DNA from: Clostridia bacterium | Lineage (GTDB): Bacteria; Bacillota; Clostridia; Oscillospirales; CAG-272 | Direction: 5' to 3' | NCBI GenBank assembly: GCA_017625065.1 | Contig: JAGALS010000038.1 | Span: 7,139-71,138, forward strand | Length of the DNA stretch: 64,000 bases | Shown: positions 1 to 64,000 of the stretch, in pieces | Position numbering within the stretch: the first letter of the stretch is position 1 | Layout: each line of letters opens with the position of its first letter | Notes under the pieces: model-generated | What the model was told of the DNA's origin: nothing | The model's database searches: none | What the model saw: the letters and a program-made list of their open reading frames with translations, nothing else | Position numbers and translations under genes: made by a program

Positions 1-501
1 ACCGTTCTGACGGTAGAGCTTGGATTACAGACCTGCCACGATAAAACCGCGGCGCTGATCAACCGCGGTCACACCTTCAAGGACTTCGTGGAAGGGTATC
101 AGCGACTGCGAGACCATGCCCCGAAAATACGGCTGGGCGTTCATTTGATTTTAGGATTGATTGGTGAAAATGACGAAATGATGGTTGAAACTGCGCAAAG
201 GGTCGCAGAGCTTCGGCCAAACGAGGTGAAATTGCATTCACTTTATGTTTTGGAAGGAACGAAAATGGCTGAAATATACCGTAACGGTGGGTATTTCGCG
301 CTTGAACGGGATCAGTATGTCGATCTTGTAGTGCGCGTGCTAGAGCGGATGCCACCGGAGGTCGTGATCGGCAGATTGACGGGCGACGGGGTGGAAAATC
401 AGCTTTTAGCGCCCCTGTGGAGCCAAAAAAAGCGTTGCGTTTTGAACGAAATAGACAAAAAGTTCTACAATGAAAACACTTGGCAAGGAAAAAAGTTTTA
501 A
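1..501 (+). CDS. Radical SAM protein, TIGR01212/YhcC-like, C-terminal part (5' end outside the window)
   Basis: Frame 1 is open from base 1 to the stop at 499-501. The translation TVLTVELGLQTCHDKTAALINRGHTF...KLHSLYVLEGTKMAE...GRLTGDG resembles the C-terminal half of this radical SAM family. The CxxxCxxC N-terminus is not in the window. Confidence 0.6.
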   Translation, partial: TVLTVELGLQTCHDKTAALINRGHTFKDFVEGYQRLRDHAPKIRLGVHLILGLIGENDEMMVETAQRVAELRPNEVKLHSLYVLEGTKMAEIYRNGGYFALERDQYVDLVVRVLERMPPEVVIGRLTGDGVENQLLAPLWSQKKRCVLNEIDKKFYNENTWQGKKF

Positions 502-521
502 ATTCTTGGTGTTAACAAGTC

Positions 522-550
522 TTGACGAATTGCCATTTATATGATAAAAT
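522..550 (+). promoter_or_regulatory. Sigma-A-type promoter for the LTD gene pair
   Basis: TTGACG (522-527), a 17-nt spacer ending in TGa (extended -10), then TAAAAT (545-550). It lies about 65 nt upstream of the ATG at 617. Confidence 0.55.
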
Positions 551-616
551 ACTAATGATTTGTGAGCGGGCCTAGCCTGCCCACGAGAGTAAAACAACCG
601 AAAAAGGAGAAACAAC

Positions 617-3600
617 ATGAAAAGAGTAATCTCACTTCTTCTTGCAATCTTGATGGTCACCGGCCTGTTTGCCGCTTTTGGTGTATCCGCGGCAGCAGAG
701 GGTGGTGCATCTGCCTCCGCGGCTTCTTCGAAGTACGTGGTGTATGAAGAGGACTTCGAAATGGGGGCCAATGCTTCGAAATGGTCCACGGATCAGGTCC
801 TTGAGGCGTTGGGATGGTATATTCCCGATGCCAAGGCAGATCGAAACATCGCGGAGTATCTGATCGTTGACGACGGAAACGGCGGTCAGGCGCTTCGTAT
901 CTCCACCAATTCGAATGACATTCAGGGTGTGCCCGATAGATACATGAGCTTCGTGACCATGTTCAACGGTGACTTGATGTCGGTCGTGCGTAACGGTAAC
1001 TTCACGATCTCTTACGATCTGACCTACCGTGCCGGCACGAAGAACACCAACGGCTACACCGCTATGATCTACAACTACAATGAAAAGGACAACGAGAACG
1101 CCAAGGAAGGCGAGGAGGGCCGTGAGGCTTACGGTATCGTTGCCATTCGTGCTTGCGGAACGGGTCTGAACAACATTTATTCTCCTCTTTCCGACGGTAA
1201 CGGCTTCGTTGAGTGCGCTCCCAATGAGGGCGATATCTCTATGAGCAACCGTTATCAGCTCCCCGGCGAGTATCAGTCTCTTTATTCCCGCATTGCCGCG
1301 TCTCTTGGCGATACCGATTATGTGGAAGACGAGAACACCACGCTGCAGGGCAAAGATCTTCTGATCGAGAAGACCATCAAGGTCGTGATGAATTACGACT
1401 TTGAAAAGGGTATGAGCGTTCGTATCAATGACGTTCTGGTTTCGACCCCCAATACCGATATCTATGCCAACGCCGCAAACTACTCCGGCTTGTGGAGCAC
1501 CTTTCTGGAGCGTAGCACCGGTGCAGCGCTTGGCTTGGTGACCACGCCTTACGTCGTTGCCGATATCGACAATATCAAAGTGCAGGCTGAGCAGATCGGC
1601 GGCGCTTTTAAGAACGAGATGCCCGAGCTGGTCATTTCCGAGGTGTGTGCCCGTCCCAGATTGAACTACGGCTGGGCAGACTTCCTTGAGATCTACAACC
1701 CCGGTGATTATCCCGTGGACCTTGCCGACTATGTTGTTATGACCTCCAACTATACCGAAACGACTGTTGACGATATGAAGAACGTCAATATGATGATGCA
1801 TACTTTCTTCGATATTCGTTATCTGGAAGATCATTTCGGTACGGTTGCGGTCAGTAATGCGGCTTATGTTGCTGAAGCTGACTTAATTAAAATGTACGAT
1901 TTCAAAAATCTTGACCCCGCAGGAAACACGCGCTTTAAATTTGTAAATGAAAAGACTTACAAAGTAAACGATAATGGCTCCTATACCGAAGATCCCAAGG
2001 GTCAGTTCCGCTACATCCAATATCTGGAGTGTTGGAACACCATTTACGATCCCAATTCCGAGAATGCGGCAAACTTCCATATGGATACCTACCTGCAGCC
2101 CGGACAGTGCGCGGTGATCATGGCGGCAAACAAGGGCTGGGGTAATACGTCGTATGCTTACGGTGTTAATGCCGGCACGCTTTCCGAAACCATCAACATC
2201 CACTCGATGAACTTCCGTAACCTTTACAGAAGAATGGGTCTTTCCAAGGATGTTAAGATCATTTTCTCCGACGTAAACCCCCTCACCGAGAACGTTCGTG
2301 GTCAGAATATCGGCGGTCGCCGTTACTATCTGGCGAAGGCATATGATGAGAACGGCAACAGAATCAATTACACCAGTAAATATATTTATGATAAAAATGT
2401 AAATCCCTACATCGTTTGCTATGCCGATTACAGTGCTCCTCTGGTTGAGGGTTACCTGGATGAAAATGCTGCGAACAATCCCGATCACGGTTATTTCGGC
2501 TTGGGCGGCGTTACTCACGGTAACAGATCCTGGGGCGTTTCCGGCTCTTATATCTACGGCGTTGATGCTTCTCGCGATCCCCGTTGCGGCACGATGTATT
2601 CCAACCGTAACTCGGTGACCAACGGCGCTACCGCGCACGTGGGATGCCTGTCCGGTGCTCAGGAAATTGTAATGAAGGATATGTACACCAAGGCAAAGGC
2701 TGACGGCGGCACTCTTGCGGATCTGACCATTACCGAGATCGCACCCAACACCAACAATCTGGCAGGGGAAGCAAAGAAGGCGTTCACCGCAATGGAGCTG
2801 ACGAACACCTCCTCGAAGCGCGTTAACCTTTACGACTACTCCTTGGTCAGCTCTGAGGTGGATGACACCTGTACTCCCGGTATGGGCTTCAGCTACTTCA
2901 CCAAGATCCAGGCAGGAAACCCTGTTGAGAAGACCTCCGGTAACGGTTCCTACTATTACTTCGCGCAGGACCATATCTCCAATCCCACGACTTGTGTTTT
3001 GGAGCCCGGTGAAACCGTGGTTATTTGGTTCCTGACTGAGGATACCTACTCCTCTTACTCTCGCGATGATACATTTGGCTTTGACTACTTCCGTCAATAC
3101 TGGGCAAATCAAGGCAATACACAGCTTGCTGTTAAATCTGCCGATGGCGGTTATGCGACGAAGGTCGTTGCGGTTGACGCAAACGTCAGCAAGACCTTGA
3201 ACGTTGGAAATACCGATCACCTCTTTGAGCTGACCACCAAGAAGTCTGTGGTTTACGGCGTTGCTCAAACGACCGAGGACCTGGAAGCAGGCAATATCTA
3301 TTCCAGAGACGTTGAGTCGGTTGCGATCCTTGGTGCTGCGTTCATTTATTTCAAGCTGGAATACGGCCCTGCTGTGTCTCCCACCACGGGTGAGACGTGG
3401 TATGCCTTGATCTTCAAGCGTGATATACCCGTTAATACCTCTATGCGTTATGTTGCGGGCGGTGCCGGCAACAGCAAATGCGGCGCGTTGGGGAATTCTA
3501 TCAGAAGTATTCGTTACTATCAGATTATGAAATATACGCAGATGTCTCAAACGCCTCTGCCTTTGGAGAAGTGGGCATACCGCTTCGATTCGACCAATGC

Positions 3601-4267
3601 ACCGATGGAGCCTCGCCTGGGTACACTTGACGGCAAGGAAGTGCTTCCTTTGCTTGATCAGCTCTTTGTTAAAACGACCTCCGAAACGGGTGATGAAACT
3701 TATCACTATTTCGATGCGGTCCGCACCAATATTATGACTCTGCAAGGTGCAGCTGTAAACACTGCAGGCTCTAAGCCTAAGCTTCGCTTTGATAATGCGA
3801 TTTCCAAGGACGTTTACTCTTCTTTGGTTTCTACGTACGGCAATGCTGTAGAGATCGGTACCTTGATCGTTAAGACCGATGCGCTTGGCGATGTCAAGAC
3901 CTTTACAGAGGATTACCTGAGCAATGCCGGTATTTCTTATAAAAAGGAAAAGAGCAGCTTGCTTTACCGCGGTAGCGAGTATGCGATCCTCTCCTCTTCG
4001 ATCGAGGTCGATAGTGTGGATGATTCTTACACCGCTATCGGTTATATGAAGATCACCTTGAGTGATGGCACGGTAAAAACGATCTATTCGTCCGAATCCA
4101 TTTCGCGCAATGTGAAAGAGGTCGCAAGCGCAGCGCTTTACGACCTTTCCGAGCAAAGAGCAGGTATTTACCAGTACAACTCGATCAACAGCGAAGGAAC
4201 CGTCGCCCAATATAGCCCCTATTCTGCTGATGTACAGCGGAAGCTGAGCGGCTACATCGGACTCTGA
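617..4267 (+). CDS. Giant secreted protein A (1216 aa): signal peptide, LamG/ConA-like module, two lamin-tail-domain-like modules, shared C-terminal module
   Basis: RBS AAAGGAGAA lies upstream of the ATG. The N-terminus MKRVISLLLAILMVTGLFAAFGVSAAAEG is a Sec signal peptide. LTD-like motif triplets are ELVISEV..FLEIYNPGDYPVDLADY..LQPGQCAVI and LTITEI..AMELTNTSSKRVNLYDY..LEPGETVVIW. Confidence 0.85.
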   Translation: MKRVISLLLAILMVTGLFAAFGVSAAAEGGASASAASSKYVVYEEDFEMGANASKWSTDQVLEALGWYIPDAKADRNIAEYLIVDDGNGGQALRISTNSNDIQGVPDRYMSFVTMFNGDLMSVVRNGNFTISYDLTYRAGTKNTNGYTAMIYNYNEKDNENAKEGEEGREAYGIVAIRACGTGLNNIYSPLSDGNGFVECAPNEGDISMSNRYQLPGEYQSLYSRIAASLGDTDYVEDENTTLQGKDLLIEKTIKVVMNYDFEKGMSVRINDVLVSTPNTDIYANAANYSGLWSTFLERSTGAALGLVTTPYVVADIDNIKVQAEQIGGAFKNEMPELVISEVCARPRLNYGWADFLEIYNPGDYPVDLADYVVMTSNYTETTVDDMKNVNMMMHTFFDIRYLEDHFGTVAVSNAAYVAEADLIKMYDFKNLDPAGNTRFKFVNEKTYKVNDNGSYTEDPKGQFRYIQYLECWNTIYDPNSENAANFHMDTYLQPGQCAVIMAANKGWGNTSYAYGVNAGTLSETINIHSMNFRNLYRRMGLSKDVKIIFSDVNPLTENVRGQNIGGRRYYLAKAYDENGNRINYTSKYIYDKNVNPYIVCYADYSAPLVEGYLDENAANNPDHGYFGLGGVTHGNRSWGVSGSYIYGVDASRDPRCGTMYSNRNSVTNGATAHVGCLSGAQEIVMKDMYTKAKADGGTLADLTITEIAPNTNNLAGEAKKAFTAMELTNTSSKRVNLYDYSLVSSEVDDTCTPGMGFSYFTKIQAGNPVEKTSGNGSYYYFAQDHISNPTTCVLEPGETVVIWFLTEDTYSSYSRDDTFGFDYFRQYWANQGNTQLAVKSADGGYATKVVAVDANVSKTLNVGNTDHLFELTTKKSVVYGVAQTTEDLEAGNIYSRDVESVAILGAAFIYFKLEYGPAVSPTTGETWYALIFKRDIPVNTSMRYVAGGAGNSKCGALGNSIRSIRYYQIMKYTQMSQTPLPLEKWAYRFDSTNAPMEPRLGTLDGKEVLPLLDQLFVKTTSETGDETYHYFDAVRTNIMTLQGAAVNTAGSKPKLRFDNAISKDVYSSLVSTYGNAVEIGTLIVKTDALGDVKTFTEDYLSNAGISYKKEKSSLLYRGSEYAILSSSIEVDSVDDSYTAIGYMKITLSDGTVKTIYSSESISRNVKEVASAALYDLSEQRAGIYQYNSINSEGTVAQYSPYSADVQRKLSGYIGL

Positions 4268-4311
4268 TGAACGTCGATTCCGAGTTAATACAGAAAAGGA
4301 GTAAATGAAAT

Positions 4312-7300
4312 ATGAAAAAATTCCTTTCATTTTTGCTTGCGGTTTTGATGATCGTCAGTGTTATGGTTCCGATGTTGACACTTCTTGTCAGCGCAGAAGG
4401 TGATGCCGACGAAAACGAGACCCCTGAGATCGTCTCCGATTTTCCGGAGCTGGTCATTAGCGAATATCACGCCAACGCCGTCTATTACAGCAACGTTTAT
4501 AACACGCTGATCGGCGGTAACGCAACCGAAGAGACCAAGTTTTTGGCCTCCACTATGTATCCTAAGGGATGCGGAGAGGTGCTGTATGCCCCTACATATG
4601 TTGCAGTAGGCGCTTCGGTTGGTGGATTGTATGTTAAAAATGTGGACTGGGTGACCGGTGAGATCACCTTCGATCCTGCAGGCGGCACTGCAGTTGAAGG
4701 CGTTCAGTATCATCGCCGTTATAATTTCACAGGCAATGATAACGAGATCGTTGAGTTTATCGAGGTCTATAACTCCGGCTCTGAGCCTATCAATCTTTAC
4801 GACTATCAGATCGTAAGGGATAAGGACGCCTTCAAGCATGGCGATGTCCCGATGTACATCGACCTTTACGGTGGTCCTCTTGCCGCTGCCGCTCACGGTC
4901 AGTACTTCAAGAAGGCTGGTAATATCACAGCTTTTGATCCTAGCATTGCGTATTATACCAAGAGAAACGAATACACCTATGTGCCTGTAAATCCCAACGG
5001 TACGCCTGATCCCAACACAACCTATTACTACGAGGTTCCGGAAGGCGCGTTTGTTGATAACCCCTCTGAGGAAGAGGGCGCATGGCTGCAGCCCGGTCAG
5101 GTTGCCGTTCTTTGGAACTTTACCTACCGTGACTGGCAGTATAATATAACCGAAGAGATCTTCAAGGCTTATTTCTCCACCGCTTATGGCTTTGGACAGA
5201 ATTGGGATGACATCCTTTTCCTTGGTATGGACGGTAACCATAGCGAAACCGATCGCTATATTCCCAAGAAGCAGACGATCACCGATAGTGAAATGAGCGA
5301 GGGTGGTTGTGTCCGCATCGGTATTGTGCACGATGATATCGCTGCCGAGAAACACGATGATACCATGTACGATACCGATTGGGTATCCTGGGTCTTGCAT
5401 GCATACTATTTTGGCATCAATTATAACGGTTCCTTTGCTTTGCAGAACACGGTCATCGGTGTAACGAAGGTTACTGAAGGCGGTTATCTTGTATACGATC
5501 AGAAGCGTGATGAATACGTTCCCGTAAGTCAGGCCGCAGGCACTGCCGATAAGAAGGGCTGCGCCGTAGCAGGTGTTCAGTACTATAAGGCCAGCGCAGC
5601 TGTTGCGACTAACGGCACCAACTCGAGATCCGTTGCTTATCTGTACGGCCTTGATGCTTCCGCCAATATCAAAGAGGGAAGAGCTTACACCAATAACTCT
5701 GCCGGTGTTTCTCCCGGAGTTTTGGATAACATTCAAGAGGCTGTTTTCCCCAATTACAGCAGAAGCGTAGAGGAGCTGAGCAAGACTCCCAGACTTGTGA
5801 TCACTGAGGTGGTGCCCGATAACGGCAAATCGGACGCGTATGAATACATTGAGGTCCTCAATGTTTCCGGCGCTCCCCTTAACGTTTTCGACTATACCTT
5901 TGTTGGACATCCCGACAATATCTCGCATTACAACGAGCAGTATTTCAGCAAGGTCAGCCCGATCATCCCCGGTGATTACGGTTCGATCTTGGCATCTACT
6001 GTTGTTACCAAATATCAGGAAGGCTATGCTGCCCTGGCTCCCACAAACGTTTCCTATCAAAACGGATGGCTGCAGCCCGGTGAAGCAGCTTTGCTGTGGA
6101 TGTTTACGCCGAACTCCTATACCGAGCAAGCAACCTTTGACAAGTTCCGCTCTCATTACAAGATCGATGAATCTGTAAAGGTCTTTGCTATAGATGGTGA
6201 CGGTACAAACGGCACAGGTCGTCCTCATCGTCAGGATCTGCAGGACACGGGACTTAGTATGTACGGTGTTATTTCCAACGATAAGCTGATGTGGTCGAAT
6301 AACAAGTACACATCCGATCCCGTTCTTCAGGCGATTACTTATTCCTCCGGCTTGACCAGACAAACGACCCGCGGTGTCAATATCAGAGATTGCGAATCCT
6401 TTGTTCTGTGTGCTGCGTTGCATGTTGCTTTCGCAAACGCTACGATCGGCACCGATTATGGTTATCAATACGTTTGGGGCAATACGCATGGAACGACCAA
6501 CAAGTGCGGCTCTTATTTGCGTATGTCCTACGCTTCCAGCTGCGGCGGTCAGGATTTCTCCGGTACCGGCTCTGTTGTGACCGATGCCTGGAAGGCTTCT
6601 CCCGGCAAGCTGATCGCAGAGCAAAAGACCGGTCTTGCTACGAATGCCAACAAGGATCGCTATATTGTCTATATGCAGGACTTCAACGGCTATGGCACTA
6701 TTACGGGCTATGATGCAGTTGCTGCAAAGCTCGGCCTTTCCGGAATCAACGATGCACATAGCGCAAACGTTGAGGCGACCGAGAGCAAGGGCGTAAGCTT
6801 CCTTGAAATTCGCGACGGCAAGCTCTATGTCAACAATAAGGGCTCTGCTGACGACTATATGACACTTCTTTCCGATGATGTTCTGAGCTTGCTCGACGAT
6901 CAAAGCTTCACCATTGAATATGCTATGACCTATAACGAGAAGTCGATGAACAATCAAAACGGATATAGCGGTATTCTTTATAGCTTCGATGCAAACAATA
7001 TGACGTATGGCGCACCCATTGTACGCGTTTCCGGTTACGGTAACAACGCGATTTCGCTTGGTGATGGCCTGATCGATATTGACGGCGGAGAAGGTAGCGC
7101 CAATTCTATGGCGAATAAGGATCTTCCGAATGATGCTCCTCTGACTCTTTACGAGCGCCTGTACGGCGATATCGATTCTATTGACAGCTTCTTCGACGTT
7201 CCTTCTCTGGATAGCAGCTCGATGCTTGCAGGCAAGCCTTTGACCGTTCGCATTGACGTTGACAGAGAAAACGGTGTTACCGTTACAGTGAACGGTGTGG

Positions 7301-8751
7301 CTGTTTACTCGACCACGGATTTGGATCAGTGGAATCAGTTCCTTGAAACGAAGGGCACCGATCTGGTGCTTGCAACCTCTGCAAATATTTCGGCTTCTTA
7401 CGATTACATCACCGTTTATACCGATGGCGATGCGATCCGTAGCGCGAACGAGGGATTGTATGGCAACGGCTTTATGATCACCGAGTTCCATAAGCCCACG
7501 GGCGAAGGCGCAGCGTTCAAGGCAATGGAGATCACAAACGTTTCCGACATTCCGATGAACCTGTATAACGCTATGATCGTAACCACCAGCGCACAGACCG
7601 GCAACGGTGTGCTGCAGACCTGGAACCATGCGATCAAGATGACCGCAGGTTGCCCTGTCAGCTCTTATGATCCTCTTTACAAGAGTCTCAAGCACATTTC
7701 CAATCCCAATAGCTGTATGGTTCAGCCCGGCGAATCTGTTGTGGTTTGGTTGATGTCCAACATCGGAAACTATGCTGATGAAAATGGCAATGTGACCATT
7801 AACACCAATGATTTCCGCAACTACTACAATGATCTTGGAAATACCAAGCTCACAGAGCTTGATGAAAAGGGTAATCCCATCGTCAAGGTCGTTATGGCGT
7901 ACGATTCGTCCGCATCGGATAATCACTTGCAGTATGCTTTGGCGAAAAAGAACAACACTTACTATACGAATAGCAACCGTTCTTACTTCCCGGAGGTGTT
8001 CTCCACTATCGTTCCTCAGAGCGATGCAGAGTATTCCTTGGGTTACCTGTCGCAGAGCAAGTACGGCTTGATCGCTGCATTGAAATTTACGCATATGGGC
8101 GAGATCGTTGAAAAGGATAATGATGGCAACGTGACCAACGTGATCAATGCTTACGTTCATCAGTCTGTTTTGAATGGCTTGACCGATGCAGGTGTGAAAA
8201 ACACCAGCGCGAGTGTAAGTGCTTCCAGCACGGGTGCTTCGATCTCCTTCAGAGCCGCCGTTAATACCGCATATTATAACCGTATGGTTGAGCTGTTTGG
8301 TGAGGACAATGTCAATTGTGGCATTTTGATCGCTCGCGCAGATTCCGCAATGGAAGCCTTCGCTATGCGTCCTTACTTGTTAGAGGCTGCTAGTGTTTCC
8401 TACATTGATGACAATGAGGGATTGCGTAGTGCTACTACCTCTGCACAGAGAACTGTGTACAGCAACGCCCATGCTGTTGATGCAGGCTATTATGCCGTTA
8501 CGTATTCTGCTGTAGCATATTGGTCCGTTGAAACACAGGCCTTTGGCACGATCACCAAGTATGCTGAAAATGCTTATCATCAGAGCGCAAAGCAGGTTGC
8601 TGCCGCTGCTATGATGCAGTATGTTGACACCGCTACGGCTAAGGCAGAAATGGCTGCTAACCCCGGTGTGAAGTACTATGAGATCAGTGCCGGCAAGTGG
8701 AGCTTGTATACGCGCGAGCAGATCGCACGTCTTGATGTGCTTTGCAAATAA
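4312..8751 (+). CDS. Giant secreted protein B (1479 aa): signal peptide, three lamin-tail-domain-like modules, LamG/ConA-like module, shared C-terminal module
   Basis: RBS AAAGGAG lies 10 nt upstream of the ATG. Signal peptide is MKKFLSFLLAVLMIVSVMVPMLTLLVSAEG. LTD-like triplets are ELVISEY..FIEVYNSGSEPINLYDY..LQPGQVAVLW, LVITEV..YIEVLNVSGAPLNVFDY..LQPGEAALLW and FMITEF..AMEITNVSDIPMNLYN..VQPGESVVVW. Confidence 0.85.
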   Translation: MKKFLSFLLAVLMIVSVMVPMLTLLVSAEGDADENETPEIVSDFPELVISEYHANAVYYSNVYNTLIGGNATEETKFLASTMYPKGCGEVLYAPTYVAVGASVGGLYVKNVDWVTGEITFDPAGGTAVEGVQYHRRYNFTGNDNEIVEFIEVYNSGSEPINLYDYQIVRDKDAFKHGDVPMYIDLYGGPLAAAAHGQYFKKAGNITAFDPSIAYYTKRNEYTYVPVNPNGTPDPNTTYYYEVPEGAFVDNPSEEEGAWLQPGQVAVLWNFTYRDWQYNITEEIFKAYFSTAYGFGQNWDDILFLGMDGNHSETDRYIPKKQTITDSEMSEGGCVRIGIVHDDIAAEKHDDTMYDTDWVSWVLHAYYFGINYNGSFALQNTVIGVTKVTEGGYLVYDQKRDEYVPVSQAAGTADKKGCAVAGVQYYKASAAVATNGTNSRSVAYLYGLDASANIKEGRAYTNNSAGVSPGVLDNIQEAVFPNYSRSVEELSKTPRLVITEVVPDNGKSDAYEYIEVLNVSGAPLNVFDYTFVGHPDNISHYNEQYFSKVSPIIPGDYGSILASTVVTKYQEGYAALAPTNVSYQNGWLQPGEAALLWMFTPNSYTEQATFDKFRSHYKIDESVKVFAIDGDGTNGTGRPHRQDLQDTGLSMYGVISNDKLMWSNNKYTSDPVLQAITYSSGLTRQTTRGVNIRDCESFVLCAALHVAFANATIGTDYGYQYVWGNTHGTTNKCGSYLRMSYASSCGGQDFSGTGSVVTDAWKASPGKLIAEQKTGLATNANKDRYIVYMQDFNGYGTITGYDAVAAKLGLSGINDAHSANVEATESKGVSFLEIRDGKLYVNNKGSADDYMTLLSDDVLSLLDDQSFTIEYAMTYNEKSMNNQNGYSGILYSFDANNMTYGAPIVRVSGYGNNAISLGDGLIDIDGGEGSANSMANKDLPNDAPLTLYERLYGDIDSIDSFFDVPSLDSSSMLAGKPLTVRIDVDRENGVTVTVNGVAVYSTTDLDQWNQFLETKGTDLVLATSANISASYDYITVYTDGDAIRSANEGLYGNGFMITEFHKPTGEGAAFKAMEITNVSDIPMNLYNAMIVTTSAQTGNGVLQTWNHAIKMTAGCPVSSYDPLYKSLKHISNPNSCMVQPGESVVVWLMSNIGNYADENGNVTINTNDFRNYYNDLGNTKLTELDEKGNPIVKVVMAYDSSASDNHLQYALAKKNNTYYTNSNRSYFPEVFSTIVPQSDAEYSLGYLSQSKYGLIAALKFTHMGEIVEKDNDGNVTNVINAYVHQSVLNGLTDAGVKNTSASVSASSTGASISFRAAVNTAYYNRMVELFGEDNVNCGILIARADSAMEAFAMRPYLLEAASVSYIDDNEGLRSATTSAQRTVYSNAHAVDAGYYAVTYSAVAYWSVETQAFGTITKYAENAYHQSAKQVAAAAMMQYVDTATAKAEMAANPGVKYYEISAGKWSLYTREQIARLDVLCK

Positions 8752-8799
8752 GTTGATCCTCACGCGTTATGAACTCTTTTCATAGCGCAAAACACAAAA

Positions 8800-8837
8800 C
8801 ATCCCGTTGGGGCATAGCCCCGGCGGGATGTTTTTTT
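8800..8837 (+). terminator. Rho-independent terminator after LTD gene B
   Basis: 13-bp stem CATCCCGTTGGGG / CCCCGGCGGGATG (two G-U pairs), loop CATAG, followed by TTTTTTT. Confidence 0.8.
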
Positions 8838-8941
8838 GCGCAAATTTTTGCCACTTTTACCCCTTTTTCTGTTTTGGAAACAAAATTTAAAATTTTTTTG
8901 CATTTTTCGAGAAAAAATTTTTTCTTTTTCCGTTTTAGCTA

Positions 8942-8970
8942 TTGCCAAATGACGAAAAATACAGTATAAT
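8942..8970 (+). promoter_or_regulatory. dcw/mraZ promoter
   Basis: TTGCCA, a 17-nt spacer, then TATAAT (8965-8970). It lies about 80 nt upstream of mraZ. Confidence 0.6.
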
Positions 8971-9048
8971 ATGATTAAGTGGTAAAGAATGTTAAGAAAT
9001 GTTATGAAATGGAATGGCGTTTCAACCTATGAAGGGAGGGAAACAAAG

Positions 9049-9489
9049 ATGCTGTCCGGCGAATTTCATCATTCAATAGACGCTAAAAATCGAGTTTCCG
9101 TTCCCGCCAAGCTTCGTGAAGAGCTTGGAAGTGAATTTATGGTCGTGCGTAGCTTACGCGGCGACTGCTTGCGGTTTTTTTCGATCCCTGCGTGGAAAGA
9201 ATATATAGAGCCTCTCAAAAAGCTGCCCCGTGCCGTGTCTGAAAAGACCTTCTGGTTTTTGTATCACGATGCCGCACAGGTCTCTCCCGATTCCTTGGGA
9301 CGTGTGCTGCTGACCAAGGGACTGCTTGACTTTGCAAAGATCGAACCCGACGAAGCGGGGAACCGTAACGTCGTGATCGTCGGATGCGGCGATTTTGGCG
9401 AGATCTGGTCCGAGGCACTTTATAATAAGCACGTCGACGAAATGGATATCGAAGAGATTCGTCGCTCGCTTGAAGAAAGCGGACTTTGA
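9049..9489 (+). CDS. mraZ: Transcriptional regulator MraZ
   Basis: [27 protein letters not shown] is the typical MraZ N-terminus (DxKxRxxxP). RBS GAAGGGAGGG lies upstream. It is the first gene of the dcw cluster. The upstream ATG at 8989 in the ORF track lacks an RBS. Confidence 0.9.
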
Positions 9490-9490
9490 T

Positions 9491-10426
9491 ATGTCACAGA
9501 ATTTTTCGCACCGTTCGGTGCTGCTTGAGGAATGTATTCAATCTCTTGCGATCCGTCCCGATGGCATCTATGTCGATGGAACTGCCGGTGGCGGCGGACA
9601 TTCGTTTGCGATTGCAAGCGCCTTGACAACGGGGTCGCTGATCGCGATCGATCGCGACGAAGCCGCGATCCTGGCGGCAAGCGAGCGTCTTGCTCCCCTT
9701 GGCGAGCGAGCTCGCGTGGTTCGCAGTAACTTTTCAGATGTCACTTCGGTGCTTGATACACTCCATATCGACCAAATAGACGGGCTTTTGCTCGATCTTG
9801 GTGTATCCTCTCACCAATTTGATGAAGCAGATCGCGGATTCTCTTACCGCAACGATGCTCCTTTGGATATGAGGATGGACAGACGGCAAGCAAAAAGCGC
9901 TTACGATGTCATCAACACCTATAGCGAAGAGGAGCTGCGCCGTATTCTTTACGAATACGGAGAAGAAAAATTTGCACCGCGTATCGCTGCTCGTATCGTA
10001 AAGGAGCGAGAGCTCGCACCCATTCAAACCACAAATCAGTTATCAGAGCTGATCAAAAGCGCAATTCCCGTAGCAGCTCGCGATGGCGGACATCCCGCCA
10101 AGCGTTCTTTTCAGGCAATCCGCATCGAAGTAAACGGTGAGCTGGATGTGATTGAGCCTACCATCGAGCAGGCGATCGCACGTATGAAAAAGGGCGGCAG
10201 ACTTGCGATCATTACCTTCCACTCGTTGGAGGATCGCATTGTGAAGCAAGCCTATCAAAAGCTGGCTTTAGGATGCACTTGCCCCAAAAGCTTTCCGGTT
10301 TGCGTTTGCGGCAACAAGCCTAAGATCCGTATTTTGACCAAAAAACCGATTCTGCCAAGCGAGAATGAGCTTGCAGAAAATCCCCGCTCTCACAGCGCTA
10401 AATTGAGGGTGGCTGAAAAATTGTAA
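9491..10426 (+). CDS. rsmH: 16S rRNA (cytosine1402-N4)-methyltransferase RsmH
   Basis: The translation shows [33 protein letters not shown] and [12 protein letters not shown] motifs. It follows mraZ. Confidence 0.92.
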
Positions 10427-10446
10427 GAAAAAAGGAGGCGCAGAGA

Positions 10447-11139
10447 ATGGATCGCGCACAAGCATACGAAAAAATCTATTTCAATGACAATTATAAGGAA
10501 CAGTTCGAAGCATTGCGCAACCGTTACCATACCCGCACGCAAGAAGCTTTGCAGGGTAGAAAGGTAGACCATGCCCCTGTGCCGAACGCCACGACTATTG
10601 TATATCTGAACGACAATGGCGACGGTGATGTTTACGTTACTACGGGCGATTTTGTTGAATATTTCAATCGCCGCTTTGGCGGCTCTGACCGCATCGGCGC
10701 AATGCGTAGATCCCTTTCCGGCGCTGTTCGCAAAGCAGAGCTGTGCCGCGAGAGCAAAAAGGATCGCCGCGCTTCTGCATCCGAGACCCATCGCGAAAGA
10801 AGAAGCTTTCAGCCCCTGCGCTCCGTCAGATCCGGATTTTCCTTCCTGCATGCCGTGCTTGCTATGGTGCTGATCCTTTCTATCGGTATTCTTGGCGGAA
10901 CCTCTCTTCTGCTTGAGCGTGCTGAGGCTGAGGTTATGGCGCTTGAGGAGGAGGTCGCGATCCTGGAGGCGACCCACGGAACCTTGATGGTCGATCAGTA
11001 CAACGCCACCGCGATTGAGGATCAAGCATCTTATCCCGATATGTCGGGCGGTGACAGTGTTGAGATCTATCCTGCTGTAAAGGGTGGCGGCGTGGAAATG
11101 GCTTCTTTGCTGAACGCGCTTGCTTCACTTGGCAAATAA
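10447..11139 (+). CDS. FtsL-position bitopic membrane protein (atypical, 230 aa)
   Basis: RBS AAAGGAGG. There is a single TM helix (FSFLHAVLAMVLILSIGILGGTSLLL) followed by the heptad-like segment ERAEAEVMALEEEVAILEA. It sits between rsmH and the PBP gene, where ftsL normally lies. The N-terminal cytoplasmic region of about 130 aa is unusual. Confidence 0.5.
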   Translation: MDRAQAYEKIYFNDNYKEQFEALRNRYHTRTQEALQGRKVDHAPVPNATTIVYLNDNGDGDVYVTTGDFVEYFNRRFGGSDRIGAMRRSLSGAVRKAELCRESKKDRRASASETHRERRSFQPLRSVRSGFSFLHAVLAMVLILSIGILGGTSLLLERAEAEVMALEEEVAILEATHGTLMVDQYNATAIEDQASYPDMSGGDSVEIYPAVKGGGVEMASLLNALASLGK

Positions 11140-11257
11140 GGTCTAAATCCTGAAGAACACGAATAAAATATGGATGCGACGAACGTCGCTGTCCAACGGC
11201 GGAACTTGCCACTGGGGCAAGCTCCGCCTTTTCTTTTTTCAAAACGGAGGATCAGAT

Positions 11258-13498
11258 ATGCCAAAACCGCTTGTCAGTCGCAGAACGCTGAAGCGCTCGT
11301 CTGTGATCGCGCTTGGACTTGTTCTAATCTTTCTTTTTCTGGCGCTTCGCATTTTTGCGATCCAGGTGTTTGACTTTGCGCGCTATCAGAAAAAGGTGAT
11401 CGACCAATTGACGACCGAATCACCCGTTCGCGCCAAAAGAGGAGAGATCTTGGATGCCGCGGGGCGCGTGCTTGCCACGAATCAAACGGTGTATCGCGTT
11501 TCGGTTTTTCCGAACGTGATCGCGCGCGCTGACGATAGCGAGAAAACCGCCGCCTTGATCGCCGAAGGGCTTTCCTCTATTGTGCAAGGGCTGAAAAAGG
11601 AGACGGTGCTTGATCATATTTCCCACACAGCGGAGCTGGAACGCACTGTCGTGCGAGAGACCAATACCGAAACGGCGAATGCGATCCTTGGCTTTATCGG
11701 AGAGCACGATCTGCACGAAATGCTGACGGTAGAGGCAGTTACCACCCGTTATTATCCTTATGGTAGCCTCGCCTCACATTTACTTGGTTTTACGGGCAGC
11801 GACGGGCAGGGGCTATACGGACTCGAGCTGCAATACGACAGCGCTCTTTCGGGGGAAAACGGCTCTTATATCACAGCTCGCGACTCTACGGGAAACGCAC
11901 TGCCCACCCCCTATGAGGCATATGTTCCCGCGAGCGACGGATATACCTTACATACCACCATAGATGCATATGTTCAATCGGTCTTAGAGGAGCAGCTGGA
12001 GCGTGCTATGATCGAATCAAAGGCGGCTAACCGCGTGTGTGGCATCGTGATGGACGTGAATACGGGGGCGATCCTTGCTATGGCGACGGGACCTTCCTTT
12101 GACCTCAACGCACCCTTTGAACTAAACAACGCCTGTGCCGCGGAGCTTGCGGCGCTTGGATACACAGAAGGCAGCGATGCATATAAAGCGGCAAAGAGCG
12201 AGCTCTTGCTGGAGACCTGGTCCAATAAAGCGGTGACCGAGATCTATATGCCGGGCTCTACCTTTAAGACCTTGACCTGCTCTATGGTGTTGGAGGAAAA
12301 GGCGGTCACCAATTTGAACGAGGGCTTTTTCTGCAGCGGATGTATGGCTGTGGCAGACCGCCTCATCCATTGCCATAAGGTGGGCGGACACGGAAGTCTG
12401 ACTTTTACAGAAGGGCTGCAAAACTCCTGTAATCCGGTTATGATGACGATTGCGGCTCGCCTTGGGTGTGAGTGCTTTTATGACTATGTGCGTAAATTTG
12501 GTTTGCTTGAAAAAACCGGGATCGACCTGCCGGGCGAGGGGAATTCGATCTTTCACGCCGCATCCAATTTTACGGCGCTTGATCTTGCAACAGCATCCTT
12601 CGGACAGAATTTCAAGGTGTCGATCCTGCAAATGATCACGGCGGTCAGCGCCGTTGCAAACGGCGGAGAGCTGCTGACACCATACGTGGTAGAGCGTATG
12701 AGCGACGCGGATGGAAATGTCGTTTATTCGCACGAAAAAAGTGTGAGAAGGAGAGTCATCAGCAAGGAGACAGCAAAGACCATATCCGAGATCCTTGCCG
12801 GGGGCGTTGCGGGGGATGGCGGCGCGAAAAATGCTTACGTAGCAGGGTATCGTGTTGCCGCAAAAACAGGCACGTCCGAAAAGATCGGCGACGATCGCAG
12901 TGCCCGCATCGGCTCCTGCGTGGCGTATGCTCCCGCAGATAACCCCGAGGTTGCCGTCATCATCGTGGTCGATGAGCCGACTGACGGCAGTCGCTACGGC
13001 AGTGTGGTGGCGGCGCCGTTTGTGGCGGGTGTGATCAAGAACATTTTACCTTATATGGGCGTTGAGACTGTCTATACCGAGGAGGAAGAAAAAAATTTGA
13101 CCTTGACCGTGCCGAATTGTATCGGTTGGAGCCGCGAGGAAGCGGCTGCTATTCTGGGACAATCGGGCTTTCAGTATTCTTTTGTGGGAGATGGGGATAT
13201 CGTAACTGCCCAAACCCCCGAGGCTTTCAGCAATGTGGAAAGAGTGGGGGCTACGGTGGTGCTGACGATGGGCGAAGGGCGTGCGGGTAGTGTGATTTTG
13301 CCGGAGCTTGTCGGTATGACCGCCTCAATGGCAAACCGAGTCTTGATCGATCTTGGATTGAACGTTGCCATTGAAGGTGCCGCCGATTCGCTCAAGGCCA
13401 ATAAGACCGTCATTGGGCAATCAATTCCTTCGGGGAGCGAGGTTGCAAAGGGAACGGTCATCACGTTACACTTCTCGTATGACGAAATGATCGAATAG
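11258..13498 (+). CDS. Class B penicillin-binding protein (FtsI/SpoVD/PBP2B-like) with two C-terminal PASTA domains
   Basis: RBS GGAGG lies upstream of the ATG at 11258. It has an N-terminal TM anchor and the transpeptidase motifs STFK, SCN and KTGT. The C-terminus has two PASTA-like repeats (VPNCIGWSREEAAAIL... and LPELVGMTASMANRVL...). Confidence 0.9.
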   Translation: MPKPLVSRRTLKRSSVIALGLVLIFLFLALRIFAIQVFDFARYQKKVIDQLTTESPVRAKRGEILDAAGRVLATNQTVYRVSVFPNVIARADDSEKTAALIAEGLSSIVQGLKKETVLDHISHTAELERTVVRETNTETANAILGFIGEHDLHEMLTVEAVTTRYYPYGSLASHLLGFTGSDGQGLYGLELQYDSALSGENGSYITARDSTGNALPTPYEAYVPASDGYTLHTTIDAYVQSVLEEQLERAMIESKAANRVCGIVMDVNTGAILAMATGPSFDLNAPFELNNACAAELAALGYTEGSDAYKAAKSELLLETWSNKAVTEIYMPGSTFKTLTCSMVLEEKAVTNLNEGFFCSGCMAVADRLIHCHKVGGHGSLTFTEGLQNSCNPVMMTIAARLGCECFYDYVRKFGLLEKTGIDLPGEGNSIFHAASNFTALDLATASFGQNFKVSILQMITAVSAVANGGELLTPYVVERMSDADGNVVYSHEKSVRRRVISKETAKTISEILAGGVAGDGGAKNAYVAGYRVAAKTGTSEKIGDDRSARIGSCVAYAPADNPEVAVIIVVDEPTDGSRYGSVVAAPFVAGVIKNILPYMGVETVYTEEEEKNLTLTVPNCIGWSREEAAAILGQSGFQYSFVGDGDIVTAQTPEAFSNVERVGATVVLTMGEGRAGSVILPELVGMTASMANRVLIDLGLNVAIEGAADSLKANKTVIGQSIPSGSEVAKGTVITLHFSYDEMIE

Positions 13499-13507
13499 GA
13501 GGTGGCT

Positions 13508-14986
13508 ATGCAGTTAAGGGAGCTTCTTGAACAGGCAGGTTACGCAGTTCCTGCTCATTTAAGAGATCGCGAGATCACGGGCATTTCGTCGGATTCTCGT
13601 ACGGTGAAAGGGGGAAATCTTTTTGTTGCGATACAGGGACTTTCTCACGACGGCGGTCGTTTTGTCGGGCAAGCGCTTGAACGCGGCGCTGCTTTTGTGA
13701 TCTGTGAGCGATGCCTTGAAGGGGTAGAAGCGCTTGTAGTGGAAAATGCCCGTGCCGCGCTTGCGCGGTTGTTTGACGCCTGGTACGGGCACCCCGCCAA
13801 GGAGCTTTCGCTGATCGGGATTACGGGTACCAACGGTAAGACCTCCACGGCGGCAATGCTGTATGCGATATTGCGGCAATGCGGTTTTCCCTGTGGACTT
13901 ATCGGCACGGTGGAATGTCGCTTGAATGATCGGATATTGATCGCTCCAAACGACGATCGGCTTGCCAATATGACCACCCCCGATCCCGCACAGCTCTATG
14001 CGCTTCTGGCGCAGATGCGGGACGGCGGGGCAAAATACGTTTTGATGGAGGTCACCTCTCACGCGCTGGCCTTTTCCAAAGTAGCGCCCTTGCACTTTGC
14101 GCGAGCAGTGTTTACTAATCTCACCCCCGATCATCTGGATCTTCACGGCGATATGGAGAGCTATTTTGCCGAAAAGCGCAAATTATTTGATGCTTGCGAC
14201 GAAGCGGTGATCTCTTGCTCAACGCCGTACGGCGAACGCCTTGCGAATGGATTGGATATACCCTTGTGGCGCATCGATGGGCAAATCTTACAAGATCCCG
14301 TCCAAAATGGGAAGGATGGCGTGGCGTTCACACTTTCTCTTTTGGGAAAGACACCGCTTCGTATCGATCTGCCCGTCCCGGGGAGCTTTTCAATCGAAAA
14401 CGGTGCGCTGGCGGCGATGACAGCATTGAGCCTTGGCGTAAAGCCCGGGGTGATCCAATCGGCGCTTGCGGACTTTTCGGGGGTGAAGGGAAGGATGGAG
14501 CGCGTTGGCATAAATCCTTTTGGTATTTCGGTTTTTTTAGATTACGCGCACACGCCTGATGCGTTGGAAAAGCTATTGCGTACGGTGCGAGGCTTTTGCA
14601 CTGAAAACGAGCGCATCATCCTGATGTTTGGCTGTGGTGGCGATCGGGATCGAAGTAAGCGCGCCGAGATGGGAAGGATCGCTTCGCGGCTTGCCGATCT
14701 TGTGATCCTGACCTCGGATAACTGCCGCACCGAATCACCCGAACGAATTTTGTGTGATATTTTGAAAGGGATCGACAAAGAAAAGCCCTTTCGGGTATTG
14801 CCCGACCGCCAAAAAGCGATTGAATTTGCAATCGGAAATGCTAAACGCGGTGACGTGATCTTGCTTGTGGGCAAGGGGCACGAGGAATATGAGATCCGCG
14901 GCAGAGAGCGGCTTGTGTTTTGTGAGCGAGAGATCGTTGTATCTTGTATGGCGAAGCGAGCGGAGTGCGAAGCAGATGCGAATTAA
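13508..14986 (+). CDS. murE: UDP-N-acetylmuramoyl-L-alanyl-D-glutamate--2,6-diaminopimelate ligase
   Basis: Mur ligase P-loop GITGTNGKTST. The DNCR motif (SDNCRTE) is close to the DNPR motif typical of meso-DAP-adding MurE. dcw context. An alternative GTG start lies at 13502. Confidence 0.9.
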   Translation: MQLRELLEQAGYAVPAHLRDREITGISSDSRTVKGGNLFVAIQGLSHDGGRFVGQALERGAAFVICERCLEGVEALVVENARAALARLFDAWYGHPAKELSLIGITGTNGKTSTAAMLYAILRQCGFPCGLIGTVECRLNDRILIAPNDDRLANMTTPDPAQLYALLAQMRDGGAKYVLMEVTSHALAFSKVAPLHFARAVFTNLTPDHLDLHGDMESYFAEKRKLFDACDEAVISCSTPYGERLANGLDIPLWRIDGQILQDPVQNGKDGVAFTLSLLGKTPLRIDLPVPGSFSIENGALAAMTALSLGVKPGVIQSALADFSGVKGRMERVGINPFGISVFLDYAHTPDALEKLLRTVRGFCTENERIILMFGCGGDRDRSKRAEMGRIASRLADLVILTSDNCRTESPERILCDILKGIDKEKPFRVLPDRQKAIEFAIGNAKRGDVILLVGKGHEEYEIRGRERLVFCEREIVVSCMAKRAECEADAN

Positions 14987-16394
14987 ACTTTGCGAAATAC
15001 TGCGCGATCCCGTACTGCTTGCCGAGGCGTTGCAAGCAAAGCTGTTGGATACAAGCTATACCATAGGTGAGAAGGCACGCATCCAAGGGATCGCGACCGA
15101 TTCGCGCGAGGTGGAGGAAGGCGATCTTTTTGTTGCCCTGCGCGGAGAGCGCGAGGACGGAGTCGCCTATGTTTTCGATGCGCTTTCAAGAGGCGCTGTC
15201 GGTATTTTAAGCACCTCTGATGTATCGAGCATCGGCGAGAACGCTTTGTATTTTACGGCGGATGACCCCGTTGCGGCGCTGATGCGCGCCGCGGCTTGGC
15301 GGCGTCGGCAAAGCGATGCCTTTGTGATCGCCGTCGGGGGCAGCACGGGTAAGACCACCACAAAGGAAGCGCTGTCGATCCTTTTAAACGAAGCGGGCAG
15401 TGTAGCACGGACAGAGGGGAATTACAATAGCACGATCGGGCTGCCGCTCTCGATTTTATCCTTTGAGGAAGGCTACCGTTATTGGGTAACGGAGATTGGC
15501 ATCAATCACATCGGCGAAATGGAAGGAATGACGCGATCGGTATGTCCCGATCTTGCGATCCTGACCAACGTGGGAACGGCACATATCGGGCATTTCGGTG
15601 ATTTTTCGACCTTGCTTTACGAAAAAGCTAAGATTGCATCAAATCTTTCAAGCACAGGACTGCTGCTTGCTCCTGCCGAGCTGCCGATCAGCGCGTTTCC
15701 TTGCGCGCACGGTCGCATCAGACGTGTCGGAAATAGCAAAAACGCGGATTTTTATATGGAAAATGTTGTTATGAGCGAAAAGGGGATCAAGGGGGATTTG
15801 ATCTGTCCCGATCGGGTCATAACTAATCTTAATTGGTCTGTGCCGGGTGTGGTGGGGCTATCGACACTGACCACGGTTTCTGCGGCGGCGGTGCTTTGTG
15901 GCTGCGGTGATGAAATGATACGAAACGGACTGGGAAAGGCGTCGTTGCAAACGCCGCGGCTTCGCACCTTTTTACTTGGAGATCAACTGATCATAGACGA
16001 TACCTACAACGCTTCGCCCGAATCGGTCGCGGGCGCGCTCGAGGTGCTTTCTTATCGTGCCAAAGACCGACCGAGGGTGGCTGTGCTTGGCGATATGCTG
16101 GAGCTTGGAGAGCACAGTGAGATGCTGCATCAAGCGGTGGGGGAAGCTGTGGCGAAAGTGGGTGTTTCGATGCTGTTTACTTACGGCGATCAGACATTAC
16201 ACGTTGCCAAGGGAGCCAAAGCTTGCGGCATACACGCGGATATGATATTTTCCTTTGGAAGAGGGGAAGAAAGCGAACTTGCACAGGCGATATGCCGCCA
16301 CGCGCCGCGCTCTGCCGCGATCCTTTTCAAGGCATCCGGTAAAATGAGACTTGGAAAAATAGTTGAAATGATAGGGGAAAATGATGGGAGGTAG
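14976..16394 (+). CDS. murF: UDP-N-acetylmuramoyl-tripeptide--D-alanyl-D-alanine ligase
   Basis: P-loop GGSTGKTTTKE and the motif DDTYNASPES. The start overlaps the murE stop by 11 nt. The ORF-track start at 14865 would be an unsupported N-terminal extension. Confidence 0.9.
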   Translation: MRIKLCEILRDPVLLAEALQAKLLDTSYTIGEKARIQGIATDSREVEEGDLFVALRGEREDGVAYVFDALSRGAVGILSTSDVSSIGENALYFTADDPVAALMRAAAWRRRQSDAFVIAVGGSTGKTTTKEALSILLNEAGSVARTEGNYNSTIGLPLSILSFEEGYRYWVTEIGINHIGEMEGMTRSVCPDLAILTNVGTAHIGHFGDFSTLLYEKAKIASNLSSTGLLLAPAELPISAFPCAHGRIRRVGNSKNADFYMENVVMSEKGIKGDLICPDRVITNLNWSVPGVVGLSTLTTVSAAAVLCGCGDEMIRNGLGKASLQTPRLRTFLLGDQLIIDDTYNASPESVAGALEVLSYRAKDRPRVAVLGDMLELGEHSEMLHQAVGEAVAKVGVSMLFTYGDQTLHVAKGAKACGIHADMIFSFGRGEESELAQAICRHAPRSAAILFKASGKMRLGKIVEMIGENDGR

Positions 16395-16400
16395 ATCGTC

Positions 16401-17396
16401 TTGAACGTTGAGAGCTTATATACCGCTTTGGCACTGTTTGCAATGACCTTCTTGCTGACAGTTGTTTTTTCGCATTTTCTCATTCCCATATTGCGTCGCC
16501 ATCGGGCGGGGCAGCCCATTCTGGAGATTGGTCCCTCCTGGCATCTTTCCAAGGCGGGCACACCAACGCTTGGCGGACTTGCCTTTATCGTCGGGATCGG
16601 CGGGGCACTATTACTGTACGCGATATATCTGTTGTTGACCAAGGAGAGCAATTCGTTGCGTGCCTTGTCACTGATCTTTATTTACGGTGTGCTTTGCGGT
16701 GCGATCGGCTTTTTTGACGATTACCGCAAGCTCGTAAAAAAAGAAAATCAGGGGCTCAGCGCGCCGCAAAAATACTTGCTTTTGCTGCTTGCATCGGCAC
16801 TGTTTTTGTTCGCATCGCGTGTCGCTTTGCAGACCGACACCTCGATCGCGTTGCCGTTTGCCGATCGCTCCTTGGAGCTTGGCGTTTTTTATTATCCGCT
16901 TGCCTTGCTTTACCTTACGGGGCTTGTGAATGCGCTTAATCTTACCGACGGTGTAGATGGGTTGCTGTCCTCGACCGTTGCCGTTGTAGCTGCTTTTTTC
17001 CTGCTTTGGGGGTATAGTGAGGGCGAAGAAACAGCAGTCATCGTCGGCGCATTGCTGCTTGGTGCGACACTTGGCTTTCTTTGCTTCAATGCACACCCCG
17101 CAAAGGTCTTTATGGGCGATACGGGGTCGCTGTTTTTCGGCGGTGTGGTCTCAGCCGTTGGGATCGTGACCGAGCATCCCGTGCTTGTATTGCTTTCCTG
17201 CGGTGTTTTCGTGATTGAGGCGGGATCTGTGATCTTGCAAGTGATCTTTTTCAAGCTCTCGCACGGAAAGCGCCTGTTCCGCATGGCGCCCTTGCATCAT
17301 CATTTTGAAAAATGCGGATGGAGCGAATGGCGCGTGGTCGCGGTATTCTCTGCAGTCGGCGCACTCTTTTCTGCCGTGGCATTTTTGGGGAGGTGA
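16401..17396 (+). CDS. mraY: Phospho-N-acetylmuramoyl-pentapeptide transferase
   Basis: TTG start 9 nt after GGAGG. Polytopic membrane protein with the motifs NLTDGVDGL, FMGDTGSL and PLHHHFE. Confidence 0.92.
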   Translation: MNVESLYTALALFAMTFLLTVVFSHFLIPILRRHRAGQPILEIGPSWHLSKAGTPTLGGLAFIVGIGGALLLYAIYLLLTKESNSLRALSLIFIYGVLCGAIGFFDDYRKLVKKENQGLSAPQKYLLLLLASALFLFASRVALQTDTSIALPFADRSLELGVFYYPLALLYLTGLVNALNLTDGVDGLLSSTVAVVAAFFLLWGYSEGEETAVIVGALLLGATLGFLCFNAHPAKVFMGDTGSLFFGGVVSAVGIVTEHPVLVLLSCGVFVIEAGSVILQVIFFKLSHGKRLFRMAPLHHHFEKCGWSEWRVVAVFSAVGALFSAVAFLGR

Positions 17397-17401
17397 AGTG
17401 A

Positions 17402-18583
17402 GTGGAAGGATCCGTTGGCTTTCGTCAGCTTTTTTTCTCGGTTCGAGGAAAGGATAAAAATGAGCAGAAGGGAACACCCGATACGGTTTTTCTGTTGCTT
17501 GTGCTGCTGATGCTCGCTTGCGGTACTGTGATGTCTTACAGCGCAAGCTCTGTTTACGGAGAGCAGTTTTATAACGACAGCACCTATTTTTTGAAGCGCT
17601 ACGTCATTTTCGCGGTGCTTTCAATTTGCTTGAGCGCGCCCTTTGTGCTGTTCGCAAAGCCGGCGTTCTTTCGTGCCTTTGCCGTTTTTTTGTACAGCGC
17701 ATCGCTGTTTTTGCTGATCCTTGTATTGCTGATCGGTACGGTGGGGGGCGGCGCGCAGCGCTGGCTTGTGCTAGGGCCCATCACTTTGCAGCCATCCGAG
17801 GTTGCAAAGCTCGGGCTTGTGCTGATGCTCGCGCTTGTTATGAGCAAATACGAGGACAAGATCACCTCGCCGAAAAAACGGGGCGGCAGCATCCGCTATG
17901 GCGTGCTTTTGCCGGGTGCCCTGATCGGTGCTGTTTGTCTGCTGGTCGCCGCCGAAAAGCATATTTCGGGGCTTTTGATCATCGGTATGCTTGGCGTTGG
18001 CGTGATGTTCCTTGGTGGCACGCGCTTGCGCTATCTTGCCTTTATGGCGATCGCGGTGGCGGCGGCGGGAACGCTTTTGGTGCTTGTTTCTTCCTATGCT
18101 CAAGTGCGTGTGGATACGTGGCTACATATCGAGCAGGTCGATCCCCTGGGCTCGGCGTGGCAGACCCTACAGGGGCTTTATGCCATTGGTTCGGGAGGGC
18201 TGTTCGGTTTGGGACTTGGAAAGGGACGGCAAAAGCACGGATATGTGTCACAGCCGCAAAATGACTTTATCTTTACTGTGATCTGCGAGGAGCTTGGCTT
18301 CTTCGGTGCGCTTTTGATCCTGATCTTGTTCGTGCTTCTTGTCTTGCGCGGCTTTCGCATCGCTTCGCACGCACCCGATCGCTTCAGCGCGCTTGTGGTT
18401 TACGGGATCTCCTTAAAGCTTGCCCTGCAAACCATACTTAACGTGGCAGTGGTGACCAATTCTATGCCGAACACGGGGGTATCGCTCCCGTTTTTCAGCT
18501 CGGGCGGCACCTTTCTTGCTATGCAGATTTTTGAAATGGGGATCGTGCTGGCGATATCTCGTTACAGCACGCAAAAACGTTGA
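17402..18583 (+). CDS. ftsW: SEDS-family peptidoglycan glycosyltransferase FtsW/SpoVE
   Basis: GTG start 8 nt after GGGGAGG. Multi-TM protein with the motifs GAQRWL, LQPSEVAKL and PNTGVSLPFFSSGG. The start codon choice is uncertain. Confidence 0.85.
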   Translation: MEGSVGFRQLFFSVRGKDKNEQKGTPDTVFLLLVLLMLACGTVMSYSASSVYGEQFYNDSTYFLKRYVIFAVLSICLSAPFVLFAKPAFFRAFAVFLYSASLFLLILVLLIGTVGGGAQRWLVLGPITLQPSEVAKLGLVLMLALVMSKYEDKITSPKKRGGSIRYGVLLPGALIGAVCLLVAAEKHISGLLIIGMLGVGVMFLGGTRLRYLAFMAIAVAAAGTLLVLVSSYAQVRVDTWLHIEQVDPLGSAWQTLQGLYAIGSGGLFGLGLGKGRQKHGYVSQPQNDFIFTVICEELGFFGALLILILFVLLVLRGFRIASHAPDRFSALVVYGISLKLALQTILNVAVVTNSMPNTGVSLPFFSSGGTFLAMQIFEMGIVLAISRYSTQKR

Positions 18584-18584
18584 T

Positions 18585-19679
18585 ATGAGAATGATCGTGA
18601 CTTGTGGCGGTACGGGCGGACACATCACACCTGCCCTGGCGATTGCCGATACGGTGAAAATGAATGACCCGCACGCCGAGATCCTGTTTGTCGGCAGTGA
18701 GCGCGGTATGGAGAACACCTTGGTGAGGGAAGGGGGCTATGAGATGCAAACACTTCGGGTAGAGGGCATTTCGCGCAGCCTTTCACCCAAAAATTTTCGC
18801 GCTTTGTATTTTGCTGTGAGTGCCGTAGGGGAAGCGAAGCGGCTGATCCGCGCGTTTTTGCCCGACATCGTGATCGGTACGGGCGGATATGCCTGCTATC
18901 CCACCTTACGCGCGGCGGCGATGCTTAAAGTGCCTTGTGCCGTTCACGAATCCAATGCCGTTCCGGGGCTTGCCGTGAAGCGCCTTGCCGCCAAGGTGGA
19001 TCGGGTGTGGCTGAATTTCGATGCCGCCAAAAAGGAGCTGCCGAGGGCGGCAAAGACCTTAACGGTCGGCAATCCGTTGCCGATCGGTTACAGACAGGGC
19101 GGGGGAGCGCTGCGCCTGCCCGAAGGGTGCAACCGTATGGTGCTTTCATTTGGCGGCAGCCTTGGCGCAAGAGAGCTGAACCGTGCGGTGCTTGATCTGA
19201 TGGAGCGCGAGCGTGCTCTCGCGAACGTCTATCATTGCCACGCCACGGGAAAGCGCGAGTACGATCGCTTTTGTGTCGAATTTAAGGCGCGAGGGCTCAC
19301 GGAATGCCGGAATCTTGAGGTACTGCCCTTTATCAATGATATGCCGCGCCGTATGGCGGCGGCGGACGTGGTGATCTGCCGTGCGGGGGCGATGAGCATC
19401 AGTGAGATCGCCGCGGCAAAATGCGCCGCGGTGCTGATCCCCTCACCAAACGTGACGGGTGATCATCAGTATAAAAACGCAAAGGTCCTTGCCGATGCGG
19501 GAGCCGCTTGTCTTGTCAGTGAGGATCGTTTAAAGGACGGGGAACTTTGCGAAACGGTGCTATCGCTTCTTGACTCCAAAGAAAAGCGAAGAGCGCTTTC
19601 AAGCGCAGTTAGTGCCTTTGCCCACCCCCACGCAAATCGCTTGATATATGAGGATATCAAAAAGCTGATCAAACAATAA
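18585..19679 (+). CDS. murG: Undecaprenyldiphospho-muramoylpentapeptide beta-N-acetylglucosaminyltransferase
   Basis: MRMIVTCGGTGGHITPALAIA is the G-loop. The C-terminus has GAMSISEIAA and DHQYKNA. The start follows the ftsW stop directly. Confidence 0.9.
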   Translation: MRMIVTCGGTGGHITPALAIADTVKMNDPHAEILFVGSERGMENTLVREGGYEMQTLRVEGISRSLSPKNFRALYFAVSAVGEAKRLIRAFLPDIVIGTGGYACYPTLRAAAMLKVPCAVHESNAVPGLAVKRLAAKVDRVWLNFDAAKKELPRAAKTLTVGNPLPIGYRQGGGALRLPEGCNRMVLSFGGSLGARELNRAVLDLMERERALANVYHCHATGKREYDRFCVEFKARGLTECRNLEVLPFINDMPRRMAAADVVICRAGAMSISEIAAAKCAAVLIPSPNVTGDHQYKNAKVLADAGAACLVSEDRLKDGELCETVLSLLDSKEKRRALSSAVSAFAHPHANRLIYEDIKKLIKQ

Positions 19680-19780
19680 GAAAAGGTCGCGCATTGCCGA
19701 ATTTAAAGGAAAAATATCAGTTTTTCCCGACGGCGGTCGCGACCTGTCTTTTCTTTTTTGAAAAATATTTATAAAACATC

Positions 19781-19809
19781 TTGAAAAAGAGTGAAAAGTA
19801 TATTAAAAT
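19781..19809 (+). promoter_or_regulatory. Candidate ftsZ promoter
   Basis: TTGAAA, a 17-nt spacer, then TAAAAT. An overlapping TATAAT lies at 19809-19814. An AT-rich tract lies upstream. Confidence 0.45.
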
Positions 19810-19876
19810 ATAATAGATTAGTGTCCATACTTATGCGGCGCTTGCCGCACGTGTAAAAAAACGGAGGAATTACATT

Positions 19877-21115
19877 ATGACCTTTGAACCCGATAATAGT
19901 TTTGAAAGTGGCGTCGTCATTCGTGTCATTGGCGTAGGTGGCGGCGGCAATAATGCTGTCAACCGTATGATCGCGGCTAACATTCGCGGCGTTGAATTTG
20001 TGGCGGTGAATACCGACCGTCAGGCATTGCGTAAGTCTGATGCTCCCACACAAATGGTGATCGGTGAAAAGATCACCCGTGGCTTTGGCGCAGGTGCAAA
20101 CCCCGAGATCGGCGCGCGCTCTGCCGAGGAATCGATCGATGAGCTGAAAAAAGCGCTCAGCGGTGCTGATATGGTATTCGTCACAGCAGGTATGGGCGGC
20201 GGCACCGGTACGGGTGCGGCTCCTATCGTGGCACGTCTCGCGCACGAAATGGGCATTCTGACCATCGGTATCGTGACCAAGCCCTTCTCTTTTGAGGGCA
20301 AGCGCCGTATGGAGCAGGCAGAGCGCGGCATCAAGGAGCTTCGTCAGTACGTTGACTCTCTTGTGATCATCCCCAACGAAAAGCTCAAGGAGGTTTCGGA
20401 TACCCGTATCACCTTGGGTAACGCCTTTGAGATCGCCGACGACGTTCTGCGCCGCGGCGTGCAGAGCATTTCCGAGCTGATAAACGCGCCCGGATTCATT
20501 AACCTTGATTTTGCTGATGTTACATCTGTTATGAAGAACGCGGGCTATGCCCATATGGGTGTTGGCGGCGCTACAGGTGCCGACAAGGCAGAGCTTGCCG
20601 CAAAGGCGGCGATCTCCAGCCCGTTGCTTGAGACCTCGATCCACGGTGCGCGCGGTATCCTGATCAGTATCACCGCTTCTCACGACGTGGGACTTGAGGA
20701 CGTGGATCTTGCCTCCACAATGATCTCCAAGCACGCGCATCCCGATGCAAACGTCATTTGGGGACTTGCATTTGACGATTCTCTTGACGATGAAATGCGC
20801 GTGACCATCATCGCAACGGGCTTTGAAAACAAAGACGATCCCGAACCCGCTGCAGCCCCTGTCAAGGAGGTCGAGATCGATCAGATCGTTTTGGCTGACC
20901 CCGATCCTGCCCCCGTGGTAGAGGAGGCAGCTCCCGTTCTTGAGGCCGCACCCGTAGAGGAAGCTCCTGTTGCAGAGCCCGTGGCAGAGCCTGCACCTGT
21001 TGCGCACGCTCCCAAATACGACACCGCGGGCGAGGATTCTTCGATCTCCGAGGATGACTTCGACACGATCATGAGTATCTTCAAAAACCGCGCCCGCAGA
21101 GACGGTAACCGTTAA
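19877..21115 (+). CDS. ftsZ: Cell division GTPase FtsZ
   Basis: RBS GGAGG. The translation shows GVGGGGNNAVNRM, the tubulin signature GGGTGTGAAP and NLDFADV. The C-terminal linker is Pro/Ala/Glu-rich. Confidence 0.97.
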   Translation: MTFEPDNSFESGVVIRVIGVGGGGNNAVNRMIAANIRGVEFVAVNTDRQALRKSDAPTQMVIGEKITRGFGAGANPEIGARSAEESIDELKKALSGADMVFVTAGMGGGTGTGAAPIVARLAHEMGILTIGIVTKPFSFEGKRRMEQAERGIKELRQYVDSLVIIPNEKLKEVSDTRITLGNAFEIADDVLRRGVQSISELINAPGFINLDFADVTSVMKNAGYAHMGVGGATGADKAELAAKAAISSPLLETSIHGARGILISITASHDVGLEDVDLASTMISKHAHPDANVIWGLAFDDSLDDEMRVTIIATGFENKDDPEPAAAPVKEVEIDQIVLADPDPAPVVEEAAPVLEAAPVEEAPVAEPVAEPAPVAHAPKYDTAGEDSSISEDDFDTIMSIFKNRARRDGNR

Positions 21116-21432
21116 AATCCCGCGATACTTCGCTTCCACCTCCAATGCTCGGCTCGGAGTAGGTCACTACACCGTCGCCTGCGCGTTTCGGTGCGTACTT
21201 GTCTCACGCGATTTTAATCGGTTACCTCGGTACTGCTAAATCGCGCGATACTTCGCTTTCACCTCTAATGCTCGGCTCGGAGTAGGTTACTACACCGTCG
21301 CCTGCGCGTTTCGGTGCGTACTTGTCTCACGCGATTTTAATCGGTTACCTCGGTACTGCTAAATCCCGCGATACTTCGCTTCCACCTCCAATGCTCGGCT
21401 CGGAGTAGGTTACTACACCGTCGCCTGCGCGT
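21115..21432. repeat. Noncoding 123-bp tandem repeat, 2.6 copies
   Basis: Units start at 21115, 21238 and 21361, and the last is truncated at about 21432. Units differ at only 4 positions. There are stop codons in all six frames of each unit. The repeat begins inside the ftsZ stop codon. Confidence 0.95.
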
Positions 21433-21442
21433 TAAAGAAAAT

Positions 21443-21484
21443 AAAATTGCCGCAAATGCATTTCGCATTTGCGGCAATTTTTTG
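21443..21484. terminator. Bidirectional rho-independent terminator shared by ftsZ and alaS
   Basis: Perfect 14-bp stem ATTGCCGCAAATGC / GCATTTGCGGCAAT with a 5-nt loop, flanked by AAAA on one side and TTTTT on the other. It lies between two convergent genes. Confidence 0.9.
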
Positions 21485-21491
21485 TTTGTGA

Positions 21492-24137
21492 TTATTTCAA
21501 CTGATCCTGCAGCAGGGAAGCGGCGCTTGCAAGCGCTTCGTCAACCTTAGCGGCGTCCTTGCCGCCTGCCATAGCATTGTCGGGACGTCCACCGCCCTTA
21601 CCGCCTGTGATAGCGGCAACAGCGCCCACCAGCTTGCCGGCGTGTGCGCCTGCGGCAACGGCATCCTTACCGGCAATGGCAAGGAATTTCACGTCTGCGC
21701 CGTTTACAGCGGCGATCACGGCAACGGTATCGGGGCAGCTTGCCTTAATATCGTCTGCAAGGCTGCGCGCCACGTCAAGCTGCATACCGTCAAAGCGTAC
21801 GGCGGCAAGCTTCACGTTGCCGATCGCAACAGCTTCCTTCAAAAGCTCGTCCTTCTTAGAGCCTGCAAGCTTTGCGTTCAAGGCATCCAGCTCACGGTGC
21901 ATAGCCTTCAGCTCGTCCTGAAGCTGAGCGGCACGCTTGGCGACGTCAGCGACATTCTGTGCCTTCAGGGCATCAGCGGTATTGGAAAGTAGCTGCTCCT
22001 TGCTATCCAGCAGATGAAGCACACCAAAGCCGGTGCAAGCCTCGACACGGCGTACGCCTGCGGCAACGGAGGTCTCGGAAACGATTTTGAAAAGTCCAAT
22101 GCGAGCGGTGTTATCCATATGCGTACCGCCGCAAAGCTCAGTGGAGAAGTTGCCCATACGGACAACGCGGACAGTCTTGCCGTATTTTTCGCCGAACAGT
22201 GCCATTGCGCCAAGCTTCTTGGCTTCATCCAGGGGCATTTCGGTCATTGTGATCGGCAGACCGGAGAAGATGTGCGCGTTGACAAGCGTTTCGACCTTGG
22301 CGATTTCCTCGGCAGTCATTGCGGCAAAGTGCGTAAAGTCAAAGCGACACTTTTCGCTGTCCACAAGCGAGCCTGCCTGCTCGACGTGCGTGCCAAGCAC
22401 GGCGCGAAGTGCTGCCTGCAACAGATGCGCGACCGAGTGGTTGCGCGCGATCGCCTCACGGTAAGCACCGTCGATGCGAGCGCAGACCTTATCGCCGACC
22501 TTCAGACTGCCCGACACCATCGTGCAAAGGTGCAGATAGATGCCGTCGGTCTTTTTGGTGTCGCGTACGTTCATCAAAAGAGCAGGGGAGGAGAGCGTAC
22601 CGCGGTCACCGACCTGGCCGCCGCCCTCGCCGTAAAATACGGTCTTGTTCAGGATCACGGTGCAATCGCCCTCGGTGATCTCGTTCACGGCACGTGCGCC
22701 GTCCTCGTCCTCAACGATGATGGCAAGCACCTCGGCGTCATCGGTGCGGAAGCTGTCATAGCCGCGGAAAATAGTCTGCGGCAGATCGCCAAGCAAGGAC
22801 TTGGTGGCGTTATCCCAGCCGCTGACATTGCCACGTGCGGCACGTGCGCGCTCGCGCTGGTCCTTCATCAGCTTCTTAAAGGTCTCCTCATCGATATCCA
22901 GATGATTTTCGGCAAGAATCTCCTTGGTCAGATCAAGCGGGAAGCCAAAGGTATCGTAAAGCTTGAAGGCATCCTCGCCCGAAAGATCCTTTCTGCCTGT
23001 CTTGATGGCATCGCGGATCATATTGGAAAGGATAGAAAGACCGGCATCGATGGTCGCATCGAAGCGCTCCTCCTCCATTGAAATAACCTTGAGGATGTAG
23101 TCCTGCTTTTCGGCAAGCTCGGGGTATGCGTCCTTGTTCTCGCCGATGGCGACCACGCACAGCTCGGAGAGGAAGGGACGGTTGATGCCCAGCAGCTTTC
23201 CGTGGCGGCAGGCGCGGCGGATGATACGGCGCAGCACGTAGCCGCGACCCTCGTTGGAGGGAATGACACCGTCAGCGATCATAAACATCGAGCTCTTGAT
23301 GTGGTCGGTGCAAACGCGGATCGAAATATCGTTGTTCTTGTCCTCGCCGTAGGTCTTGTCTGCGATCGCGCAGACCGTGTCAAGGATCTTGCGGATGCTA
23401 TCGACCTCAAACATATTGTCAACGCCCTGCATCACGCACGCAAGACGCTCCAGGCCCATACCGGTATCGATGTTTTTCTGTACCAGCTCGGTATAATTGC
23501 CGTTGCCGTCGTTGTTGAACTGCGAGAAGACGTTGTTCCAGATCTCCATAAAGCGGTCGCAGTCACAGCCGGGGCGGCAGTCGGGCGAGCCGCAGCCGTA
23601 CTTGATGCCGCGGTCAAAATAGATCTCGGAGCAGGGACCGCAGGGACCTGTGCCGTGCTCCCAGAAGTTGTCCGCCTTGCCAAGCTTTGTGATGCGCTCG
23701 GCGGGCACGCCGATCACCTTGTTCCAAAGCTCAAATGCTTCGTCATCCTGCTCGTAAACAGAGGGCCAAAGCAGCTCGCCGGGGATCTCAAGTGTTTTGG
23801 TCAGGAACTCCCAAGCCCACGGGATCGCCTCGTTTTTGAAATAATCGCCAAACGAGAAGTTGCCCAGCATTTCAAAGAAGGTGCCGTGGCGGGCGGTGTG
23901 TCCCACGCGCTCAAGGTCGGGGGTGCGGATGCACTTCTGGCAGGTGGTCACACGGTTGCGGGGGGGCTCCTCCTCACCCGTGAAATATTTTTTCATAGGC
24001 GCCATACCCGAATTGATCAGCAAAAGAGATTTATCGTTGATCGGCACAAGAGGGAAGGAAGGCAGGCGCAAATGCCCCTTCGACTCAAAAAAGGAAAGAT
24101 ATTTTTCGCGCAGTTCGTTAAGAGACGTCCATTTCAT
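21492..24137 (-). CDS. alaS: Alanine--tRNA ligase
   Basis: 881 aa. The translation shows FFESKGH, the class II core FEMLGNFSFGDYFK, the editing-domain HxxxH (HSVAHLL), CGGTH, and a C-terminal DHHA1-like GGKGGGRP segment. Confidence 0.97.
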   Translation of the reverse strand: MKWTSLNELREKYLSFFESKGHLRLPSFPLVPINDKSLLLINSGMAPMKKYFTGEEEPPRNRVTTCQKCIRTPDLERVGHTARHGTFFEMLGNFSFGDYFKNEAIPWAWEFLTKTLEIPGELLWPSVYEQDDEAFELWNKVIGVPAERITKLGKADNFWEHGTGPCGPCSEIYFDRGIKYGCGSPDCRPGCDCDRFMEIWNNVFSQFNNDGNGNYTELVQKNIDTGMGLERLACVMQGVDNMFEVDSIRKILDTVCAIADKTYGEDKNNDISIRVCTDHIKSSMFMIADGVIPSNEGRGYVLRRIIRRACRHGKLLGINRPFLSELCVVAIGENKDAYPELAEKQDYILKVISMEEERFDATIDAGLSILSNMIRDAIKTGRKDLSGEDAFKLYDTFGFPLDLTKEILAENHLDIDEETFKKLMKDQRERARAARGNVSGWDNATKSLLGDLPQTIFRGYDSFRTDDAEVLAIIVEDEDGARAVNEITEGDCTVILNKTVFYGEGGGQVGDRGTLSSPALLMNVRDTKKTDGIYLHLCTMVSGSLKVGDKVCARIDGAYREAIARNHSVAHLLQAALRAVLGTHVEQAGSLVDSEKCRFDFTHFAAMTAEEIAKVETLVNAHIFSGLPITMTEMPLDEAKKLGAMALFGEKYGKTVRVVRMGNFSTELCGGTHMDNTARIGLFKIVSETSVAAGVRRVEACTGFGVLHLLDSKEQLLSNTADALKAQNVADVAKRAAQLQDELKAMHRELDALNAKLAGSKKDELLKEAVAIGNVKLAAVRFDGMQLDVARSLADDIKASCPDTVAVIAAVNGADVKFLAIAGKDAVAAGAHAGKLVGAVAAITGGKGGGRPDNAMAGGKDAAKVDEALASAASLLQDQLK

Positions 24138-24176
24138 AAGAGATGCCTTTCATTATTTAAAATAATATTGCATTTT

Positions 24177-24206
24177 ATTATATCACCAGCGCAGGGGAAC
24201 TGTCAA
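24177..24206 (-). promoter_or_regulatory. alaS promoter
   Basis: On the minus strand: TTGACA, an 18-nt spacer ending in TGa, then TATAAT. It lies about 40 nt upstream of the alaS ATG. Confidence 0.6.
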
Positions 24207-24331
24207 GATGCTTTTTCGCCTTTTATGTGAAAAGCTGTTTGCTTTTTTGTTATATATGTCGAAAATAACCAAAGATTTTTGTAAAAATGGATGAAAAACG
24301 GTGATCCTGACGTGGGAAGTCCAAATATCTC

Positions 24332-24360
24332 TTGCAATTTTTGTTAAAAAACAGTATAAT
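24332..24360 (+). promoter_or_regulatory. Promoter of MBL-lipoprotein paralog 1
   Basis: TTGCAA, a spacer of exactly 17 nt, then TATAAT. Confidence 0.65.
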
Positions 24361-24400
24361 GAATGTAAATACATTTATATTTTCAAAGGGGGGAAATATA

Positions 24401-26770
24401 ATGAAAAGAACACTCAGCCTTTTGTTGTGTCTTGTGATGATACTCTCGTGTGTGACCTTCCTTTTTTCTTGTAAGAAGGATGAGGATGATGATTCCATTG
24501 ACGAGGCACAGGGGATTGATCTGACAGGATATTCTATCATTAGAGGCAAAGAGCTGACCGAGTCGGGCAAGCAATTTGTGCTTGATTTCGCGAAAAAAGC
24601 ATCCAGTGTAACTTCGGTCGATATGAATGTGGGCGATGACACAAACGATGATGTGGTAAAAAGTAAGGATCTTGAGATCCTGATCGGTGTGACCAGCCGC
24701 GAGGAATCCACCAAGACCTATAACGAGATCAAAGGGAGCGGTTGGGCAGTTCGTGCCTTTAAGCACAAAATTGCGATCGTTGGCACGACGCCTTATTTGA
24801 CCACGGTGGCACTCAGCTGGTTTGAACGGACCTATCTGAATGCTGAACACGTAAACGGCACGACCCTGACGATGCAGGAAAAGTATGTGGTGTCTGATCT
24901 GCCTATCCTTTCTCTTGCTGAAAACAGCACGACCTTTGCGGTTGTGTATGAAACGGGCAGGGATTCGAATACTGCCCCCCATCAGATCGGCAGCAAGGTC
25001 TGCGAAAGTCTTTTGCAAAAGACCGGGCTTACGGCACAGTTTATCACAGCAGATGCCGAGGTCTCCCAAAAAGCGATCCTGGTCGGTAATATGAGCCGTC
25101 CCGACGTGAAGGAGGAAATGGCGAAGATCGAGGCGGATGAGTATGCCGTTACGGTCAAGGATAACACGGTCTATTTGGTCGCGTGGAGCGATGTCGTTCT
25201 TCCCGCAGCGTACGACCTGTTTGAGGAAATGCTGTTTGCCTCGGCTTTGACCGATGCAAACGGAAACGTGGTATCGTACAACATCCCCGGTAACTGCACA
25301 GTCGTTAAAAAATATGTAAGCGATTGGTTTACCGATTTCCCCAAGCCTGTGGCGCAGGGACTTTATCCCGAGGCGGCGGTAGATGTAAATGACGGTAGCC
25401 TTCAGTATATTTACGCCGGTGACGGTGCGACGCGCGACACCTTTGTGGCGTATTGCGAGACCTTAAAGGCGGCCGGATATACGCCTATGGGTAATGAGGA
25501 TGTGCAATGGGAGGGAAGCAGCTTCCGCACCTTTGTCAATAACGAGAAGGGCGTATCCTTGCACGTTTCTCACATGGCGTTTACGCATGCCGAGGAGCAA
25601 GGAGTAGATCTTTTTAAAAATAGCATCCGCATTGTATCCGGTCATACGGAATGGGGCGGGACATTGGTTAACGAGCAGTATTTCAGACCGCAGGTCGAGG
25701 GCGTGGATTATATTGACAAAATGGATTCTCAGATCACCTCTAATCTGATCGATTACAGTGCAAGCGGGAACTGGGGACTTGGACAGATCCTGACGCTTGC
25801 CGACGGTAGCTTTATCGTCATTGACGGCGGCAAAAACAAGACCTCGGATGACACCGCCAATCTTTGGGAAATTATGTGTGAGATGCACAAAAAGGCGTGG
25901 GGAAGCAAACCTACCAAGGATAACCCCGTTCATATCAGAGCGTGGATCATCACACATGAGCACGGCGATCATATCGATCTTGTGCGGAGCTTTTGCGATC
26001 AGTACGGCCCCAAGGCAGAGCTGAAGTTTGATTATATGATGGTGAATTTCGGTTCTCGTTCACAGCTTCCCATAGGATGGGGAAATACAGGTCTTAGGGA
26101 CAGCTTAAAAGCTTTTCAGGATAAGGTTAAAAATGGTTTTGAGTACATTCAGATAAGTACCGGACAGGTGTTTTACTTCGCAAACTGCAGACTTGAATTT
26201 TTGGCAACTATTGATGATTGGGCTATTGGAAACACAACCGGTGATCACAATGAAACCTCTACGATCTTCCGCACCGCCTTGATCGAATATGATGATCAGG
26301 GTAACCCGCACGAGACCACCTCCATGTGGACGGGAGATGCCAGATGGCATTTGAGCAGGGCGGCGCGTGCCATGTACGGCAGCTTTTTAAAGAGTGATCA
26401 GGTACAGATCTCGCATCACGGTCTTTACGGCGTTGAAGGAAAGTTCTACGATCTTGTGGGCGCTGAGCTGATATGGCTGCCCGATTCGGTCAACCAAGGT
26501 GTGGCTGATCGATTCTACCTTATCCTCAGCAATCCGAATACGGGCTATACCGTTTCTACAGCTTTTTTGAATCAGAACACCAAATATCTGATCTTTAACG
26601 GCTCCAATTACACCGATTACCCCATGTGGAGCACGACTCTGACGATTTCCGCTGAGGGACCCAAGTATAACGCGATGTATGATGCCACCTCCGGTGAAAG
26701 CATACAGGCAAAGGCTGAGCTGTGGCCTGTGATCGATGTCCCCGCTTATCGAGCGGCTAATGGAAGGTAA
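24401..26770 (+). CDS. Lipoprotein paralog 1 with C-terminal ComEC-type MBL-fold domain
   Basis: RBS AAGGGGGGA. The lipoprotein signal is MKRTLSLLLCLVMILSCVTFLFSC. MBL motifs are LADGSFIVIDGG, ITHEHGDH (25955-25972), MWTGDA and QISHHG. It is colinear with the next three genes. Confidence 0.85.
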   Translation: MKRTLSLLLCLVMILSCVTFLFSCKKDEDDDSIDEAQGIDLTGYSIIRGKELTESGKQFVLDFAKKASSVTSVDMNVGDDTNDDVVKSKDLEILIGVTSREESTKTYNEIKGSGWAVRAFKHKIAIVGTTPYLTTVALSWFERTYLNAEHVNGTTLTMQEKYVVSDLPILSLAENSTTFAVVYETGRDSNTAPHQIGSKVCESLLQKTGLTAQFITADAEVSQKAILVGNMSRPDVKEEMAKIEADEYAVTVKDNTVYLVAWSDVVLPAAYDLFEEMLFASALTDANGNVVSYNIPGNCTVVKKYVSDWFTDFPKPVAQGLYPEAAVDVNDGSLQYIYAGDGATRDTFVAYCETLKAAGYTPMGNEDVQWEGSSFRTFVNNEKGVSLHVSHMAFTHAEEQGVDLFKNSIRIVSGHTEWGGTLVNEQYFRPQVEGVDYIDKMDSQITSNLIDYSASGNWGLGQILTLADGSFIVIDGGKNKTSDDTANLWEIMCEMHKKAWGSKPTKDNPVHIRAWIITHEHGDHIDLVRSFCDQYGPKAELKFDYMMVNFGSRSQLPIGWGNTGLRDSLKAFQDKVKNGFEYIQISTGQVFYFANCRLEFLATIDDWAIGNTTGDHNETSTIFRTALIEYDDQGNPHETTSMWTGDARWHLSRAARAMYGSFLKSDQVQISHHGLYGVEGKFYDLVGAELIWLPDSVNQGVADRFYLILSNPNTGYTVSTAFLNQNTKYLIFNGSNYTDYPMWSTTLTISAEGPKYNAMYDATSGESIQAKAELWPVIDVPAYRAANGR

Positions 26771-26788
26771 ATTTTTATAGCAAAATAG

Positions 26789-26840
26789 AACAATGCAGAT
26801 ATCGACCTTGCATAAAGTGAGATATCTGCATTGTTTTTTG
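26789..26840 (+). terminator. Rho-independent terminator after paralog 1
   Basis: 15-bp stem AACAATGCAGATATC / GATATCTGCATTGTT running into TTTTTT. Confidence 0.8.
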
Positions 26841-26987
26841 TCATAAAATCGCAACAAATTGCTTTGATTTTGCTGCCACAACAAAAGGATTTTGACTGTG
26901 CTTTGGTATATCTGTCAAAACAGATGAAACAAATTTAGTGAAAAAGGATAAAGATGAAGGCAGATTGTGAATTTTCACAAGCAATGC

Positions 26988-27016
26988 TTGCAAATTCAAA
27001 CAATAATTGTTATAAT
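26988..27016 (+). promoter_or_regulatory. Promoter of MBL-lipoprotein paralogs 2 and 3
   Basis: TTGCAA, a spacer of exactly 17 nt, then TATAAT. Confidence 0.65.
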
Positions 27017-27065
27017 AATAATGGATATTTATTTATAAAAAATGAACATAGAGGAGAATACGTCA

Positions 27066-29441
27066 ATGAAAAAAACATTGAGCTTGCTTTTGTGCTTTGT
27101 TTTACTGCTTTCATCGGTAGCCTTTCTTTTTTCCTGTAAAAAAGAGGAAGACACGCCCCCCGTCGTCAGCGATGTATATGACATCGATTTGACGGGATAT
27201 TCGGTTATTCTGGGTGTGGAGTTGACCGATCTTGTCATTCAACAAGCATACACTTTTGCCAGAAATGTATCCAAATTGACAACGGTCGATATGAGCGTGG
27301 TCGATGATGCGATCGGTGATGTGGTCAAAACCAAGGATCCCGAAATTTTGATCGGTGTGACGACTCGTGAGGAATCGATCAAGACCTATAACGAGATCAA
27401 GGGCAACGGATGGGCGGTGAGCGTGTTCGAGCATAAGATCGCTATCGTTGGCACGACCCCGTATCTGACCGCCGTGGCGCTCGGCTGGTTTGAGCGAACC
27501 TATCTCAATGCCGAGCACGTGAACGGAACCACCTTGTCTGTGCAAGCCAAAAATGTTGTATCTGACCTACCGACCTTGTCCTTGACCGAAAAGGAAGGTG
27601 AGACGTATACGACCTTTACAGTCGTTTACGAGAAGGGAAAGGATGCGAACGACGCGTCTCACCAGGTTGCTACGATGGTCAGTGGTAGCCTTTCGGAAAA
27701 AACAGGACTGGAACCATCCTTCGTCACCGCTGACACCGAGGCGGCATCCAGAGAGATCCTGGTCGGCAATATGAGCCGCCCTGACGTGAAGGAGGAAATG
27801 GCAAAGATCGAGGCAGACGAGTATGCCGTGACCATCAAGGATAGCAAGATCTATTTGGTGGCGTGGAGCGACGAGGTCCTGCCTTCGGCATATGAGCTGT
27901 TCCAGGAAATGCTCTTCGCTTCATCTTTGACCGATGAAGCGGGCAATACGACGTACACCATTCCCTCGAATTGCACACTGGTAAAGAAATATACAAGCGA
28001 TTGGGTCACCGATTTCCCCAAGCCCGTGGCAGAGGGACTTTACCCCGAGGCAGCGGTGGATGCAAATGACGGGGCGCTTCAGTACATTTATGCCGGTCCC
28101 GGTGCTACGCGCGAGACCTTTGTGGCATATTGCGAGACCTTGAAGGCGGCTGGATATACACCTATGGGTAACGAGGATGAACAGTGGGAGGGAAGTAGCT
28201 TCCGCACCTTTGTTAACAATGAAAAGGATGTTTCTTTGCACGTGTCTCATATGGCGTTTTCACACGCCGAGGAGATGGAGGTAAAGGATTTGCCAAACAG
28301 CATCCGTGTCGTGTCCGGCTCTACAAAGTGGGGCGGTACCCAGGTCGATGCACAGTACTTCAGACCCCAGGTCGAGGGCGTTGATTACATCAAGAGAACG
28401 AATTCCAAGATTACGTCTAATCTGCTTGTGTACGGTGATAACGGCAACTGGGGACTTGGACAGGTCATCACACTTGCAGACGGAAGCTTTATTATTATCG
28501 ACGGCGGAAGAGACTATAGTGGAGAAGATACGGATAATCTCTGGGATCTGTTGCGCGAAATGCACAAAGAGACATATGGATCCTATCCCAGCAAGGATAT
28601 CCCACTTCATATCAGAGCATGGATCGTTACCCATGAGCACGGAGATCATCATAATATTGTTCAAAATTTCTGTAATAAGTACGGTTCAAAAGTCGAGGTG
28701 CGATTTGACTATCTTTTGGCCAATCTCGGCTCATTGACTCAGCTGCGTACAGCCGGTGGTACATATAGCCTTAGAAGCAACATAAAAAAATATCAGGATA
28801 CCGTGAAGAACGGCTTTGAGTATATTCAAGTGAATACCGGTCAGGTCTTTTATTTTGCAAATTGCAGACTTGAGATCTTGCACACTATCGATGATATCTA
28901 TCCTTGGAGATGCTCGGAGACCAACAATGCGAATACCGTTACCCGTACCTTCTTGTATGAAAGTGATGGCGTAAATACCCACACGACGTCCTCGCTGTGG
29001 CTTGGTGACGCGGAAATGCAGGCAAGCCGAGCATCGCTCGCTATGTACGGCTCCTTCCTTTCCAGTGATCAGGTGCAGGTCGCTCACCACGGTAACAACG
29101 GTGGCTCCGATAAACGGATATATGAGATGGTAGCTGACAAATGTTCGGTTATTTGGTATCCCAACTGTGTAAGCAAGTCTGCCCTTGATAGAGCATTGCG
29201 CGGCGATTGGGGCTGTAATTTCAGCGCAGCATTTAAAAATCCCAATTGCAAGCTGATGATCTTTAACGGCTCTATATATGGGGGCGAGTATAAAATGTGG
29301 AACGTGACCTTAAAGATCACGGCTACAGGTCCTTTGTACGATCAATTATACAATCCTGTCAGCGGTGAACATATTGAGGCCAAGGGAGAAGTGTGGCCTG
29401 CGGTAGACGTTCAGGCATATATAGCCGCAGTCGGAAAATAA
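27066..29441 (+). CDS. Lipoprotein paralog 2 with C-terminal ComEC-type MBL-fold domain
   Basis: RBS AGAGGAGAA. The signal is MKKTLSLLLCFVLLLSSVAFLFSC. MBL motifs are LADGSFIIIDGG, VTHEHGDHHN (HEHGDH at 28632-28649), LWLGDAE and QVAHHGNNGGS. Confidence 0.85.
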   Translation: MKKTLSLLLCFVLLLSSVAFLFSCKKEEDTPPVVSDVYDIDLTGYSVILGVELTDLVIQQAYTFARNVSKLTTVDMSVVDDAIGDVVKTKDPEILIGVTTREESIKTYNEIKGNGWAVSVFEHKIAIVGTTPYLTAVALGWFERTYLNAEHVNGTTLSVQAKNVVSDLPTLSLTEKEGETYTTFTVVYEKGKDANDASHQVATMVSGSLSEKTGLEPSFVTADTEAASREILVGNMSRPDVKEEMAKIEADEYAVTIKDSKIYLVAWSDEVLPSAYELFQEMLFASSLTDEAGNTTYTIPSNCTLVKKYTSDWVTDFPKPVAEGLYPEAAVDANDGALQYIYAGPGATRETFVAYCETLKAAGYTPMGNEDEQWEGSSFRTFVNNEKDVSLHVSHMAFSHAEEMEVKDLPNSIRVVSGSTKWGGTQVDAQYFRPQVEGVDYIKRTNSKITSNLLVYGDNGNWGLGQVITLADGSFIIIDGGRDYSGEDTDNLWDLLREMHKETYGSYPSKDIPLHIRAWIVTHEHGDHHNIVQNFCNKYGSKVEVRFDYLLANLGSLTQLRTAGGTYSLRSNIKKYQDTVKNGFEYIQVNTGQVFYFANCRLEILHTIDDIYPWRCSETNNANTVTRTFLYESDGVNTHTTSSLWLGDAEMQASRASLAMYGSFLSSDQVQVAHHGNNGGSDKRIYEMVADKCSVIWYPNCVSKSALDRALRGDWGCNFSAAFKNPNCKLMIFNGSIYGGEYKMWNVTLKITATGPLYDQLYNPVSGEHIEAKGEVWPAVDVQAYIAAVGK

Positions 29442-29483
29442 TCAGATTAGAAATTTTGTGATAAACAAAAAAGGAGAACGGAT

Positions 29484-31847
29484 ATGAAGAAGCGGATACT
29501 GAGCTTATTGCTATGCATCACGCTGTTATTGTCATCCATCTTATTCCTTTCCTCCTGCAGTAAAATCGATGACGGGATCAAGATCAGCCGCAAGGTGGTT
29601 GACGTGGATCTCGCGGGCTATTCGATCATTACGGGAACTGAACTGACCGAGGCGGGGAATCAACACGTACTTGATTTTGCCAAGAGCTTGTCCGAACGAA
29701 CCGCACTTGAAATCAGTGTGGTCACGGAGACCGAGACCGTGGAGGTCAAGAACGAAACCCCCGAGATCCTGATCGGTATGACTCATCGGCAGGAAACCGT
29801 TAAGGTCTTGAATGAGATAGAGGGTGTCGGTTGGGCAGTTCGGGTGTTTAAGAATAAGGTCGTTATCGTTGGCACGACCCCCTATCTGACCAGAGTCGCG
29901 CTCAATTGGTTTGAACGGACCTATTTCAATACCGAGTGTATGAGCGCAACGACCTTGTCTGTTCATCAAAAGGTGATGCGCGCGGAAATGTCGACGGTCC
30001 CGCTGGTTCCGACGGATGGCGGGATCCAGGATGCTTTCACGGTGGTCTATGAGAAGGGGAAGGACGACAGAGACGTGCCGCATCAGATCGGCACCCAAGT
30101 CGTGAACGATCTTTCGGAGAAAACGGGCATCAAAGCCCTGTTTGTGACGTCTGACAGTGACATACAGACAAAAGAGCTGCTGGTCGGCAATATGAGCCGT
30201 CACGATGTAAAGGTAGAAATGGCAAAGGTCGATGTCAACGAGTATGCTGTTTCGGTTCAGAACGGCAAGATCTATCTGGTCTCGTGGAGTGACGAGATCC
30301 TTCCTTCGGCATATGAGCTTTTTCAGGACGTTTTGCTCGGTTCCTCTTCTGTGGATGAAGCGGGAAATACCGTTTATGAGATCCCCTCTGATTCTATATT
30401 GGTACGCTATTTTGGCGGTGATTGGATCACCGATTTCCCAAGACCCAAAGGGGAAGGGATCACCCCTGAGGCTGCGGTTGATGTGAATGATAACTGCTAT
30501 CAATACATTTACAGCGGCAACGGTGTCACGCGCGAGGCGTTTATCGCATATTGTGAGACCCTGAAGGCGGCAGGCTTTACCCCTATGGGTGACGAGGACG
30601 TACAATGGGAGGGAAGCAGCTTCCGCACCTTTGTCAACAACGAAAAAGGGCTTTCCCTGCACGTGTCCCATATGGCATTTACACATGCTGCCGAGCAAGA
30701 GGTCAACGGCCCGATGAACAGCATTCGTATCGTGGTCGGTTATACGGAATCGGGCGGAAAGCTGGTCGATGCCAAGTATTTCAGACCCCAGGTCGAGGGT
30801 GTTGATTACGTGAGAAGAATGAATTCTCAGATCACGTCCAATCGAATCGATGTGGCGCCAAGCAACTGGGGACTCGGGCAGGTCATCACTCTTGCCGACG
30901 GTAGCTTTATCGTGATCGACGGCGGTCGAATTTATGGCAAAGGCGAGACGGAAAATGTCTGGAATTTGATGCGTGAGATGCATAAAAAAGCGCATGGGAG
31001 CTATCCTACCGCCGAAAATCCCATTCATATCAGGGCGTGGATCATTACGCATGAGCACGGCGACCATCACAATCTGGTTCGCAGATTCTGCGTGAACTAT
31101 GGCGGCAAGGCAGAATTGAGATTTGACTACCTTATGTATAATCCGGGCTCTGATATGCAGCTTCGCGTGGCGGGCGCTACGACCAGCCTCAGAAACAATA
31201 TGGAATATTATAAAGAGCAAGTTCTAAACGGCTTTGAGTATATTCAAGTGAATACTGGAAATGTCTTCTATTTTGCCAATTGCAGACTTGAGATCCTGAC
31301 GACTGTTGACGATCTGTATCCTTGGAGATGCTCGGAGCAAAATAACGCTTCCTTGATCTTCCGAACCGCTTTGTTTGAAAGCGACGGTCAGAATACTCAC
31401 GAGACGACCTCACTGTGGCTTGGAGATGCGGAAGTACAGATCAGTCAGGCAGCGCGTGCGATGTACGGTAGCTTCCTGCAAAGCGATCAGGTACAGATAT
31501 CACATCATGGCAACTGGGGCGGCTCGGAGCAAAAGCTGTATCAGCTGGTTGGTAACTGTAAAGTGATCTGGTATCCCGGCTGTGTAAGCAAGGGCGCGTT
31601 GGAGGCCTGTATGAATGACGGCTGGTCTTACAGTCCTTCGTTCAAGAATCCGGAATGTAAGCTGCTGATCTTCAACGGCGCAGAATATACCAGTTATCCG
31701 GTGTGGAACGTGACTCTGACGATCACGGCAGCAGGACCCTTGTATGACCAATTATACGATGCCGTTACCGGTGAGAATGTGTCGGCAAAGGGCGAGCTGT
31801 GGCCGGTGATCGACGTGCAGGCGTATCGATCGTCAGTCGGGAAATAA
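29484..31847 (+). CDS. Lipoprotein paralog 3 with C-terminal ComEC-type MBL-fold domain
   Basis: RBS AAAGGAGAA. The signal is MKKRILSLLLCITLLLSSILFLSSC. HEHGDH lies at 31050-31067, followed by LWLGDAE and QISHHGNWGGS. The start is only 42 nt after the paralog 2 stop, with no promoter or terminator between them. Confidence 0.85.
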   Translation: MKKRILSLLLCITLLLSSILFLSSCSKIDDGIKISRKVVDVDLAGYSIITGTELTEAGNQHVLDFAKSLSERTALEISVVTETETVEVKNETPEILIGMTHRQETVKVLNEIEGVGWAVRVFKNKVVIVGTTPYLTRVALNWFERTYFNTECMSATTLSVHQKVMRAEMSTVPLVPTDGGIQDAFTVVYEKGKDDRDVPHQIGTQVVNDLSEKTGIKALFVTSDSDIQTKELLVGNMSRHDVKVEMAKVDVNEYAVSVQNGKIYLVSWSDEILPSAYELFQDVLLGSSSVDEAGNTVYEIPSDSILVRYFGGDWITDFPRPKGEGITPEAAVDVNDNCYQYIYSGNGVTREAFIAYCETLKAAGFTPMGDEDVQWEGSSFRTFVNNEKGLSLHVSHMAFTHAAEQEVNGPMNSIRIVVGYTESGGKLVDAKYFRPQVEGVDYVRRMNSQITSNRIDVAPSNWGLGQVITLADGSFIVIDGGRIYGKGETENVWNLMREMHKKAHGSYPTAENPIHIRAWIITHEHGDHHNLVRRFCVNYGGKAELRFDYLMYNPGSDMQLRVAGATTSLRNNMEYYKEQVLNGFEYIQVNTGNVFYFANCRLEILTTVDDLYPWRCSEQNNASLIFRTALFESDGQNTHETTSLWLGDAEVQISQAARAMYGSFLQSDQVQISHHGNWGGSEQKLYQLVGNCKVIWYPGCVSKGALEACMNDGWSYSPSFKNPECKLLIFNGAEYTSYPVWNVTLTITAAGPLYDQLYDAVTGENVSAKGELWPVIDVQAYRSSVGK

Positions 31848-32033
31848 TTGTAACATAAGCGAAACGAGCGAATTTTGCGCGCTTTTGACGTGAAAAATTG
31901 CAAGCAAACGGGTGTGTTTTCAGCTTTTGAATAAAAAAGGTTTTGCATTTGGTGTATATACCAAAACAAGCAAAAGCATTTTTGTGAAAAAAGATGAAAA
32001 TCGTAGGCAAAATATAAATTTTCAAGACAGCTC

Positions 32034-32062
32034 TTGCAATTTCAACAAAAAAATGTTATAAT
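32034..32062 (+). promoter_or_regulatory. Promoter of MBL-lipoprotein paralog 4
   Basis: TTGCAA, a spacer of exactly 17 nt, then TATAAT. Confidence 0.65.
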
Positions 32063-32123
32063 TACAATGTTTTGATATGCGCGCTGATAGGGCGCGTTTG
32101 CATCAACATAAAGGAGAACAACT

Positions 32124-34520
32124 ATGAAAAAACGAGTGTTAAGTTTTTTGATGTGCATTGCAGTGCTGATGTCGTCTGTGGCGATTCTTTCATCCTGTAA
32201 AAAGGCTGACGGTGACATTAAGACAAGCAGCAAGGTCGTGGACGTGGATCTGACCGGATATTCGATCGTTTCGGGTGCGGATCTGACCGAATCGGGTCAG
32301 CAGCACGTGCTTGCTTTTGCACAAAACCTGTCTAAGGTCTCGACCGTCGATATGAGCGTGATCACGGATACGTCGGAAGAAGAGACCTCCAGCGACAAGC
32401 CCGAAATTCTGGTCGGTCAGACCAGTCGTAAGGAATCCTCCAAGGTGCTCAACAGCATCAAGGGCGCCGGTTGGGCGATCCGTGTGATGTCCAATAAGAT
32501 CGTTATTGTTGGAACGACCCCGTATCTGACCAGAGTTGCATTGACCCATTTCGAAAGAACGTATATCAATGCCGAGCATTTCAATGCGACGATACTTTCC
32601 ACAAACGACAAGATCGCGGTGTCCAGAATACCCACCATTCCGCTTGTTGATACTGTTGACGGAACCGACAGTACCTTTGTTGTCGTTTACGAAAAGGGAA
32701 AAGATAAAAACGATGCTCCCAATCAGATCGGCACACAGACCGCTAACAGTATTTTTGAGAGAACCGGTGTCAGTGCTATGGTCGTCACATCCAACAGCGA
32801 TGTGCAGGAAAAAGAGATCCTGGTCGGCAGTATGAGCCGTCTTGACGTAAAAGAGCAAATGGCAAAGATCGAGGCGGATGAGTACGCCGTTATGATCGAG
32901 AACGGTAAGATCTACCTCGTGGCGTGGAGCGACGACGTGCTGCCTTCCGCGTACGAGCTGTTCCAGGATATGCTGTTTGGCTCTTCCTATACCGATGATG
33001 ACGGAAATACCTTTTATGAGATCCCCTCTAACTGCACGGTGGTGCAGACCTTTGCAAGCGATTGGTTCACCGATTTTCCCAAGCCCGAAGCAGAGGGACT
33101 GTATCCCGAGGCTGCCGTTGACGCAAACGACGGAGCCCTGCAGTACATTTACAGTGGCGAGGGTGCTACGCGCGAGACCTTCGTGGCATATTGCGAGACC
33201 TTGAAGGCTGCGGGCTACAGACCCGTTGGCAATGAGGACGTACAGTGGGAGGGAAGCAGCTTCCGTACCTTTGTCCACGACGAGAAGGGTGTTTCCTTGC
33301 AGGTGTCTCACATGGCATTTGCACACGCTGCAACGCAGAAGGTCGAGGGTCTTGTCAACAGCATCCGTATTGTGTCCGGATCGACCGCTTGGGGCGGAAC
33401 TGTGGTTGACGAGAAGTATCTGAGACCTCAGATCGAGGGCACCGAGGAAGAAGTGAAAAACGGAACGGCAGATTACGTGAGAAGAATGAATTCTCAGATC
33501 ACCTGTAACATGATCGACTACAGCTCGCCCGCTAACTGGGGCCTTGGACAGGTCATCACCCTTGCCGACGGCAGCTTCATCATCATCGATGGCGGTCGAG
33601 CTAAAGGTGCCGACGAGACCGCGAACGTGTGGACCTTGATGAGAGAAATGCACAAGAAAGCATACGGTGAGTATCCTACAAAAGAGCATCCCGTTCATAT
33701 CAGAGCATGGCTTATTACACACGAGCACGGAGACCATCACAACATTTTGATGAATTTCACCAGAAATTACGGCTTTTTGCCCGAGGTGAGAATGGATTAT
33801 CTGATGGAAAACTTCGGTTCCATGACTCAGCTTCGTGCGGCGGGTGGTAACTACAACGTAAGAAATAATATCAAACAATTGCAGGAAAAGGTGAAGAACG
33901 GTTTTGAGTATATTCAGGTGAATACCGGAAACGTCTTCTACTTTGCTAACTGTAGATTTGAGATCCTGGTTACGATCGACGATATGTATCCCTGGAGATG
34001 CTCCGAGACCAACAATGCAACCACGGTCACCCGTACCGCCCTGCTTGAACGCGATGATGCAGGCAATAGCTGTGAAATTACCTCGCTGTGGCTTGGAGAC
34101 GCAGAATGGCAGCAAAGCCGTGTTGCACGCGCTATGTACGGACCCTTCCTGGATAGTGACCATATCCAAGTGGCGCACCACGGCAGTAGCGGCGGTTCTG
34201 AAAAGGAATTGTATCAGTTGGTCGGAAATTGCAGTGTCATTTGGTTCCCGACCTGTGTCAATAGGGCTACGATCGAAAGATGCTTGGATAACAATTGGTC
34301 TTACAGCCCATCGTTTAAGAATCCCGAATGTAAGCTGATGATCTTCAACGGCTCTGAGTATAATATGTATCCCAGATGGGAGGTCACCTTGACACTTACC
34401 GCAACGGGAGCCTTGTACGATCAGCTTTACGATGCTTCGACCGGTGAGTTGCTTGACGCGAAGGGTGAAGTATGGCCTGCGGTAGACGTGCAGGCTTACA
34501 GAGAAGCCGTAGGACGTTAA
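32124..34520 (+). CDS. Lipoprotein paralog 4 with C-terminal ComEC-type MBL-fold domain
   Basis: RBS AAAGGAGAA. The signal is MKKRVLSFLMCIAVLMSSVAILSSC. HEHGDH lies at 33720-33737, followed by LWLGDAE and QVAHHGSSGGS. Confidence 0.85.
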   Translation: MKKRVLSFLMCIAVLMSSVAILSSCKKADGDIKTSSKVVDVDLTGYSIVSGADLTESGQQHVLAFAQNLSKVSTVDMSVITDTSEEETSSDKPEILVGQTSRKESSKVLNSIKGAGWAIRVMSNKIVIVGTTPYLTRVALTHFERTYINAEHFNATILSTNDKIAVSRIPTIPLVDTVDGTDSTFVVVYEKGKDKNDAPNQIGTQTANSIFERTGVSAMVVTSNSDVQEKEILVGSMSRLDVKEQMAKIEADEYAVMIENGKIYLVAWSDDVLPSAYELFQDMLFGSSYTDDDGNTFYEIPSNCTVVQTFASDWFTDFPKPEAEGLYPEAAVDANDGALQYIYSGEGATRETFVAYCETLKAAGYRPVGNEDVQWEGSSFRTFVHDEKGVSLQVSHMAFAHAATQKVEGLVNSIRIVSGSTAWGGTVVDEKYLRPQIEGTEEEVKNGTADYVRRMNSQITCNMIDYSSPANWGLGQVITLADGSFIIIDGGRAKGADETANVWTLMREMHKKAYGEYPTKEHPVHIRAWLITHEHGDHHNILMNFTRNYGFLPEVRMDYLMENFGSMTQLRAAGGNYNVRNNIKQLQEKVKNGFEYIQVNTGNVFYFANCRFEILVTIDDMYPWRCSETNNATTVTRTALLERDDAGNSCEITSLWLGDAEWQQSRVARAMYGPFLDSDHIQVAHHGSSGGSEKELYQLVGNCSVIWFPTCVNRATIERCLDNNWSYSPSFKNPECKLMIFNGSEYNMYPRWEVTLTLTATGALYDQLYDASTGELLDAKGEVWPAVDVQAYREAVGR

Positions 34521-34546
34521 GTTTAGCTTAAATCAATATAACAAAA

Positions 34547-34595
34547 ATGCGGATGGCGTTCTCCTTCGGGTGAAACGCCATCCGCATCCTTTTTG
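34547..34595 (+). terminator. Rho-independent terminator after paralog 4
   Basis: 14-bp stem ATGCGGATGGCGTT / AACGCCATCCGCAT followed by CCTTTTTG. Confidence 0.8.
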
Positions 34596-34597
34596 TA

Positions 34598-34632
34598 AAA
34601 CACGAACGCCACCGGCATCGCCGGTGGCTTTC
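34598..34632 (-). terminator. Candidate terminator of the coaW-like gene
   Basis: 9-bp GC-rich stem GCCACCGGC / GCCGGTGGC with a 3-nt loop. On the minus strand it is followed by GTTCGTGTTTT. Confidence 0.5.
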
Positions 34633-34642
34633 GTTTCGTCGT

Positions 34643-35494
34643 TTATTCGGTAGGGCAGAGTGCGGCACCGATCACGGTGCCGTATTGTGCGTTTTCGGGA
34701 ACGATGAACCGAATGCCGAAATTCTTTTCCATCACGTCAAATACCCGACGGATCGGGGCAATGGTCGTCAGATTTCCCGTCAGCACGACTTGATCCAATT
34801 GATAATTGCGCGCCGCGAATACCGCCATCATACCAATGGTTTCGGCAACCATATTTGCAATGCCCAAGGCGATATCGTGCTTGCTTGCAAGGTCGCTGAG
34901 CTTGCCGAAGTTGGATGCGGTCAGTTCGTAGTTGACACCGGGATAAATGTTTTTGGCTGAAATATCGCGGATGCGCAGATCTGTGTTGGCAAGATCGCCG
35001 CCCTCACAGAGCTGCTCGATGTGCTCCACCGTGTCAACGCCCAGCATCTTGCGGGAAAGCCCGATCAAGGTGCCGCCGCCAACACCAGTGCCGCCCAAAT
35101 ACTTGGTCTTGGTGCACTCGCCCAGCCGTTTGGCGTGAATGAGGGCTGTACCTGTTCCCATACTGACCACAATGGCTTCTTCCAAGCCCGATAAGTAAAG
35201 ACCGCCAAGTCCTACGCTGTCAAATTCGGGTACAGTACGGCAGTCAAGCCCCTCGTAAAGCGGTTTATCCAAAAACGCAGAGCCGGCACCCGTCACCATC
35301 ACACGGTCAATGTCAGACAGCGCCAAGCCGTTTTGCATCGTAAATTTACCAAACGCGCCGTAGATCGAGGTTAAAGGGTCGGTGGCGCGCACGCATTGGG
35401 GGGCGATCAATTGCTTTTGCCCGTCTTCGTCGCAAAATCCAACGATCTTGGTGGTGCTGCCGCCCACGTCAATGCCAAGAATGGCTTTTCCCAT
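34643..35494 (-). CDS. coaW: Type II pantothenate kinase (CoaW-like, ASKHA fold)
   Basis: GIDVGGSTTKIVGF, GTGTALI, GGTGVGGGTLIGL, LTASNFGK and YGTVIGAAL follow the motif order I recall from staphylococcal CoaW. Confidence 0.6.
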   Translation of the reverse strand: MGKAILGIDVGGSTTKIVGFCDEDGQKQLIAPQCVRATDPLTSIYGAFGKFTMQNGLALSDIDRVMVTGAGSAFLDKPLYEGLDCRTVPEFDSVGLGGLYLSGLEEAIVVSMGTGTALIHAKRLGECTKTKYLGGTGVGGGTLIGLSRKMLGVDTVEHIEQLCEGGDLANTDLRIRDISAKNIYPGVNYELTASNFGKLSDLASKHDIALGIANMVAETIGMMAVFAARNYQLDQVVLTGNLTTIAPIRRVFDVMEKNFGIRFIVPENAQYGTVIGAALCPTE

Positions 35495-35543
35495 AGGTCA
35501 CACTCCTTTGTTATCGTGTCTGTTTTTTTATTTTACCATAATA

Positions 35544-35572
35544 TTGAAAAAAAATCAAGCCTATGCTATAAT
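35544..35572 (+). promoter_or_regulatory. rqcH promoter
   Basis: TTGAAA, a 17-nt spacer, then TATAAT. Confidence 0.55.
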
Positions 35573-35617
35573 TAGAGAGTAATTCAAAAGGAAAGACCTG
35601 ACCGAAAGGAGCAAATT

Positions 35618-37381
35618 ATGGCACTGGATGCGGGATTTTTGGCGGCGATTGCCGCAGAAATAAGCCAAACGGCGATGGGCGCACGCGTTGAGAAGGTCTA
35701 TCAGCCCGAGCGCGATACCGTCGTTTTGCAAATGCGTACCTTTTCGGGCGGAAAGCGCTTGCTGATCAATGCGGGCTCTGCCAATCCGCGCGTCGGATTT
35801 ACCGCGATCCCGATGGAAAATCCGCAAAATCCACCGCAATTCTGCGTGCTTTTGCGAAAGCATCTGTCTGCCGCCAAGCTCATAGACGTCCGTCAGCTTG
35901 GCTTTGAGCGCGTTTTGGTGCTGGAATGGGAGACACGCGATGAGATGGGCTTTGCCTGTAAGAGATTGCTGATCGCCGAGATCATGGGCAAATACAGTAA
36001 TCTGATCTTCACCGATGAAAATGAACGCATCCTTGCGGTCTTACGTCCCGTGGACTTTACCACAAGCTCCAAGCGACAGGTCTTGCCCGGAATGCGCTAT
36101 GAGCTGCCCCCACCGCAGGATAAAAAGGATCCTCGTGACTGTGATGCGACCGCTTTTTCGGCAATGATGCGTGAGGCGGGAAATCTTCCCGTTGAAAAAT
36201 GGATCACCAGAGACTTTTTGGGCATCAGTGCTGTCTTAGCGCGCGAGATCGCATTGCCCGTATTGGGGCAAGCCGTATCGGCACTTTCGGAGCAAGAAAA
36301 AAGAACGGTCAATGACCGTTTTCAAGCTGTTTTTTCTATGCTGAAAAATGGGGAATATCAACCCTGTATCGCCTATGACGATGCGGGAAAGCCCGTGGAA
36401 TATGCATTTGTCCCTTTGATGCAGTATCAGCACCGCAAGGCGCATCAAAGCCCCTCGGAGCTGCTGGACGAATGGTTCGGCACAAGAGATCGCGAGGCGC
36501 GTATCAAGCAGCGCGCCGCCGATGTGATGCACATCGTGAACAATGCCTATACCCGTATTTTGCACAAGCTGGAGCTGCAACGCAGTGAGCTTGCGCGCTG
36601 TGAAGAGGGGCAGACCTACCGCAAGGCGGGAGACCTGATCGTGGCGAACAGCTACCGCCTTGAGCGCGGCATGAGCAAGGTGCTTTTGACCGATTATGAG
36701 GATCTGCGGGAGGACGGGAGCTTTGGCGAGGTCGAGATCGAGCTGGATCCCCGTCTTACACCAACAGCTAATGCCCAACGCTTCTATAAAAAGTATAATA
36801 AAAGTAAGACCGCCCGTGTCGAGCTTGGCAAGCAAATTGAGATCGGTGAAGGGGAGCTTGCGTATCTGGAATCGGTGCTGACTGCGTTGCATACCGCCGA
36901 AACGCCAACCGACCTTGCCGAGATCAGAGAGGAGCTGACACGCTCCGGCTATGCTTCACGCGGCAAAGTGATCCCCAACGGTCAAAAAAAGGCAGCAACG
37001 CCTTCCTTTGCCGAATACCGCACGTCGGGCGGATATCGGGTGCTGTGCGGCAAGAACAATCTGCAAAACGAGTATATCACCCATAAAATAGCCACTAAAA
37101 ACGACTTTTGGTTTCACGCCAAGAATATGCCCGGCTCCCACGTTGTGATGCTGCTGGAGGGCAAGGAAGAACCGGACGCGGCTGATTTCACCGAGGCCGC
37201 AAGCATTGCGGCACTCTATTCCGCAGCCGAGGGCGCGCCGATGACCGAGGTGGACTACACCACGGTGCGGCAGCTCAAAAAAGCGCCCGGGGGCAAGCCC
37301 GGATTCGTGATCTATCACACCAATTGGAGCGCCATTGTCAGCCCCGACAAGGAAAAGATCAACCAAATGCGCGTCAAATAA
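35618..37381 (+). CDS. rqcH: NFACT-family ribosome quality control protein RqcH (FbpA-like)
   Basis: The NFACT-N start is MALDAGFLAAIAAEISQ..ARVEKVYQPERDTVVLQMR. A central coiled-coil region follows. The C-terminal NFACT-R motif is DFWFHAKNMPGSHVVM. Confidence 0.85.
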   Translation: MALDAGFLAAIAAEISQTAMGARVEKVYQPERDTVVLQMRTFSGGKRLLINAGSANPRVGFTAIPMENPQNPPQFCVLLRKHLSAAKLIDVRQLGFERVLVLEWETRDEMGFACKRLLIAEIMGKYSNLIFTDENERILAVLRPVDFTTSSKRQVLPGMRYELPPPQDKKDPRDCDATAFSAMMREAGNLPVEKWITRDFLGISAVLAREIALPVLGQAVSALSEQEKRTVNDRFQAVFSMLKNGEYQPCIAYDDAGKPVEYAFVPLMQYQHRKAHQSPSELLDEWFGTRDREARIKQRAADVMHIVNNAYTRILHKLELQRSELARCEEGQTYRKAGDLIVANSYRLERGMSKVLLTDYEDLREDGSFGEVEIELDPRLTPTANAQRFYKKYNKSKTARVELGKQIEIGEGELAYLESVLTALHTAETPTDLAEIREELTRSGYASRGKVIPNGQKKAATPSFAEYRTSGGYRVLCGKNNLQNEYITHKIATKNDFWFHAKNMPGSHVVMLLEGKEEPDAADFTEAASIAALYSAAEGAPMTEVDYTTVRQLKKAPGGKPGFVIYHTNWSAIVSPDKEKINQMRVK

Positions 37382-37387
37382 AGGCGT

Positions 37388-38410
37388 TCAGTCGCCTTTT
37401 TTCGGCGGTTTCAGGTGTGAAAGGGGATTTTGTGCCATAGCTTCTTCCATACCCGCGTTGCTCACGTGGGTATAGATCTGTGTGGTGTTGAGCTGCTCGT
37501 GCCCCAAAATTTCCTTTAAAACACGCACGTCAACGCCGCCCTGCTGATACATCAACGTGGCGGCGGTGTGGCGCAGCTTGTGTACCGACAAATGACGGTC
37601 GCCAAGCCCCGCCATATCTAAATATTTATAGACCATCCATTGCACTGTTTTGACACTGATGCGCTTGCGCTGACCGCTGAGAAACAGTGCTTTTTCCTTG
37701 CTCGCAAAGGCATTGTCGTCTACCAATCGCAAGGGCAGATACGCAGACAGCGCCTCGCGGCAGGCATCGTTCAGGTAAATGATGCGTTCCTTGGCACCCT
37801 TACCCGTAACGCGCAGCGACCGCAGCTCCTTGTTGAGGTCCGACAGATCGATGCCGACAAGCTCCGATACACGCATACCGCAGTTTAAAAACAGCGTCAG
37901 AATGGTGTAATCGCGGATCACCGTGCGCGAGGAACGGTCGTTTTTGACGGTTTCAAGCAGGAGCAGTGACTCCTCAAGCGAGAGAAATTTCGGCAACGTC
38001 TTTTTGGGCTTCGGGGATTCAATGTCAGCCGCGGGATTGATCTCAAGCTGCTTTGTTTTGTTGACCAGATAGCGGTAAAACATACGGATCGAAACGAGCT
38101 TTCGCGCCTTTGCCGCCCATAAATTTTTGCGTACAGAGCCGGAATATTGCAAAAAGGCATAGATCTCGGAGGTGCGGATCGACCCCATAAAGCTAAGATC
38201 AAGGTGGCGGATATCCATGCACAGAAATTCCTCGGATTCGGGGTCTATGCCGTCGCGGCTGGCTATGATATAGCGAAAAAAGGTGCGCAGATCCAGCAGA
38301 TATTCGGATACCGTCTTGGACGAGCAGTTTTGAATGCCCGATTTGTAGGCGGCAAAATCCTGCACAAGGATCGGCATTTCCTTCAGCGGTACGGCGTACA
38401 TTTGACTCAT
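37388..38410 (-). CDS. Tyrosine site-specific recombinase, XerC/XerD family
   Basis: The catalytic pattern is present: GMRVSEL (Arg), HKLRHTAAT (His-x-x-Arg), LGHEQLNTTQIYTHV (His and Tyr). Confidence 0.85.
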   Translation of the reverse strand: MSQMYAVPLKEMPILVQDFAAYKSGIQNCSSKTVSEYLLDLRTFFRYIIASRDGIDPESEEFLCMDIRHLDLSFMGSIRTSEIYAFLQYSGSVRKNLWAAKARKLVSIRMFYRYLVNKTKQLEINPAADIESPKPKKTLPKFLSLEESLLLLETVKNDRSSRTVIRDYTILTLFLNCGMRVSELVGIDLSDLNKELRSLRVTGKGAKERIIYLNDACREALSAYLPLRLVDDNAFASKEKALFLSGQRKRISVKTVQWMVYKYLDMAGLGDRHLSVHKLRHTAATLMYQQGGVDVRVLKEILGHEQLNTTQIYTHVSNAGMEEAMAQNPLSHLKPPKKGD

Positions 38411-38474
38411 AATAACTCCTTTTTGATAAACGGGTAAGGGTTTTTCACAAAAATGTAAATATTTCGCGTTTTTC

Positions 38475-38503
38475 TTGCAATTCGTCTTGCATTTCGGTAT
38501 AAT
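38475..38503 (+). promoter_or_regulatory. Promoter of the membrane protein gene at 38534
   Basis: TTGCAA, a 17-nt spacer, then TATAAT. Confidence 0.55.
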
Positions 38504-38533
38504 GAAGAGAGAACTGTTGAAAGGAGGTCCTTT

Positions 38534-39118
38534 ATGAAGGACTTTTTCAAGCGTTATTCCTATACAGCATTCAAGCTGTTCCTCAATCAGTTTGCGATCG
38601 CCTTGTTTGGCGTCGGGCTTGCCTTTGCTTGCTCGGGTGCGGGCAAGAACGGCTTGCTGCTCGCGACCAGCATCGGCGCTGTGGTCTTTTATCTTTTTTT
38701 ACAATATACCGTTATGTGGGAGGTCGGTGCAAAGGATGGCATCAGCGCGACCGCAAGGGGAACATCCCGCGGGCTTTGGCGCGGCTTTGCCATCGGTGGG
38801 CTTGCAAATTCTCTCAATCTTCTTTGCGCGTTGTTTATTTTGCCTCGCGCTTTTGCGGCGGCAGGCACCGCGCTGTATCGCATCGGCGGCGCCTTTCAGT
38901 TTATCGCCAGAATGCTGCAGGGGATGTATATGGGCATTATGACAAGACCGTTCCACGGTGCACAGCTGCACGATTTCGCGTGGGTGTATTTTGTCATCAC
39001 CCTGCCCGCCATTTTGGTGTGCGGCCTTGCCTATATCATCGGTAGCTATAATTTGCATGCTACTAATATTTTAATCCCAAAGAACAAGGATGTCAAGAAC
39101 AACGGCAGACCTGAATGA
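38534..39118 (+). CDS. Hypothetical polytopic membrane protein (194 aa)
   Basis: RBS AAAGGAGG. There are about five hydrophobic segments and no motif I recognise. Confidence 0.6.
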   Translation: MKDFFKRYSYTAFKLFLNQFAIALFGVGLAFACSGAGKNGLLLATSIGAVVFYLFLQYTVMWEVGAKDGISATARGTSRGLWRGFAIGGLANSLNLLCALFILPRAFAAAGTALYRIGGAFQFIARMLQGMYMGIMTRPFHGAQLHDFAWVYFVITLPAILVCGLAYIIGSYNLHATNILIPKNKDVKNNGRPE

Positions 39119-39180
39119 AAATTTTTTCATTTAAACTCGATTTGTCAAGTATTTTGAATAAACGGTAGGGAGATTTTTCT

Positions 39181-39798
39181 ATGATCCGTGATTTGATCTA
39201 TGATTTTGACGGCACACTGTCCGATACCTATCCTGTACTAACGAACACTTTGCTCGAGATCCTGCGCGAGCACGGCATCGAGGAGGATTATAAGCGGGCA
39301 TATGCCAATTTCAAGATTTCGGTTGGTTATACACTTGAAAAATATGATATCGGTCTTGATATCAAGGCATTTACAGATCTGCTGCTCACGCGTTATCACA
39401 AGGCAGCTTGTACCGAATTACAGCCCTTTCCCGAAGCCAAGCAGCTACTTGCCGATGCCGTGAAAGCGGGGAAGCGCAATTTTATTTATACCCATTCGGG
39501 CAAGACCGTGTATGAATTTCTTGACAAATGGGGACTTTCATCCTATATCACCTTTGTGCTGGATTCGACCTATAACTTTCCCAATAAGCCCGATCCAAGT
39601 GCGCTGTTGTATCTGATTGAGCGCTTTGACATTGATCCCGCTACCGCTGTGATGGTGGGAGACCGTGAGATCGACGTTCGGGCAGGGGAAAATGCGGGTA
39701 TGGCAGGGTGTTTGTTTGATAGCGAGGGATTTTATCCCGATTGCAAAGTGGAATATTCGGTTAAAAGCCTTGACGAGATCAGGAAAATTTTTGAATAA
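39181..39798 (+). CDS. HAD-superfamily hydrolase (phosphoglycolate phosphatase-like)
   Basis: HAD motif I is LIYDFDGTLSDT. Motif IV is MVGDREIDVRAGENAG. Confidence 0.8.
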   Translation: MIRDLIYDFDGTLSDTYPVLTNTLLEILREHGIEEDYKRAYANFKISVGYTLEKYDIGLDIKAFTDLLLTRYHKAACTELQPFPEAKQLLADAVKAGKRNFIYTHSGKTVYEFLDKWGLSSYITFVLDSTYNFPNKPDPSALLYLIERFDIDPATAVMVGDREIDVRAGENAGMAGCLFDSEGFYPDCKVEYSVKSLDEIRKIFE

Positions 39799-39824
39799 CG
39801 TTTTCCAAAACAAGCAAAAATAAC

Positions 39825-39863
39825 GAGCGATTGAAGTTTTTTCTTCGATCGCTCTTTTGTTTT
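39825..39863 (+). terminator. Rho-independent terminator after the HAD gene
   Basis: 12-bp stem GAGCGATTGAAG / CTTCGATCGCTC, loop TTTTTT, followed by TTTTGTTTT. Confidence 0.75.
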
Positions 39864-39999
39864 ATAAATGTTCATATTTACAACACAAAATATTAATCTC
39901 TACTTGTTATTATTTTTATACTGTTTAAAATAGTTTTCAAAACCGCATAAAAAAGTAACGAAAGAATCCAAAACGAGTGCGAAAGTGAGGAGAAGCGAT

Positions 40000-40626
40000 A
40001 TGAATGATACGAATCTCGAAAAAGAAGCTGTAAAAACTCCGTTTTTTGTCAAATTGGCAAAGCTGATACGCGCGCTGACCGTACCACCCATTATGGTAAC
40101 GGCGCTTTTGCTGATTTTACTGTTTGGTGCAGATGTATTTCCCACTACGGTTGATTTCGTTTTATCGCTTGTGTTTCTTGCGATCGTTCCCGTTTTGGCA
40201 TACGTGGCACAAAAGCTGCTGCCAGGCTGGAAGGACGGGGGCCAAAAGGCGCAGCGCAAATTAGCATTTGTTTTCAGCATTTTGGGATATACGGCTGCCG
40301 TTGTCGTCAGTATCGTGAGGGATGCCATTCCCAATCTGCTTTACATTTCGCTTGTCTACCTTGTTTCGGTGGTCATTCTGACTCTGTTTAACTGCCTGTC
40401 GCCCTGGCACGCCAGCGGTCACGGCTGTAGCCTGATGGGACCGATCCTGCTCAGCTGCCTGTTTGTGGGCTGGTACGCCATCCCCGCGGGCGTGGTGATC
40501 TATTGCGCCTCGCTTTGGGCATCGGTGTATATGAAGCGCCACACCGTGCGTGAGTTTTTCCTTGGCTCACTTTCAGCTGTGCTTTCGTCGCTGATCTGCT
40601 ATTTCATCGTGCATCCGATCTTTTAA
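40000..40626 (+). CDS. Hypothetical polytopic membrane protein
   Basis: The ATG is preceded by GTGAGGAG. There are about six hydrophobic helices. SPWHASGHG faintly resembles a PAP2 PSGH motif, which is not enough for a family call. Confidence 0.55.
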   Translation: MNDTNLEKEAVKTPFFVKLAKLIRALTVPPIMVTALLLILLFGADVFPTTVDFVLSLVFLAIVPVLAYVAQKLLPGWKDGGQKAQRKLAFVFSILGYTAAVVVSIVRDAIPNLLYISLVYLVSVVILTLFNCLSPWHASGHGCSLMGPILLSCLFVGWYAIPAGVVIYCASLWASVYMKRHTVREFFLGSLSAVLSSLICYFIVHPIF

Positions 40627-40630
40627 AACA

Positions 40631-40670
40631 AAAGAAGCGGACGTGCCATTCGGCACGTCCGCTTCTTTTC
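40631..40670 (+). terminator. Rho-independent terminator
   Basis: 14-bp stem GAAGCGGACGTGCC / GGCACGTCCGCTTC, loop ATTC, followed by TTTTC. Confidence 0.8.
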
Positions 40671-40734
40671 ACTTTGCTTGCGTAAGGCGCATAGTCTGTG
40701 GATAGAAGTCTTTTTTTGTCGAAGGGAGACGGCT

Positions 40735-40968
40735 ATGGATACGGCTTTGCGCCTTTGTGATATAGCGCCGGGCGACTCGTGCGTGGTTCGTGAGCTCACG
40801 ACCACAGGAAGTATGCGCCGCCGCTTGCTGGATATCGGACTTGTAGAGAATACCCCCGTTTACTGCATCGGGAAAAGCCCGGGCGGCGATCCTGCCGCCT
40901 ACCTGATCTGTGGAGCGGTGATCGCTATTCGCGCGACCGATGCTGCGACGGTCTTGGTGAGTAGGTGA
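40735..40968 (+). CDS. feoA: Ferrous iron transport protein A
   Basis: RBS GAAGGGAGA. The small SH3-like FeoA sequence is LCDIAPGDSCVVREL...RRLLDIGLVENTPV. It lies directly upstream of feoB. Confidence 0.85.
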   Translation: MDTALRLCDIAPGDSCVVRELTTTGSMRRRLLDIGLVENTPVYCIGKSPGGDPAAYLICGAVIAIRATDAATVLVSR

Positions 40969-40974
40969 CGCGCC

Positions 40975-43119
40975 TTGGGGCTGACACTTCACTCCACGGG
41001 CGCCGCGGCGCTTGATTCGGGGCTTGAGATCAAAAAACACGCCGAAGGCGATCTTGTGATCGCCCTTGCGGGGAATCCCAACGTGGGGAAAAGCACGGTG
41101 TTCAATGCTTTGACGGGGATGCATCAGCACACGGGAAATTGGCCCGGAAAAACCGTCGCAAGTGTGCAAGGGTATGCGCGATCAGATGGGCAGGGCTTTG
41201 TGTTGGTGGATATTCCCGGCACCTATTCACTGATGGCGCACTCCGCCGAGGAGGAGGTCGCCCGCAACTTTATCTGCTTTGGTGAAACGGATGCGGTGGC
41301 TGTGGTGTGCGATGCGACTTGTCTGGAGCGCAACTTGAATTTGGTGTTGCAGATCATTGAGATCTCGCCAAGGACAGTCGTTTGTGTCAATTTGATGGAT
41401 GAAGCAAAGCGGAAGGGAATATCGATCGATCTGAAGCTGCTTTCCGACCGCCTCGGTGTCCCCGTTCTGGGTATGGTCGCGCGCCGAAAAAAGACGCTTT
41501 CGGCACTCCTTGCTACCCTTGACCGTGTGGCAAAAGCGCCGCGCAAGCATACGATCAAGGTGGAATACGATACCATTGTAGAGCAGAGTGTTGCATACGT
41601 TGAAAAAGCTCTTGCGGGGCGTGCTCTGCGCCGCTTGAACGCCCGTTTTCTTGCATTAAAGCTCCTAGATGCCGACCCTTCCTTTTTGCGCGAGCTTGAT
41701 GGCTATTTGGGCAATAATTTTCTTAATGAAACGCTTTCAGCGGCGCTTGTGGAAGCACGAGAAATGCTGTCAGAGTCGGGTTTTGATACTGAAACTCTGC
41801 GCGACAGCATTGTGACTTCGCTTTCCCAAACGGCAAAGGCGGTGGTGTCGGGTGCGGTGACCTATCGCGACGATCCGCGCGAAGGAATAGACCGGAAGCT
41901 AGACCGACTTCTGACGGGAAAATGGACGGCGTATCCCTTGATGATCCTTTTGCTTGCAGGTGTTTTGTTCATCACCGTGATCGGTGCCAATTATCCGTCC
42001 GAATGGCTCTCAAAGCTCTTTTCATTGCTCGGTATGTGGATGCGATCGGCACTGCTGTATATCAGCGCGCCGCCGTGGCTCATTGGACTTTTAATGGACG
42101 GCATTTATCTGGTTTTGACCTCGGTCATCTCGGTGATGCTGCCGCCGATGGCGATCTTTTTTCCGCTGTTTACCTTTTTAGAGGATGTGGGGTATCTGCC
42201 GCGCATTGCCTATAATCTGGATCGTCCGTTTTGCCGTTGCCGCGCTTGCGGCAAGCAATCGCTGACGATGTGTATGGGCTTCGGCTGTAACGCGGCGGGT
42301 GTCGTGGGGTGCCGTATCATCGATTCGCCGCGCGAGCGGCTTCTCGCGATCCTTACCAACACCTTTGCCCCTTGCAATGGGCGGTTTCCCACCTTTATCG
42401 TGGTGCTGACGGTGTTTTTTGCGGGGAGCGCCGTGGGCGCGGGTGCCACCTTGCGTGTGGCGCTTTTGCTGACCGCGCTGATCGTGCTTGGCGTGCTTGT
42501 GACCTTTGCGGCGACAAAGCTGTTGTCGGCGACCTTGCTTTCGGGTACACCGTCCTCGTTTACACTGGAATTACCGCCATACAGACCGCCGCAGGTCGGT
42601 AAAATATTGATCCGCTCGATCTTTGACCGAACGCTCTTTGTGCTCGGTCGCGCGGCGGTGGTAGCCGCACCCGCGGGAGCGATCCTTTATGCCCTTGCTA
42701 ATATCAAGGCAGGGGATATGACCTTGCTCGCGCACGCGGCGGCGTTCCTTGATCCGTTTGGGCAATTTTTGGGGCTGGACGGCAGTATTTTGCTTGGATT
42801 TATCTTAGGTTTTCCTGCCAATGAGATCGTGCTGCCGATCGTTTTGATGATCTACCTTTGTGATGGTGTGATGTCCGATCTCGGCAGTGTTGCAGAGATC
42901 GGTAACATCCTCGTAGCAAACGGTTGGACGACGGTGACAGCCATCTGTTTTTTGTTCTTTTCGCTGATGCATTGGCCTTGCTCGACCACAGTGCTGACCG
43001 TCAAAAAGGAAACGGGGAGCTGGGGCTGGACAGCGGTCGCAGTTATATTGCCGACGCTATTTGGTATCGCCGCTTGTGCGTTTGTGAACGGTGTCGCAAA
43101 TTTGTTTGCTTTCGTGTGA
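40975..43119 (+). CDS. feoB: Ferrous iron transporter FeoB
   Basis: TTG start. The N-terminal G-domain shows LAGNPNVGKSTVFNALTG and DIPGTYSL. A polytopic permease domain follows. Confidence 0.92.
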   Translation: MGLTLHSTGAAALDSGLEIKKHAEGDLVIALAGNPNVGKSTVFNALTGMHQHTGNWPGKTVASVQGYARSDGQGFVLVDIPGTYSLMAHSAEEEVARNFICFGETDAVAVVCDATCLERNLNLVLQIIEISPRTVVCVNLMDEAKRKGISIDLKLLSDRLGVPVLGMVARRKKTLSALLATLDRVAKAPRKHTIKVEYDTIVEQSVAYVEKALAGRALRRLNARFLALKLLDADPSFLRELDGYLGNNFLNETLSAALVEAREMLSESGFDTETLRDSIVTSLSQTAKAVVSGAVTYRDDPREGIDRKLDRLLTGKWTAYPLMILLLAGVLFITVIGANYPSEWLSKLFSLLGMWMRSALLYISAPPWLIGLLMDGIYLVLTSVISVMLPPMAIFFPLFTFLEDVGYLPRIAYNLDRPFCRCRACGKQSLTMCMGFGCNAAGVVGCRIIDSPRERLLAILTNTFAPCNGRFPTFIVVLTVFFAGSAVGAGATLRVALLLTALIVLGVLVTFAATKLLSATLLSGTPSSFTLELPPYRPPQVGKILIRSIFDRTLFVLGRAAVVAAPAGAILYALANIKAGDMTLLAHAAAFLDPFGQFLGLDGSILLGFILGFPANEIVLPIVLMIYLCDGVMSDLGSVAEIGNILVANGWTTVTAICFLFFSLMHWPCSTTVLTVKKETGSWGWTAVAVILPTLFGIAACAFVNGVANLFAFV

Positions 43120-43120
43120 T

Positions 43121-43163
43121 AAGAGCCCCGTCCGAAATTGGACGGGGCTCTTAATATTTTTTT
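43121..43163 (+). terminator. Rho-independent terminator after feoB
   Basis: 13-bp stem AAGAGCCCCGTCC / GGACGGGGCTCTT followed by AATATTTTTTT. Confidence 0.85.
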
Positions 43164-43254
43164 GTTCCAACTTTACTTTTACTTTTAAATGTGATATACT
43201 AAAATATATATGGCAAAAAATCGGAACAATACTGTAAAAAAAGGGGGGATCGCG

Positions 43255-45231
43255 ATGCATGACGGAAAATTCCAACTGAAAAGTCCGTTCAAGCCGACGG
43301 GCGATCAGCCGCAGGCAATCGACGCGATCACGCAGGGGCTGAACGCGGGGATGCGCTATCAGACGTTGCTTGGCGTGACGGGCTCGGGCAAGACCTTTAC
43401 CATGGCGAACGTCATCGAGCGAATGAACCGTCCCACCCTGATTCTGGAGCCCAATAAGACCTTGGCGGCACAGCTTTGCTCCGAGATGCGGGAGTTCTTT
43501 CCCGATGCCGCGGTTGAGTTTTTCGTATCCTACTACGATTACTATCAGCCCGAGGCGTATATCCCCGGCAAGGATATGTATATCGAAAAGGATGCCTCGA
43601 TCAACGATGAGATCGACCGTCTGCGCCACAGCGCGACGGCGGCGCTATTAGAGCGCCGCGACGTCATCATCGTGGCGAGTGTTTCCTGTATTTATTCGCT
43701 CGGCGACCCTGTGGATTACAAAAATATGATGCTCTCGTTGCGCCCGGGGATGGCGATGGACCGTGACGAGTTGATCCGCCGTTTGGTGGGTATTCAATAT
43801 GAGCGCAATGACCTGAATTTTGTGCGCACCAAGTTCCGTGTACGGGGTGATACCGTGGATATCTATCCCACGGGCGGCAAGGCAGACGTTGCAGTGCGCG
43901 TGGAATTTTTCGGTGACGAGATCGATCGCGTGTGCGAGTTTCGTGTGGTCACGGGCGAGATCCTGCGCGAGCTACGGCAGTTCAGTCTATTTCCCGCGAC
44001 ACACTATGCGGTTTCCGAGATCAAGCGCGAGGCGGCGCTGGCGCAGATCGGAGCCGAGATGCTGGATCGTGTCGCGTTTTTCAAATCGCAGGACAAGCTC
44101 ATCGAGGCACAGCGCATCGAGGAGCGCGTCAAATACGATCTGGAAATGCTGCGCGAGGTCGGATATTGCTCGGGGGTAGAGAACTATTCCCGTATTTTGG
44201 CGGGCAGGCCCGAGGGGTCAACGCCCTATACCTTGCTTGACTTTTTCCCCAAGGATTATTTGATGATCGTGGACGAATCCCACGTGATGCTGCCGCAGGT
44301 GCGGGGCATGAGCGGCGGCGATACGGCAAGAAAGCAAAATCTGGTGGATTTCGGCTTCCGCTTGCCGTCCGCCTATGATAACCGTCCCTTGTATTTTCCC
44401 GAATTTGAGGAGCGCGTGAACCAAGCCGTGCTTGTCAGCGCCACGCCTGCCGAATTTGAGCGTCAGCACTCCGAGCAGGTCGTTGAGCAGATCATCCGTC
44501 CCACGGGGCTGCTTGACCCCGAGGTCGACGTGCGCCCCATTGAGGGGCAGGTCGACGATCTGCTTGGCGAGATCCGCGTGCGCGCCGCAAAAAACGAGCG
44601 CGTGCTGGTCACAACACTGACCAAGCGTATGGCGGAGGATCTGACCTCGTATTTAGAGGAAAACGGTGTCCGTGTGCGCTATATCCACCACAACGTGGAA
44701 ACGATCGAGCGTATGGAGATCATTCGCGATCTGCGCCTTGGCGAATTTGACGTGCTGGTCGGCATCAATCTGCTCCGCGAGGGGTTAGACCTGCCCGAGG
44801 TGTCGCTTGTCGCCATTTTGGATGCCGACAAGGAGGGCTTTTTGCGCACCGAAACCTCGCTGATCCAGACCATCGGACGCGCGGCGCGAAATGCCGAGGG
44901 CAAGGTCATTATGTATGCCGACACGATCACGGGCTCGATGCAACGCGCGATCGGCGAGACCAACCGCCGCCGCAAAATTCAGGATGAGTACAATAAAGCG
45001 CATGGCATCGTACCGAAAACCGTTGTCAAGAGCATTCACGATATCATCGAGATCGGCAAGGCGGCAGACGATGCGGCATCGAAGAAGGGCAAGGAAAAGC
45101 TGACGCCCACGCAGCGCCAAAAGCTGATCGACACCCTCACCGCCGAAATGAAGGAAGCCGCAAAGAAGCTGGAATTCGAGCAAGCGGCATTCCTGCGTGA
45201 TAAAATTAAGCAATTGCGAGAAGAGAAATAA
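43255..45231 (+). CDS. uvrB: Excinuclease ABC subunit B
   Basis: RBS AAAGGGGGGA. The translation shows [17 protein letters not shown], Walker [13 protein letters not shown], and the C-terminal UVR motif [14 protein letters not shown]. Confidence 0.95.
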
Positions 45232-45237
45232 AAATAT

Positions 45238-48081
45238 ATGGCAGATAAACTTGTGTTAAAGGGCGTTCGCGTCCATAATCTGAAAAATATAGATATCACC
45301 ATTCCGCGTGATAAGCTCGTGGTCTTCACAGGGCTTTCGGGATCGGGAAAATCGTCGCTGGCGTTCGATACCATCTATGCAGAGGGGCATCGCCGCTTTG
45401 TTGAGTCGCTTTCGTCCTATGCCCGTATGTTCTTGGGACAGCTCGATAAGCCCGACATCGACACCATCGAGGGGCTTTCGCCCGCGATCTCCATCGACCA
45501 AAAGACCACCTCAAAAAATCCCCGCTCTACCGTGGGAACGGTCACCGAGATCTATGACTATCTCCGCTTGCTTTATGCCCGTATCGGTGTTCCGCACTGT
45601 CCCGTGTGCGGCAAGGAGATCCGTCAGCAGACCAAGGATCAGATCGTCGATCGCATCCTTGCTATGCCTGAGGGCACGCGCTTTATGGTGCTCGCCCCTG
45701 TCGTTCGAGCGCAAAAGGGCAGACACGAAAAGGTCTTTGCCGATGCGCGCAAAAGCGGCTATTCCCGTGTGCGCGTGGACGGCAATATGTACGAGCTCTC
45801 CGAGGAGATCGCGCTGGATAAAAACAAAAAGCACACCGTTGAGGTGGTGGTCGACCGCCTTGTCAACCGCGGCGACATTCGCGCGCGGCTTGGCGATTCG
45901 GTGGAAACGGCGCTCTCGCTTGCCGACGGTAATTTGCTGATCTCGCCCGTTGCAAGAGACGGGGAAGAAGCACACGAGGAGCTTGCGTTTTCGCAAAATT
46001 ATGCCTGCGAGGAGCATAACATCTCCTTTGGCGGGCTGGAGCCCCGTATGTTCTCATTCAACAACCCCCAGGGCGCTTGTCCGCATTGTGCGGGTCTTGG
46101 CGAGATGCGCCGTGTCGCCACGTGGAAGCTGATCCCCGACGACACGCTTCCACTTTCCAAGGGTGCGATCGCCGTGAACGGCTTTAAGAGCCTGACCGCC
46201 GATGACGGCTGGAACGGGCCGCTGTTTGCCGCGGTTGGCGAGCGGCACGGCTTCACGATGGACATGCCCGTTTGTGAATTTACAAAGGAGCAGATGGATA
46301 TTCTGTTCTACGGAACGGGTGACGAGCGCTATCACGTGATCCGCTATTTCGGCGGCGAAGCGCACGAGCAGGTCGTGCCCTTTGAGGGGCTTGTGCCGAT
46401 CATTGAAAAGCGTATGAAAATGAACGTGATCGGTGAATATTACGACGATTTTGTCGAGGACGCGCCTTGTCCCGAATGTGGCGGCAAGCGACTTGCGCCC
46501 AACATTCTGGCAGTCACCGTTGGCGGCAAGAACATTCACGAATTTTGCGAGCTTTCGGTGAAGGATGCCCTTGATTTTGTCAACGGGCTGACACTCACCG
46601 ATACAGAGGCGCTGATTGCTAAAGAAATCTTAAAAGAGGTCCGTGCCCGTCTTGGCTTTTTGATCAGCGTCGGTTTGGATTACCTGACGCTTGCCCGCAA
46701 GGCGGGAACACTGTCGGGTGGTGAGGCGCAGCGCATTCGTCTCGCGACGCAGATCGGCTCGGCGCTCACGGGCGTTCTGTATATCCTGGACGAGCCCAGC
46801 ATCGGGCTGCATCAGCGCGACAACATCAAGCTGATCCACACCCTGCAACACCTGCGCGACCTCGGCAATAGCGTTATCGTGGTCGAGCACGACGAGGAAA
46901 CCATGGAAGCCGCCGATCACATTGTGGACGTCGGTCCCGGGGCGGGCATCCACGGCGGCGAGATCGTGGTGCAGGGAACGCCTGCCGATATTATGAATTG
47001 CAAGCAGTCACTCACGGGCGCGTATCTTTCGGGCAGAGAAAAAATTCCCGTTCCCAAAACGCGCAGAAGCGGCAACGGCAATTTCCTTCGTGTGAAGGGC
47101 GCAAGGCAAAATAACCTCAAGGGCTTGGACGTTGAGATCCCGCTTGGGTGCTTCGTGTGTGTCACGGGCGTTTCGGGATCGGGCAAATCCTCGCTTGTCA
47201 ACGGCATTCTGTACCCCTATCTTGCAAGCCGTCTCAACCGTGCCGTGATGTACGCGGGCAAGCACGATAAGATCGAGGGGATCGAGCATCTGGATAAGGT
47301 CATCGACATCGACCAAAGCCCCATCGGGCGCACACCGCGCTCCAACCCTGCCACCTATACGGGGCTCTTTAATGAGATCCGCGATCTCTTTGCCAAGACT
47401 GCCGATGCCAAGGCGCACGGCTATACGGGCGGACGCTTTTCCTTCAACGTTAAGGGCGGCCGCTGCGAGGCGTGTGAGGGCGACGGCGTGAAGAAGATCG
47501 AAATGCACTTTTTGCCCGACGTTTACGTCAAATGCGACGTTTGTAAGGGCAAGCGCTATAACCGCGATACCCTTGACGTGCATTACAAGGGCAAAAACAT
47601 TGCCGATGTGCTGGAAATGACCGTGGAGGAGGGGCTTTCCTTCTTTGACGGTATTCCGTCCATCAAGCGTAAGCTGCAGGCGCTCTTTGACGTTGGACTT
47701 GGCTATATCGCCATCGGTCAATCCTCGACAACACTTTCGGGGGGTGAGGCGCAGCGCGTCAAGCTCGCCGAGCAGCTTGCAAGGCGCTCTACGGGCAAGA
47801 CTATCTATATTCTGGACGAGCCCACCACGGGTCTGCACACAGCAGACGTGGCGAAGCTGATTGAAATGCTGAATCGCTTGGTCGAGGCAGGGAACACCGT
47901 GCTTGTTATCGAGCACAATCTTGACGTGATCAAGACCGCCGACCATATCATCGACCTTGGTCCCGAGGGCGGTGAAGGGGGCGGCACACTTGTGGCGACG
48001 GGAACGCCCGAGCAGGTGGCGCAAAATCCCTCCTCGTATACGGGACAATATTTGAAGAAATGGTTGGTGAGAAATCAATGA
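45238..48081 (+). CDS. uvrA: Excinuclease ABC subunit A
   Basis: There are two ABC modules ([14 protein letters not shown] and [19 protein letters not shown] twice) and the zinc-finger cysteines CPxC...CxxC. Confidence 0.96.
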
Positions 48082-49205
48082 TCGAATTGGTTGCCACTTG
48101 CCTGTTTGGACTTGAAAAGCAGCTTGGCGAGGAGATCGACGCGCTAGGCTGCAAGCGCCTTGACACGATGGACGGGCGCGTGACCTTTTTAGGAAATGAA
48201 GCGGACATTGCACGTGCCAATATCCGTCTGCGCTGTGCCGAGCGCATCTATATCCGCGTGGGCTCCTTTCCTGCGACCACCTTTACCGAGCTGTTTGACG
48301 GCGTGCGTGCCCTGCCGTTTGAGGATTTCATCGGCCCCGACGATGCGTTCCCTGTAAAAGGGCACGCCATTCGCAGTAAGCTTTTTTCGGTGCCCGATTG
48401 CCAAAGCATCGTTAAAAAAGCAGTCGTAGAGCGGCTTTCCGCCTCGTACGGGCTCAAATGGTTTCCCGAGGAAGGCGCGAAATATCAGATCGAATTTTTC
48501 ATTTTTAAGGATATCGCCACGCTGATGATCGACACCAGCGGTGTCGCCTTGCACAAGCGCGGCTATCGACCCGCGGCAGGTGCTGCCCCCTTGCGCGAAA
48601 CGCTTGCCGCCGCAATGGCGCTGACCTCGCGTCCCCGTGAGGATATCCTGTTTTGGGATCCCTTTTGCGGCTCGGGCACCATTGTGATCGAAGCGGCGAT
48701 GATCCTCAAAAACATCGCACCGGGGCTTGACCGCCGCTTTGCCGCAATGGATTTTGACTGTCTGCATCACGGCATCTGGAAGGATGCCGCAGATGAGGCG
48801 CGCGACCTTGTTCGTCGCGACGTTGCTCCCGAGCTTTTCGGCTCCGACTTGGACGAAAAGGTGCTGCAATACGCCCGCGAGAACGCCGAGCGCGCAGGGG
48901 TGAGCGATTGCATTCGCTTTTTCCGTGCCGACGCGCGCCACATCGAAAAGCCGAGCGCCGACCGACGGGGAACCGTGGTCTGCAATCCGCCCTACGGCGA
49001 GCGACTGATGGAGCTGCGTGAGGTAGAGGCGCTTTACCGCGATATTGGACGGCAATTCGTGCAGCTCGATCCGTGGCAGATCTACGTTTTGACCTCACAT
49101 CAGAAATTCGAGGCACTTTACGGCAGACGCGCCGATAAGATCAGAAAGCTTTTCAATGGTATGATCCCGTGCAATCTGTACCAGTATTTCCGTCCCAAAA
49201 ACTAA
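48078..49205 (+). CDS. THUMP-domain class I SAM-dependent RNA methyltransferase (RlmL/YpsC-like)
   Basis: The ATGA overlaps the uvrA stop. It has an N-terminal THUMP-like region, SAM motif I DPFCGSGT and the catalytic NPPYGERL. Confidence 0.8.
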
Positions 49206-49207
49206 AC

Positions 49208-49240
49208 AAAAAAGGCGCAAACGCGCCTTTTTTGTTGTTT
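49208..49240 (+). terminator. Rho-independent terminator
   Basis: AAAAAAGGCGC / GCGCCTTTTTT hairpin with an A-tract and a T-tract. Confidence 0.75.
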
Positions 49241-49305
49241 TTATGAAAAAAGAATGAAAATTTGCACTCCCCTTGCAAATTTTAGAAAAAGTTTGGTTAA
49301 AATCC

Positions 49306-49334
49306 TTGACAAAAGGGAAAAATCGTGCTATATT
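49306..49334 (+). promoter_or_regulatory. hrcA operon promoter
   Basis: TTGACA, a 17-nt spacer, then TATATT. It lies immediately upstream of CIRCE. Confidence 0.65.
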
Positions 49335-49345
49335 TTTAATGTGTT

Positions 49346-49372
49346 TTAGCACTCTCGGATTTAAAGTGCTAA
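49346..49372. promoter_or_regulatory. CIRCE operator (HrcA binding site)
   Basis: TTAGCACTC-TCGGATTTA-AAGTGCTAA compared with the consensus TTAGCACTC-N9-GAGTGCTAA shows one mismatch. It sits between the promoter and hrcA. Confidence 0.9.
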
Positions 49373-49397
49373 ATTCAAGCGAGGGGAGGGGCGATCG

Positions 49398-50468
49398 TTG
49401 GCGACACATAACGGCGGACTCAGTGATCGAAAAAAGCTGATATTAAAGGCTATTGTAGAAGCGCACATTCAGGGCGGCGAGCCCGTGGGCTCAAAATATC
49501 TGACCGAAAGTCAGCAGTTGACCTGCTCCTCTGCTACCATTCGCAACGAAATGGCAGAGCTTGAAAGCATGGGCTTTTTGGAGCAGCCCCACACCTCAGC
49601 GGGGCGCGTTCCCAGCAAGCAGGGCTACCGTTTTTACGTCGATGCGCTGCTTGAGGAATATGCGATGACCGCAAAGGAGATCGCGCAGATCAACCAGCTC
49701 ATGAAGGTCAAAATGTCGGAGCTTGACCGTATTCTTGACAGTGCCTCAAAGGTGGCGTCGTCGCTGACGAACTACACGGGATTTGCTATTAAGCCCCGTT
49801 CGCGTTCGATCACGGTCAATCGCTTTGAAACGGCGTTCATTGATAATCACAGCTTCATATTGATCCTTGTCGCATCCGACGGCACGGTCAAAACGCGCAA
49901 TATCATCGTCGATGCCGAGATCACGCCGCGCACGGTGACAACGGTTTCGGATGTTCTCAACGAGCTTGTCATCGAGCTTGATGCCGATGAGATCAATCTT
50001 CCTATTATTATGGAGTTGGAAAGCCGCGTCGGCGACGCCGCGCTCGTGAATGCCGTGATGAAAAGCATCTACGAGGTGCTTGGCGAGCTGGACGGCGGCG
50101 AGCTGAAGGTCAGCGGTCTTGACCGATTGCTGCAATATCCCGAATTTGCCGACAGCGAGGACCTTGGTCAGCTGCTTGGCGCATTCGAGCGCAAAGAGGA
50201 TATCCTTGATCTTGTTTCGGATACCGAGGGTGACGGCGTTCACGCCGTGATCGGCTCCGAGAGCTCGGTCAAGGTCATCAACAATTCCACACTGGTATTT
50301 AAGCCCATCAAAAGCAAGGGCAAGACCGTGGGCGCCATCGGCGTGATCGGTCCCTTGCGTATGGACTATGCCCGTGTGCTTGCCACCTTGGAAAATCTTG
50401 GCGGTAATATCACACAGCTACTAAATGAACCAAAACACAAAGAAAAAGGAGACAGTCATGACGGATGA
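49398..50468 (+). CDS. hrcA: Heat-inducible transcription repressor HrcA
   Basis: TTG start. The translation shows LSDRKKLILKAIVEAHIQGGEPVGSKYL, SSATIRNEMAELE and GFLEQPHTSAGRVPS. Confidence 0.93.
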   Translation: MATHNGGLSDRKKLILKAIVEAHIQGGEPVGSKYLTESQQLTCSSATIRNEMAELESMGFLEQPHTSAGRVPSKQGYRFYVDALLEEYAMTAKEIAQINQLMKVKMSELDRILDSASKVASSLTNYTGFAIKPRSRSITVNRFETAFIDNHSFILILVASDGTVKTRNIIVDAEITPRTVTTVSDVLNELVIELDADEINLPIIMELESRVGDAALVNAVMKSIYEVLGELDGGELKVSGLDRLLQYPEFADSEDLGQLLGAFERKEDILDLVSDTEGDGVHAVIGSESSVKVINNSTLVFKPIKSKGKTVGAIGVIGPLRMDYARVLATLENLGGNITQLLNEPKHKEKGDSHDG

Positions 50469-51042
50469 GATCATAAAAGAAAATGAAGGATCCGTACAGG
50501 AGCCCGTGACCGACGATATCCTTGCCGAAGCCGAGGAGATGAGTCGGGGAGGGAAGGATCAAAAGAAAAAGACACGAAAGCTTGAAGCGGAGGTGCTGGA
50601 GGCGGGCAAGAAGCTGACCGAAAAGGAAGCGGAATTGGCGGAGCTGAATGACCGCTATCTGCGTCTTGCCGCCGAGTACGATAACTTCCGTCGCCGCACG
50701 GCACAGGAGCGCGACCGTATCTACGACGACGCATACACCAACGCGCTTTCCGCCGTGTTCCCGATTTTGGATAACCTGGAGCGCGCCGCACAGTACGCGG
50801 ACGGCGAAAACGTGACCAAAGGCGTTGCCATGACACTCAAGGGTGCTGCCGAAACGCTGGAAAAGCTGGGCGTTGTTGAGATCGAAGCGCTTGGCAAGAC
50901 CTTTGATCCTGTGTATCACAATGCCGTGTTTCACGTAGAGGATGAAGAGTATGGCGAGGGCGAGATCGTTGAGGTGTTGCAAAAGGGCTATATCAAGGGC
51001 GATCGCGTATTGCGCTATGCAATGGTCAAGGTCGCAAACTAA
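50458..51042 (+). CDS. grpE: Nucleotide exchange factor GrpE
   Basis: RBS AAAGGAGA. The translation shows RLAAEYDNFRRRT and GKTFDPVYHNAV. It overlaps the hrcA end by 11 nt. Confidence 0.92.
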   Translation: MTDEIIKENEGSVQEPVTDDILAEAEEMSRGGKDQKKKTRKLEAEVLEAGKKLTEKEAELAELNDRYLRLAAEYDNFRRRTAQERDRIYDDAYTNALSAVFPILDNLERAAQYADGENVTKGVAMTLKGAAETLEKLGVVEIEALGKTFDPVYHNAVFHVEDEEYGEGEIVEVLQKGYIKGDRVLRYAMVKVAN

Positions 51043-51092
51043 ACAATTAAAAAAATATAGAAGATAGATTCTTCAAAAAGGAGATTTGAATC

Positions 51093-52940
51093 ATGGGAAA
51101 AATTATTGGTATTGATTTGGGTACGACCAACTCTTGTGTTGCTGTTTATGAGGGCGGCGAGCCTAAGGTGATCCCCAATCCCGAAGGCGCGCGCACGACC
51201 CCTTCTGTTGTCGCGTTCTCCAAGACGGGGGAGCGTATGATCGGTCAGGTCGCAAAGAGACAGAGCATCACCAACCCCGACCGCACCGTCAGCTCGATCA
51301 AGCGCCATATGGGTACCGCCCATAAGGTCGCCATCGACGGCAAGGACTACACCCCTCAGGAAATTTCCGCAATGGTGCTGCAGAAGCTGAAGGCAGATGC
51401 CGAGGCATTCCTTGGCAGCCCCGTGACCGAGGCTGTTATTACCGTTCCCGCATACTTTTCCGATGCACAGCGTCAGGCAACCAAGGATGCGGGCAAGATC
51501 GCAGGCCTTGACGTAAAGCGCATCATCAACGAGCCCACTGCCGCAGCGCTTGCTTACGGTATGGATAAGGATCAGAACAAGGATCAGACCATCATGGTAT
51601 TCGACCTTGGCGGCGGTACCTTCGACGTTTCGATCCTTGAAATTTCCGACGGTGTGTTCGAGGTGCTTGCCACCAACGGCGATACCCGCCTTGGCGGTGA
51701 CGACTTCGATCAGCGTATCATCAATTGGATGGCTGACCTGTTCCAGAAGGAAAACGGTGTTGATCTGCGTAACGACAAGATGGTTCTTCAAAGACTGAAG
51801 GATGCCGCAGAGAAGGCAAAGATCGAGCTTTCCGGCATGACCTCTTCTAACATCAATCTGCCCTTCATTACGGCAACCGCAGCAGGTCCTCTGCACTTCG
51901 AGGCAACGCTTACCCGTGCCGAGTTTGACCGTATCACCGCAGATCTCGTAGATCGCTGCATGGAGCCTACCCGTAAAGCACTTGCCGATGCAGGCAAGTC
52001 TGTTTCCGAGATCGAAAAGGTCCTGCTTGTCGGCGGCTCTACCCGTATTCCCGCCGTTCAGGAGGCTGTGAAGAAGTTCACGGGCAAGGATCCCTTCAAG
52101 GGAATCAACCCCGATGAGTGCGTGGCGCTTGGTGCAGCCATTCAGGGCGGCGTGCTTGGCGGCGACAAGACCGACCTTCTGCTGCTTGACGTCACGCCCC
52201 TGTCTCTTGGTATCGAAACGCTTGGCGGTGTGTTCAACCGTATCATCGACCGCAACACCACCATCCCCGTAAAGAAGAGCCAAGTCTACTCCACTGCGGC
52301 TGACAATCAGACCTCGGTTGAGATCCATGTGCTGCAGGGTGAGCGCGAAATGGCTGCAGGCAACACGACGCTTGGCCGCTTCAACCTTGACGGCATTCCT
52401 CCCGCACCCCGCGGTGTTCCTCAGATCGAGGTCACCTTCGATATCGACGCCAACGGCATCGTGAACGTTTCCGCGATGGATAAGGGCACGGGCAAGGAGA
52501 CCCATATCACCATCACCTCCTCGACCAATATGTCTCAAGAGGATATTGACCGCGCAATGCGCGAGGCAGAGCAGTTTGCCGAAGAGGATAAAAAGCAAAA
52601 GGAAGCTGTTGACACCAAGAACCACGCCGAAACCTTGATCTTCCAGAGCGAGAAGACGCTGGGCGAGATCGGCGACAAGGTCAGCGAAGAGGATAAGGCT
52701 CCCGTGAAGGAAGCGATCGAGAAGCTGCGCACCACCGTGGCAGGCGGCAACACCGATGCCATCAAGGCAGATACCGAGGCGCTGGAAAAGGCATTCTATG
52801 CGTTGTCCGAAAAGCTTTACGCGCAGCAGGGCGGCGCACAGGGCGCAGGCCCCGATATGGGTGCCGATCCCAATATGGGCGGTCAGGCAGACGGTCAGGG
52901 CTTCTATAACGCCGATTTTGAAGACAAGAGCAATCAGTAA
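51093..52940 (+). CDS. dnaK: Molecular chaperone DnaK (Hsp70)
   Basis: The translation shows [25 protein letters not shown] and [14 protein letters not shown]. Confidence 0.98.
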
Positions 52941-52952
52941 TTGACCCGACGA

Positions 52953-52983
52953 GTGGGTGTTGCGCCATTGACGCGACACCCAT
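52953..52983 (+). other. Stem-loop in the dnaK-dnaJ spacer
   Basis: 12-bp stem GTGGGTGTTGCG / CGCGACACCCAT (two G-U pairs) with a 7-nt loop and no U-tract. It is probably an mRNA stability or partial attenuation element. Confidence 0.3.
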
Positions 52984-53001
52984 TTGCCGATAGGAGAAAA
53001 A

Positions 53002-54144
53002 ATGGCAGATAAACGCGATTATTATGAGGTATTGGGCGTTGATAAAAATGCCGATGAAGCGACCCTGAAAAAGGCGTATCGCTCGATGGCGAAAAAATAT
53101 CACCCCGATCTCCATCCCGGCGATGCGGAAGCCGAGAAAAATTTTAAAGAGGTCAACGAGGCATACGACGTTCTTTCCGACAGCGAAAAGCGCGCCAAAT
53201 ACGATCAATACGGCCACGCGGCATTTGACCCCGCATCGGGTGCGGGCGCGGGCGGCTTTGGTGGGTTCGGTGGCTTTGGCGATTTCGGTGACATATTCAG
53301 CAGCTTTTTCGGTGGTGGCTTTGGTGGCGGCGCACAGCGCCGTAACGGACCGATGCGCGGCGACGATATCGGCGCGCGCGTTTCCATTTCCTTTGAGGAG
53401 GCGGCTTTCGGCGTCAAAAAAGAGATCAGCTATAACCGTATCGTCCGTTGTCCCGACTGTTCGGGCAGTGGCGCCGCGAAGGGCACACAGGCCGAGACCT
53501 GCGGCAAATGCCGCGGTTCAGGTCAGATGACTGTTACACAGCGGCTTGGCGGTATGCAGTTTAACTCTCAGACCACCTGTGATGCTTGCCGCGGCAAGGG
53601 CAAGATCATCAAAAATCCTTGTAACAACTGCCGCGGAACGGGATTTATCCGTATCACCAAGAAGCTGGAGGTCTCGATCCCTGCGGGTATCGACGACGGC
53701 GAGCGCATCGCATTGCGCGGCCAGGGCAACGACGGCCGTAACGGCGGTGCCGCGGGCGATCTGATCCTTCAGGTCATGGTCAAGCCCCACGCGATCTTTG
53801 AGCGCGACGGATATAACATTTACTGTGAGGTTCCGATCCCCGTGACAGATGCCATTCTGGGCGCGGAGATCGACATCCCGACCCTGGAGGGAACCGAAAA
53901 ATACAACATTCCCGAAGGCACACAGCCGGGCACGCATTTCACACTGCGCGGAAAGGGTATTCCTTACGTGAACAGCACCCGTCGGGGTGACTTGATCTTC
54001 GTGGTGAACGTCGAGATCCCTCATTCGCTCTCGGATGAGCAAAAGGCACAGATCAAGGCGTTTGCGGGTGTGTGCAGGGAAAATAACTATGGCAAAAAAT
54101 CAGGATTCTTTAAACGGATCTTTGAAAAATTCAACAAGAAATGA
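53002..54144 (+). CDS. dnaJ: Co-chaperone DnaJ
   Basis: The J-domain shows [22 protein letters not shown]. It has a Gly/Phe-rich region and four CxxCxGxG zinc-finger repeats. Confidence 0.96.
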
Positions 54145-55082
54145 GCGAGGATGATATGGACGCTTGCAAGGATTGGACACAGCTAAAGGTCACGGTGCCG
54201 CTTTCACAGTTGGACGCGCTGGTGGCTGTGATGAGCATGCTCAATAATAATTTGATGATCGAGGATTACAGCGATATCGATCTGAAGACCTGCTACGGTG
54301 ATCTGATCGACGAAAGCATTTTGAACGCAGATAAGACGGTGGCCTCGGTTTCGGTCTTTTTGCCGGCAGAACGCCCGTATTCGGATGCGATCGCCTTTCT
54401 CAACGAGCGTATGAGCGCCGAGCAGATCGAAGGAAAGATCGAGCTGATCGGCGTGAACGAGGAGGATTGGGCAAATTCGTGGAAGGCGTATTATAAGCCT
54501 CTTCACATCGGCCGCCGTATGGTCATCGTGCCTGCTTGGGAGTCCTACGATCCTCAGCCCGACGAGATCATCGTGTGTATGGACCCCGGTATGGCGTTCG
54601 GCACGGGCAGTCACGAGACAACAAGACTTGTCATCGAGCTGCTTGAGGAATTGGTCACGCCCGGTATGCGCGTGGCGGACGTGGGCTGTGGCAGCGGCAT
54701 TCTTGCGATCTGCGCCGCAAAGCTTGGCGCTGCGGAATGCAAGGCTTACGACATCGACCCCGTAGCGGTGCGCGTCGCAAGAGAGAACATCTCCGACAGC
54801 GGAATGACCAACGTGAGCTGCGACGTTTCCGACCTCTTAAAGGGTGTAGACCTTGCAGGCGGACAGTACGATCTGATCTGCGCGAATATCGTGGCGGATA
54901 TCATCATTCGTATGGCGCCCGACGTCGGTAGGTATATGAAGGATGATGCCATTTTGCTGGCATCGGGTATCATCACCGAGCGCGCTGAGGAGGTCATCGA
55001 AGCCCTGAATACAAGCCATTTAAAGGTCGTACGCCGCCTGGATGATAACGGTTGGTGCGCCCTTGTTGTGCAAAAAGCATAA
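54141..55082 (+). CDS. prmA: Ribosomal protein L11 methyltransferase
   Basis: The ATGA overlaps the dnaJ stop. The translation shows [25 protein letters not shown] and ANIVADII. An alternative start lies at 54156. Confidence 0.9.
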
Positions 55083-55116
55083 AAAAGAAGCCGTGCGGGT
55101 CACGGCTTCTTTTTTA
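55081..55116 (+). terminator. Rho-independent terminator after prmA
   Basis: GAAGCCGTG / CACGGCTTC stem followed by TTTTTT. Confidence 0.8.
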
Positions 55117-55190
55117 TGCTTTTTTTCCATCCTGTTAAAAAAAATTTGTCACATTCGTATAAAAAAGGGTAAAAAATCACAAAAAAGAGG

Positions 55191-55219
55191 TTGACAAATT
55201 GGTCAAGTTGCGGTATACT
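55191..55219 (+). promoter_or_regulatory. rsmE promoter
   Basis: TTGACA, a 17-nt spacer, then TATACT. Confidence 0.55.
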
Positions 55220-55250
55220 AATAGCACACTTTAAAAAAGGGGGCGATCTG

Positions 55251-56000
55251 TTGCCGCGTTTCTTTGTAACAAGTAACCAAATCGTCGGCGACACGGTCAC
55301 CATTACGGGTGAGGACGCGCACCACATCTCACGGGCACTGCGTTGTGCCGTGGGGGATGCGCTGACCGTCTGCGATATGAGTCGCACGGAATACGAGTGT
55401 GAGCTCACCGATTTTTTGCCCGACTGTGTCAAGGCAAGGATCGTCACGTCTCACCCCGCCCATACCGAGCCGCCCGTACATATTACACTGTATCAAGCGC
55501 TCCCGAAGGGGGATAAGCTTGACACGGTCATCCAAAAGGCGGTCGAATGCGGTGTTTGCCGTATCGTACCCTTTGAAAGCGAGCGCTGTGTGGTAAGGGC
55601 GAAGCCCGACAGCGAACAGCGAAAGACCGAGCGCCGTCGGCGCATCGCATGTGAAGCCGCAAAGCAATGCGGCAGAGGGGCGTTGCCCGAGGTGATGGAA
55701 ACGGTCTCCTTTGGTGAAATGCTACGGCTTGCGGAATCTTCGGATGCCGTTTTCTTTTGCTACGAGGGGGATGGAACGCTTCCCATCGGCACACTGCTTG
55801 CAAAAAACAATATTCCTTTCGGTGGTAGCATCGCCCTTGTCATAGGCAGTGAGGGCGGCTTTTCTTTGCAGGAAGCAAGGACGGCGGCAGAGAAGGGCTT
55901 TTATATGACGGGCCTTGGTCCCCGTATCCTGCGTACCGAGACCGCTCCGCTTTTTGCGCTTGCCTGCATTTCTTGTCATTTTGAATTATCTGATCTCTAG
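55251..56000 (+). CDS. rsmE: 16S rRNA (uracil1498-N3)-methyltransferase RsmE
   Basis: TTG start after AAGGGGG. LPRFFV is the typical RsmE N-terminus. The C-terminal SPOUT motifs are IGSEGGFS and LGPRILRTETA. The ORF-track ATG at 55191 coincides with the promoter -35 element. Confidence 0.85.
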   Translation: MPRFFVTSNQIVGDTVTITGEDAHHISRALRCAVGDALTVCDMSRTEYECELTDFLPDCVKARIVTSHPAHTEPPVHITLYQALPKGDKLDTVIQKAVECGVCRIVPFESERCVVRAKPDSEQRKTERRRRIACEAAKQCGRGALPEVMETVSFGEMLRLAESSDAVFFCYEGDGTLPIGTLLAKNNIPFGGSIALVIGSEGGFSLQEARTAAEKGFYMTGLGPRILRTETAPLFALACISCHFELSDL

Positions 56001-56089
56001 GTGATCACGAAGATCCGGTTGCGAATTTCCCAAACATCAAATTAGTTCTTTATAAATTCACATAAAATGAAGGATGAGAGGAAAACTAT

Positions 56090-57175
56090 ATGTCTAACAG
56101 ATTGTTCCAGGGCATCATACATCAAATGAAGGAAGCCATTGACCGTGTCATTGGCGTGCTGGATGAAAATGGCGTGATCATTTCTTGCTCAGAGCTTGTG
56201 AAGATCGGTGAGATCAGACAAGGCATCCGCGACGAGCTTGCCTACTCCTCGGAGGGGGTTGTGAGTGGCGGATACACCTACCGTCCCGTTTCGGGCGGTG
56301 CGAAGGCGGAATATATCGTTTTCGTTGAGGGCGAGGATAAGATGGCAGAGAAGATGTGCAAGCTGCTCTCCATTTCTCTTGGCAACATCAAGAATCTTTA
56401 TGATGAAAAGTACGATAAGGGCTCTTTCATCAAAAACATCATTCTTGATAACATCCTGCCCAGCGACATTTACATCAAAAGCAAGGAGCTTCACTTCAAT
56501 ACCGAGGAGATCCGTATCGTCTTTTTGATCAAATTCTTTGGCAAGACCGATATGCTGCCCTTTGAGATGCTGCAGAATATGTTCCCGGATAAGTCCAAGG
56601 ACTACGTGATCAGCGTTGGCGAGCACGACGTTGTTCTGGTCAAGGATATCAAGCCCGGCACAGACGGCAAAGAGATTGAAAAAATGGCAACCAACATTGC
56701 CGACACCCTTTGCACCGAGTTCTATACCAAGGTCGCGATCGGTATTTCCACCGCGGTGGATAACATCAAAGATCTGGCACGCGCATATAAGGAAGCGCAG
56801 GTCGCCCTTGAGGTCGGCAAGGTGTTTGAGACCGAGAAGAACATCATCAGCTATGAAAATCTGGGTATCGGGCGTCTCATTTATCAACTGCCCACCACCC
56901 TTTGCGATATGTTCTTGCAGGAGGTCTTCAAGAAGGGAAGCCTTGAATCGCTTGACCGCGAGACCCTTGTGACCATTCAGGCATTCTTTGAGAATAATCT
57001 GAACGTTTCCGAGACCTCCCGTAAGCTGTTTGTACACCGCAATACCCTGGTGTACCGTTTGGAAAAGATCCGCAAGCTCACGGGTCTTGATCTGCGTGAG
57101 TTTGAGCACGCGATTACCTTCAAGGTGGCTTTGATGGTCAAGAAATACCTCAATTCCAAGCCGCTTAAGTTCTGA
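56090..57175 (+). CDS. PucR/CdaR-family transcriptional regulator
   Basis: The C-terminal PucR-type HTH is NVSETSRKLFVHRNTLVYRLEKIRKLTGLD. Confidence 0.75.
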   Translation: MSNRLFQGIIHQMKEAIDRVIGVLDENGVIISCSELVKIGEIRQGIRDELAYSSEGVVSGGYTYRPVSGGAKAEYIVFVEGEDKMAEKMCKLLSISLGNIKNLYDEKYDKGSFIKNIILDNILPSDIYIKSKELHFNTEEIRIVFLIKFFGKTDMLPFEMLQNMFPDKSKDYVISVGEHDVVLVKDIKPGTDGKEIEKMATNIADTLCTEFYTKVAIGISTAVDNIKDLARAYKEAQVALEVGKVFETEKNIISYENLGIGRLIYQLPTTLCDMFLQEVFKKGSLESLDRETLVTIQAFFENNLNVSETSRKLFVHRNTLVYRLEKIRKLTGLDLREFEHAITFKVALMVKKYLNSKPLKF

Positions 57176-57231
57176 TCCTAGCTTTCACAGTTTCAACTTT
57201 TTCATCAATTCCAATATCAGAAAGGATTTGT

Positions 57232-58794
57232 ATGAATCTGCGTTTTTCCATTCCTCCCGAGGTCCTTCGTCAAAGGGGAGCAGAGATCTCTCAGCTTATG
57301 ATGGGCGTTTTGCCCGGCTCTGCGACACACATTGACGAGGGCAGGGGAATTTTATTCGTTACACTTCCGCAGGGTCTTCACCCCGCTTTGGCGACCGATA
57401 CCGTCATCCGTGCGCTTGCGGGGATCGGTATTACGGCGTATTTTATGGCAGATGCTCCCAATTATGTTCCGCCGATCCAGGTCGGTGAGAAAAAACGGCG
57501 CGGTGTATCGTTGCCGGTCTTTATCGTTTCCCTGATCGCCGTGGCATTGGCGGCTTGTATTTTGACGGTCTTTACTTCGGGAGCGCTTTCCGGCGCTTGG
57601 AGATTGGGCGCCGATCAAACGCTTGGAACAGGCGATCAAAAAGGCGAGGATTACGCCGGTAAGATCGCGCTGGTCGATATGATTTTCGAAGAGTATTCAC
57701 TCTACGATACAAAAGGGGAGCGACTGCTTGACGAAATGCTTCGCGCCTATGCCGCCGCAACGGGCGACACCTATGCCGCTTACTATACCGAAGAAGAATA
57801 TCAGGAGATGATTGCCGAAAACAATGCCCAAATGGTGGGCATTGGCATTCGTGCTATTGAGGATTCCGAGTATCACGATATTTTGATCATCAGTGTGATG
57901 CCCGATTCACCTGCACTTGAGGCAGGACTTCAACCGGGCGACCGCATTACCGCGATCGGCTCTGGCGAGGGAAAAGCTCTGGTTTTTGACATCGGCTACC
58001 ACGCCGCTATCAATCGCTTGCGCGGTGAGGCAGGAACAGTTGCCGAGTTTACTGTTGTGCGCGACGGGCAAGAGCTTGCGTTTTCGGTTGTGCGTGCCGC
58101 CGTGCAGACGCAGTCTGTCGAGGCGCACGTCAGCGAAAGCAATCCTACCGTCGGTGTCATCCGCATTATGCAATTTGACACGTCGACCCCCACACAGTTC
58201 AAGCAAGCTATGACCGATATGCTTGGCAGTGGCTGCAATCGCTTCGTTTTTGACGTGCGTAACAATCCCGGCGGAGATCTGAAGTCCATCAATGCTGTGT
58301 TGTCCTATTTTTTGAATAAGGATGATACCATTCTGATCACGACGCAAAAAGACGGAAGCAGCACGGTTTATCAGGTGCAGGCAAATACCTATACCGATCA
58401 GTACGCGAGCTGCAGTGTGGCTGAAGCCGAGATCGGTATGTATCGCGGATATCCTATGGCGATCCTGACAAACGGTAACACCGCAAGCGCGGCAGAGCTC
58501 TTTACCGCTGTTTTAAAGGAATATCAGCTTGCTGAGGTCTTTGGCACGACCACCTATGGCAAGGGCGTGATCCAAAGCATCATCCATCTGGAACAATGGG
58601 GATATAAAGGCGCTGTCAAGCTGACGGTCGGGTATTATAGCCCACCCTCAGGCGTCAATTACGACGGCGTTGGTATTGCTCCCGATTTCGAAGTCTCTTT
58701 AAGCGAAGAAGCCGCGAAAAAGAATCTGTATCTGCTCGGCGAGAGCGAGGATGCTCAGCTTCTTGCAGCGATCAATCATTTACAAAGCAAATAA
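57232..58794 (+). CDS. S41-family C-terminal processing peptidase, membrane anchored
   Basis: It has a TM segment (VFIVSLIAVALAACILTVF), a PDZ-like region (GIGIRAIED..PGDRITAI), and S41 motifs (RNNPGG, TNGNTASAAE with the catalytic Ser, TTYGKGV with the Lys). Confidence 0.85.
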   Translation: MNLRFSIPPEVLRQRGAEISQLMMGVLPGSATHIDEGRGILFVTLPQGLHPALATDTVIRALAGIGITAYFMADAPNYVPPIQVGEKKRRGVSLPVFIVSLIAVALAACILTVFTSGALSGAWRLGADQTLGTGDQKGEDYAGKIALVDMIFEEYSLYDTKGERLLDEMLRAYAAATGDTYAAYYTEEEYQEMIAENNAQMVGIGIRAIEDSEYHDILIISVMPDSPALEAGLQPGDRITAIGSGEGKALVFDIGYHAAINRLRGEAGTVAEFTVVRDGQELAFSVVRAAVQTQSVEAHVSESNPTVGVIRIMQFDTSTPTQFKQAMTDMLGSGCNRFVFDVRNNPGGDLKSINAVLSYFLNKDDTILITTQKDGSSTVYQVQANTYTDQYASCSVAEAEIGMYRGYPMAILTNGNTASAAELFTAVLKEYQLAEVFGTTTYGKGVIQSIIHLEQWGYKGAVKLTVGYYSPPSGVNYDGVGIAPDFEVSLSEEAAKKNLYLLGESEDAQLLAAINHLQSK

Positions 58795-58826
58795 TATAAA
58801 TTTTAATAGATCGAAGGAGAACCGTT

Positions 58827-59315
58827 ATGGCAATCGATAAGAAGAAAACAATGACACAGGAAGGTTATGACGAGCTTGTAAAGGAGCTTCGTTGGCGTGA
58901 GGGCGAGGAGCGCGAGCGCATTAAGAATGATATCGTCGTCGCGCGCGGATTCGGCGACCTTTCCGAGAACGCCGAGTATGATGCCGCACGTAACGCTCAG
59001 GCAGAGAACGAGGCACGCATCCTTCAGCTAAAGTCGGATATTGAAAATGCCGAGATCCATGATGCTTCCAAGGCAGTACAGGGTGTTATTGACATCGGTT
59101 CTACCGTAAAGGCTGTGGACGAGAGCGACGGCAGCGAGGTCACCTTCCGCATCGTCGGCTCTAACGAGGCAAACGTAGCAGAGGGCAAGATCTCCGACCT
59201 TTCCCCCGTTGGCAGAGCCTTGATCGGCCACCGTGCAGGCGATGTGGCAACAGGAACGGTAGAAGCATCCGGCTTTACCTTCTCTTACCGTATTCTGGAC
59301 GTGACCAGAGACTAA
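58827..59315 (+). CDS. greA: Transcription elongation factor GreA
   Basis: The translation shows GYDELVKELRW, GDLSENAEYDAAR and SPVGRALIGHRAGD. Confidence 0.93.
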   Translation: MAIDKKKTMTQEGYDELVKELRWREGEERERIKNDIVVARGFGDLSENAEYDAARNAQAENEARILQLKSDIENAEIHDASKAVQGVIDIGSTVKAVDESDGSEVTFRIVGSNEANVAEGKISDLSPVGRALIGHRAGDVATGTVEASGFTFSYRILDVTRD

Positions 59316-59327
59316 AAGGAGACCACT

Positions 59328-60848
59328 ATGGCTGAAGAAGTGAAGAACCAAGCTGCTGCTGCGGCCCAAGAAGTCAATATTGGTGATATTTTGCGTGTGC
59401 GCCGCGAAAAGCTTGCCGCACTGCGTGAGGCGGGCAACGACCCCTTCCAGATCACCAAATATCCGCAGGATGCCTATTCTGCCGACATCAAGGAGCGCTT
59501 TGCGGATCTTGAGGCAGAGGCAGAGACTGAGGTCGAGGTCTGCCTTGCGGGCCGTATGATGACCAAGCGCGTGATGGGTAAGGCCAGCTTTGCTCATTTG
59601 CGCGACGATAAGGGCGATATTCAGATCTACGTTCGCCGTGACGTGATTGGTGAAGAGGAATATGCGGGCTTTAAGAAGATGGATATCGGTGATATCGTCG
59701 GCGTGAAGGGCATCGTGTTCCGCACCAAGATGGGCGAGCTCAGCGTACGCTGCACAGAGGTGAAGCTCCTTGCAAAGAGCCTGCTGCCCCTGCCCGAAAA
59801 GTTTCACGGCCTGAAGGACCAGGAAATGCGCTACCGTCAGCGCTACGTGGATCTGATCATGAATCCCGAGGTCAAGGATACCTTCGTCAAGCGCAGTATG
59901 ATCCTGCGCGAGCTGCGCGCTTTCCTTGATAGCAAGGGCTTTTTGGAGGTCGACACCCCCATTCTGACCCCCTTTGAGATCGGTGCCAGCGCCCGTCCCT
60001 TTATGACCCACCACAATACCTTGGATATGGATATGGTGCTTCGTATCGAGACCGAGCTTTACTTAAAGCGCCTGATCGTCGGCGGTATGGACCGCGTGTA
60101 CGAGGTCGGACGTATTTTCCGTAACGAGGGTATGGACCCCAAGCACAACCCCGAATTTACCAGCATTGAGCTGTATCAGGCATACACCGACTATCACGCA
60201 CTCATGGACTTGGTCGAGGAGATGATGCGTACCGTTGCCGAAAAGGTCTGCGGCAGTCTGGTCATTCCTTACTGCGGTCATCAGATCGATCTTGGCCATT
60301 GGGAGCGTATGACGATGCTTGAGGCAGTCAAGAAGTACAGCGGTGTTGACTTTAACGAGATCCACAGCGACGAGGAAGCGATCGCCATCGCCAAGGAAAA
60401 GCACGTGGAGCTGCCCGAGGTACCCACCAAGGGTGCGATCCTTGCCGAGTTCTTTGACGCATTCGTCGAGGAAAAGCTGATCCAACCCACCTTCATTTAC
60501 GACTATCCCGTCGAGATCAGCCCGCTTGCAAAGCGCAAGCCAGAGGATCCCGCATATACCGAGCGCTTTGAGTATTTCATTAACGCCACCGAGTTCGGCA
60601 ACGCCTTCTCAGAGCTCAACGACCCCATCGACCAAAAGGAGCGCTTTGAGCGCCAGGTCGCAGAGCGCAAGGCGCTCGATCCCACCTGCCGCGCACAGGT
60701 CGATTACGACTATGTGACCGCGCTTGAGTACGGTCTGCCTCCCACAGGCGGTCTTGGCTTTGGTGTCGACCGTCTCGTGATGCTGCTCACCGACAGCGCG
60801 TCGATCCGCGACGTTTTACTGTTCCCGACGATGAAACCCATTGACTGA
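59328..60848 (+). CDS. lysS: Lysine--tRNA ligase (class II)
   Basis: The translation shows LAGRMMTKRVMGKASFAHLRD (OB domain), YRQRYVDL, FRNEG and GGLGFGVDRLVML. Confidence 0.95.
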   Translation: MAEEVKNQAAAAAQEVNIGDILRVRREKLAALREAGNDPFQITKYPQDAYSADIKERFADLEAEAETEVEVCLAGRMMTKRVMGKASFAHLRDDKGDIQIYVRRDVIGEEEYAGFKKMDIGDIVGVKGIVFRTKMGELSVRCTEVKLLAKSLLPLPEKFHGLKDQEMRYRQRYVDLIMNPEVKDTFVKRSMILRELRAFLDSKGFLEVDTPILTPFEIGASARPFMTHHNTLDMDMVLRIETELYLKRLIVGGMDRVYEVGRIFRNEGMDPKHNPEFTSIELYQAYTDYHALMDLVEEMMRTVAEKVCGSLVIPYCGHQIDLGHWERMTMLEAVKKYSGVDFNEIHSDEEAIAIAKEKHVELPEVPTKGAILAEFFDAFVEEKLIQPTFIYDYPVEISPLAKRKPEDPAYTERFEYFINATEFGNAFSELNDPIDQKERFERQVAERKALDPTCRAQVDYDYVTALEYGLPPTGGLGFGVDRLVMLLTDSASIRDVLLFPTMKPID

Positions 60849-60855
60849 AATTGAC

Positions 60856-60889
60856 GATCGCCTCCCTTGGTTTTCACGGGGAGGCGATC
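60856..60889 (+). terminator. Candidate stem-loop after lysS
   Basis: 11-bp stem GATCGCCTCCC / GGGAGGCGATC with no U-tract. Confidence 0.35.
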
Positions 60890-60928
60890 TGCCTATTGAA
60901 AGCCGCTTGATGCGGGAAAGGATTGCAA

Positions 60929-61705
60929 ATGCACGATTCCGAAAACAAAAGAGAAGAGAAGCTGCAAGGGCGTGATATACAGCTTGGCGGCGGCGCAGCC
61001 CGCGCCGAACGACAGCACGGCAAGCTTTATCTTTGGTTTGACAACTTTTGGTATCATCACAAGTGGAAAACGATCATCATCAGTTTTTTTGCCATAGTGG
61101 CGCTTATTTGCATACTGCAAATGTGCGGAAAAGAGAAGAGCGGTGACATCAACGTGGTGGCTGTTGGACCGTACAACTTCATCAGCGAGGATTCGGGGAT
61201 AACCGACCTCAAAAACTGCCTTGCGACCTATCTGCCCGCCGATTATGACCAGGACGGTGTCAAAAAGGTGGACATCGTCAATTATACCGTGTACTCCGAG
61301 GAGCAGATCGTCGCCTTGCGCGGTCAGGATGTTTTCATCAATACCGCGAACAATAAAAATGAATATGACAATTTTTATAGCTATGTGAAAACGGGTGAAG
61401 CGTCGGTCTTGCTGCTGGATCCTTGGCTCTATGAGGAAATGAAGGGTAAGCTGATCGACCTGAACGCGCTGCTTGGCTATATGCCAAATGGTGCGATCAG
61501 CGGTGTTGATGCGGACGGAAAAAATGTTTGCTACGGTGTGCGATTGGGCGACACCGCGCTGTATCGGGAAAATAACAGTATGAAAATTCTGCCCGAAGAC
61601 ACCGTGATCTGCCTGGTCACGCCTTTATTTATGGGCAAAAACAGCGACGAGGCAGAATTTGCAAAGGCGAAGGACTTTATCGTTGCCTTGATCGGAAAAG
61701 AATAA
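60929..61705 (+). CDS. Hypothetical membrane-anchored protein
   Basis: It has a single N-terminal TM segment (WKTIIISFFAIVALICILQM) followed by an extracytoplasmic domain. I recognise no motif. An alternative TTG start lies at 60923. Confidence 0.55.
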   Translation: MHDSENKREEKLQGRDIQLGGGAARAERQHGKLYLWFDNFWYHHKWKTIIISFFAIVALICILQMCGKEKSGDINVVAVGPYNFISEDSGITDLKNCLATYLPADYDQDGVKKVDIVNYTVYSEEQIVALRGQDVFINTANNKNEYDNFYSYVKTGEASVLLLDPWLYEEMKGKLIDLNALLGYMPNGAISGVDADGKNVCYGVRLGDTALYRENNSMKILPEDTVICLVTPLFMGKNSDEAEFAKAKDFIVALIGKE

Positions 61706-61707
61706 AT

Positions 61708-61738
61708 CAAAAGACCGCCGAGCCTCGGCGGTCTTTCG
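61708..61738. terminator. Bidirectional terminator between convergent genes
   Basis: 11-bp stem AAGACCGCCGA / TCGGCGGTCTT with loop GCC. Confidence 0.7.
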
Positions 61739-61743
61739 ATTTA

Positions 61744-62340
61744 TCATTTTAACATAGACAAAGGAGAACCGTTGCACTCAAGAATAGTTGCATCCAACAG
61801 CTCGGCATCCTCGGGGTCGTGGGTCACAAGTATCACAAGCGCGTGCTTTGTCGCTTCCTTGATGATGGACGCGATGCGCGATTTCAGCTCGGGATCAAGC
61901 GCCGAAAACGGCTCGTCAAAAAGGAAGAGATCGCCCCCGTAAGCAAGAGCGCGCGCAAGCGAGAGCCGCTGCTTCATACCGCCTGAAAGCTCGCCCGGAA
62001 GCTGTCTTGCGGCATCGGAAAGCTCAAATGCGGCAAGCCACTTTGCGGTCATTTCGGCGGCATCCTGTCGCTTTGACAAAACCAATTTGATGTTGTCTTC
62101 ACAATTTAGCCAAGGAAGCAATCTTGGCTCTTGAAACGACATCGCGATTTGCCCATGTGTGCTTGTTATAGCGCCCGAATCGGGCTTTGAAAGCCCCGAC
62201 AGGAGATGCAAAAGCGTCGTTTTACCGCATCCCGAGGGTCCCATCAGGGCAAAGCAGCCTTTATCGGGAAAGGTGAAGGATAGATTGGAAATAACGGTTT
62301 TTTCGTCATAACTGCGAGTGACGTCAGTGAGCTTGATCAT
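61744..62340 (-). CDS. ABC transporter ATP-binding protein (Ssu/Tau/Nrt-type, short form)
   Basis: Walker A is GPSGCGKTT, the signature is LSGGMKQR, and Walker B is LFLFDEP. Confidence 0.85.
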   Translation of the reverse strand: MIKLTDVTRSYDEKTVISNLSFTFPDKGCFALMGPSGCGKTTLLHLLSGLSKPDSGAITSTHGQIAMSFQEPRLLPWLNCEDNIKLVLSKRQDAAEMTAKWLAAFELSDAARQLPGELSGGMKQRLSLARALAYGGDLFLFDEPFSALDPELKSRIASIIKEATKHALVILVTHDPEDAELLDATILECNGSPLSMLK

Positions 62341-63109
62341 ACGTTTCCTCCTCTCGATAGGTGTGCTTTTGCGCCTTTTTCAAAAGAGCAAGTGTACCCC
62401 ATTCCACAAGCGCGCTGATGAGGATGACGATCAACGTCCAAGCGAAAAGCGCGTCGGTCTCCAAATACATTTTTCCGTCGTAAATACCAAGACCGATCGA
62501 GCGCTTGGGCAGACACAGCACCTCTGCAGCGATACCCGCCTTCCAGGCAAGGGCGATCGCGGAGCGACAAGCCGCAAGAAAATAGGGGAAAAGGGAGGGA
62601 ATACGGATGGATATCAGCTGTTGTCGCCCTGATAAGTTGAAAACTTTCGCCATTTCCAAGAGCTTACGGTCGGTTTGCAGCAATCCCTCGCGCACGTTGC
62701 TCCACACGATGGGGAGCGCCATAATAAAGGCGATGAACAGCGGTACGCGGTCACGTCCCACCCAAAGCAGCACCAAAAAAATGACCGAAGCCACGGGAGT
62801 GGCCTTGCAAAGTGTCAGCAAGGGCGAGAATAGATGGTGACAGAAGGGGCTTTTGACCGTCAGCATTGCCAAAAGTACGCCAAAAAGCAGCGCCAGAGCG
62901 ATGCCGAGCAGAATTCTGACAAGAGACATCAGAATGGCAAGCCAAAAGTCACCTGTCAGCGCAAGGTGGCCAACGGTCTGCACCACGGCGATCGGTGTAG
63001 GGAGTAGAAGGGGCTTATTTAACAGCGCCGCCAGAAGCCACCAAACCCCTATCCAAAAAAGAATGGATAGGGGAAGGTAGAGCCGACGGGGGAGTCGAAT
63101 GACTTTCAT
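62324..63109 (-). CDS. ABC transporter permease (BPD-type, Ssu/Tau-like)
   Basis: It has about six TM segments and overlaps the ATPase gene start by 17 nt. The ATG at 63109 follows the upstream SBP gene stop by 7 nt. Confidence 0.8.
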   Translation of the reverse strand: MKVIRLPRRLYLPLSILFWIGVWWLLAALLNKPLLLPTPIAVVQTVGHLALTGDFWLAILMSLVRILLGIALALLFGVLLAMLTVKSPFCHHLFSPLLTLCKATPVASVIFLVLLWVGRDRVPLFIAFIMALPIVWSNVREGLLQTDRKLLEMAKVFNLSGRQQLISIRIPSLFPYFLAACRSAIALAWKAGIAAEVLCLPKRSIGLGIYDGKMYLETDALFAWTLIVILISALVEWGTLALLKKAQKHTYREEETYDQAH

Positions 63110-63116
63110 TGTATGA

Positions 63117-64000
63117 TTACGCGCCGTAATAGAAATCCTCGGCGGGCAGAGCGCCACCGATGGAATTCTCGGGCATAGCGGCGAGGAAGGTTTCCATCGC
63201 GGTCTTCATTTCCTGACCGTCGATATAACAGAAGTTGCATTTCGGAATGGCCTTTGCGGCAACGGGGGCTTGCTCAAAAATGCCTGCTGTCTTGATCATT
63301 TCGGAAGCATTAGCAGGGTTTTCGACCACGAAATTGATCGATGCCTCGTATTCCTCAAGGAACTGCTTGATCTCATTGGGATGCTCCTCAACAAACGCCT
63401 TGCGAGCCACGATGCAGCCCTGTACAAGCGAGCCGGGTGTAAAGTGCTTATCCCACTCGGCGGTCAGATCAAGGGCAGCAGAAAGTGTCACGCCTTGATT
63501 TGCCTGTGTGGCTTTAGTGGTAGCGATGGTGACCATCGGCTCGGGCAAAACGGCATAATCCACAAGACCCGAAGCAACAGCATCGCGCAGGGCGGCGGGC
63601 TCGGCATAGGTGGTGCTGTCAAGCGTTACATTTGTGACGGCGGCCTTATCGATCAAAGCCTCGGTGATGAAGGTGGGGTTGGTGGCAGGAACGTAGACCG
63701 TCTTTCCCGAAAGATCGGCAAGAGAGGTGGGTGCGGTGACCTTGGCGGTGTTTACAACAAGATAAAGCACACCGCGGGTGTTGAGTGCCAGCAGCACGAC
63801 ACCGCCCTCCGTTTTGTTATAAAGCGCGGAAGCGGCGTTGGTGGGCAGAGCTGCGATATCGGCGGTGCCGTTGATCAGGGCAGCCTGCACGTTGGGGGCG
63901 CTTGTTTCAACGGTGAATTCGTAGTTGAGCGCGGCTTCGCCCTTGGTATCGGCATCGATCAGCTGTGCCATACCAAATCCCGTGGTGCCGTTCAGAGTCC
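63117..64000 (-). CDS. ABC transporter substrate-binding protein (NMT1/SsuA-like), 5' end outside the window
   Basis: The ORF is open to the window edge. It is the first gene of the SBP-permease-ATPase operon. The periplasmic-binding-fold call comes from operon context only. Confidence 0.6.
   Translation of the reverse strand, partial: TLNGTTGFGMAQLIDADTKGEAALNYEFTVETSAPNVQAALINGTADIAALPTNAASALYNKTEGGVVLLALNTRGVLYLVVNTAKVTAPTSLADLSGKTVYVPATNPTFITEALIDKAAVTNVTLDSTTYAEPAALRDAVASGLVDYAVLPEPMVTIATTKATQANQGVTLSAALDLTAEWDKHFTPGSLVQGCIVARKAFVEEHPNEIKQFLEEYEASINFVVENPANASEMIKTAGIFEQAPVAAKAIPKCNFCYIDGQEMKTAMETFLAAMPENSIGGALPAEDFYYGA

Follow-up and report, generated by a model that had tools for sequence, protein, structure and literature searches.

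A predicted secreted lamin-tail-domain protein and its lineage-variable paralogue, encoded beside mraZ in uncultured gut Clostridia

The window, the whole stretch of 64,000 nucleotides that was analysed, carries near its start two adjacent genes, here called A and B, which lie on the forward strand, as do all features described below. Gene A (617–4267) encodes a protein of 1216 aa and is supported by the list of open reading frames, a Pfam lamin-tail-domain (LTD) match, an AF2 model and orthologues; gene B (4312–8751; 1479 aa) is supported by the same list, its own Pfam LTD match and homology to the modules of A. The mature products are acidic, with masses of 132 kDa (A, pI 4.7) and 159 kDa (B, pI 4.6). 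The 44-nt spacer between the genes (4268–4311) contains a AAAAGGAG ribosome-binding site, and a terminator scan of it returned no terminator-like site. Directly downstream of B follow mraZ, rsmH and a PBP gene. The first-pass annotation of this DNA, which had described two reading frames of these sizes 44 nt apart and adjoining the dcw cluster, was accurate in both respects.

A consensus scan places a Sigma-A-type promoter at 522–550 (TTGACG, 17 nt, TAAAAT, with an upstream TG extension), near consensus and, as had been proposed, common to both genes. The pattern TTGACG/17 nt/TGnTA(A/N)AAT is present in 16/16 loci (the window and 15 orthologous ones), as is the Shine-Dalgarno sequence AAAGGAG, located 6–10 nt from the ATG across these loci and 7 nt before that of gene A in the window (603–609). 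A stem-loop is predicted at 560–586 (dG -16.7 kcal/mol, z -3.5 to -3.6), close to where the 5′ UTR is expected to start, and a hairpin beginning 3–4 nt from the predicted 5′ end appears in about 12 of 15 folded UTRs (those of the window and of 14 orthologues), formed by differing sequences and with modest individual z-scores. This stem-loop is a candidate mRNA stabiliser that may act while the Shine-Dalgarno sequence is kept unpaired.

The common terminator previously noted after B proves to be very strong, a hairpin at 8797–8837 with a 17-bp stem and a 7-T run (dG -42 kcal/mol, z -8.05), which none of 200 shuffled sequences matched in folding; a comparable strong terminator precedes mraZ in 12/12 loci (window plus 11 orthologues). 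Beyond it, outside the cassette, a promoter-like site for mraZ and the dcw genes (TTGCCA/17/TATAAT, 8942–8970) has 11 of 12 consensus matches. Because mraZ thus has a terminator before it and a promoter of its own, the A/B cassette is insulated from the dcw operon, and the link between them that had been implied is not supported, although the synteny is kept. Both genes have an Nc of about 45 (rank 12–13 of 41 window genes) and rank 9th and 10th of 41 by a CAI proxy, with values of 0.63–0.64 versus 0.40–0.53 for the neighbouring dcw genes; codon adaptation is hence above average to upper quartile, but not top-tier as earlier claimed. Together, these signals predict that A and B are transcribed strongly and as a unit of their own, and would fit an abundant product.

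Sec signal peptides were assigned by eye from sequence features: both N-termini start with MKR or MKK, continue with a hydrophobic core of 17–20 residues and end at VSA/A and VSA/E junctions. That of A, MKRVISLLLAILMVTGLFAAFGVSA followed by AAE (617–688), is conserved in the A-family alignment. Inspection of the N-termini found no lipobox Cys in either protein, and neither contains LPxTG or a C-terminal hydrophobic segment. Searches of A and B against Pfam and NCBIfam gave LTD as the sole model with a significant match, and no significant match to SLH, CW_binding or any enzyme model; among known anchoring modules, SLH, CWB2, LysM, SH3b, LPxTG and lipobox were all absent, as were dockerin and cohesin. 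LTD is likewise the only recurrent Pfam family in the A orthologues (33/33 members), and no enzyme domain was found in those B orthologues that were scanned. In the A-family alignment no His, one Cys and nine acidic residues are invariant, and four of these nine acidic residues lie within LTD signature motifs; A and B contain 11 Cys each. The signal peptides, the lack of LPxTG, SLH, choline-binding repeats and lipobox, and the lack of a catalytic motif had all been stated before and stand, with no catalytic domain detected that would explain the proteins as CAZymes or proteases. From their sequences, A and B would therefore be secreted mosaics, apparently non-enzymatic.

In A, the signal peptide is followed by a ConA-like module, two expanded LTDs, a beta-rich linker region and a C-terminal domain (CTD); in B, the order is signal peptide, LTD-1, LTD-2, ConA-like module, LTD-3 and CTD. 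The five LTD-like modules previously described all match Pfam LTD (PF00932) when searched singly (E 3.9e-8 to 3e-4), and the full-length proteins score 53 bits over two stretches (A) and 64.2 bits over three (B), against a gathering cut-off of 34.3. Singly, the modules score just under this cut-off because they are expanded by insertions of 100–250 aa. LTD-1 of A (1619–2644, E 3.9e-8) has large insertions and reads LVISE, FLEIYN, VDLADY and LQPGQCAVI along the four-part signature. LTD-2 of A (2711–3391, E 4.6e-7) is conserved more strongly than any other module in the family, with 17.8% of positions invariant, and gives the best similarity between the two proteins (A722–858 vs B1068–1202, 33% identity, E 4e-15). 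In B, LTD-1 (4441–5766, E 1.5e-7; motifs at aa 47, 149, 160 and 259) has an insertion of about 95 aa that separates its first two strands, LTD-2 (5788–6636, E 4.1e-6) reads LVITE, YIEVLN, LNVFDY and LQPGEAALL, and LTD-3 (7465–8181, E 3e-4) reads FMITE, AMEITN, MNLYNA and VQPGESVVV. The signature thus occurs five times across A and B in the right order, with minor variants in LTD-2 of B, where chance would yield at most 0.4 matches per motif.

The AF2 model of the whole mature A protein (pLDDT 84.8, pTM 0.82) displays a compact, ordered body. Its N-terminal part (728–1591) resembles ConA-like jelly-rolls of the lectin/glucanase type: the top Foldseek PDB matches, placed on this module by inference from aligned length, are 3u1x (DUF1080), legume lectins, calreticulin, the SasG lectin domain and BoNT Hc-N (E 4e-5 and up, prob 1.0, TMt 0.44–0.57). 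The module has no Pfam match, and among its invariant positions (12.5%) there is no Glu or His. The homologous module of B (6664–7431) aligns with it by blastp (A25–378 vs B769–1093, E 8e-12) and tblastn (E 1.7e-10). The ConA-like fold of each protein is detectable by structure only; the earlier guess of a Laminin_G/DUF1080-type module was hence right as to fold, whereas Laminin_G_3 and DUF1080 HMMs gave no match. SasG/Aap A-domain lectins (PDB 7smh/8g1m) and DUF1080 (3u1x) share the jelly-roll in Foldseek, but at about 10% sequence identity, with no HMM-level relationship and in another domain context.

Both proteins end in a CTD that the first-pass annotation had missed. In A (3701–4264), AF2 models it as an Ig-like beta-sandwich with helical insertions (pLDDT 93.5, pTM 0.86), and in B (8194–8748) it is recognised by alignment with that of A (HMM E 3.3e-56). 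The CTD has no significant match to any model in Pfam or NCBIfam, apart from a borderline VirArc_Nuclease match in 1/31 members, and in structure searches it gave weak matches (TM <= 0.38) to generic Ig-like or CBM-like folds, such as the TVAII N-domain (TM 0.37), which we take to be of CBM34 type. By exhaustive HMMER search, at least 1,766 protein clusters contain the CTD, which is often fused, at either protein end, to signal-peptide-bearing phosphoesterases (EEP, Metallophos, MBL), and about 526 kb sampled from the host clade yielded no further CTD proteins. Wall-retention modules such as SLH are similarly mobile across proteins, and we count this SLH-like mobility of the CTD in favour of the surface coat discussed below.

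When the distribution of the pair beside mraZ was checked in related genomes, all uncultured MAGs from animal guts, gene A was found between the radical-SAM gene and mraZ in 17/17 lineages, and the order radical-SAM/A/(B)/mraZ/rsmH/PBP was kept in every one. B is absent from five lineages and varies between 982 and 2557 aa where present. The two had been treated as equals; instead, A is the conserved and probably ancestral core and B a lineage-variable paralogue. The identity of A among relatives is 33–49%, compared with 67–84% for the neighbouring rsmH and PBP. NCBI names the orthologues of both "lamin tail domain-containing protein".

Proteins that are secreted and combine several LTDs with sugar-binding domains have been on record since 2004, as summarised in PMC6085458, which undercuts the earlier argument for novelty that LTDs are mostly single accessory domains. 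These proteins resemble A and B in having a signal peptide, several PF00932 LTDs per chain and a fold of sugar-binding type, and in lacking a catalytic domain; A and B differ in their LTD insertions of 100–250 aa, their unmodelled CTD and the conserved high-expression cassette adjoining mraZ. A and B hence belong to a known but uncharacterised kind of protein, and we know of no member of this class with an experimentally defined function. ExeM/NucH-type nucleases and LTD phosphoesterases (MBL, EEP, Metallophos) are also extracellular and LTD-bearing, and the latter superfamilies are those fused elsewhere to the CTD, but both nuclease and phosphoesterase domains are missing from A and B, which are acidic throughout.

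Tentatively, we favour the reading that A and B are a major cell-envelope coat or decoration, either an S-layer-like or a surface glycan-binding layer. In its favour we count the conserved expression signals and the codon bias above that of the dcw genes, the signal peptides together with the lack of catalytic signatures, and the compact modelled body of A with its lectin-type fold matches. Paired S-layer genes of Gram-positive bacteria, such as sap/eag of B. anthracis and the SlpA/CWP family of C. difficile, similarly encode large, acidic, Sec-secreted adjacent paralogues that diverge rapidly, with a strong promoter, a structured 5′ UTR and a strong terminator, and A and B show the acidic pI (4.6–4.7), adjacent paralogy and divergence faster than that of rsmH and PBP. 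Unlike S-layer proteins they have no SLH or CWB2 domain and contain 11 Cys each, and both their membership of this class and any lattice are putative. In such a coat, A would supply the ancestral core, and B would be a fast-evolving accessory paralogue, growing and shrinking by module duplication; the modules would all be binding-type or scaffold beta-sandwiches (ConA-like fold, LTDs, CTD), and surface retention and ligand binding could proceed via the ConA-like module and/or the CTD. High abundance, surface location, glycan binding and any lattice formation are what we infer on this reading, whereas the anatomy of genes and domains, the lack of detectable catalytic signatures, the conserved cassette and synteny and the divergence faster than that of neighbouring genes are observed. 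If the reading is true, these lineages of uncultured gut Clostridia would have an abundant non-catalytic surface protein. Counting against it are the 11 Cys of each protein, as Cys is usually scarce or missing in classical S-layer proteins, the lack of known anchor modules, the weak CTD fold matches, a codon bias below the window's very highest and, for any genome-wide anchoring role of the CTD, the lack of further CTD proteins in the roughly 526 kb sampled.

It is possible, if doubtful, that A and B are instead released as soluble multivalent lectin-like proteins or adhesins binding host mucin or dietary polysaccharide. The SasG adhesin match of the ConA-like fold, the lack of any known type of wall anchor, the TVAII N-domain as best, though weak, CTD match, the animal-gut habitat and the rapid divergence would all suit this. 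However, the CTD partners are mostly phosphoesterases instead of CAZymes, a pattern more in keeping with surface retention than with a CBM that targets substrate, the compact body of A (pTM 0.82) has no adhesin-typical stalk or repeat region, and dockerin and cohesin are absent. An ordinary CAZyme whose activity escaped detection is unlikely. Such an activity would most plausibly reside in the ConA-like domain, as a GH16-like glucanase, DUF1080-type hydrolase or PL14-like lyase: the DUF1080 "putative glycosyl hydrolase" 3u1x, PL14 alginate lyases, Cip1 and a phage carbohydrate esterase all appear among the fold matches, and several Tyr, Arg and Asn are invariant there. Lectins nevertheless score level with enzymes in the fold search, CAZyme, DUF1080 and Laminin_G_3 HMMs match 0/33 members, and the lack of an invariant Glu or His leaves this module with no acid pair of the GH16 ExDxxE type.

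We consider it very improbable that A and B are matrix proteins binding extracellular DNA, by analogy to nuclease LTDs and the chromatin-binding lamin tail. Extracellular nucleases typically carry LTDs (PMC6085458, PMC5118699), EEP-family enzymes are among the CTD partners, and LTD deletion lowers ExeM activity in vitro, yet DNA degradation by ExeM in vivo is independent of the LTD (PMC6085458). All modules of A and B are acidic or neutral (pI 4.1–6.9, net charge -26 to 0), and a nuclease domain is absent, the single borderline VirArc_Nuclease match aside. Least probable of all is a role in cell division or wall synthesis, suggested by the conserved site upstream of mraZ in all 17 lineages. 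At all loci checked, the strong terminator and separate mraZ promoter stand between the units, and in the two loci for which upstream genes were listed, MecA, a helicase, an aminotransferase and radical SAM are syntenic too, which suggests that gene order is generally conserved in this clade; in one genome (L020), a third paralogue lies at another site.

Genes A (617-4267, 1216 amino acids) and B (4312-8751, 1479 amino acids) are two open reading frames separated by a 44-nt spacer, as the first-pass annotation had described them, and pairwise alignment indicates that their products are paralogous mosaics. In A, a signal peptide is followed by a ConA-like module (a lectin/glucanase-fold jelly roll), two lamin-tail domains (LTDs), a short beta region, and a C-terminal beta-sandwich (CTD), and in B the order is signal peptide, two LTDs, ConA-like module, a third LTD, and CTD. 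By blastp, A25-378 matches B769-1093 (E 8e-12), A355-848 matches B148-635 (E 7e-12), A722-858 matches B1068-1202 (33% identity, E 4e-15), and the two C-termini match each other (E 5.5e-4). Across the window and some 526 kb of related loci, no further open reading frame was found to carry this family's ConA-like, LTD, or CTD module.

The LTD model PF00932, with a gathering cut-off of 34.3 bits, scores 53 bits over the whole of A (two stretches) and 64.2 bits over B (three stretches), and it matches all 33 members of the A family. The five LTD modules proposed earlier are borne out individually, as each segment scanned alone matches PF00932 (E 3.9e-8, 4.6e-7, 1.5e-7, 4.1e-6, and 3e-4; 21.6-34.1 bits), and the four-part signature by which they had been recognized is found five times, always in the correct order (chance expectation at most 0.4 matches per motif). 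Taken singly, the modules reach significance yet fall just short of the gathering score, since insertions cut the alignment short: each LTD "supermodule" is one LTD with its strands split by insertions of 100-250 amino acids, so that Pfam aligns only about profile positions 3-74 of 109 (9-99 in LTD-3 of B). No family other than LTD was significant in A or B in Pfam or NCBIfam, and the earlier view that no catalytic domain is present extends to the orthologues, which likewise have no significant enzyme match in these libraries. Matches to YidC_periplas, LPAM_1, halo_sig_pep, DUF4232, and PRTRC_D were below cut-off and did not recur, and were set aside as chance. A search of PDB sequences with a profile of whole A returned nothing real.

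From 33 homologues, AlphaFold2 predicts mature A as a compact body with good confidence (pLDDT 84.8, pTM 0.82); the model is beta-rich and confident over both LTD regions as well. The whole-chain fold search was dominated by the ConA-like module: Foldseek against the PDB returned only concanavalin-A-like jelly rolls (E 4e-5 to 6e-4, probability ~1.0, TMt up to 0.57), among them DUF1080 (3u1x), legume lectins, calreticulin, the SasG lectin domain, the clostridial neurotoxin Hc-N domain, Cip1, and PL14 lyases. The aligned length (about 260-320 columns, query ranges not being printed) fits a placement of the predicted jelly roll at residues 38-325 of A, a segment homologous to residues 785-1040 of B. 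The Laminin_G_3 and DUF1080 families, to which the first-pass annotation had pointed, are thus recovered as a similarity of fold and not by HMM, with no match at E <= 10 for the isolated modules or at E <= 0.5 for the 33 family members.

The CTD, some 185 residues at the C-terminus of either protein, aligns well across both families. Modeled on its own (pLDDT 93.5, pTM 0.86), it is predicted to be an Ig-like/E-set beta-sandwich with helical insertions. Its top PDB fold match, the TVAII/neopullulanase N-domain, is weak (E 3e-4, TM 0.37), as are further matches to ApaG, TcpF, and EcpA; we take the TVAII/neopullulanase domain to be of CBM34 type. The PDB matches are generic Ig-like or CBM-like folds and include no recognized wall-anchor fold; a viral fold library gave nothing at E <= 1e-3, a profile search of PDB sequences found nothing real, and neither Pfam nor NCBIfam holds a model of the domain. 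The CTD is not private to the A/B pair. An index-based profile search gave only four fragments and was replaced by exhaustive HMMER over 1.84 billion representatives, which found the domain in no fewer than 1,766 clusters with a cut-off of E <= 1e-3 and in 683 with E <= 1e-10. Of 71 proteins taken from among the top hits, 65 start with a sequence resembling a signal peptide; the CTD lies at the C-terminus of 39, within the chain of 27, and at the N-terminus of 5, and its partner domains include fn3, ceramidase-like, Lactamase_B, Metallophos, and Exo_endo_phos. We rejected two readings of the CTD, as a divergent LTD and as a domain that must accompany an LTD, the LTD signature being found in none of 124 non-family CTD proteins from this search. 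A nuclease identity was likewise rejected, since only a Gly and an Ala, and hence no charged residue, are invariant across the CTDs of A and B; the fold is an Ig-like sandwich, and a borderline match to PF12187 VirArc_Nuclease (E 0.002) occurs in just 1 of 31 members. In one B orthologue (L003, 13603-21042, 2480 amino acids), the CTD is split into HMM positions 3-75 and 82-185 lying ~380 residues apart, which looks like a domain-within-domain insertion. The insert, visible in the C-terminal tails of proteins P0061-P0067, is repetitive and Y-Y...G..Y-rich (for example, 'GVTYYEKNGEEYVVV').

Both proteins begin with a probable Sec signal peptide (MKR/MKK, an extended hydrophobic stretch, and VSA|A or VSA|E), called from sequence features and their conservation across the family. 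Of the known wall and membrane anchors, which the first-pass annotation had not seen either, none was found: neither N-terminus has a lipobox Cys, the LPxTG motif and a hydrophobic C-terminal segment are absent, and among the features of a sortase anchor (motif, hydrophobic segment, charged tail) no hydrophobic run was found beyond residue 40. Pfam scans of A, B, and the 33 A-family members detected neither SLH nor CWB2/CW_binding_2 modules. Codon adaptation is above average, in the upper quartile by a CAI proxy, and falls short of the "top-tier" status first claimed. The Nc of both genes is ~45 (rank 12-13 among 41 window genes), and by the CAI proxy, with DnaK, AlaRS, and LysRS as reference genes, they rank 9th and 10th of 41, well above the dcw genes (0.40-0.53) and below several housekeeping genes.

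The shared promoter at 522-550, as proposed, consists of TTGACG, a 17-nt spacer, and TAAAAT preceded by TG. The form TTGACG, exactly 17 nt, TGn-TA(A/N)AAT recurs in 16 of 16 loci (the window and 15 orthologues), a degree of conservation unusual for intergenic DNA, and all 16 have an AAAGGAG Shine-Dalgarno sequence 6-10 nt before the ATG of A. Roughly 12 of 15 5' UTRs carry a hairpin of differing sequence that starts 3-4 nt from the predicted 5' end; because the individual z-scores are modest, this feature is suggestive only. The shared terminator also stands, at 8797-8837, as a 17-bp hairpin followed by seven T's (dG -42 kcal/mol, z -8.05; none of 200 shuffles folds as well), and a perfect 12-18-bp GC-rich terminator precedes mraZ in 12 of 12 loci (the window and 11 orthologues). 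With these terminators and a near-consensus, promoter-like site of mraZ's own at 8942-8970 in the window, the A/B cassette can be regarded as an insulated unit, and it is apparently strongly expressed. An Rfam scan of 1-9600 gave nothing meaningful; its one match, SQ2397 (E 0.56, minus strand), is far under the gathering score, probably arises by chance, and overlaps 8838-9048, the 210 nt between terminator and mraZ, which are very AT-rich with long T/A runs.

All relatives of A and B are encoded in MAGs of uncultured gut organisms (rumen, roe-deer and goat caecum, human gut), labeled Clostridia, Oscillospiraceae, or Eubacteriales, and NCBI already lists orthologues under the name "lamin tail domain-containing protein". 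In each of 17 lineages, a radical-SAM gene lies just upstream of A, and mraZ-rsmH-PBP follows A or B wherever the contig extends far enough. Five lineages (L010, L015, L016, L018, and L019) lack B and have A directly before mraZ. Where present, B is 982 amino acids long in one lineage and 1,950-2,557 in the others, and the longer forms scanned have four LTD stretches. Identity of A across lineages is 33-49%, whereas rsmH and PBP retain 67-84%. Invariant positions in the A family make up 17.8% of LTD-2, the most constrained part, 12.5% of the ConA-like module, 6.5% of LTD-1, and 5.5% of the CTD; there is no invariant His and one invariant Cys, and four of nine invariant acidic residues lie in LTD motifs. 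A third A-like paralogue (L020, 9857-13477, plus strand; 1206 amino acids, ~30% identical to A, CTD present) occurs elsewhere in a MAG that also holds a canonical A-B pair (L014). The window begins within the radical-SAM gene (88-501). In the two loci with listed upstream gene calls (L001 and L003, 1-10000; A identity 38-44%), the genes ahead of A likewise keep their order: MecA, a DinG-like helicase, an aminotransferase, the radical-SAM protein (Radical_SAM and Radical_SAM_C domains), and then A.

A and B fall squarely in the class of secreted multi-LTD proteins of Mans et al. (2004), as relayed in the ExeM paper (PMC6085458); this architecture class is thus already described. Unlike ExeM/NucH-type nucleases and LTD phosphoesterases, A, B, and their orthologues have no EEP, MBL, Metallophos, or thermonuclease domain by Pfam or NCBIfam. 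The kinase domain of the CotH-LTD spore-coat kinases (PF08757) has no Pfam match in A, B, or the A family, and we infer from its elements that the promoter of A is sigma-A-like rather than of a sporulation-sigma type. Sortase-anchored (MSCRAMM-type) surface proteins differ in their C-terminal LPxTG anchor. Since a defining feature of each group was looked for and is missing, A and B belong neither to the ExeM-type nucleases and CotH proteins nor to the sortase substrates and SLH/CWB2 S-layer proteins. Their expression signals, size, acidity, pairing as paralogues, and rapid divergence do recall S-layer genes, and they differ from Firmicutes S-layer proteins in having 11 Cys each and no recognized anchor (SLH, CWB2). 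In the library searched, we found no paper linking LTD proteins to Firmicutes S-layers or to this family.

The detectable modules of A and B are all of binding or scaffold type, none catalytic, and the promoter, Shine-Dalgarno sequence, terminator, signal peptides, and codon bias are indirect signs of probable very high expression and secretion. The earlier interpretation as an abundant surface or matrix component is kept in part: the secreted, non-catalytic mosaic stands, and the argument from top-tier codon adaptation does not. We tentatively favor an abundant protein without catalytic activity that coats the envelope or binds glycans at the surface, with A as the core component, B as a variable accessory, and attachment or ligand binding through the lectin-like module, the CTD, or both; that the proteins are highly abundant, lie at the surface, and bind glycans is our inference.

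With a lectin-like fold and no recognized anchor, A and B might instead be released as lectin-like adhesins, which we consider rather unlikely. A cryptic enzyme within the ConA-like fold is quite improbable; no GH16-type acid pair (ExDxxE) was found in this module, which has no invariant Glu and whose sole invariant acidic residue is D294 in the terminal strand. A matrix protein binding extracellular DNA is very improbable; the modules range from acidic to neutral (pI 4.1-6.9), which speaks against non-specific binding to DNA. A division-linked role, as the neighboring dcw cluster might suggest, appears the least likely of all; the adjacency looks positional, not operonic.

A more specific form of the favored coat reading is doubtful: that the CTD, which sits at either end of phosphoesterases with signal peptides, is a new non-covalent wall-retention module, functionally equivalent in gut Clostridia to SLH or CWB2, and that A (with B where present) forms an LTD-based S-layer or major coat of this uncultured lineage. 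If true, this would add a new architecture to the known S-layers and give bacterial LTDs their first defined structural role. More broadly, the coat reading would make A and B the dominant surface proteins of widespread uncultured Clostridia of the ruminant and human gut, and hence proteins that might contact host or dietary glycans, serve as phage receptors, or undergo antigenic variation; bacterial LTDs, in turn, would gain a definite structural or binding function open to testing. On present evidence, A and B contradict no existing knowledge and are a well-documented instance of a described class; what is new beyond the first reading is the fold-level lectin module, the distinction of core A from accessory B, and the cassette kept across lineages. 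As a large, confidently folding extracellular family, the CTD deserves annotation.

Elsewhere, a metagenome contig (L027, 3405-12477) encodes tandem large EEP (PF03372) proteins of 1338 and 1227 amino acids, the first of which (P0116) bears the CTD; an 88-aa open reading frame precedes and a 46-aa one follows each EEP gene, so that a module of three genes is repeated, with ScmC- and PqqD-like genes nearby. In the window, 24332-34520 (plus strand) holds four tandem paralogous open reading frames of ~790-810 amino acids (mutual identity 57-64%), each with a lipoprotein signal peptide (L-[FS]-S-C lipobox) and no significant Pfam match, only faint MBL/ComEC-C-terminal similarity. Their C-terminal ~400 residues are homologous (E ~1e-17) to the MBL-like part of the CTD-bearing proteins P0105 and P0119 of other organisms, which suggests a related enzyme module that is lipid-anchored here and CTD-tagged elsewhere. 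Finally, a strong match to PF10712 "NAD-GH" at 51042-52979 (minus strand) overlaps 51093-52940 on the plus strand; we take this family to be an artifact of translating dnaK antisense, so the true gene is probably the plus-strand 615-aa open reading frame (DnaK).

Follow-up and report, generated by a model that had tools for sequence, protein, structure and literature searches.

In a 64-kb stretch of clostridial DNA (hereafter the window), the ftsZ gene is followed by a tandem array of hairpin-rich units. We consider this array, with a probability of roughly 55%, to be made of structured RNA modules that are specific to the lineage, belong to the ftsZ 3′ untranslated region (3′ UTR) and most likely act post-transcriptionally. 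This reading draws on the anatomy of the array, its conservation in relatives, its single locus per genome and the variation of its copy number.

Organization of the array downstream of ftsZ

Tandem Repeats Finder placed the array at positions 21115-21433, with a period of 123 nt, 2.6 copies, 96% matches and no indels (score 610), which makes it by a wide margin the strongest repeat in the window. A preliminary description of this DNA had claimed a 123-bp tandem repeat of 2.6 copies fused to the ftsZ stop codon, with a third copy ending short of the terminator, and both claims were borne out; the third copy ends at 21433 and the terminator stem begins 9 nt further on. The units differ at unit positions 6 (C/G), 22 (C/T), 29 (C/T) and 51 (C/T) and at no others. 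These four variants form the mosaic described earlier, in which unit 3 agrees with unit 1 at positions 6, 22 and 29 and with unit 2 at position 51. A 31-nt piece of the unit had three matches in the window vs. 0.00 expected (100 shuffles).

Similarity between the units extends about 13 nt to the left of 21115, into the final ftsZ codons (ACGGTAACCGTTAAAATC vs. TCGGTACTGC-TAAATC), and for this reason our covariance model sets unit 1 at 21102-21229 on the plus strand (149.6 bits; also supported by the RNAalifold structure on alignment A2 and by pair counts). Unit 2, likewise of the short form, lies at 21230-21352 on the same strand (121.3 bits; alignment of units) with its hairpin A at 21267-21310. 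Unit 3 is truncated and occupies 21354-21433 on the plus strand (hairpin A at 21390-21433; covariance-model match at 21354-21471, 70.8 bits). It retains the 5′ arm of the closing helix P1, the small hairpin and hairpin A, and is without the P1 3′ arm; downstream of it the sequence passes into AAAGAAAATAAAA and then into the terminator. A truncated form like unit 3 is the sole copy in three relatives (L001, L122, and L017).

The ftsZ coding sequence (19877-21115, plus strand, 412 aa; from the list of open reading frames, with Pfam domains Tubulin and FtsZ_C) is preceded by a promoter-like site, TTGAAA-17-TAAAAT, at 19781-19809 on the plus strand (10/12 matches in a consensus scan only), where a transcript that includes the repeat would presumably begin. 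No terminator separates the ftsZ stop codon from the array. An intrinsic terminator hairpin (21438-21487, stem 21443-21481), found as inverted repeat I1 and by a terminator scan, is common to ftsZ on the plus strand and to the convergent alaS on the minus strand (21492-24137; Pfam tRNA-synt_2c, tRNA_SAD, and DHHA1), which is a neighbor outside the element; an A-run precedes the stem and a T-run follows it. As claimed earlier for a single terminator 3′ of the repeat, this is the only strong terminator hairpin and it was called on both strands. In 13 of 13 element-bearing lineages or variants examined, the ftsZ stop codon marks the start of the element, and a terminator stands after it in every lineage whose sequence continues, regardless of the gene beyond. 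The proposed link to ftsZ rather than alaS also held, as the module begins at the ftsZ stop where the next gene is a different one, namely a DeoR regulator in L013 and a co-directional LRR gene in L017. Because no terminator precedes the array and one always follows it, the modules are presumably carried on the ftsZ mRNA; from position alone we infer that they are transcribed as 3′ UTR.

The array was described as noncoding, and indeed stops occur inside each unit in all six frames, the longest open run being 40 codons, which rules out a peptide repeat; no reading frame through the module is kept in relatives. Other coding or pairing candidates were likewise rejected. A mini-ORF in hairpin A (AUG CUC GGC UCG GAG UAG) is without a ribosome-binding site and is missing in L008. 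The antisense ORF of 458 aa that runs from unit 1 across ftsZ was dismissed as a codon-usage shadow; it is interrupted in L008, L009, and L118. Anti-Shine-Dalgarno pairing of the P2 motif CACCUCC with the ftsZ ribosome-binding site GGAGG would involve just 5 complementary nt, and the motif is not constant (CACUUCC in L006 and L009, CACCUCU in unit 2).

Predicted structure of the unit

The unit forms a hairpin-rich module closed by helix P1; within P1 lie a small hairpin, the short helix P2 and the 44-nt hairpin A. In P1, the final four codons of ftsZ together with its stop codon (21104-21115, the 5′ arm in unit 1) pair with a segment about 100 nt downstream; the placement of this arm in the ftsZ end is supported by inverted repeats I4 and I7. 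In the RNAalifold structure on alignment A2, unit 1 (plus strand) consists of outer P1 (21105-21111 with 21219-21225), middle P1 (21113-21120 with 21209-21216), the small hairpin (21122-21133), P2 (21137-21140 with 21190-21193) and hairpin A (21144-21187). At unit position 6, where unit 1 has a C-C mismatch, the G of unit 2 restores the P1 pair. A long form of about 200 nt, found in relatives, carries two additional hairpins, B and C.

The array was suspected to be structured, and it folds much better than its shuffles (z = −6.8); the long form of L009 gave z = −5.9. Covariation was also detected among homologs. The RNAalifold consensus contains 38 pairs, seven of them with compensatory double changes that come from roughly two clades, so that few independent lineages contribute. 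Paired cells amounted to 91% vs. 33-48% with the partners slid, and the observed covariation score was matched by 0 of 500 shuffles. P1 follows the coding sequence, reading GGTAACCG/CGGTTACC where FtsZ ends in GNR and TCGCCG/CGGCGA where it ends in NRR. P1 cannot form in the strains with 0.6 copy, which indicates that it is dispensable. In L008 the sequence of hairpin A is replaced and the architecture unchanged. The stems of hairpin A are invariant in the canonical sequences, so pair counts speak neither for nor against pairing there, and its apical loop varies freely (GUCA, GUUA, AUCG, AUAA, and AAA). Template-switch correction of quasi-palindromes is a process that could mimic some compensatory changes.

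Distribution and conservation of the module in relatives

The same module stands at the ftsZ stop in metagenome genomes of related Oscillospiraceae/Clostridia whose FtsZ is 84-96% identical, and it was found only on the 3′ side of ftsZ, in a small set of uncultured Clostridia from the ruminant gut. The short, 123-nt form occurs in L006, L011, L018, and L118-121, the long form in L008, L009/L010, and L013-15, and hairpin A alone in L001, L017, and L122. Mixed short-plus-long arrays are present in L022 (short-long) and L023 (short-short-long). The linkers that join the units vary from lineage to lineage, an indication that duplication happened several times. The element is recent and patchy in distribution, with apparent losses; relatives with FtsZ identity of 85% or less are often without it. 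It is absent from L105-117 (FtsZ 82-85% identical) and is thus not essential for division. The 123-nt unit is a reduced version of a conserved, single-copy element of about 200 nt, lacking hairpins B and C; the deletion of B and C is bounded by two GGTG direct repeats.

Between the window and its relatives, four-fold degenerate ftsZ sites are 50-62% identical, vs. 84-92% for the first 78 nt of the element, with the exception of L008 (68%), in which hairpin A is replaced. The hairpin A core is 87-100% identical vs. 50-82% for third positions in the 22 neighboring codons. On these figures, the element is conserved above silent sites in ftsZ, which points to selection. It has features of a conserved structured cis-element of an mRNA 3′ UTR, being fixed in site between stop codon and terminator, conserved above the neutral rate and covarying.

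Such conservation bears on the idea that the array is a functionless remnant of a hairpin-forming insertion or inverted duplication, duplicated neutrally by slippage or recombination and with its palindrome upheld by DNA-level processes. The narrow, patchy distribution with apparent losses would suit this idea, as would the extremely unstable copy number with strains down to 0.6 copy, terminal arms that resemble the inverted repeats of miniature transposable elements, and the capacity of quasi-palindrome correction to imitate covariation. Neutral DNA, however, is not expected to be far more conserved than the synonymous sites that extend as far as the stop codon. The element is also not mobile (each genome has a single locus, placed identically in every species), and it has no match in phage, plasmid and viral collections. 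We regard a functionless remnant as very unlikely.

Copy number variation

The 2.6-copy sequence of L002, which comes from an independent sample, is identical to that of the window, so a single faulty assembly cannot account for the tandem arrangement. L004 has at least 2.9 copies in the unit order 1-2-2, and L001 and L122 have 0.6 copy, with different bases at variant site 51. The contigs L001, L002, and L013 belong to the ENA assemblies ERZ27256931, ERZ28654132, and ERZ28633944, respectively, which derive from ruminant gut samples. Copy numbers of 0.6, 2.6 and at least 2.9 thus occur among contigs with identical or one-residue-different FtsZ, which indicates that the array changes by unequal recombination. 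Recombination between units had been suggested by the mosaic of variants, and these contigs support it, with crossover points that differ between the two 0.6-copy variants; copy number, which the preliminary description advised comparing across strains, does vary.

Contigs end inside the element in L003, L005, L012, L016, L123, and L124, and the scaffolds L006 and L007 have N-gaps inside the array. Copy numbers from short-read assemblies broken or gapped in this way are uncertain. Although these interruptions might suggest that the repeat is an artefact of short-read metagenome assembly, the order of units is fixed by their distinguishing variants, arrays were recovered from several species and with several assemblers, and the sequence recurs in the independent sample. 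An assembly artefact is extremely improbable.

Searches for dispersed copies and known RNA families

It had been considered beforehand that the unit might be a common dispersed element of the REP/MITE type. The covariance model found three adjacent copies in the 64-kb window and none elsewhere in it, and no match in 88 loci of relatives that are without the element or more distant. A pattern scan of 185,579 GTDB species genomes (596 Gb) identified four true genomes with one locus each, directly 3′ of ftsZ wherever the contig reaches the gene; the genomes in question are incomplete, metagenome-assembled ones. Three further matches of the scan (in a spirochaete, a Marinobacter and a verrucomicrobium) were due to chance, as they have no wider similarity to the element. 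BLAST against phages and plasmids and scans of viral contig collections gave no match to the module. On the basis of these searches, a dispersed or mobile element was rejected. Terminal inverted repeats are present (arms 21104-21128 and 21201-21226, 82-86% complementary), yet the left arm is ftsZ coding sequence with which the right arm co-varies, and a selected helix fits this better than transposon ends.

An Rfam scan had been recommended, and no family was matched. Rfam 15 at the gathering score gave no matches in the window, L006, L008, L009, L013, or L017. A permissive search (E up to 10) of window positions 20900-21700 and L009 positions 4200-4530 returned weak, chance-level matches only, nearly all centered on the terminator. 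The best of them, to the trpB motif (28-36 bits vs. a gathering score of 59), reflects only the hairpin-plus-terminator shape and was rejected. 6S RNA was considered because the long form is a closed rod of about 200 nt; there was no match. A pattern scan of JGI metagenomes gave no matches, and an FtsZ-based follow-up there found mostly distant relatives, of which four were inspected past the stop codon and showed only terminators or unrelated sequence. A CRISPR array is ruled out, as the 123-nt copies are contiguous and without unique spacers. Hairpin C resembles a CRISPR repeat on the minus strand (...GACGAGGAUUGAAAU); it is present in a single copy, forms no array and has no Rfam CRISPR match at that site. 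Type III toxin-antitoxin repeats of the ToxI kind were dismissed on the unit length of 123 nt and the flanking genes ftsZ and alaS. Our literature search retrieved no text on ftsZ-DE or on elements of the ftsZ 3′ UTR.

Strand of the element

The minus strand gives a more stable consensus fold than the plus strand, both for short forms (−41.6 vs. −31.5 kcal/mol) and for long forms (−54.5 vs. −45.0 kcal/mol). In inner P1, the plus strand repeatedly sets C against A or A against C where the minus strand would have G-U pairs; about five one-sided G/A changes there give G-U on the minus strand only, and none gives a plus-strand G-U. On the other hand, hairpin A has a plus-strand U-G pair that is invariant in the seven short-form units of A2, and plus-strand U-G pairs occur also in hairpin B of L023 and hairpin C of L014. 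The wobble-pair signals hence conflict and leave the strand ambiguous.

These data are relevant to an antisense RNA of the minus strand, with a mirror-image fold, that would overlap the ftsZ stop and base-pair with the ftsZ mRNA. Besides the advantage of about 10 kcal/mol and the G-U pairs in inner P1, it is favored by a minus-strand site in each linker of the window that weakly resembles a promoter (TTAGCA-17-TAAAAT, 9/12 matches in the scan, at 21211-21239 and, as a second copy, at 21334-21362). No minus-strand promoter-like site, however, was present in L009, L013, or L022, and the weak minus-strand terminator inside the end of ftsZ is not conserved, being without a T-run in L013 and L023. 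Two terminators in L013 guard the element against convergent transcription, the gene beyond it in L017 is co-directional, and the plus strand has strand-specific wobbles of its own. An antisense RNA seems improbable to us.

Discussion

In the reading that we favor, a structured module of the ftsZ 3′ UTR, the ancestral-looking form would be a single element of about 200 nt, with P1 around the small hairpin, P2, and hairpins A, B, and C. The 123-nt unit of the window would have arisen by loss of B and C between the GGTG direct repeats, followed by head-to-tail duplication, and unequal homologous recombination would still grow and shrink the array from 0.6 to about three or more copies. On the ftsZ mRNA, the modules could be a determinant of processing or stability, or else a platform for a protein or RNA that recognizes hairpin A; their number would set the dose, and P1 would be opened by ribosomes terminating at the ftsZ stop codon.

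A role in trans is fairly unlikely. The 3′ UTR would then be cut, e.g., in the P1 duplexes, to stable RNAs of about 100-200 nt, or would serve as a multi-site sponge via hairpin A, and the dose would rise with the number of units. The conservation of hairpin A extends beyond pairing to the sequence itself, as is usual for RNAs that have a fixed partner, and independent duplications in several lineages fit selection for dose. The minimal form, in which the terminator directly follows hairpin A, is like that of small RNAs derived from mRNA 3′ ends, such as CpxQ, SdhX, NarS and others (PMC9438474); these, too, are conserved RNA segments that follow a stop codon and precede the terminator of the same mRNA, and the architecture of hairpin A plus terminator would be compatible with such an origin. 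Against it, there is no conserved internal promoter, only L022 having a promoter-like site, inside the ftsZ 3′ end, and hairpin A has a freely variable apical loop. Small RNAs of this kind are not known to be multiplied in tandem as a 123-nt module. A review of 3′-end small RNAs gives no ftsZ example (PMC9438474).

The module for which we favor a 3′ UTR role can also be set beside other systems. Among these, downstream-element motifs share conserved structured noncoding sequence just 3′ of one gene and a suspected cis role in the 3′ UTR. Such orphan motifs from comparative-genomics screens are named after the gene they follow. An ‘ftsZ-DE’ motif was reportedly described by Weinberg et al. in 2017. 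The ftsZ module differs from downstream-element motifs in forming tandem arrays, in having the stop codon in its closing helix and in matching nothing in Rfam 15, among whose families ftsZ-DE would be counted if it has been curated. Repeats of the REP/BIME, ERIC and Correia types, which occur in bacterial 3′ UTRs and are dispersed through a genome in tens to hundreds of copies, can affect the stability of an mRNA or its processing by RNase III. They are also imperfect palindromes that form RNA hairpins 3′ of stop codons, sometimes in tandem, whereas our module sits at one locus and its sequence is conserved there across species. Tandem riboswitch aptamers, sponges of the CsrB/RsmZ type and ToxI repeats share head-to-tail structured units whose number sets dose. 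However, tandem riboswitches sit in 5′ UTRs, CsrB-type sponges have GGA loop motifs, in contrast to the variable loop of hairpin A, and ToxI units are about 36 nt long and lie beside an endoribonuclease toxin gene, unlike a module of 123 nt between ftsZ and alaS.

The level of FtsZ is tightly tied to cell size and the timing of division. A bolder version of our reading, which we hold to be unlikely, is that the array represents an undescribed modular RNA class at the ftsZ stop. In it, opening of P1 by the terminating ribosome would couple ftsZ translation to the fate of the ftsZ mRNA or to the freeing of a hairpin-A RNA able to titrate a regulator of division, and module number changed by recombination would provide a heritable and rapidly adjustable FtsZ dosage. 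RNA control of ftsZ is known at its 5′ end, e.g., by DicF (PMC9438474).

The scope of the finding is limited by the narrow distribution of the module and its uncultured hosts. Short-read assemblies of these ruminant-gut Clostridia break at the locus, and copy numbers taken from them are untrustworthy. The absence of an Rfam match, conservation beyond silent sites and some covariation mark out the module as a clean candidate for an RNA family of its own. If the reading is true, an essential gene would be tuned in an unusual manner, through a selected 3′ module whose copy number differs between near-identical strains.

The repeat array at the end of ftsZ and its surroundings

Tandem Repeats Finder placed an array with a period of 123 nt at 21115–21433 (2.6 copies, 96% matches, no indels), in agreement with the repeat reported in the preliminary description; one 31-nt stretch from within the unit was matched at three places in the window vs. 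none expected from shuffled sequences. Only unit positions 6, 22, 29, and 51 vary between the copies. Unit 3 is identical to unit 1 at positions 6, 22, and 29 and to unit 2 at position 51, which is the mosaic noticed earlier. As also stated there, every unit has stops in all six frames, hence no open frame runs through it. The array lies between ftsZ (19877–21115, plus strand) and alaS (21492–24137, minus strand), both assigned by Pfam, and the only strong terminator was found where it had been claimed, downstream of the repeat, as a bidirectional hairpin at 21443–21481. Since the units resemble each other also over approximately the final 13 nt of ftsZ, the duplicated segment took in the stop codon region. 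A 458-aa ORF antisense through the whole of ftsZ (19769–21145, minus strand), with a TTG start within repeat unit 1, was rejected as a codon-usage shadow: ftsZ has no TTA, CTA, or TCA codons, and the ORF is broken in three relatives (L008, L009, and L118).

The division and cell-wall cluster at 9395–21115 (plus strand) comprises rsmH (mraW), PBP/ftsI with PASTA domains, murE, murF, mraY, ftsW, murG, and ftsZ, with neither ftsQ nor ftsA between murG and ftsZ; a promoter-like site of its own precedes ftsZ, the leader of which contains a hairpin. Two adjoining very large ORFs (1216 and 1479 aa) occupy 617–8751 (plus strand), and their sole Pfam match is a Lamin Tail Domain. On the other side, four tandem paralogous ORFs of about 790–812 aa are found at 24332–34520 (24332–26770, 27042–29441, 29484–31847, and 32124–34520, plus strand). 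The first two are 63% identical, and the family shows lipoprotein-like N-termini (..LFSCKK), a HEHGDH motif reminiscent of metallo-beta-lactamase folds and no Pfam match. Given their lower GC content (0.46–0.49 vs. 0.53–0.57 in the flanks), these ORFs may belong to an acquired, expanded gene family. Rfam searches of the whole 64 kb returned nothing at gathering score, and no T-box leader was detected by Rfam in the 194 nt preceding the alaS start (24138–24331).

Predicted fold of the unit

The unit is a long imperfect palindrome, in which GGTAACCGTTAAAATCCCGCGATAC (21104–21128), spanning the final four codons of ftsZ with the TAA stop and another 13 nt, pairs with GTCTCACGCGATTTTAATCGGTTACC (21201–21226). 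The consensus fold computed from seven short units contains a closing helix, P1, split into outer and middle segments, a small hairpin (GCGA-UACU-UCGC), a 4-bp inner helix, P2 (CACC/GGUG), and hairpin A, a bulged 44-nt hairpin of the form AAUGCUCGGCUCGGAGUAG-loop-CUACACCGUCGCCUGCGCGUU. Folding of the array is much more stable than that of shuffled sequence (z = -6.8), and the four variant sites map to a P1 mismatch, to unpaired bases beside P2 and to the apical loop of hairpin A. A long form of about 200 nt has two extra hairpins, B (UUUGCUUUGCAAAGUGAUGUCGUUUAGACAUCAAGCAAA) and C (CCUCGUCGCAGACGAGG), which follow hairpin A and precede the 3′ strand of P2. The short form equals the long form minus the segment between two GGTG direct repeats, which, judged by sequence, marks the 123-nt unit of the window as a shortened descendant of a conserved element, not an arbitrary repeat.

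The covariation analysis of homologues, suggested in the preliminary description, supported this fold. Compensatory double changes were seen in 7 of the 38 predicted pairs, which represent few independent events since the aligned sequences form approximately two clades. Paired cells amounted to 91% vs. 33–48% with the partners slid by 1–3 columns, and the observed covariation score was reached by none of 500 column shuffles. Outer P1 is the clearest case: where FtsZ ends with GNR (GGT AAC CGT) the 3′ arm is CGGTTACC, and where it ends with NRR (AAT CGC CGT) the arm is CGGCGA. The stems of hairpin A do not vary among canonical sequences; in L008 the hairpin A sequence is replaced and the bulged-rod architecture kept. 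Part of the covariation could be mimicked by quasi-palindrome correction in DNA.

Distribution and conservation of the element

The DNA comes from an uncultured bacterium of the Clostridia/Oscillospiraceae, known through gut metagenomes of ruminants and other animals. For comparison we used contigs encoding close FtsZ homologues (L numbers; percentages are FtsZ identity relative to the window) and searched 185,579 species genomes for a hairpin A pattern. In all element-bearing lineages listed here, the ftsZ stop codon is where the module begins. At 100% identity, the window and L002 carry two short units and a truncated one, L004 has units 1, 2, and 2 up to the contig end, and L001, together with L122 (FtsZ one residue different), keeps a truncated unit only. 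L006 (96%) holds two short units, an N-gap, another short unit and a 20-nt stub. A single long unit with a different hairpin A sequence is present in L008 (94%), and L007 (94%) has at least two units of this type with an N-gap. L118/L119 (93%) have a short unit and a stub, L009/L010 (92%) a long unit and a stub, L011 (92%) a short unit followed by the contig end, L013–15 (89%) a long unit, L120/L121 (86%) a short unit with a degenerate 3′ arm, L017 (86%) a truncated unit, and L022 (84%) a short and a long unit. L018 has one short unit, and L023 two short units and a long one before the contig ends.

The element is missing in relatives at 82–85% FtsZ identity (L105–110, L111, and L112–117). Four relatives read beyond the stop codon at 73% identity or less (L027–L030) have just a terminator or unrelated sequence after ftsZ, and the covariance model built from short units found no copy in them. 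The element is thus young, narrow in range and patchy. In the L105–L110 species only TTAAATTGCG is retained behind the ftsZ stop; it could be what remains of a lost copy. For this species (one related FtsZ, 85% identical), all six contigs shown stop at the same base, 82 nt past the ftsZ stop and directly after a TTGACA...TATAAT promoter; the sequence beyond is probably a repeat, perhaps an rRNA or tRNA operon.

With the covariance model we detected three adjacent copies and no others in the window, post-ftsZ copies only in close relatives, and no match in 88 loci of element-free or more distant relatives. Each genome with a true match in the genome scan had it at one locus, which directly follows ftsZ on all contigs that extend to the gene; the three remaining matches showed no additional similarity to the element and were dismissed as chance. 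Nothing like it was found in phage, plasmid, and viral collections. In the sequences searched, the unit is thus confined to a single post-ftsZ locus and is not the dispersed element that the preliminary description had considered. The link to ftsZ proposed there also held: the window, L009 and L022 have alaS downstream, L013 has a DeoR-family gene there, and L017 a co-directional LRR gene, while the upstream neighbor is the ftsZ stop codon in all cases. In L122 (GCA_017462105.1) the sequence from about 2880 onward, beyond the shared terminator, is unlike the window and does not lead into alaS, which indicates a rearrangement beside the array.

When the window is compared with element-bearing relatives, identity is 50–62% at four-fold degenerate ftsZ sites vs. 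84–92% over the first 78 nt of the element, except in L008 (68%), where hairpin A is replaced. Third positions of the last 22 ftsZ codons are 50–82% identical, with synonymous differences persisting up to the stop, vs. 87–100% for the hairpin A core. This contrast argues against recent transfer of the whole region and also against neutrality; that the repeat is neutral DNA is less likely, the element being conserved well above ftsZ silent sites.

Copy-number changes

Contigs with the same or a one-residue-different FtsZ hold different arrays, of 0.6 (L001, L122), 2.6 (window, L002), and at least 2.9 copies (L004, unit order 1-2-2), although copy numbers from short-read assemblies are uncertain, as many such contigs end within the array or carry N-gaps there. 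These breaks would suit an assembly artefact, which we regard as a less likely explanation. Variant site 51 is T in L001 and C in L122, so two deletions with different crossover points took place. L009 and L011 share one FtsZ sequence, the former with a long and the latter with a short unit. The window/L006/L009 group, L022, and L023 each have linkers of a different sequence between units, from which it follows that duplication occurred more than once. Recombination between units, previously suggested from the mosaic, is supported by these data.

Strand and possible role

As the stop codon lies within the element, no terminator is possible between the two, and a terminator follows the element in all lineages with continuing sequence. 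The sense strand is thus more likely to be the relevant one, and the module would be transcribed as an ftsZ 3′ UTR and act after transcription. An antisense RNA is less likely. The minus strand exceeds the plus strand by about 10 kcal/mol in consensus fold stability, approximately five one-sided G/A changes in inner P1 give G-U pairs on the minus strand and C-A oppositions on the plus strand, and the window linkers have weak minus-strand promoter-like sites; yet no such site was found in L009, L013, and L022, and the plus strand has wobble pairs of its own (U-G in hairpin A, invariant in the seven short-form units of the alignment, in hairpin B of L023 and in hairpin C of L014). L022 alone has a good plus-strand promoter-like site (TTGACA-17-AAAAAT, 3973–4001) about 25 nt upstream of the element, arising from codon choice at the FtsZ C-terminal peptide; it could drive separate transcription of the array in that species.

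Our results show that the ftsZ stop codon bears a structured module that is under selection, is found at one locus per genome and forms arrays that change by recombination. It is most economically read as a cis element for processing or stability of ftsZ mRNA, or for recruitment of a factor via hairpin A, in view of the stop codon lying within the P1 duplex and of a variable count of hairpin A copies (one to at least three). P1 would form a 15–25-bp duplex that terminating ribosomes must open and that might be a target of a double-strand-specific RNase. The main alternative, release of small RNAs containing hairpin A or a sponge function, is favored by the minimal natural form, hairpin A plus terminator. 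In its working the proposed cis element resembles conserved RNA motifs downstream of genes and 3′ UTR hairpin repeats, although it belongs to none of those tested. Unlike dispersed hairpin repeats it is not dispersed, unlike repeat-spacer arrays it has no spacers, and unlike toxin-linked RNA repeats it has no adjacent toxin. The Rfam scan proposed in the preliminary description matched the element to no family. A possibly comparable motif, ftsZ-DE, has been reported; if this is within Rfam 15, the element does not match it. We conclude that the module is real and makes a well-supported candidate new RNA family, with a narrow range and unusual copy-number dynamics.
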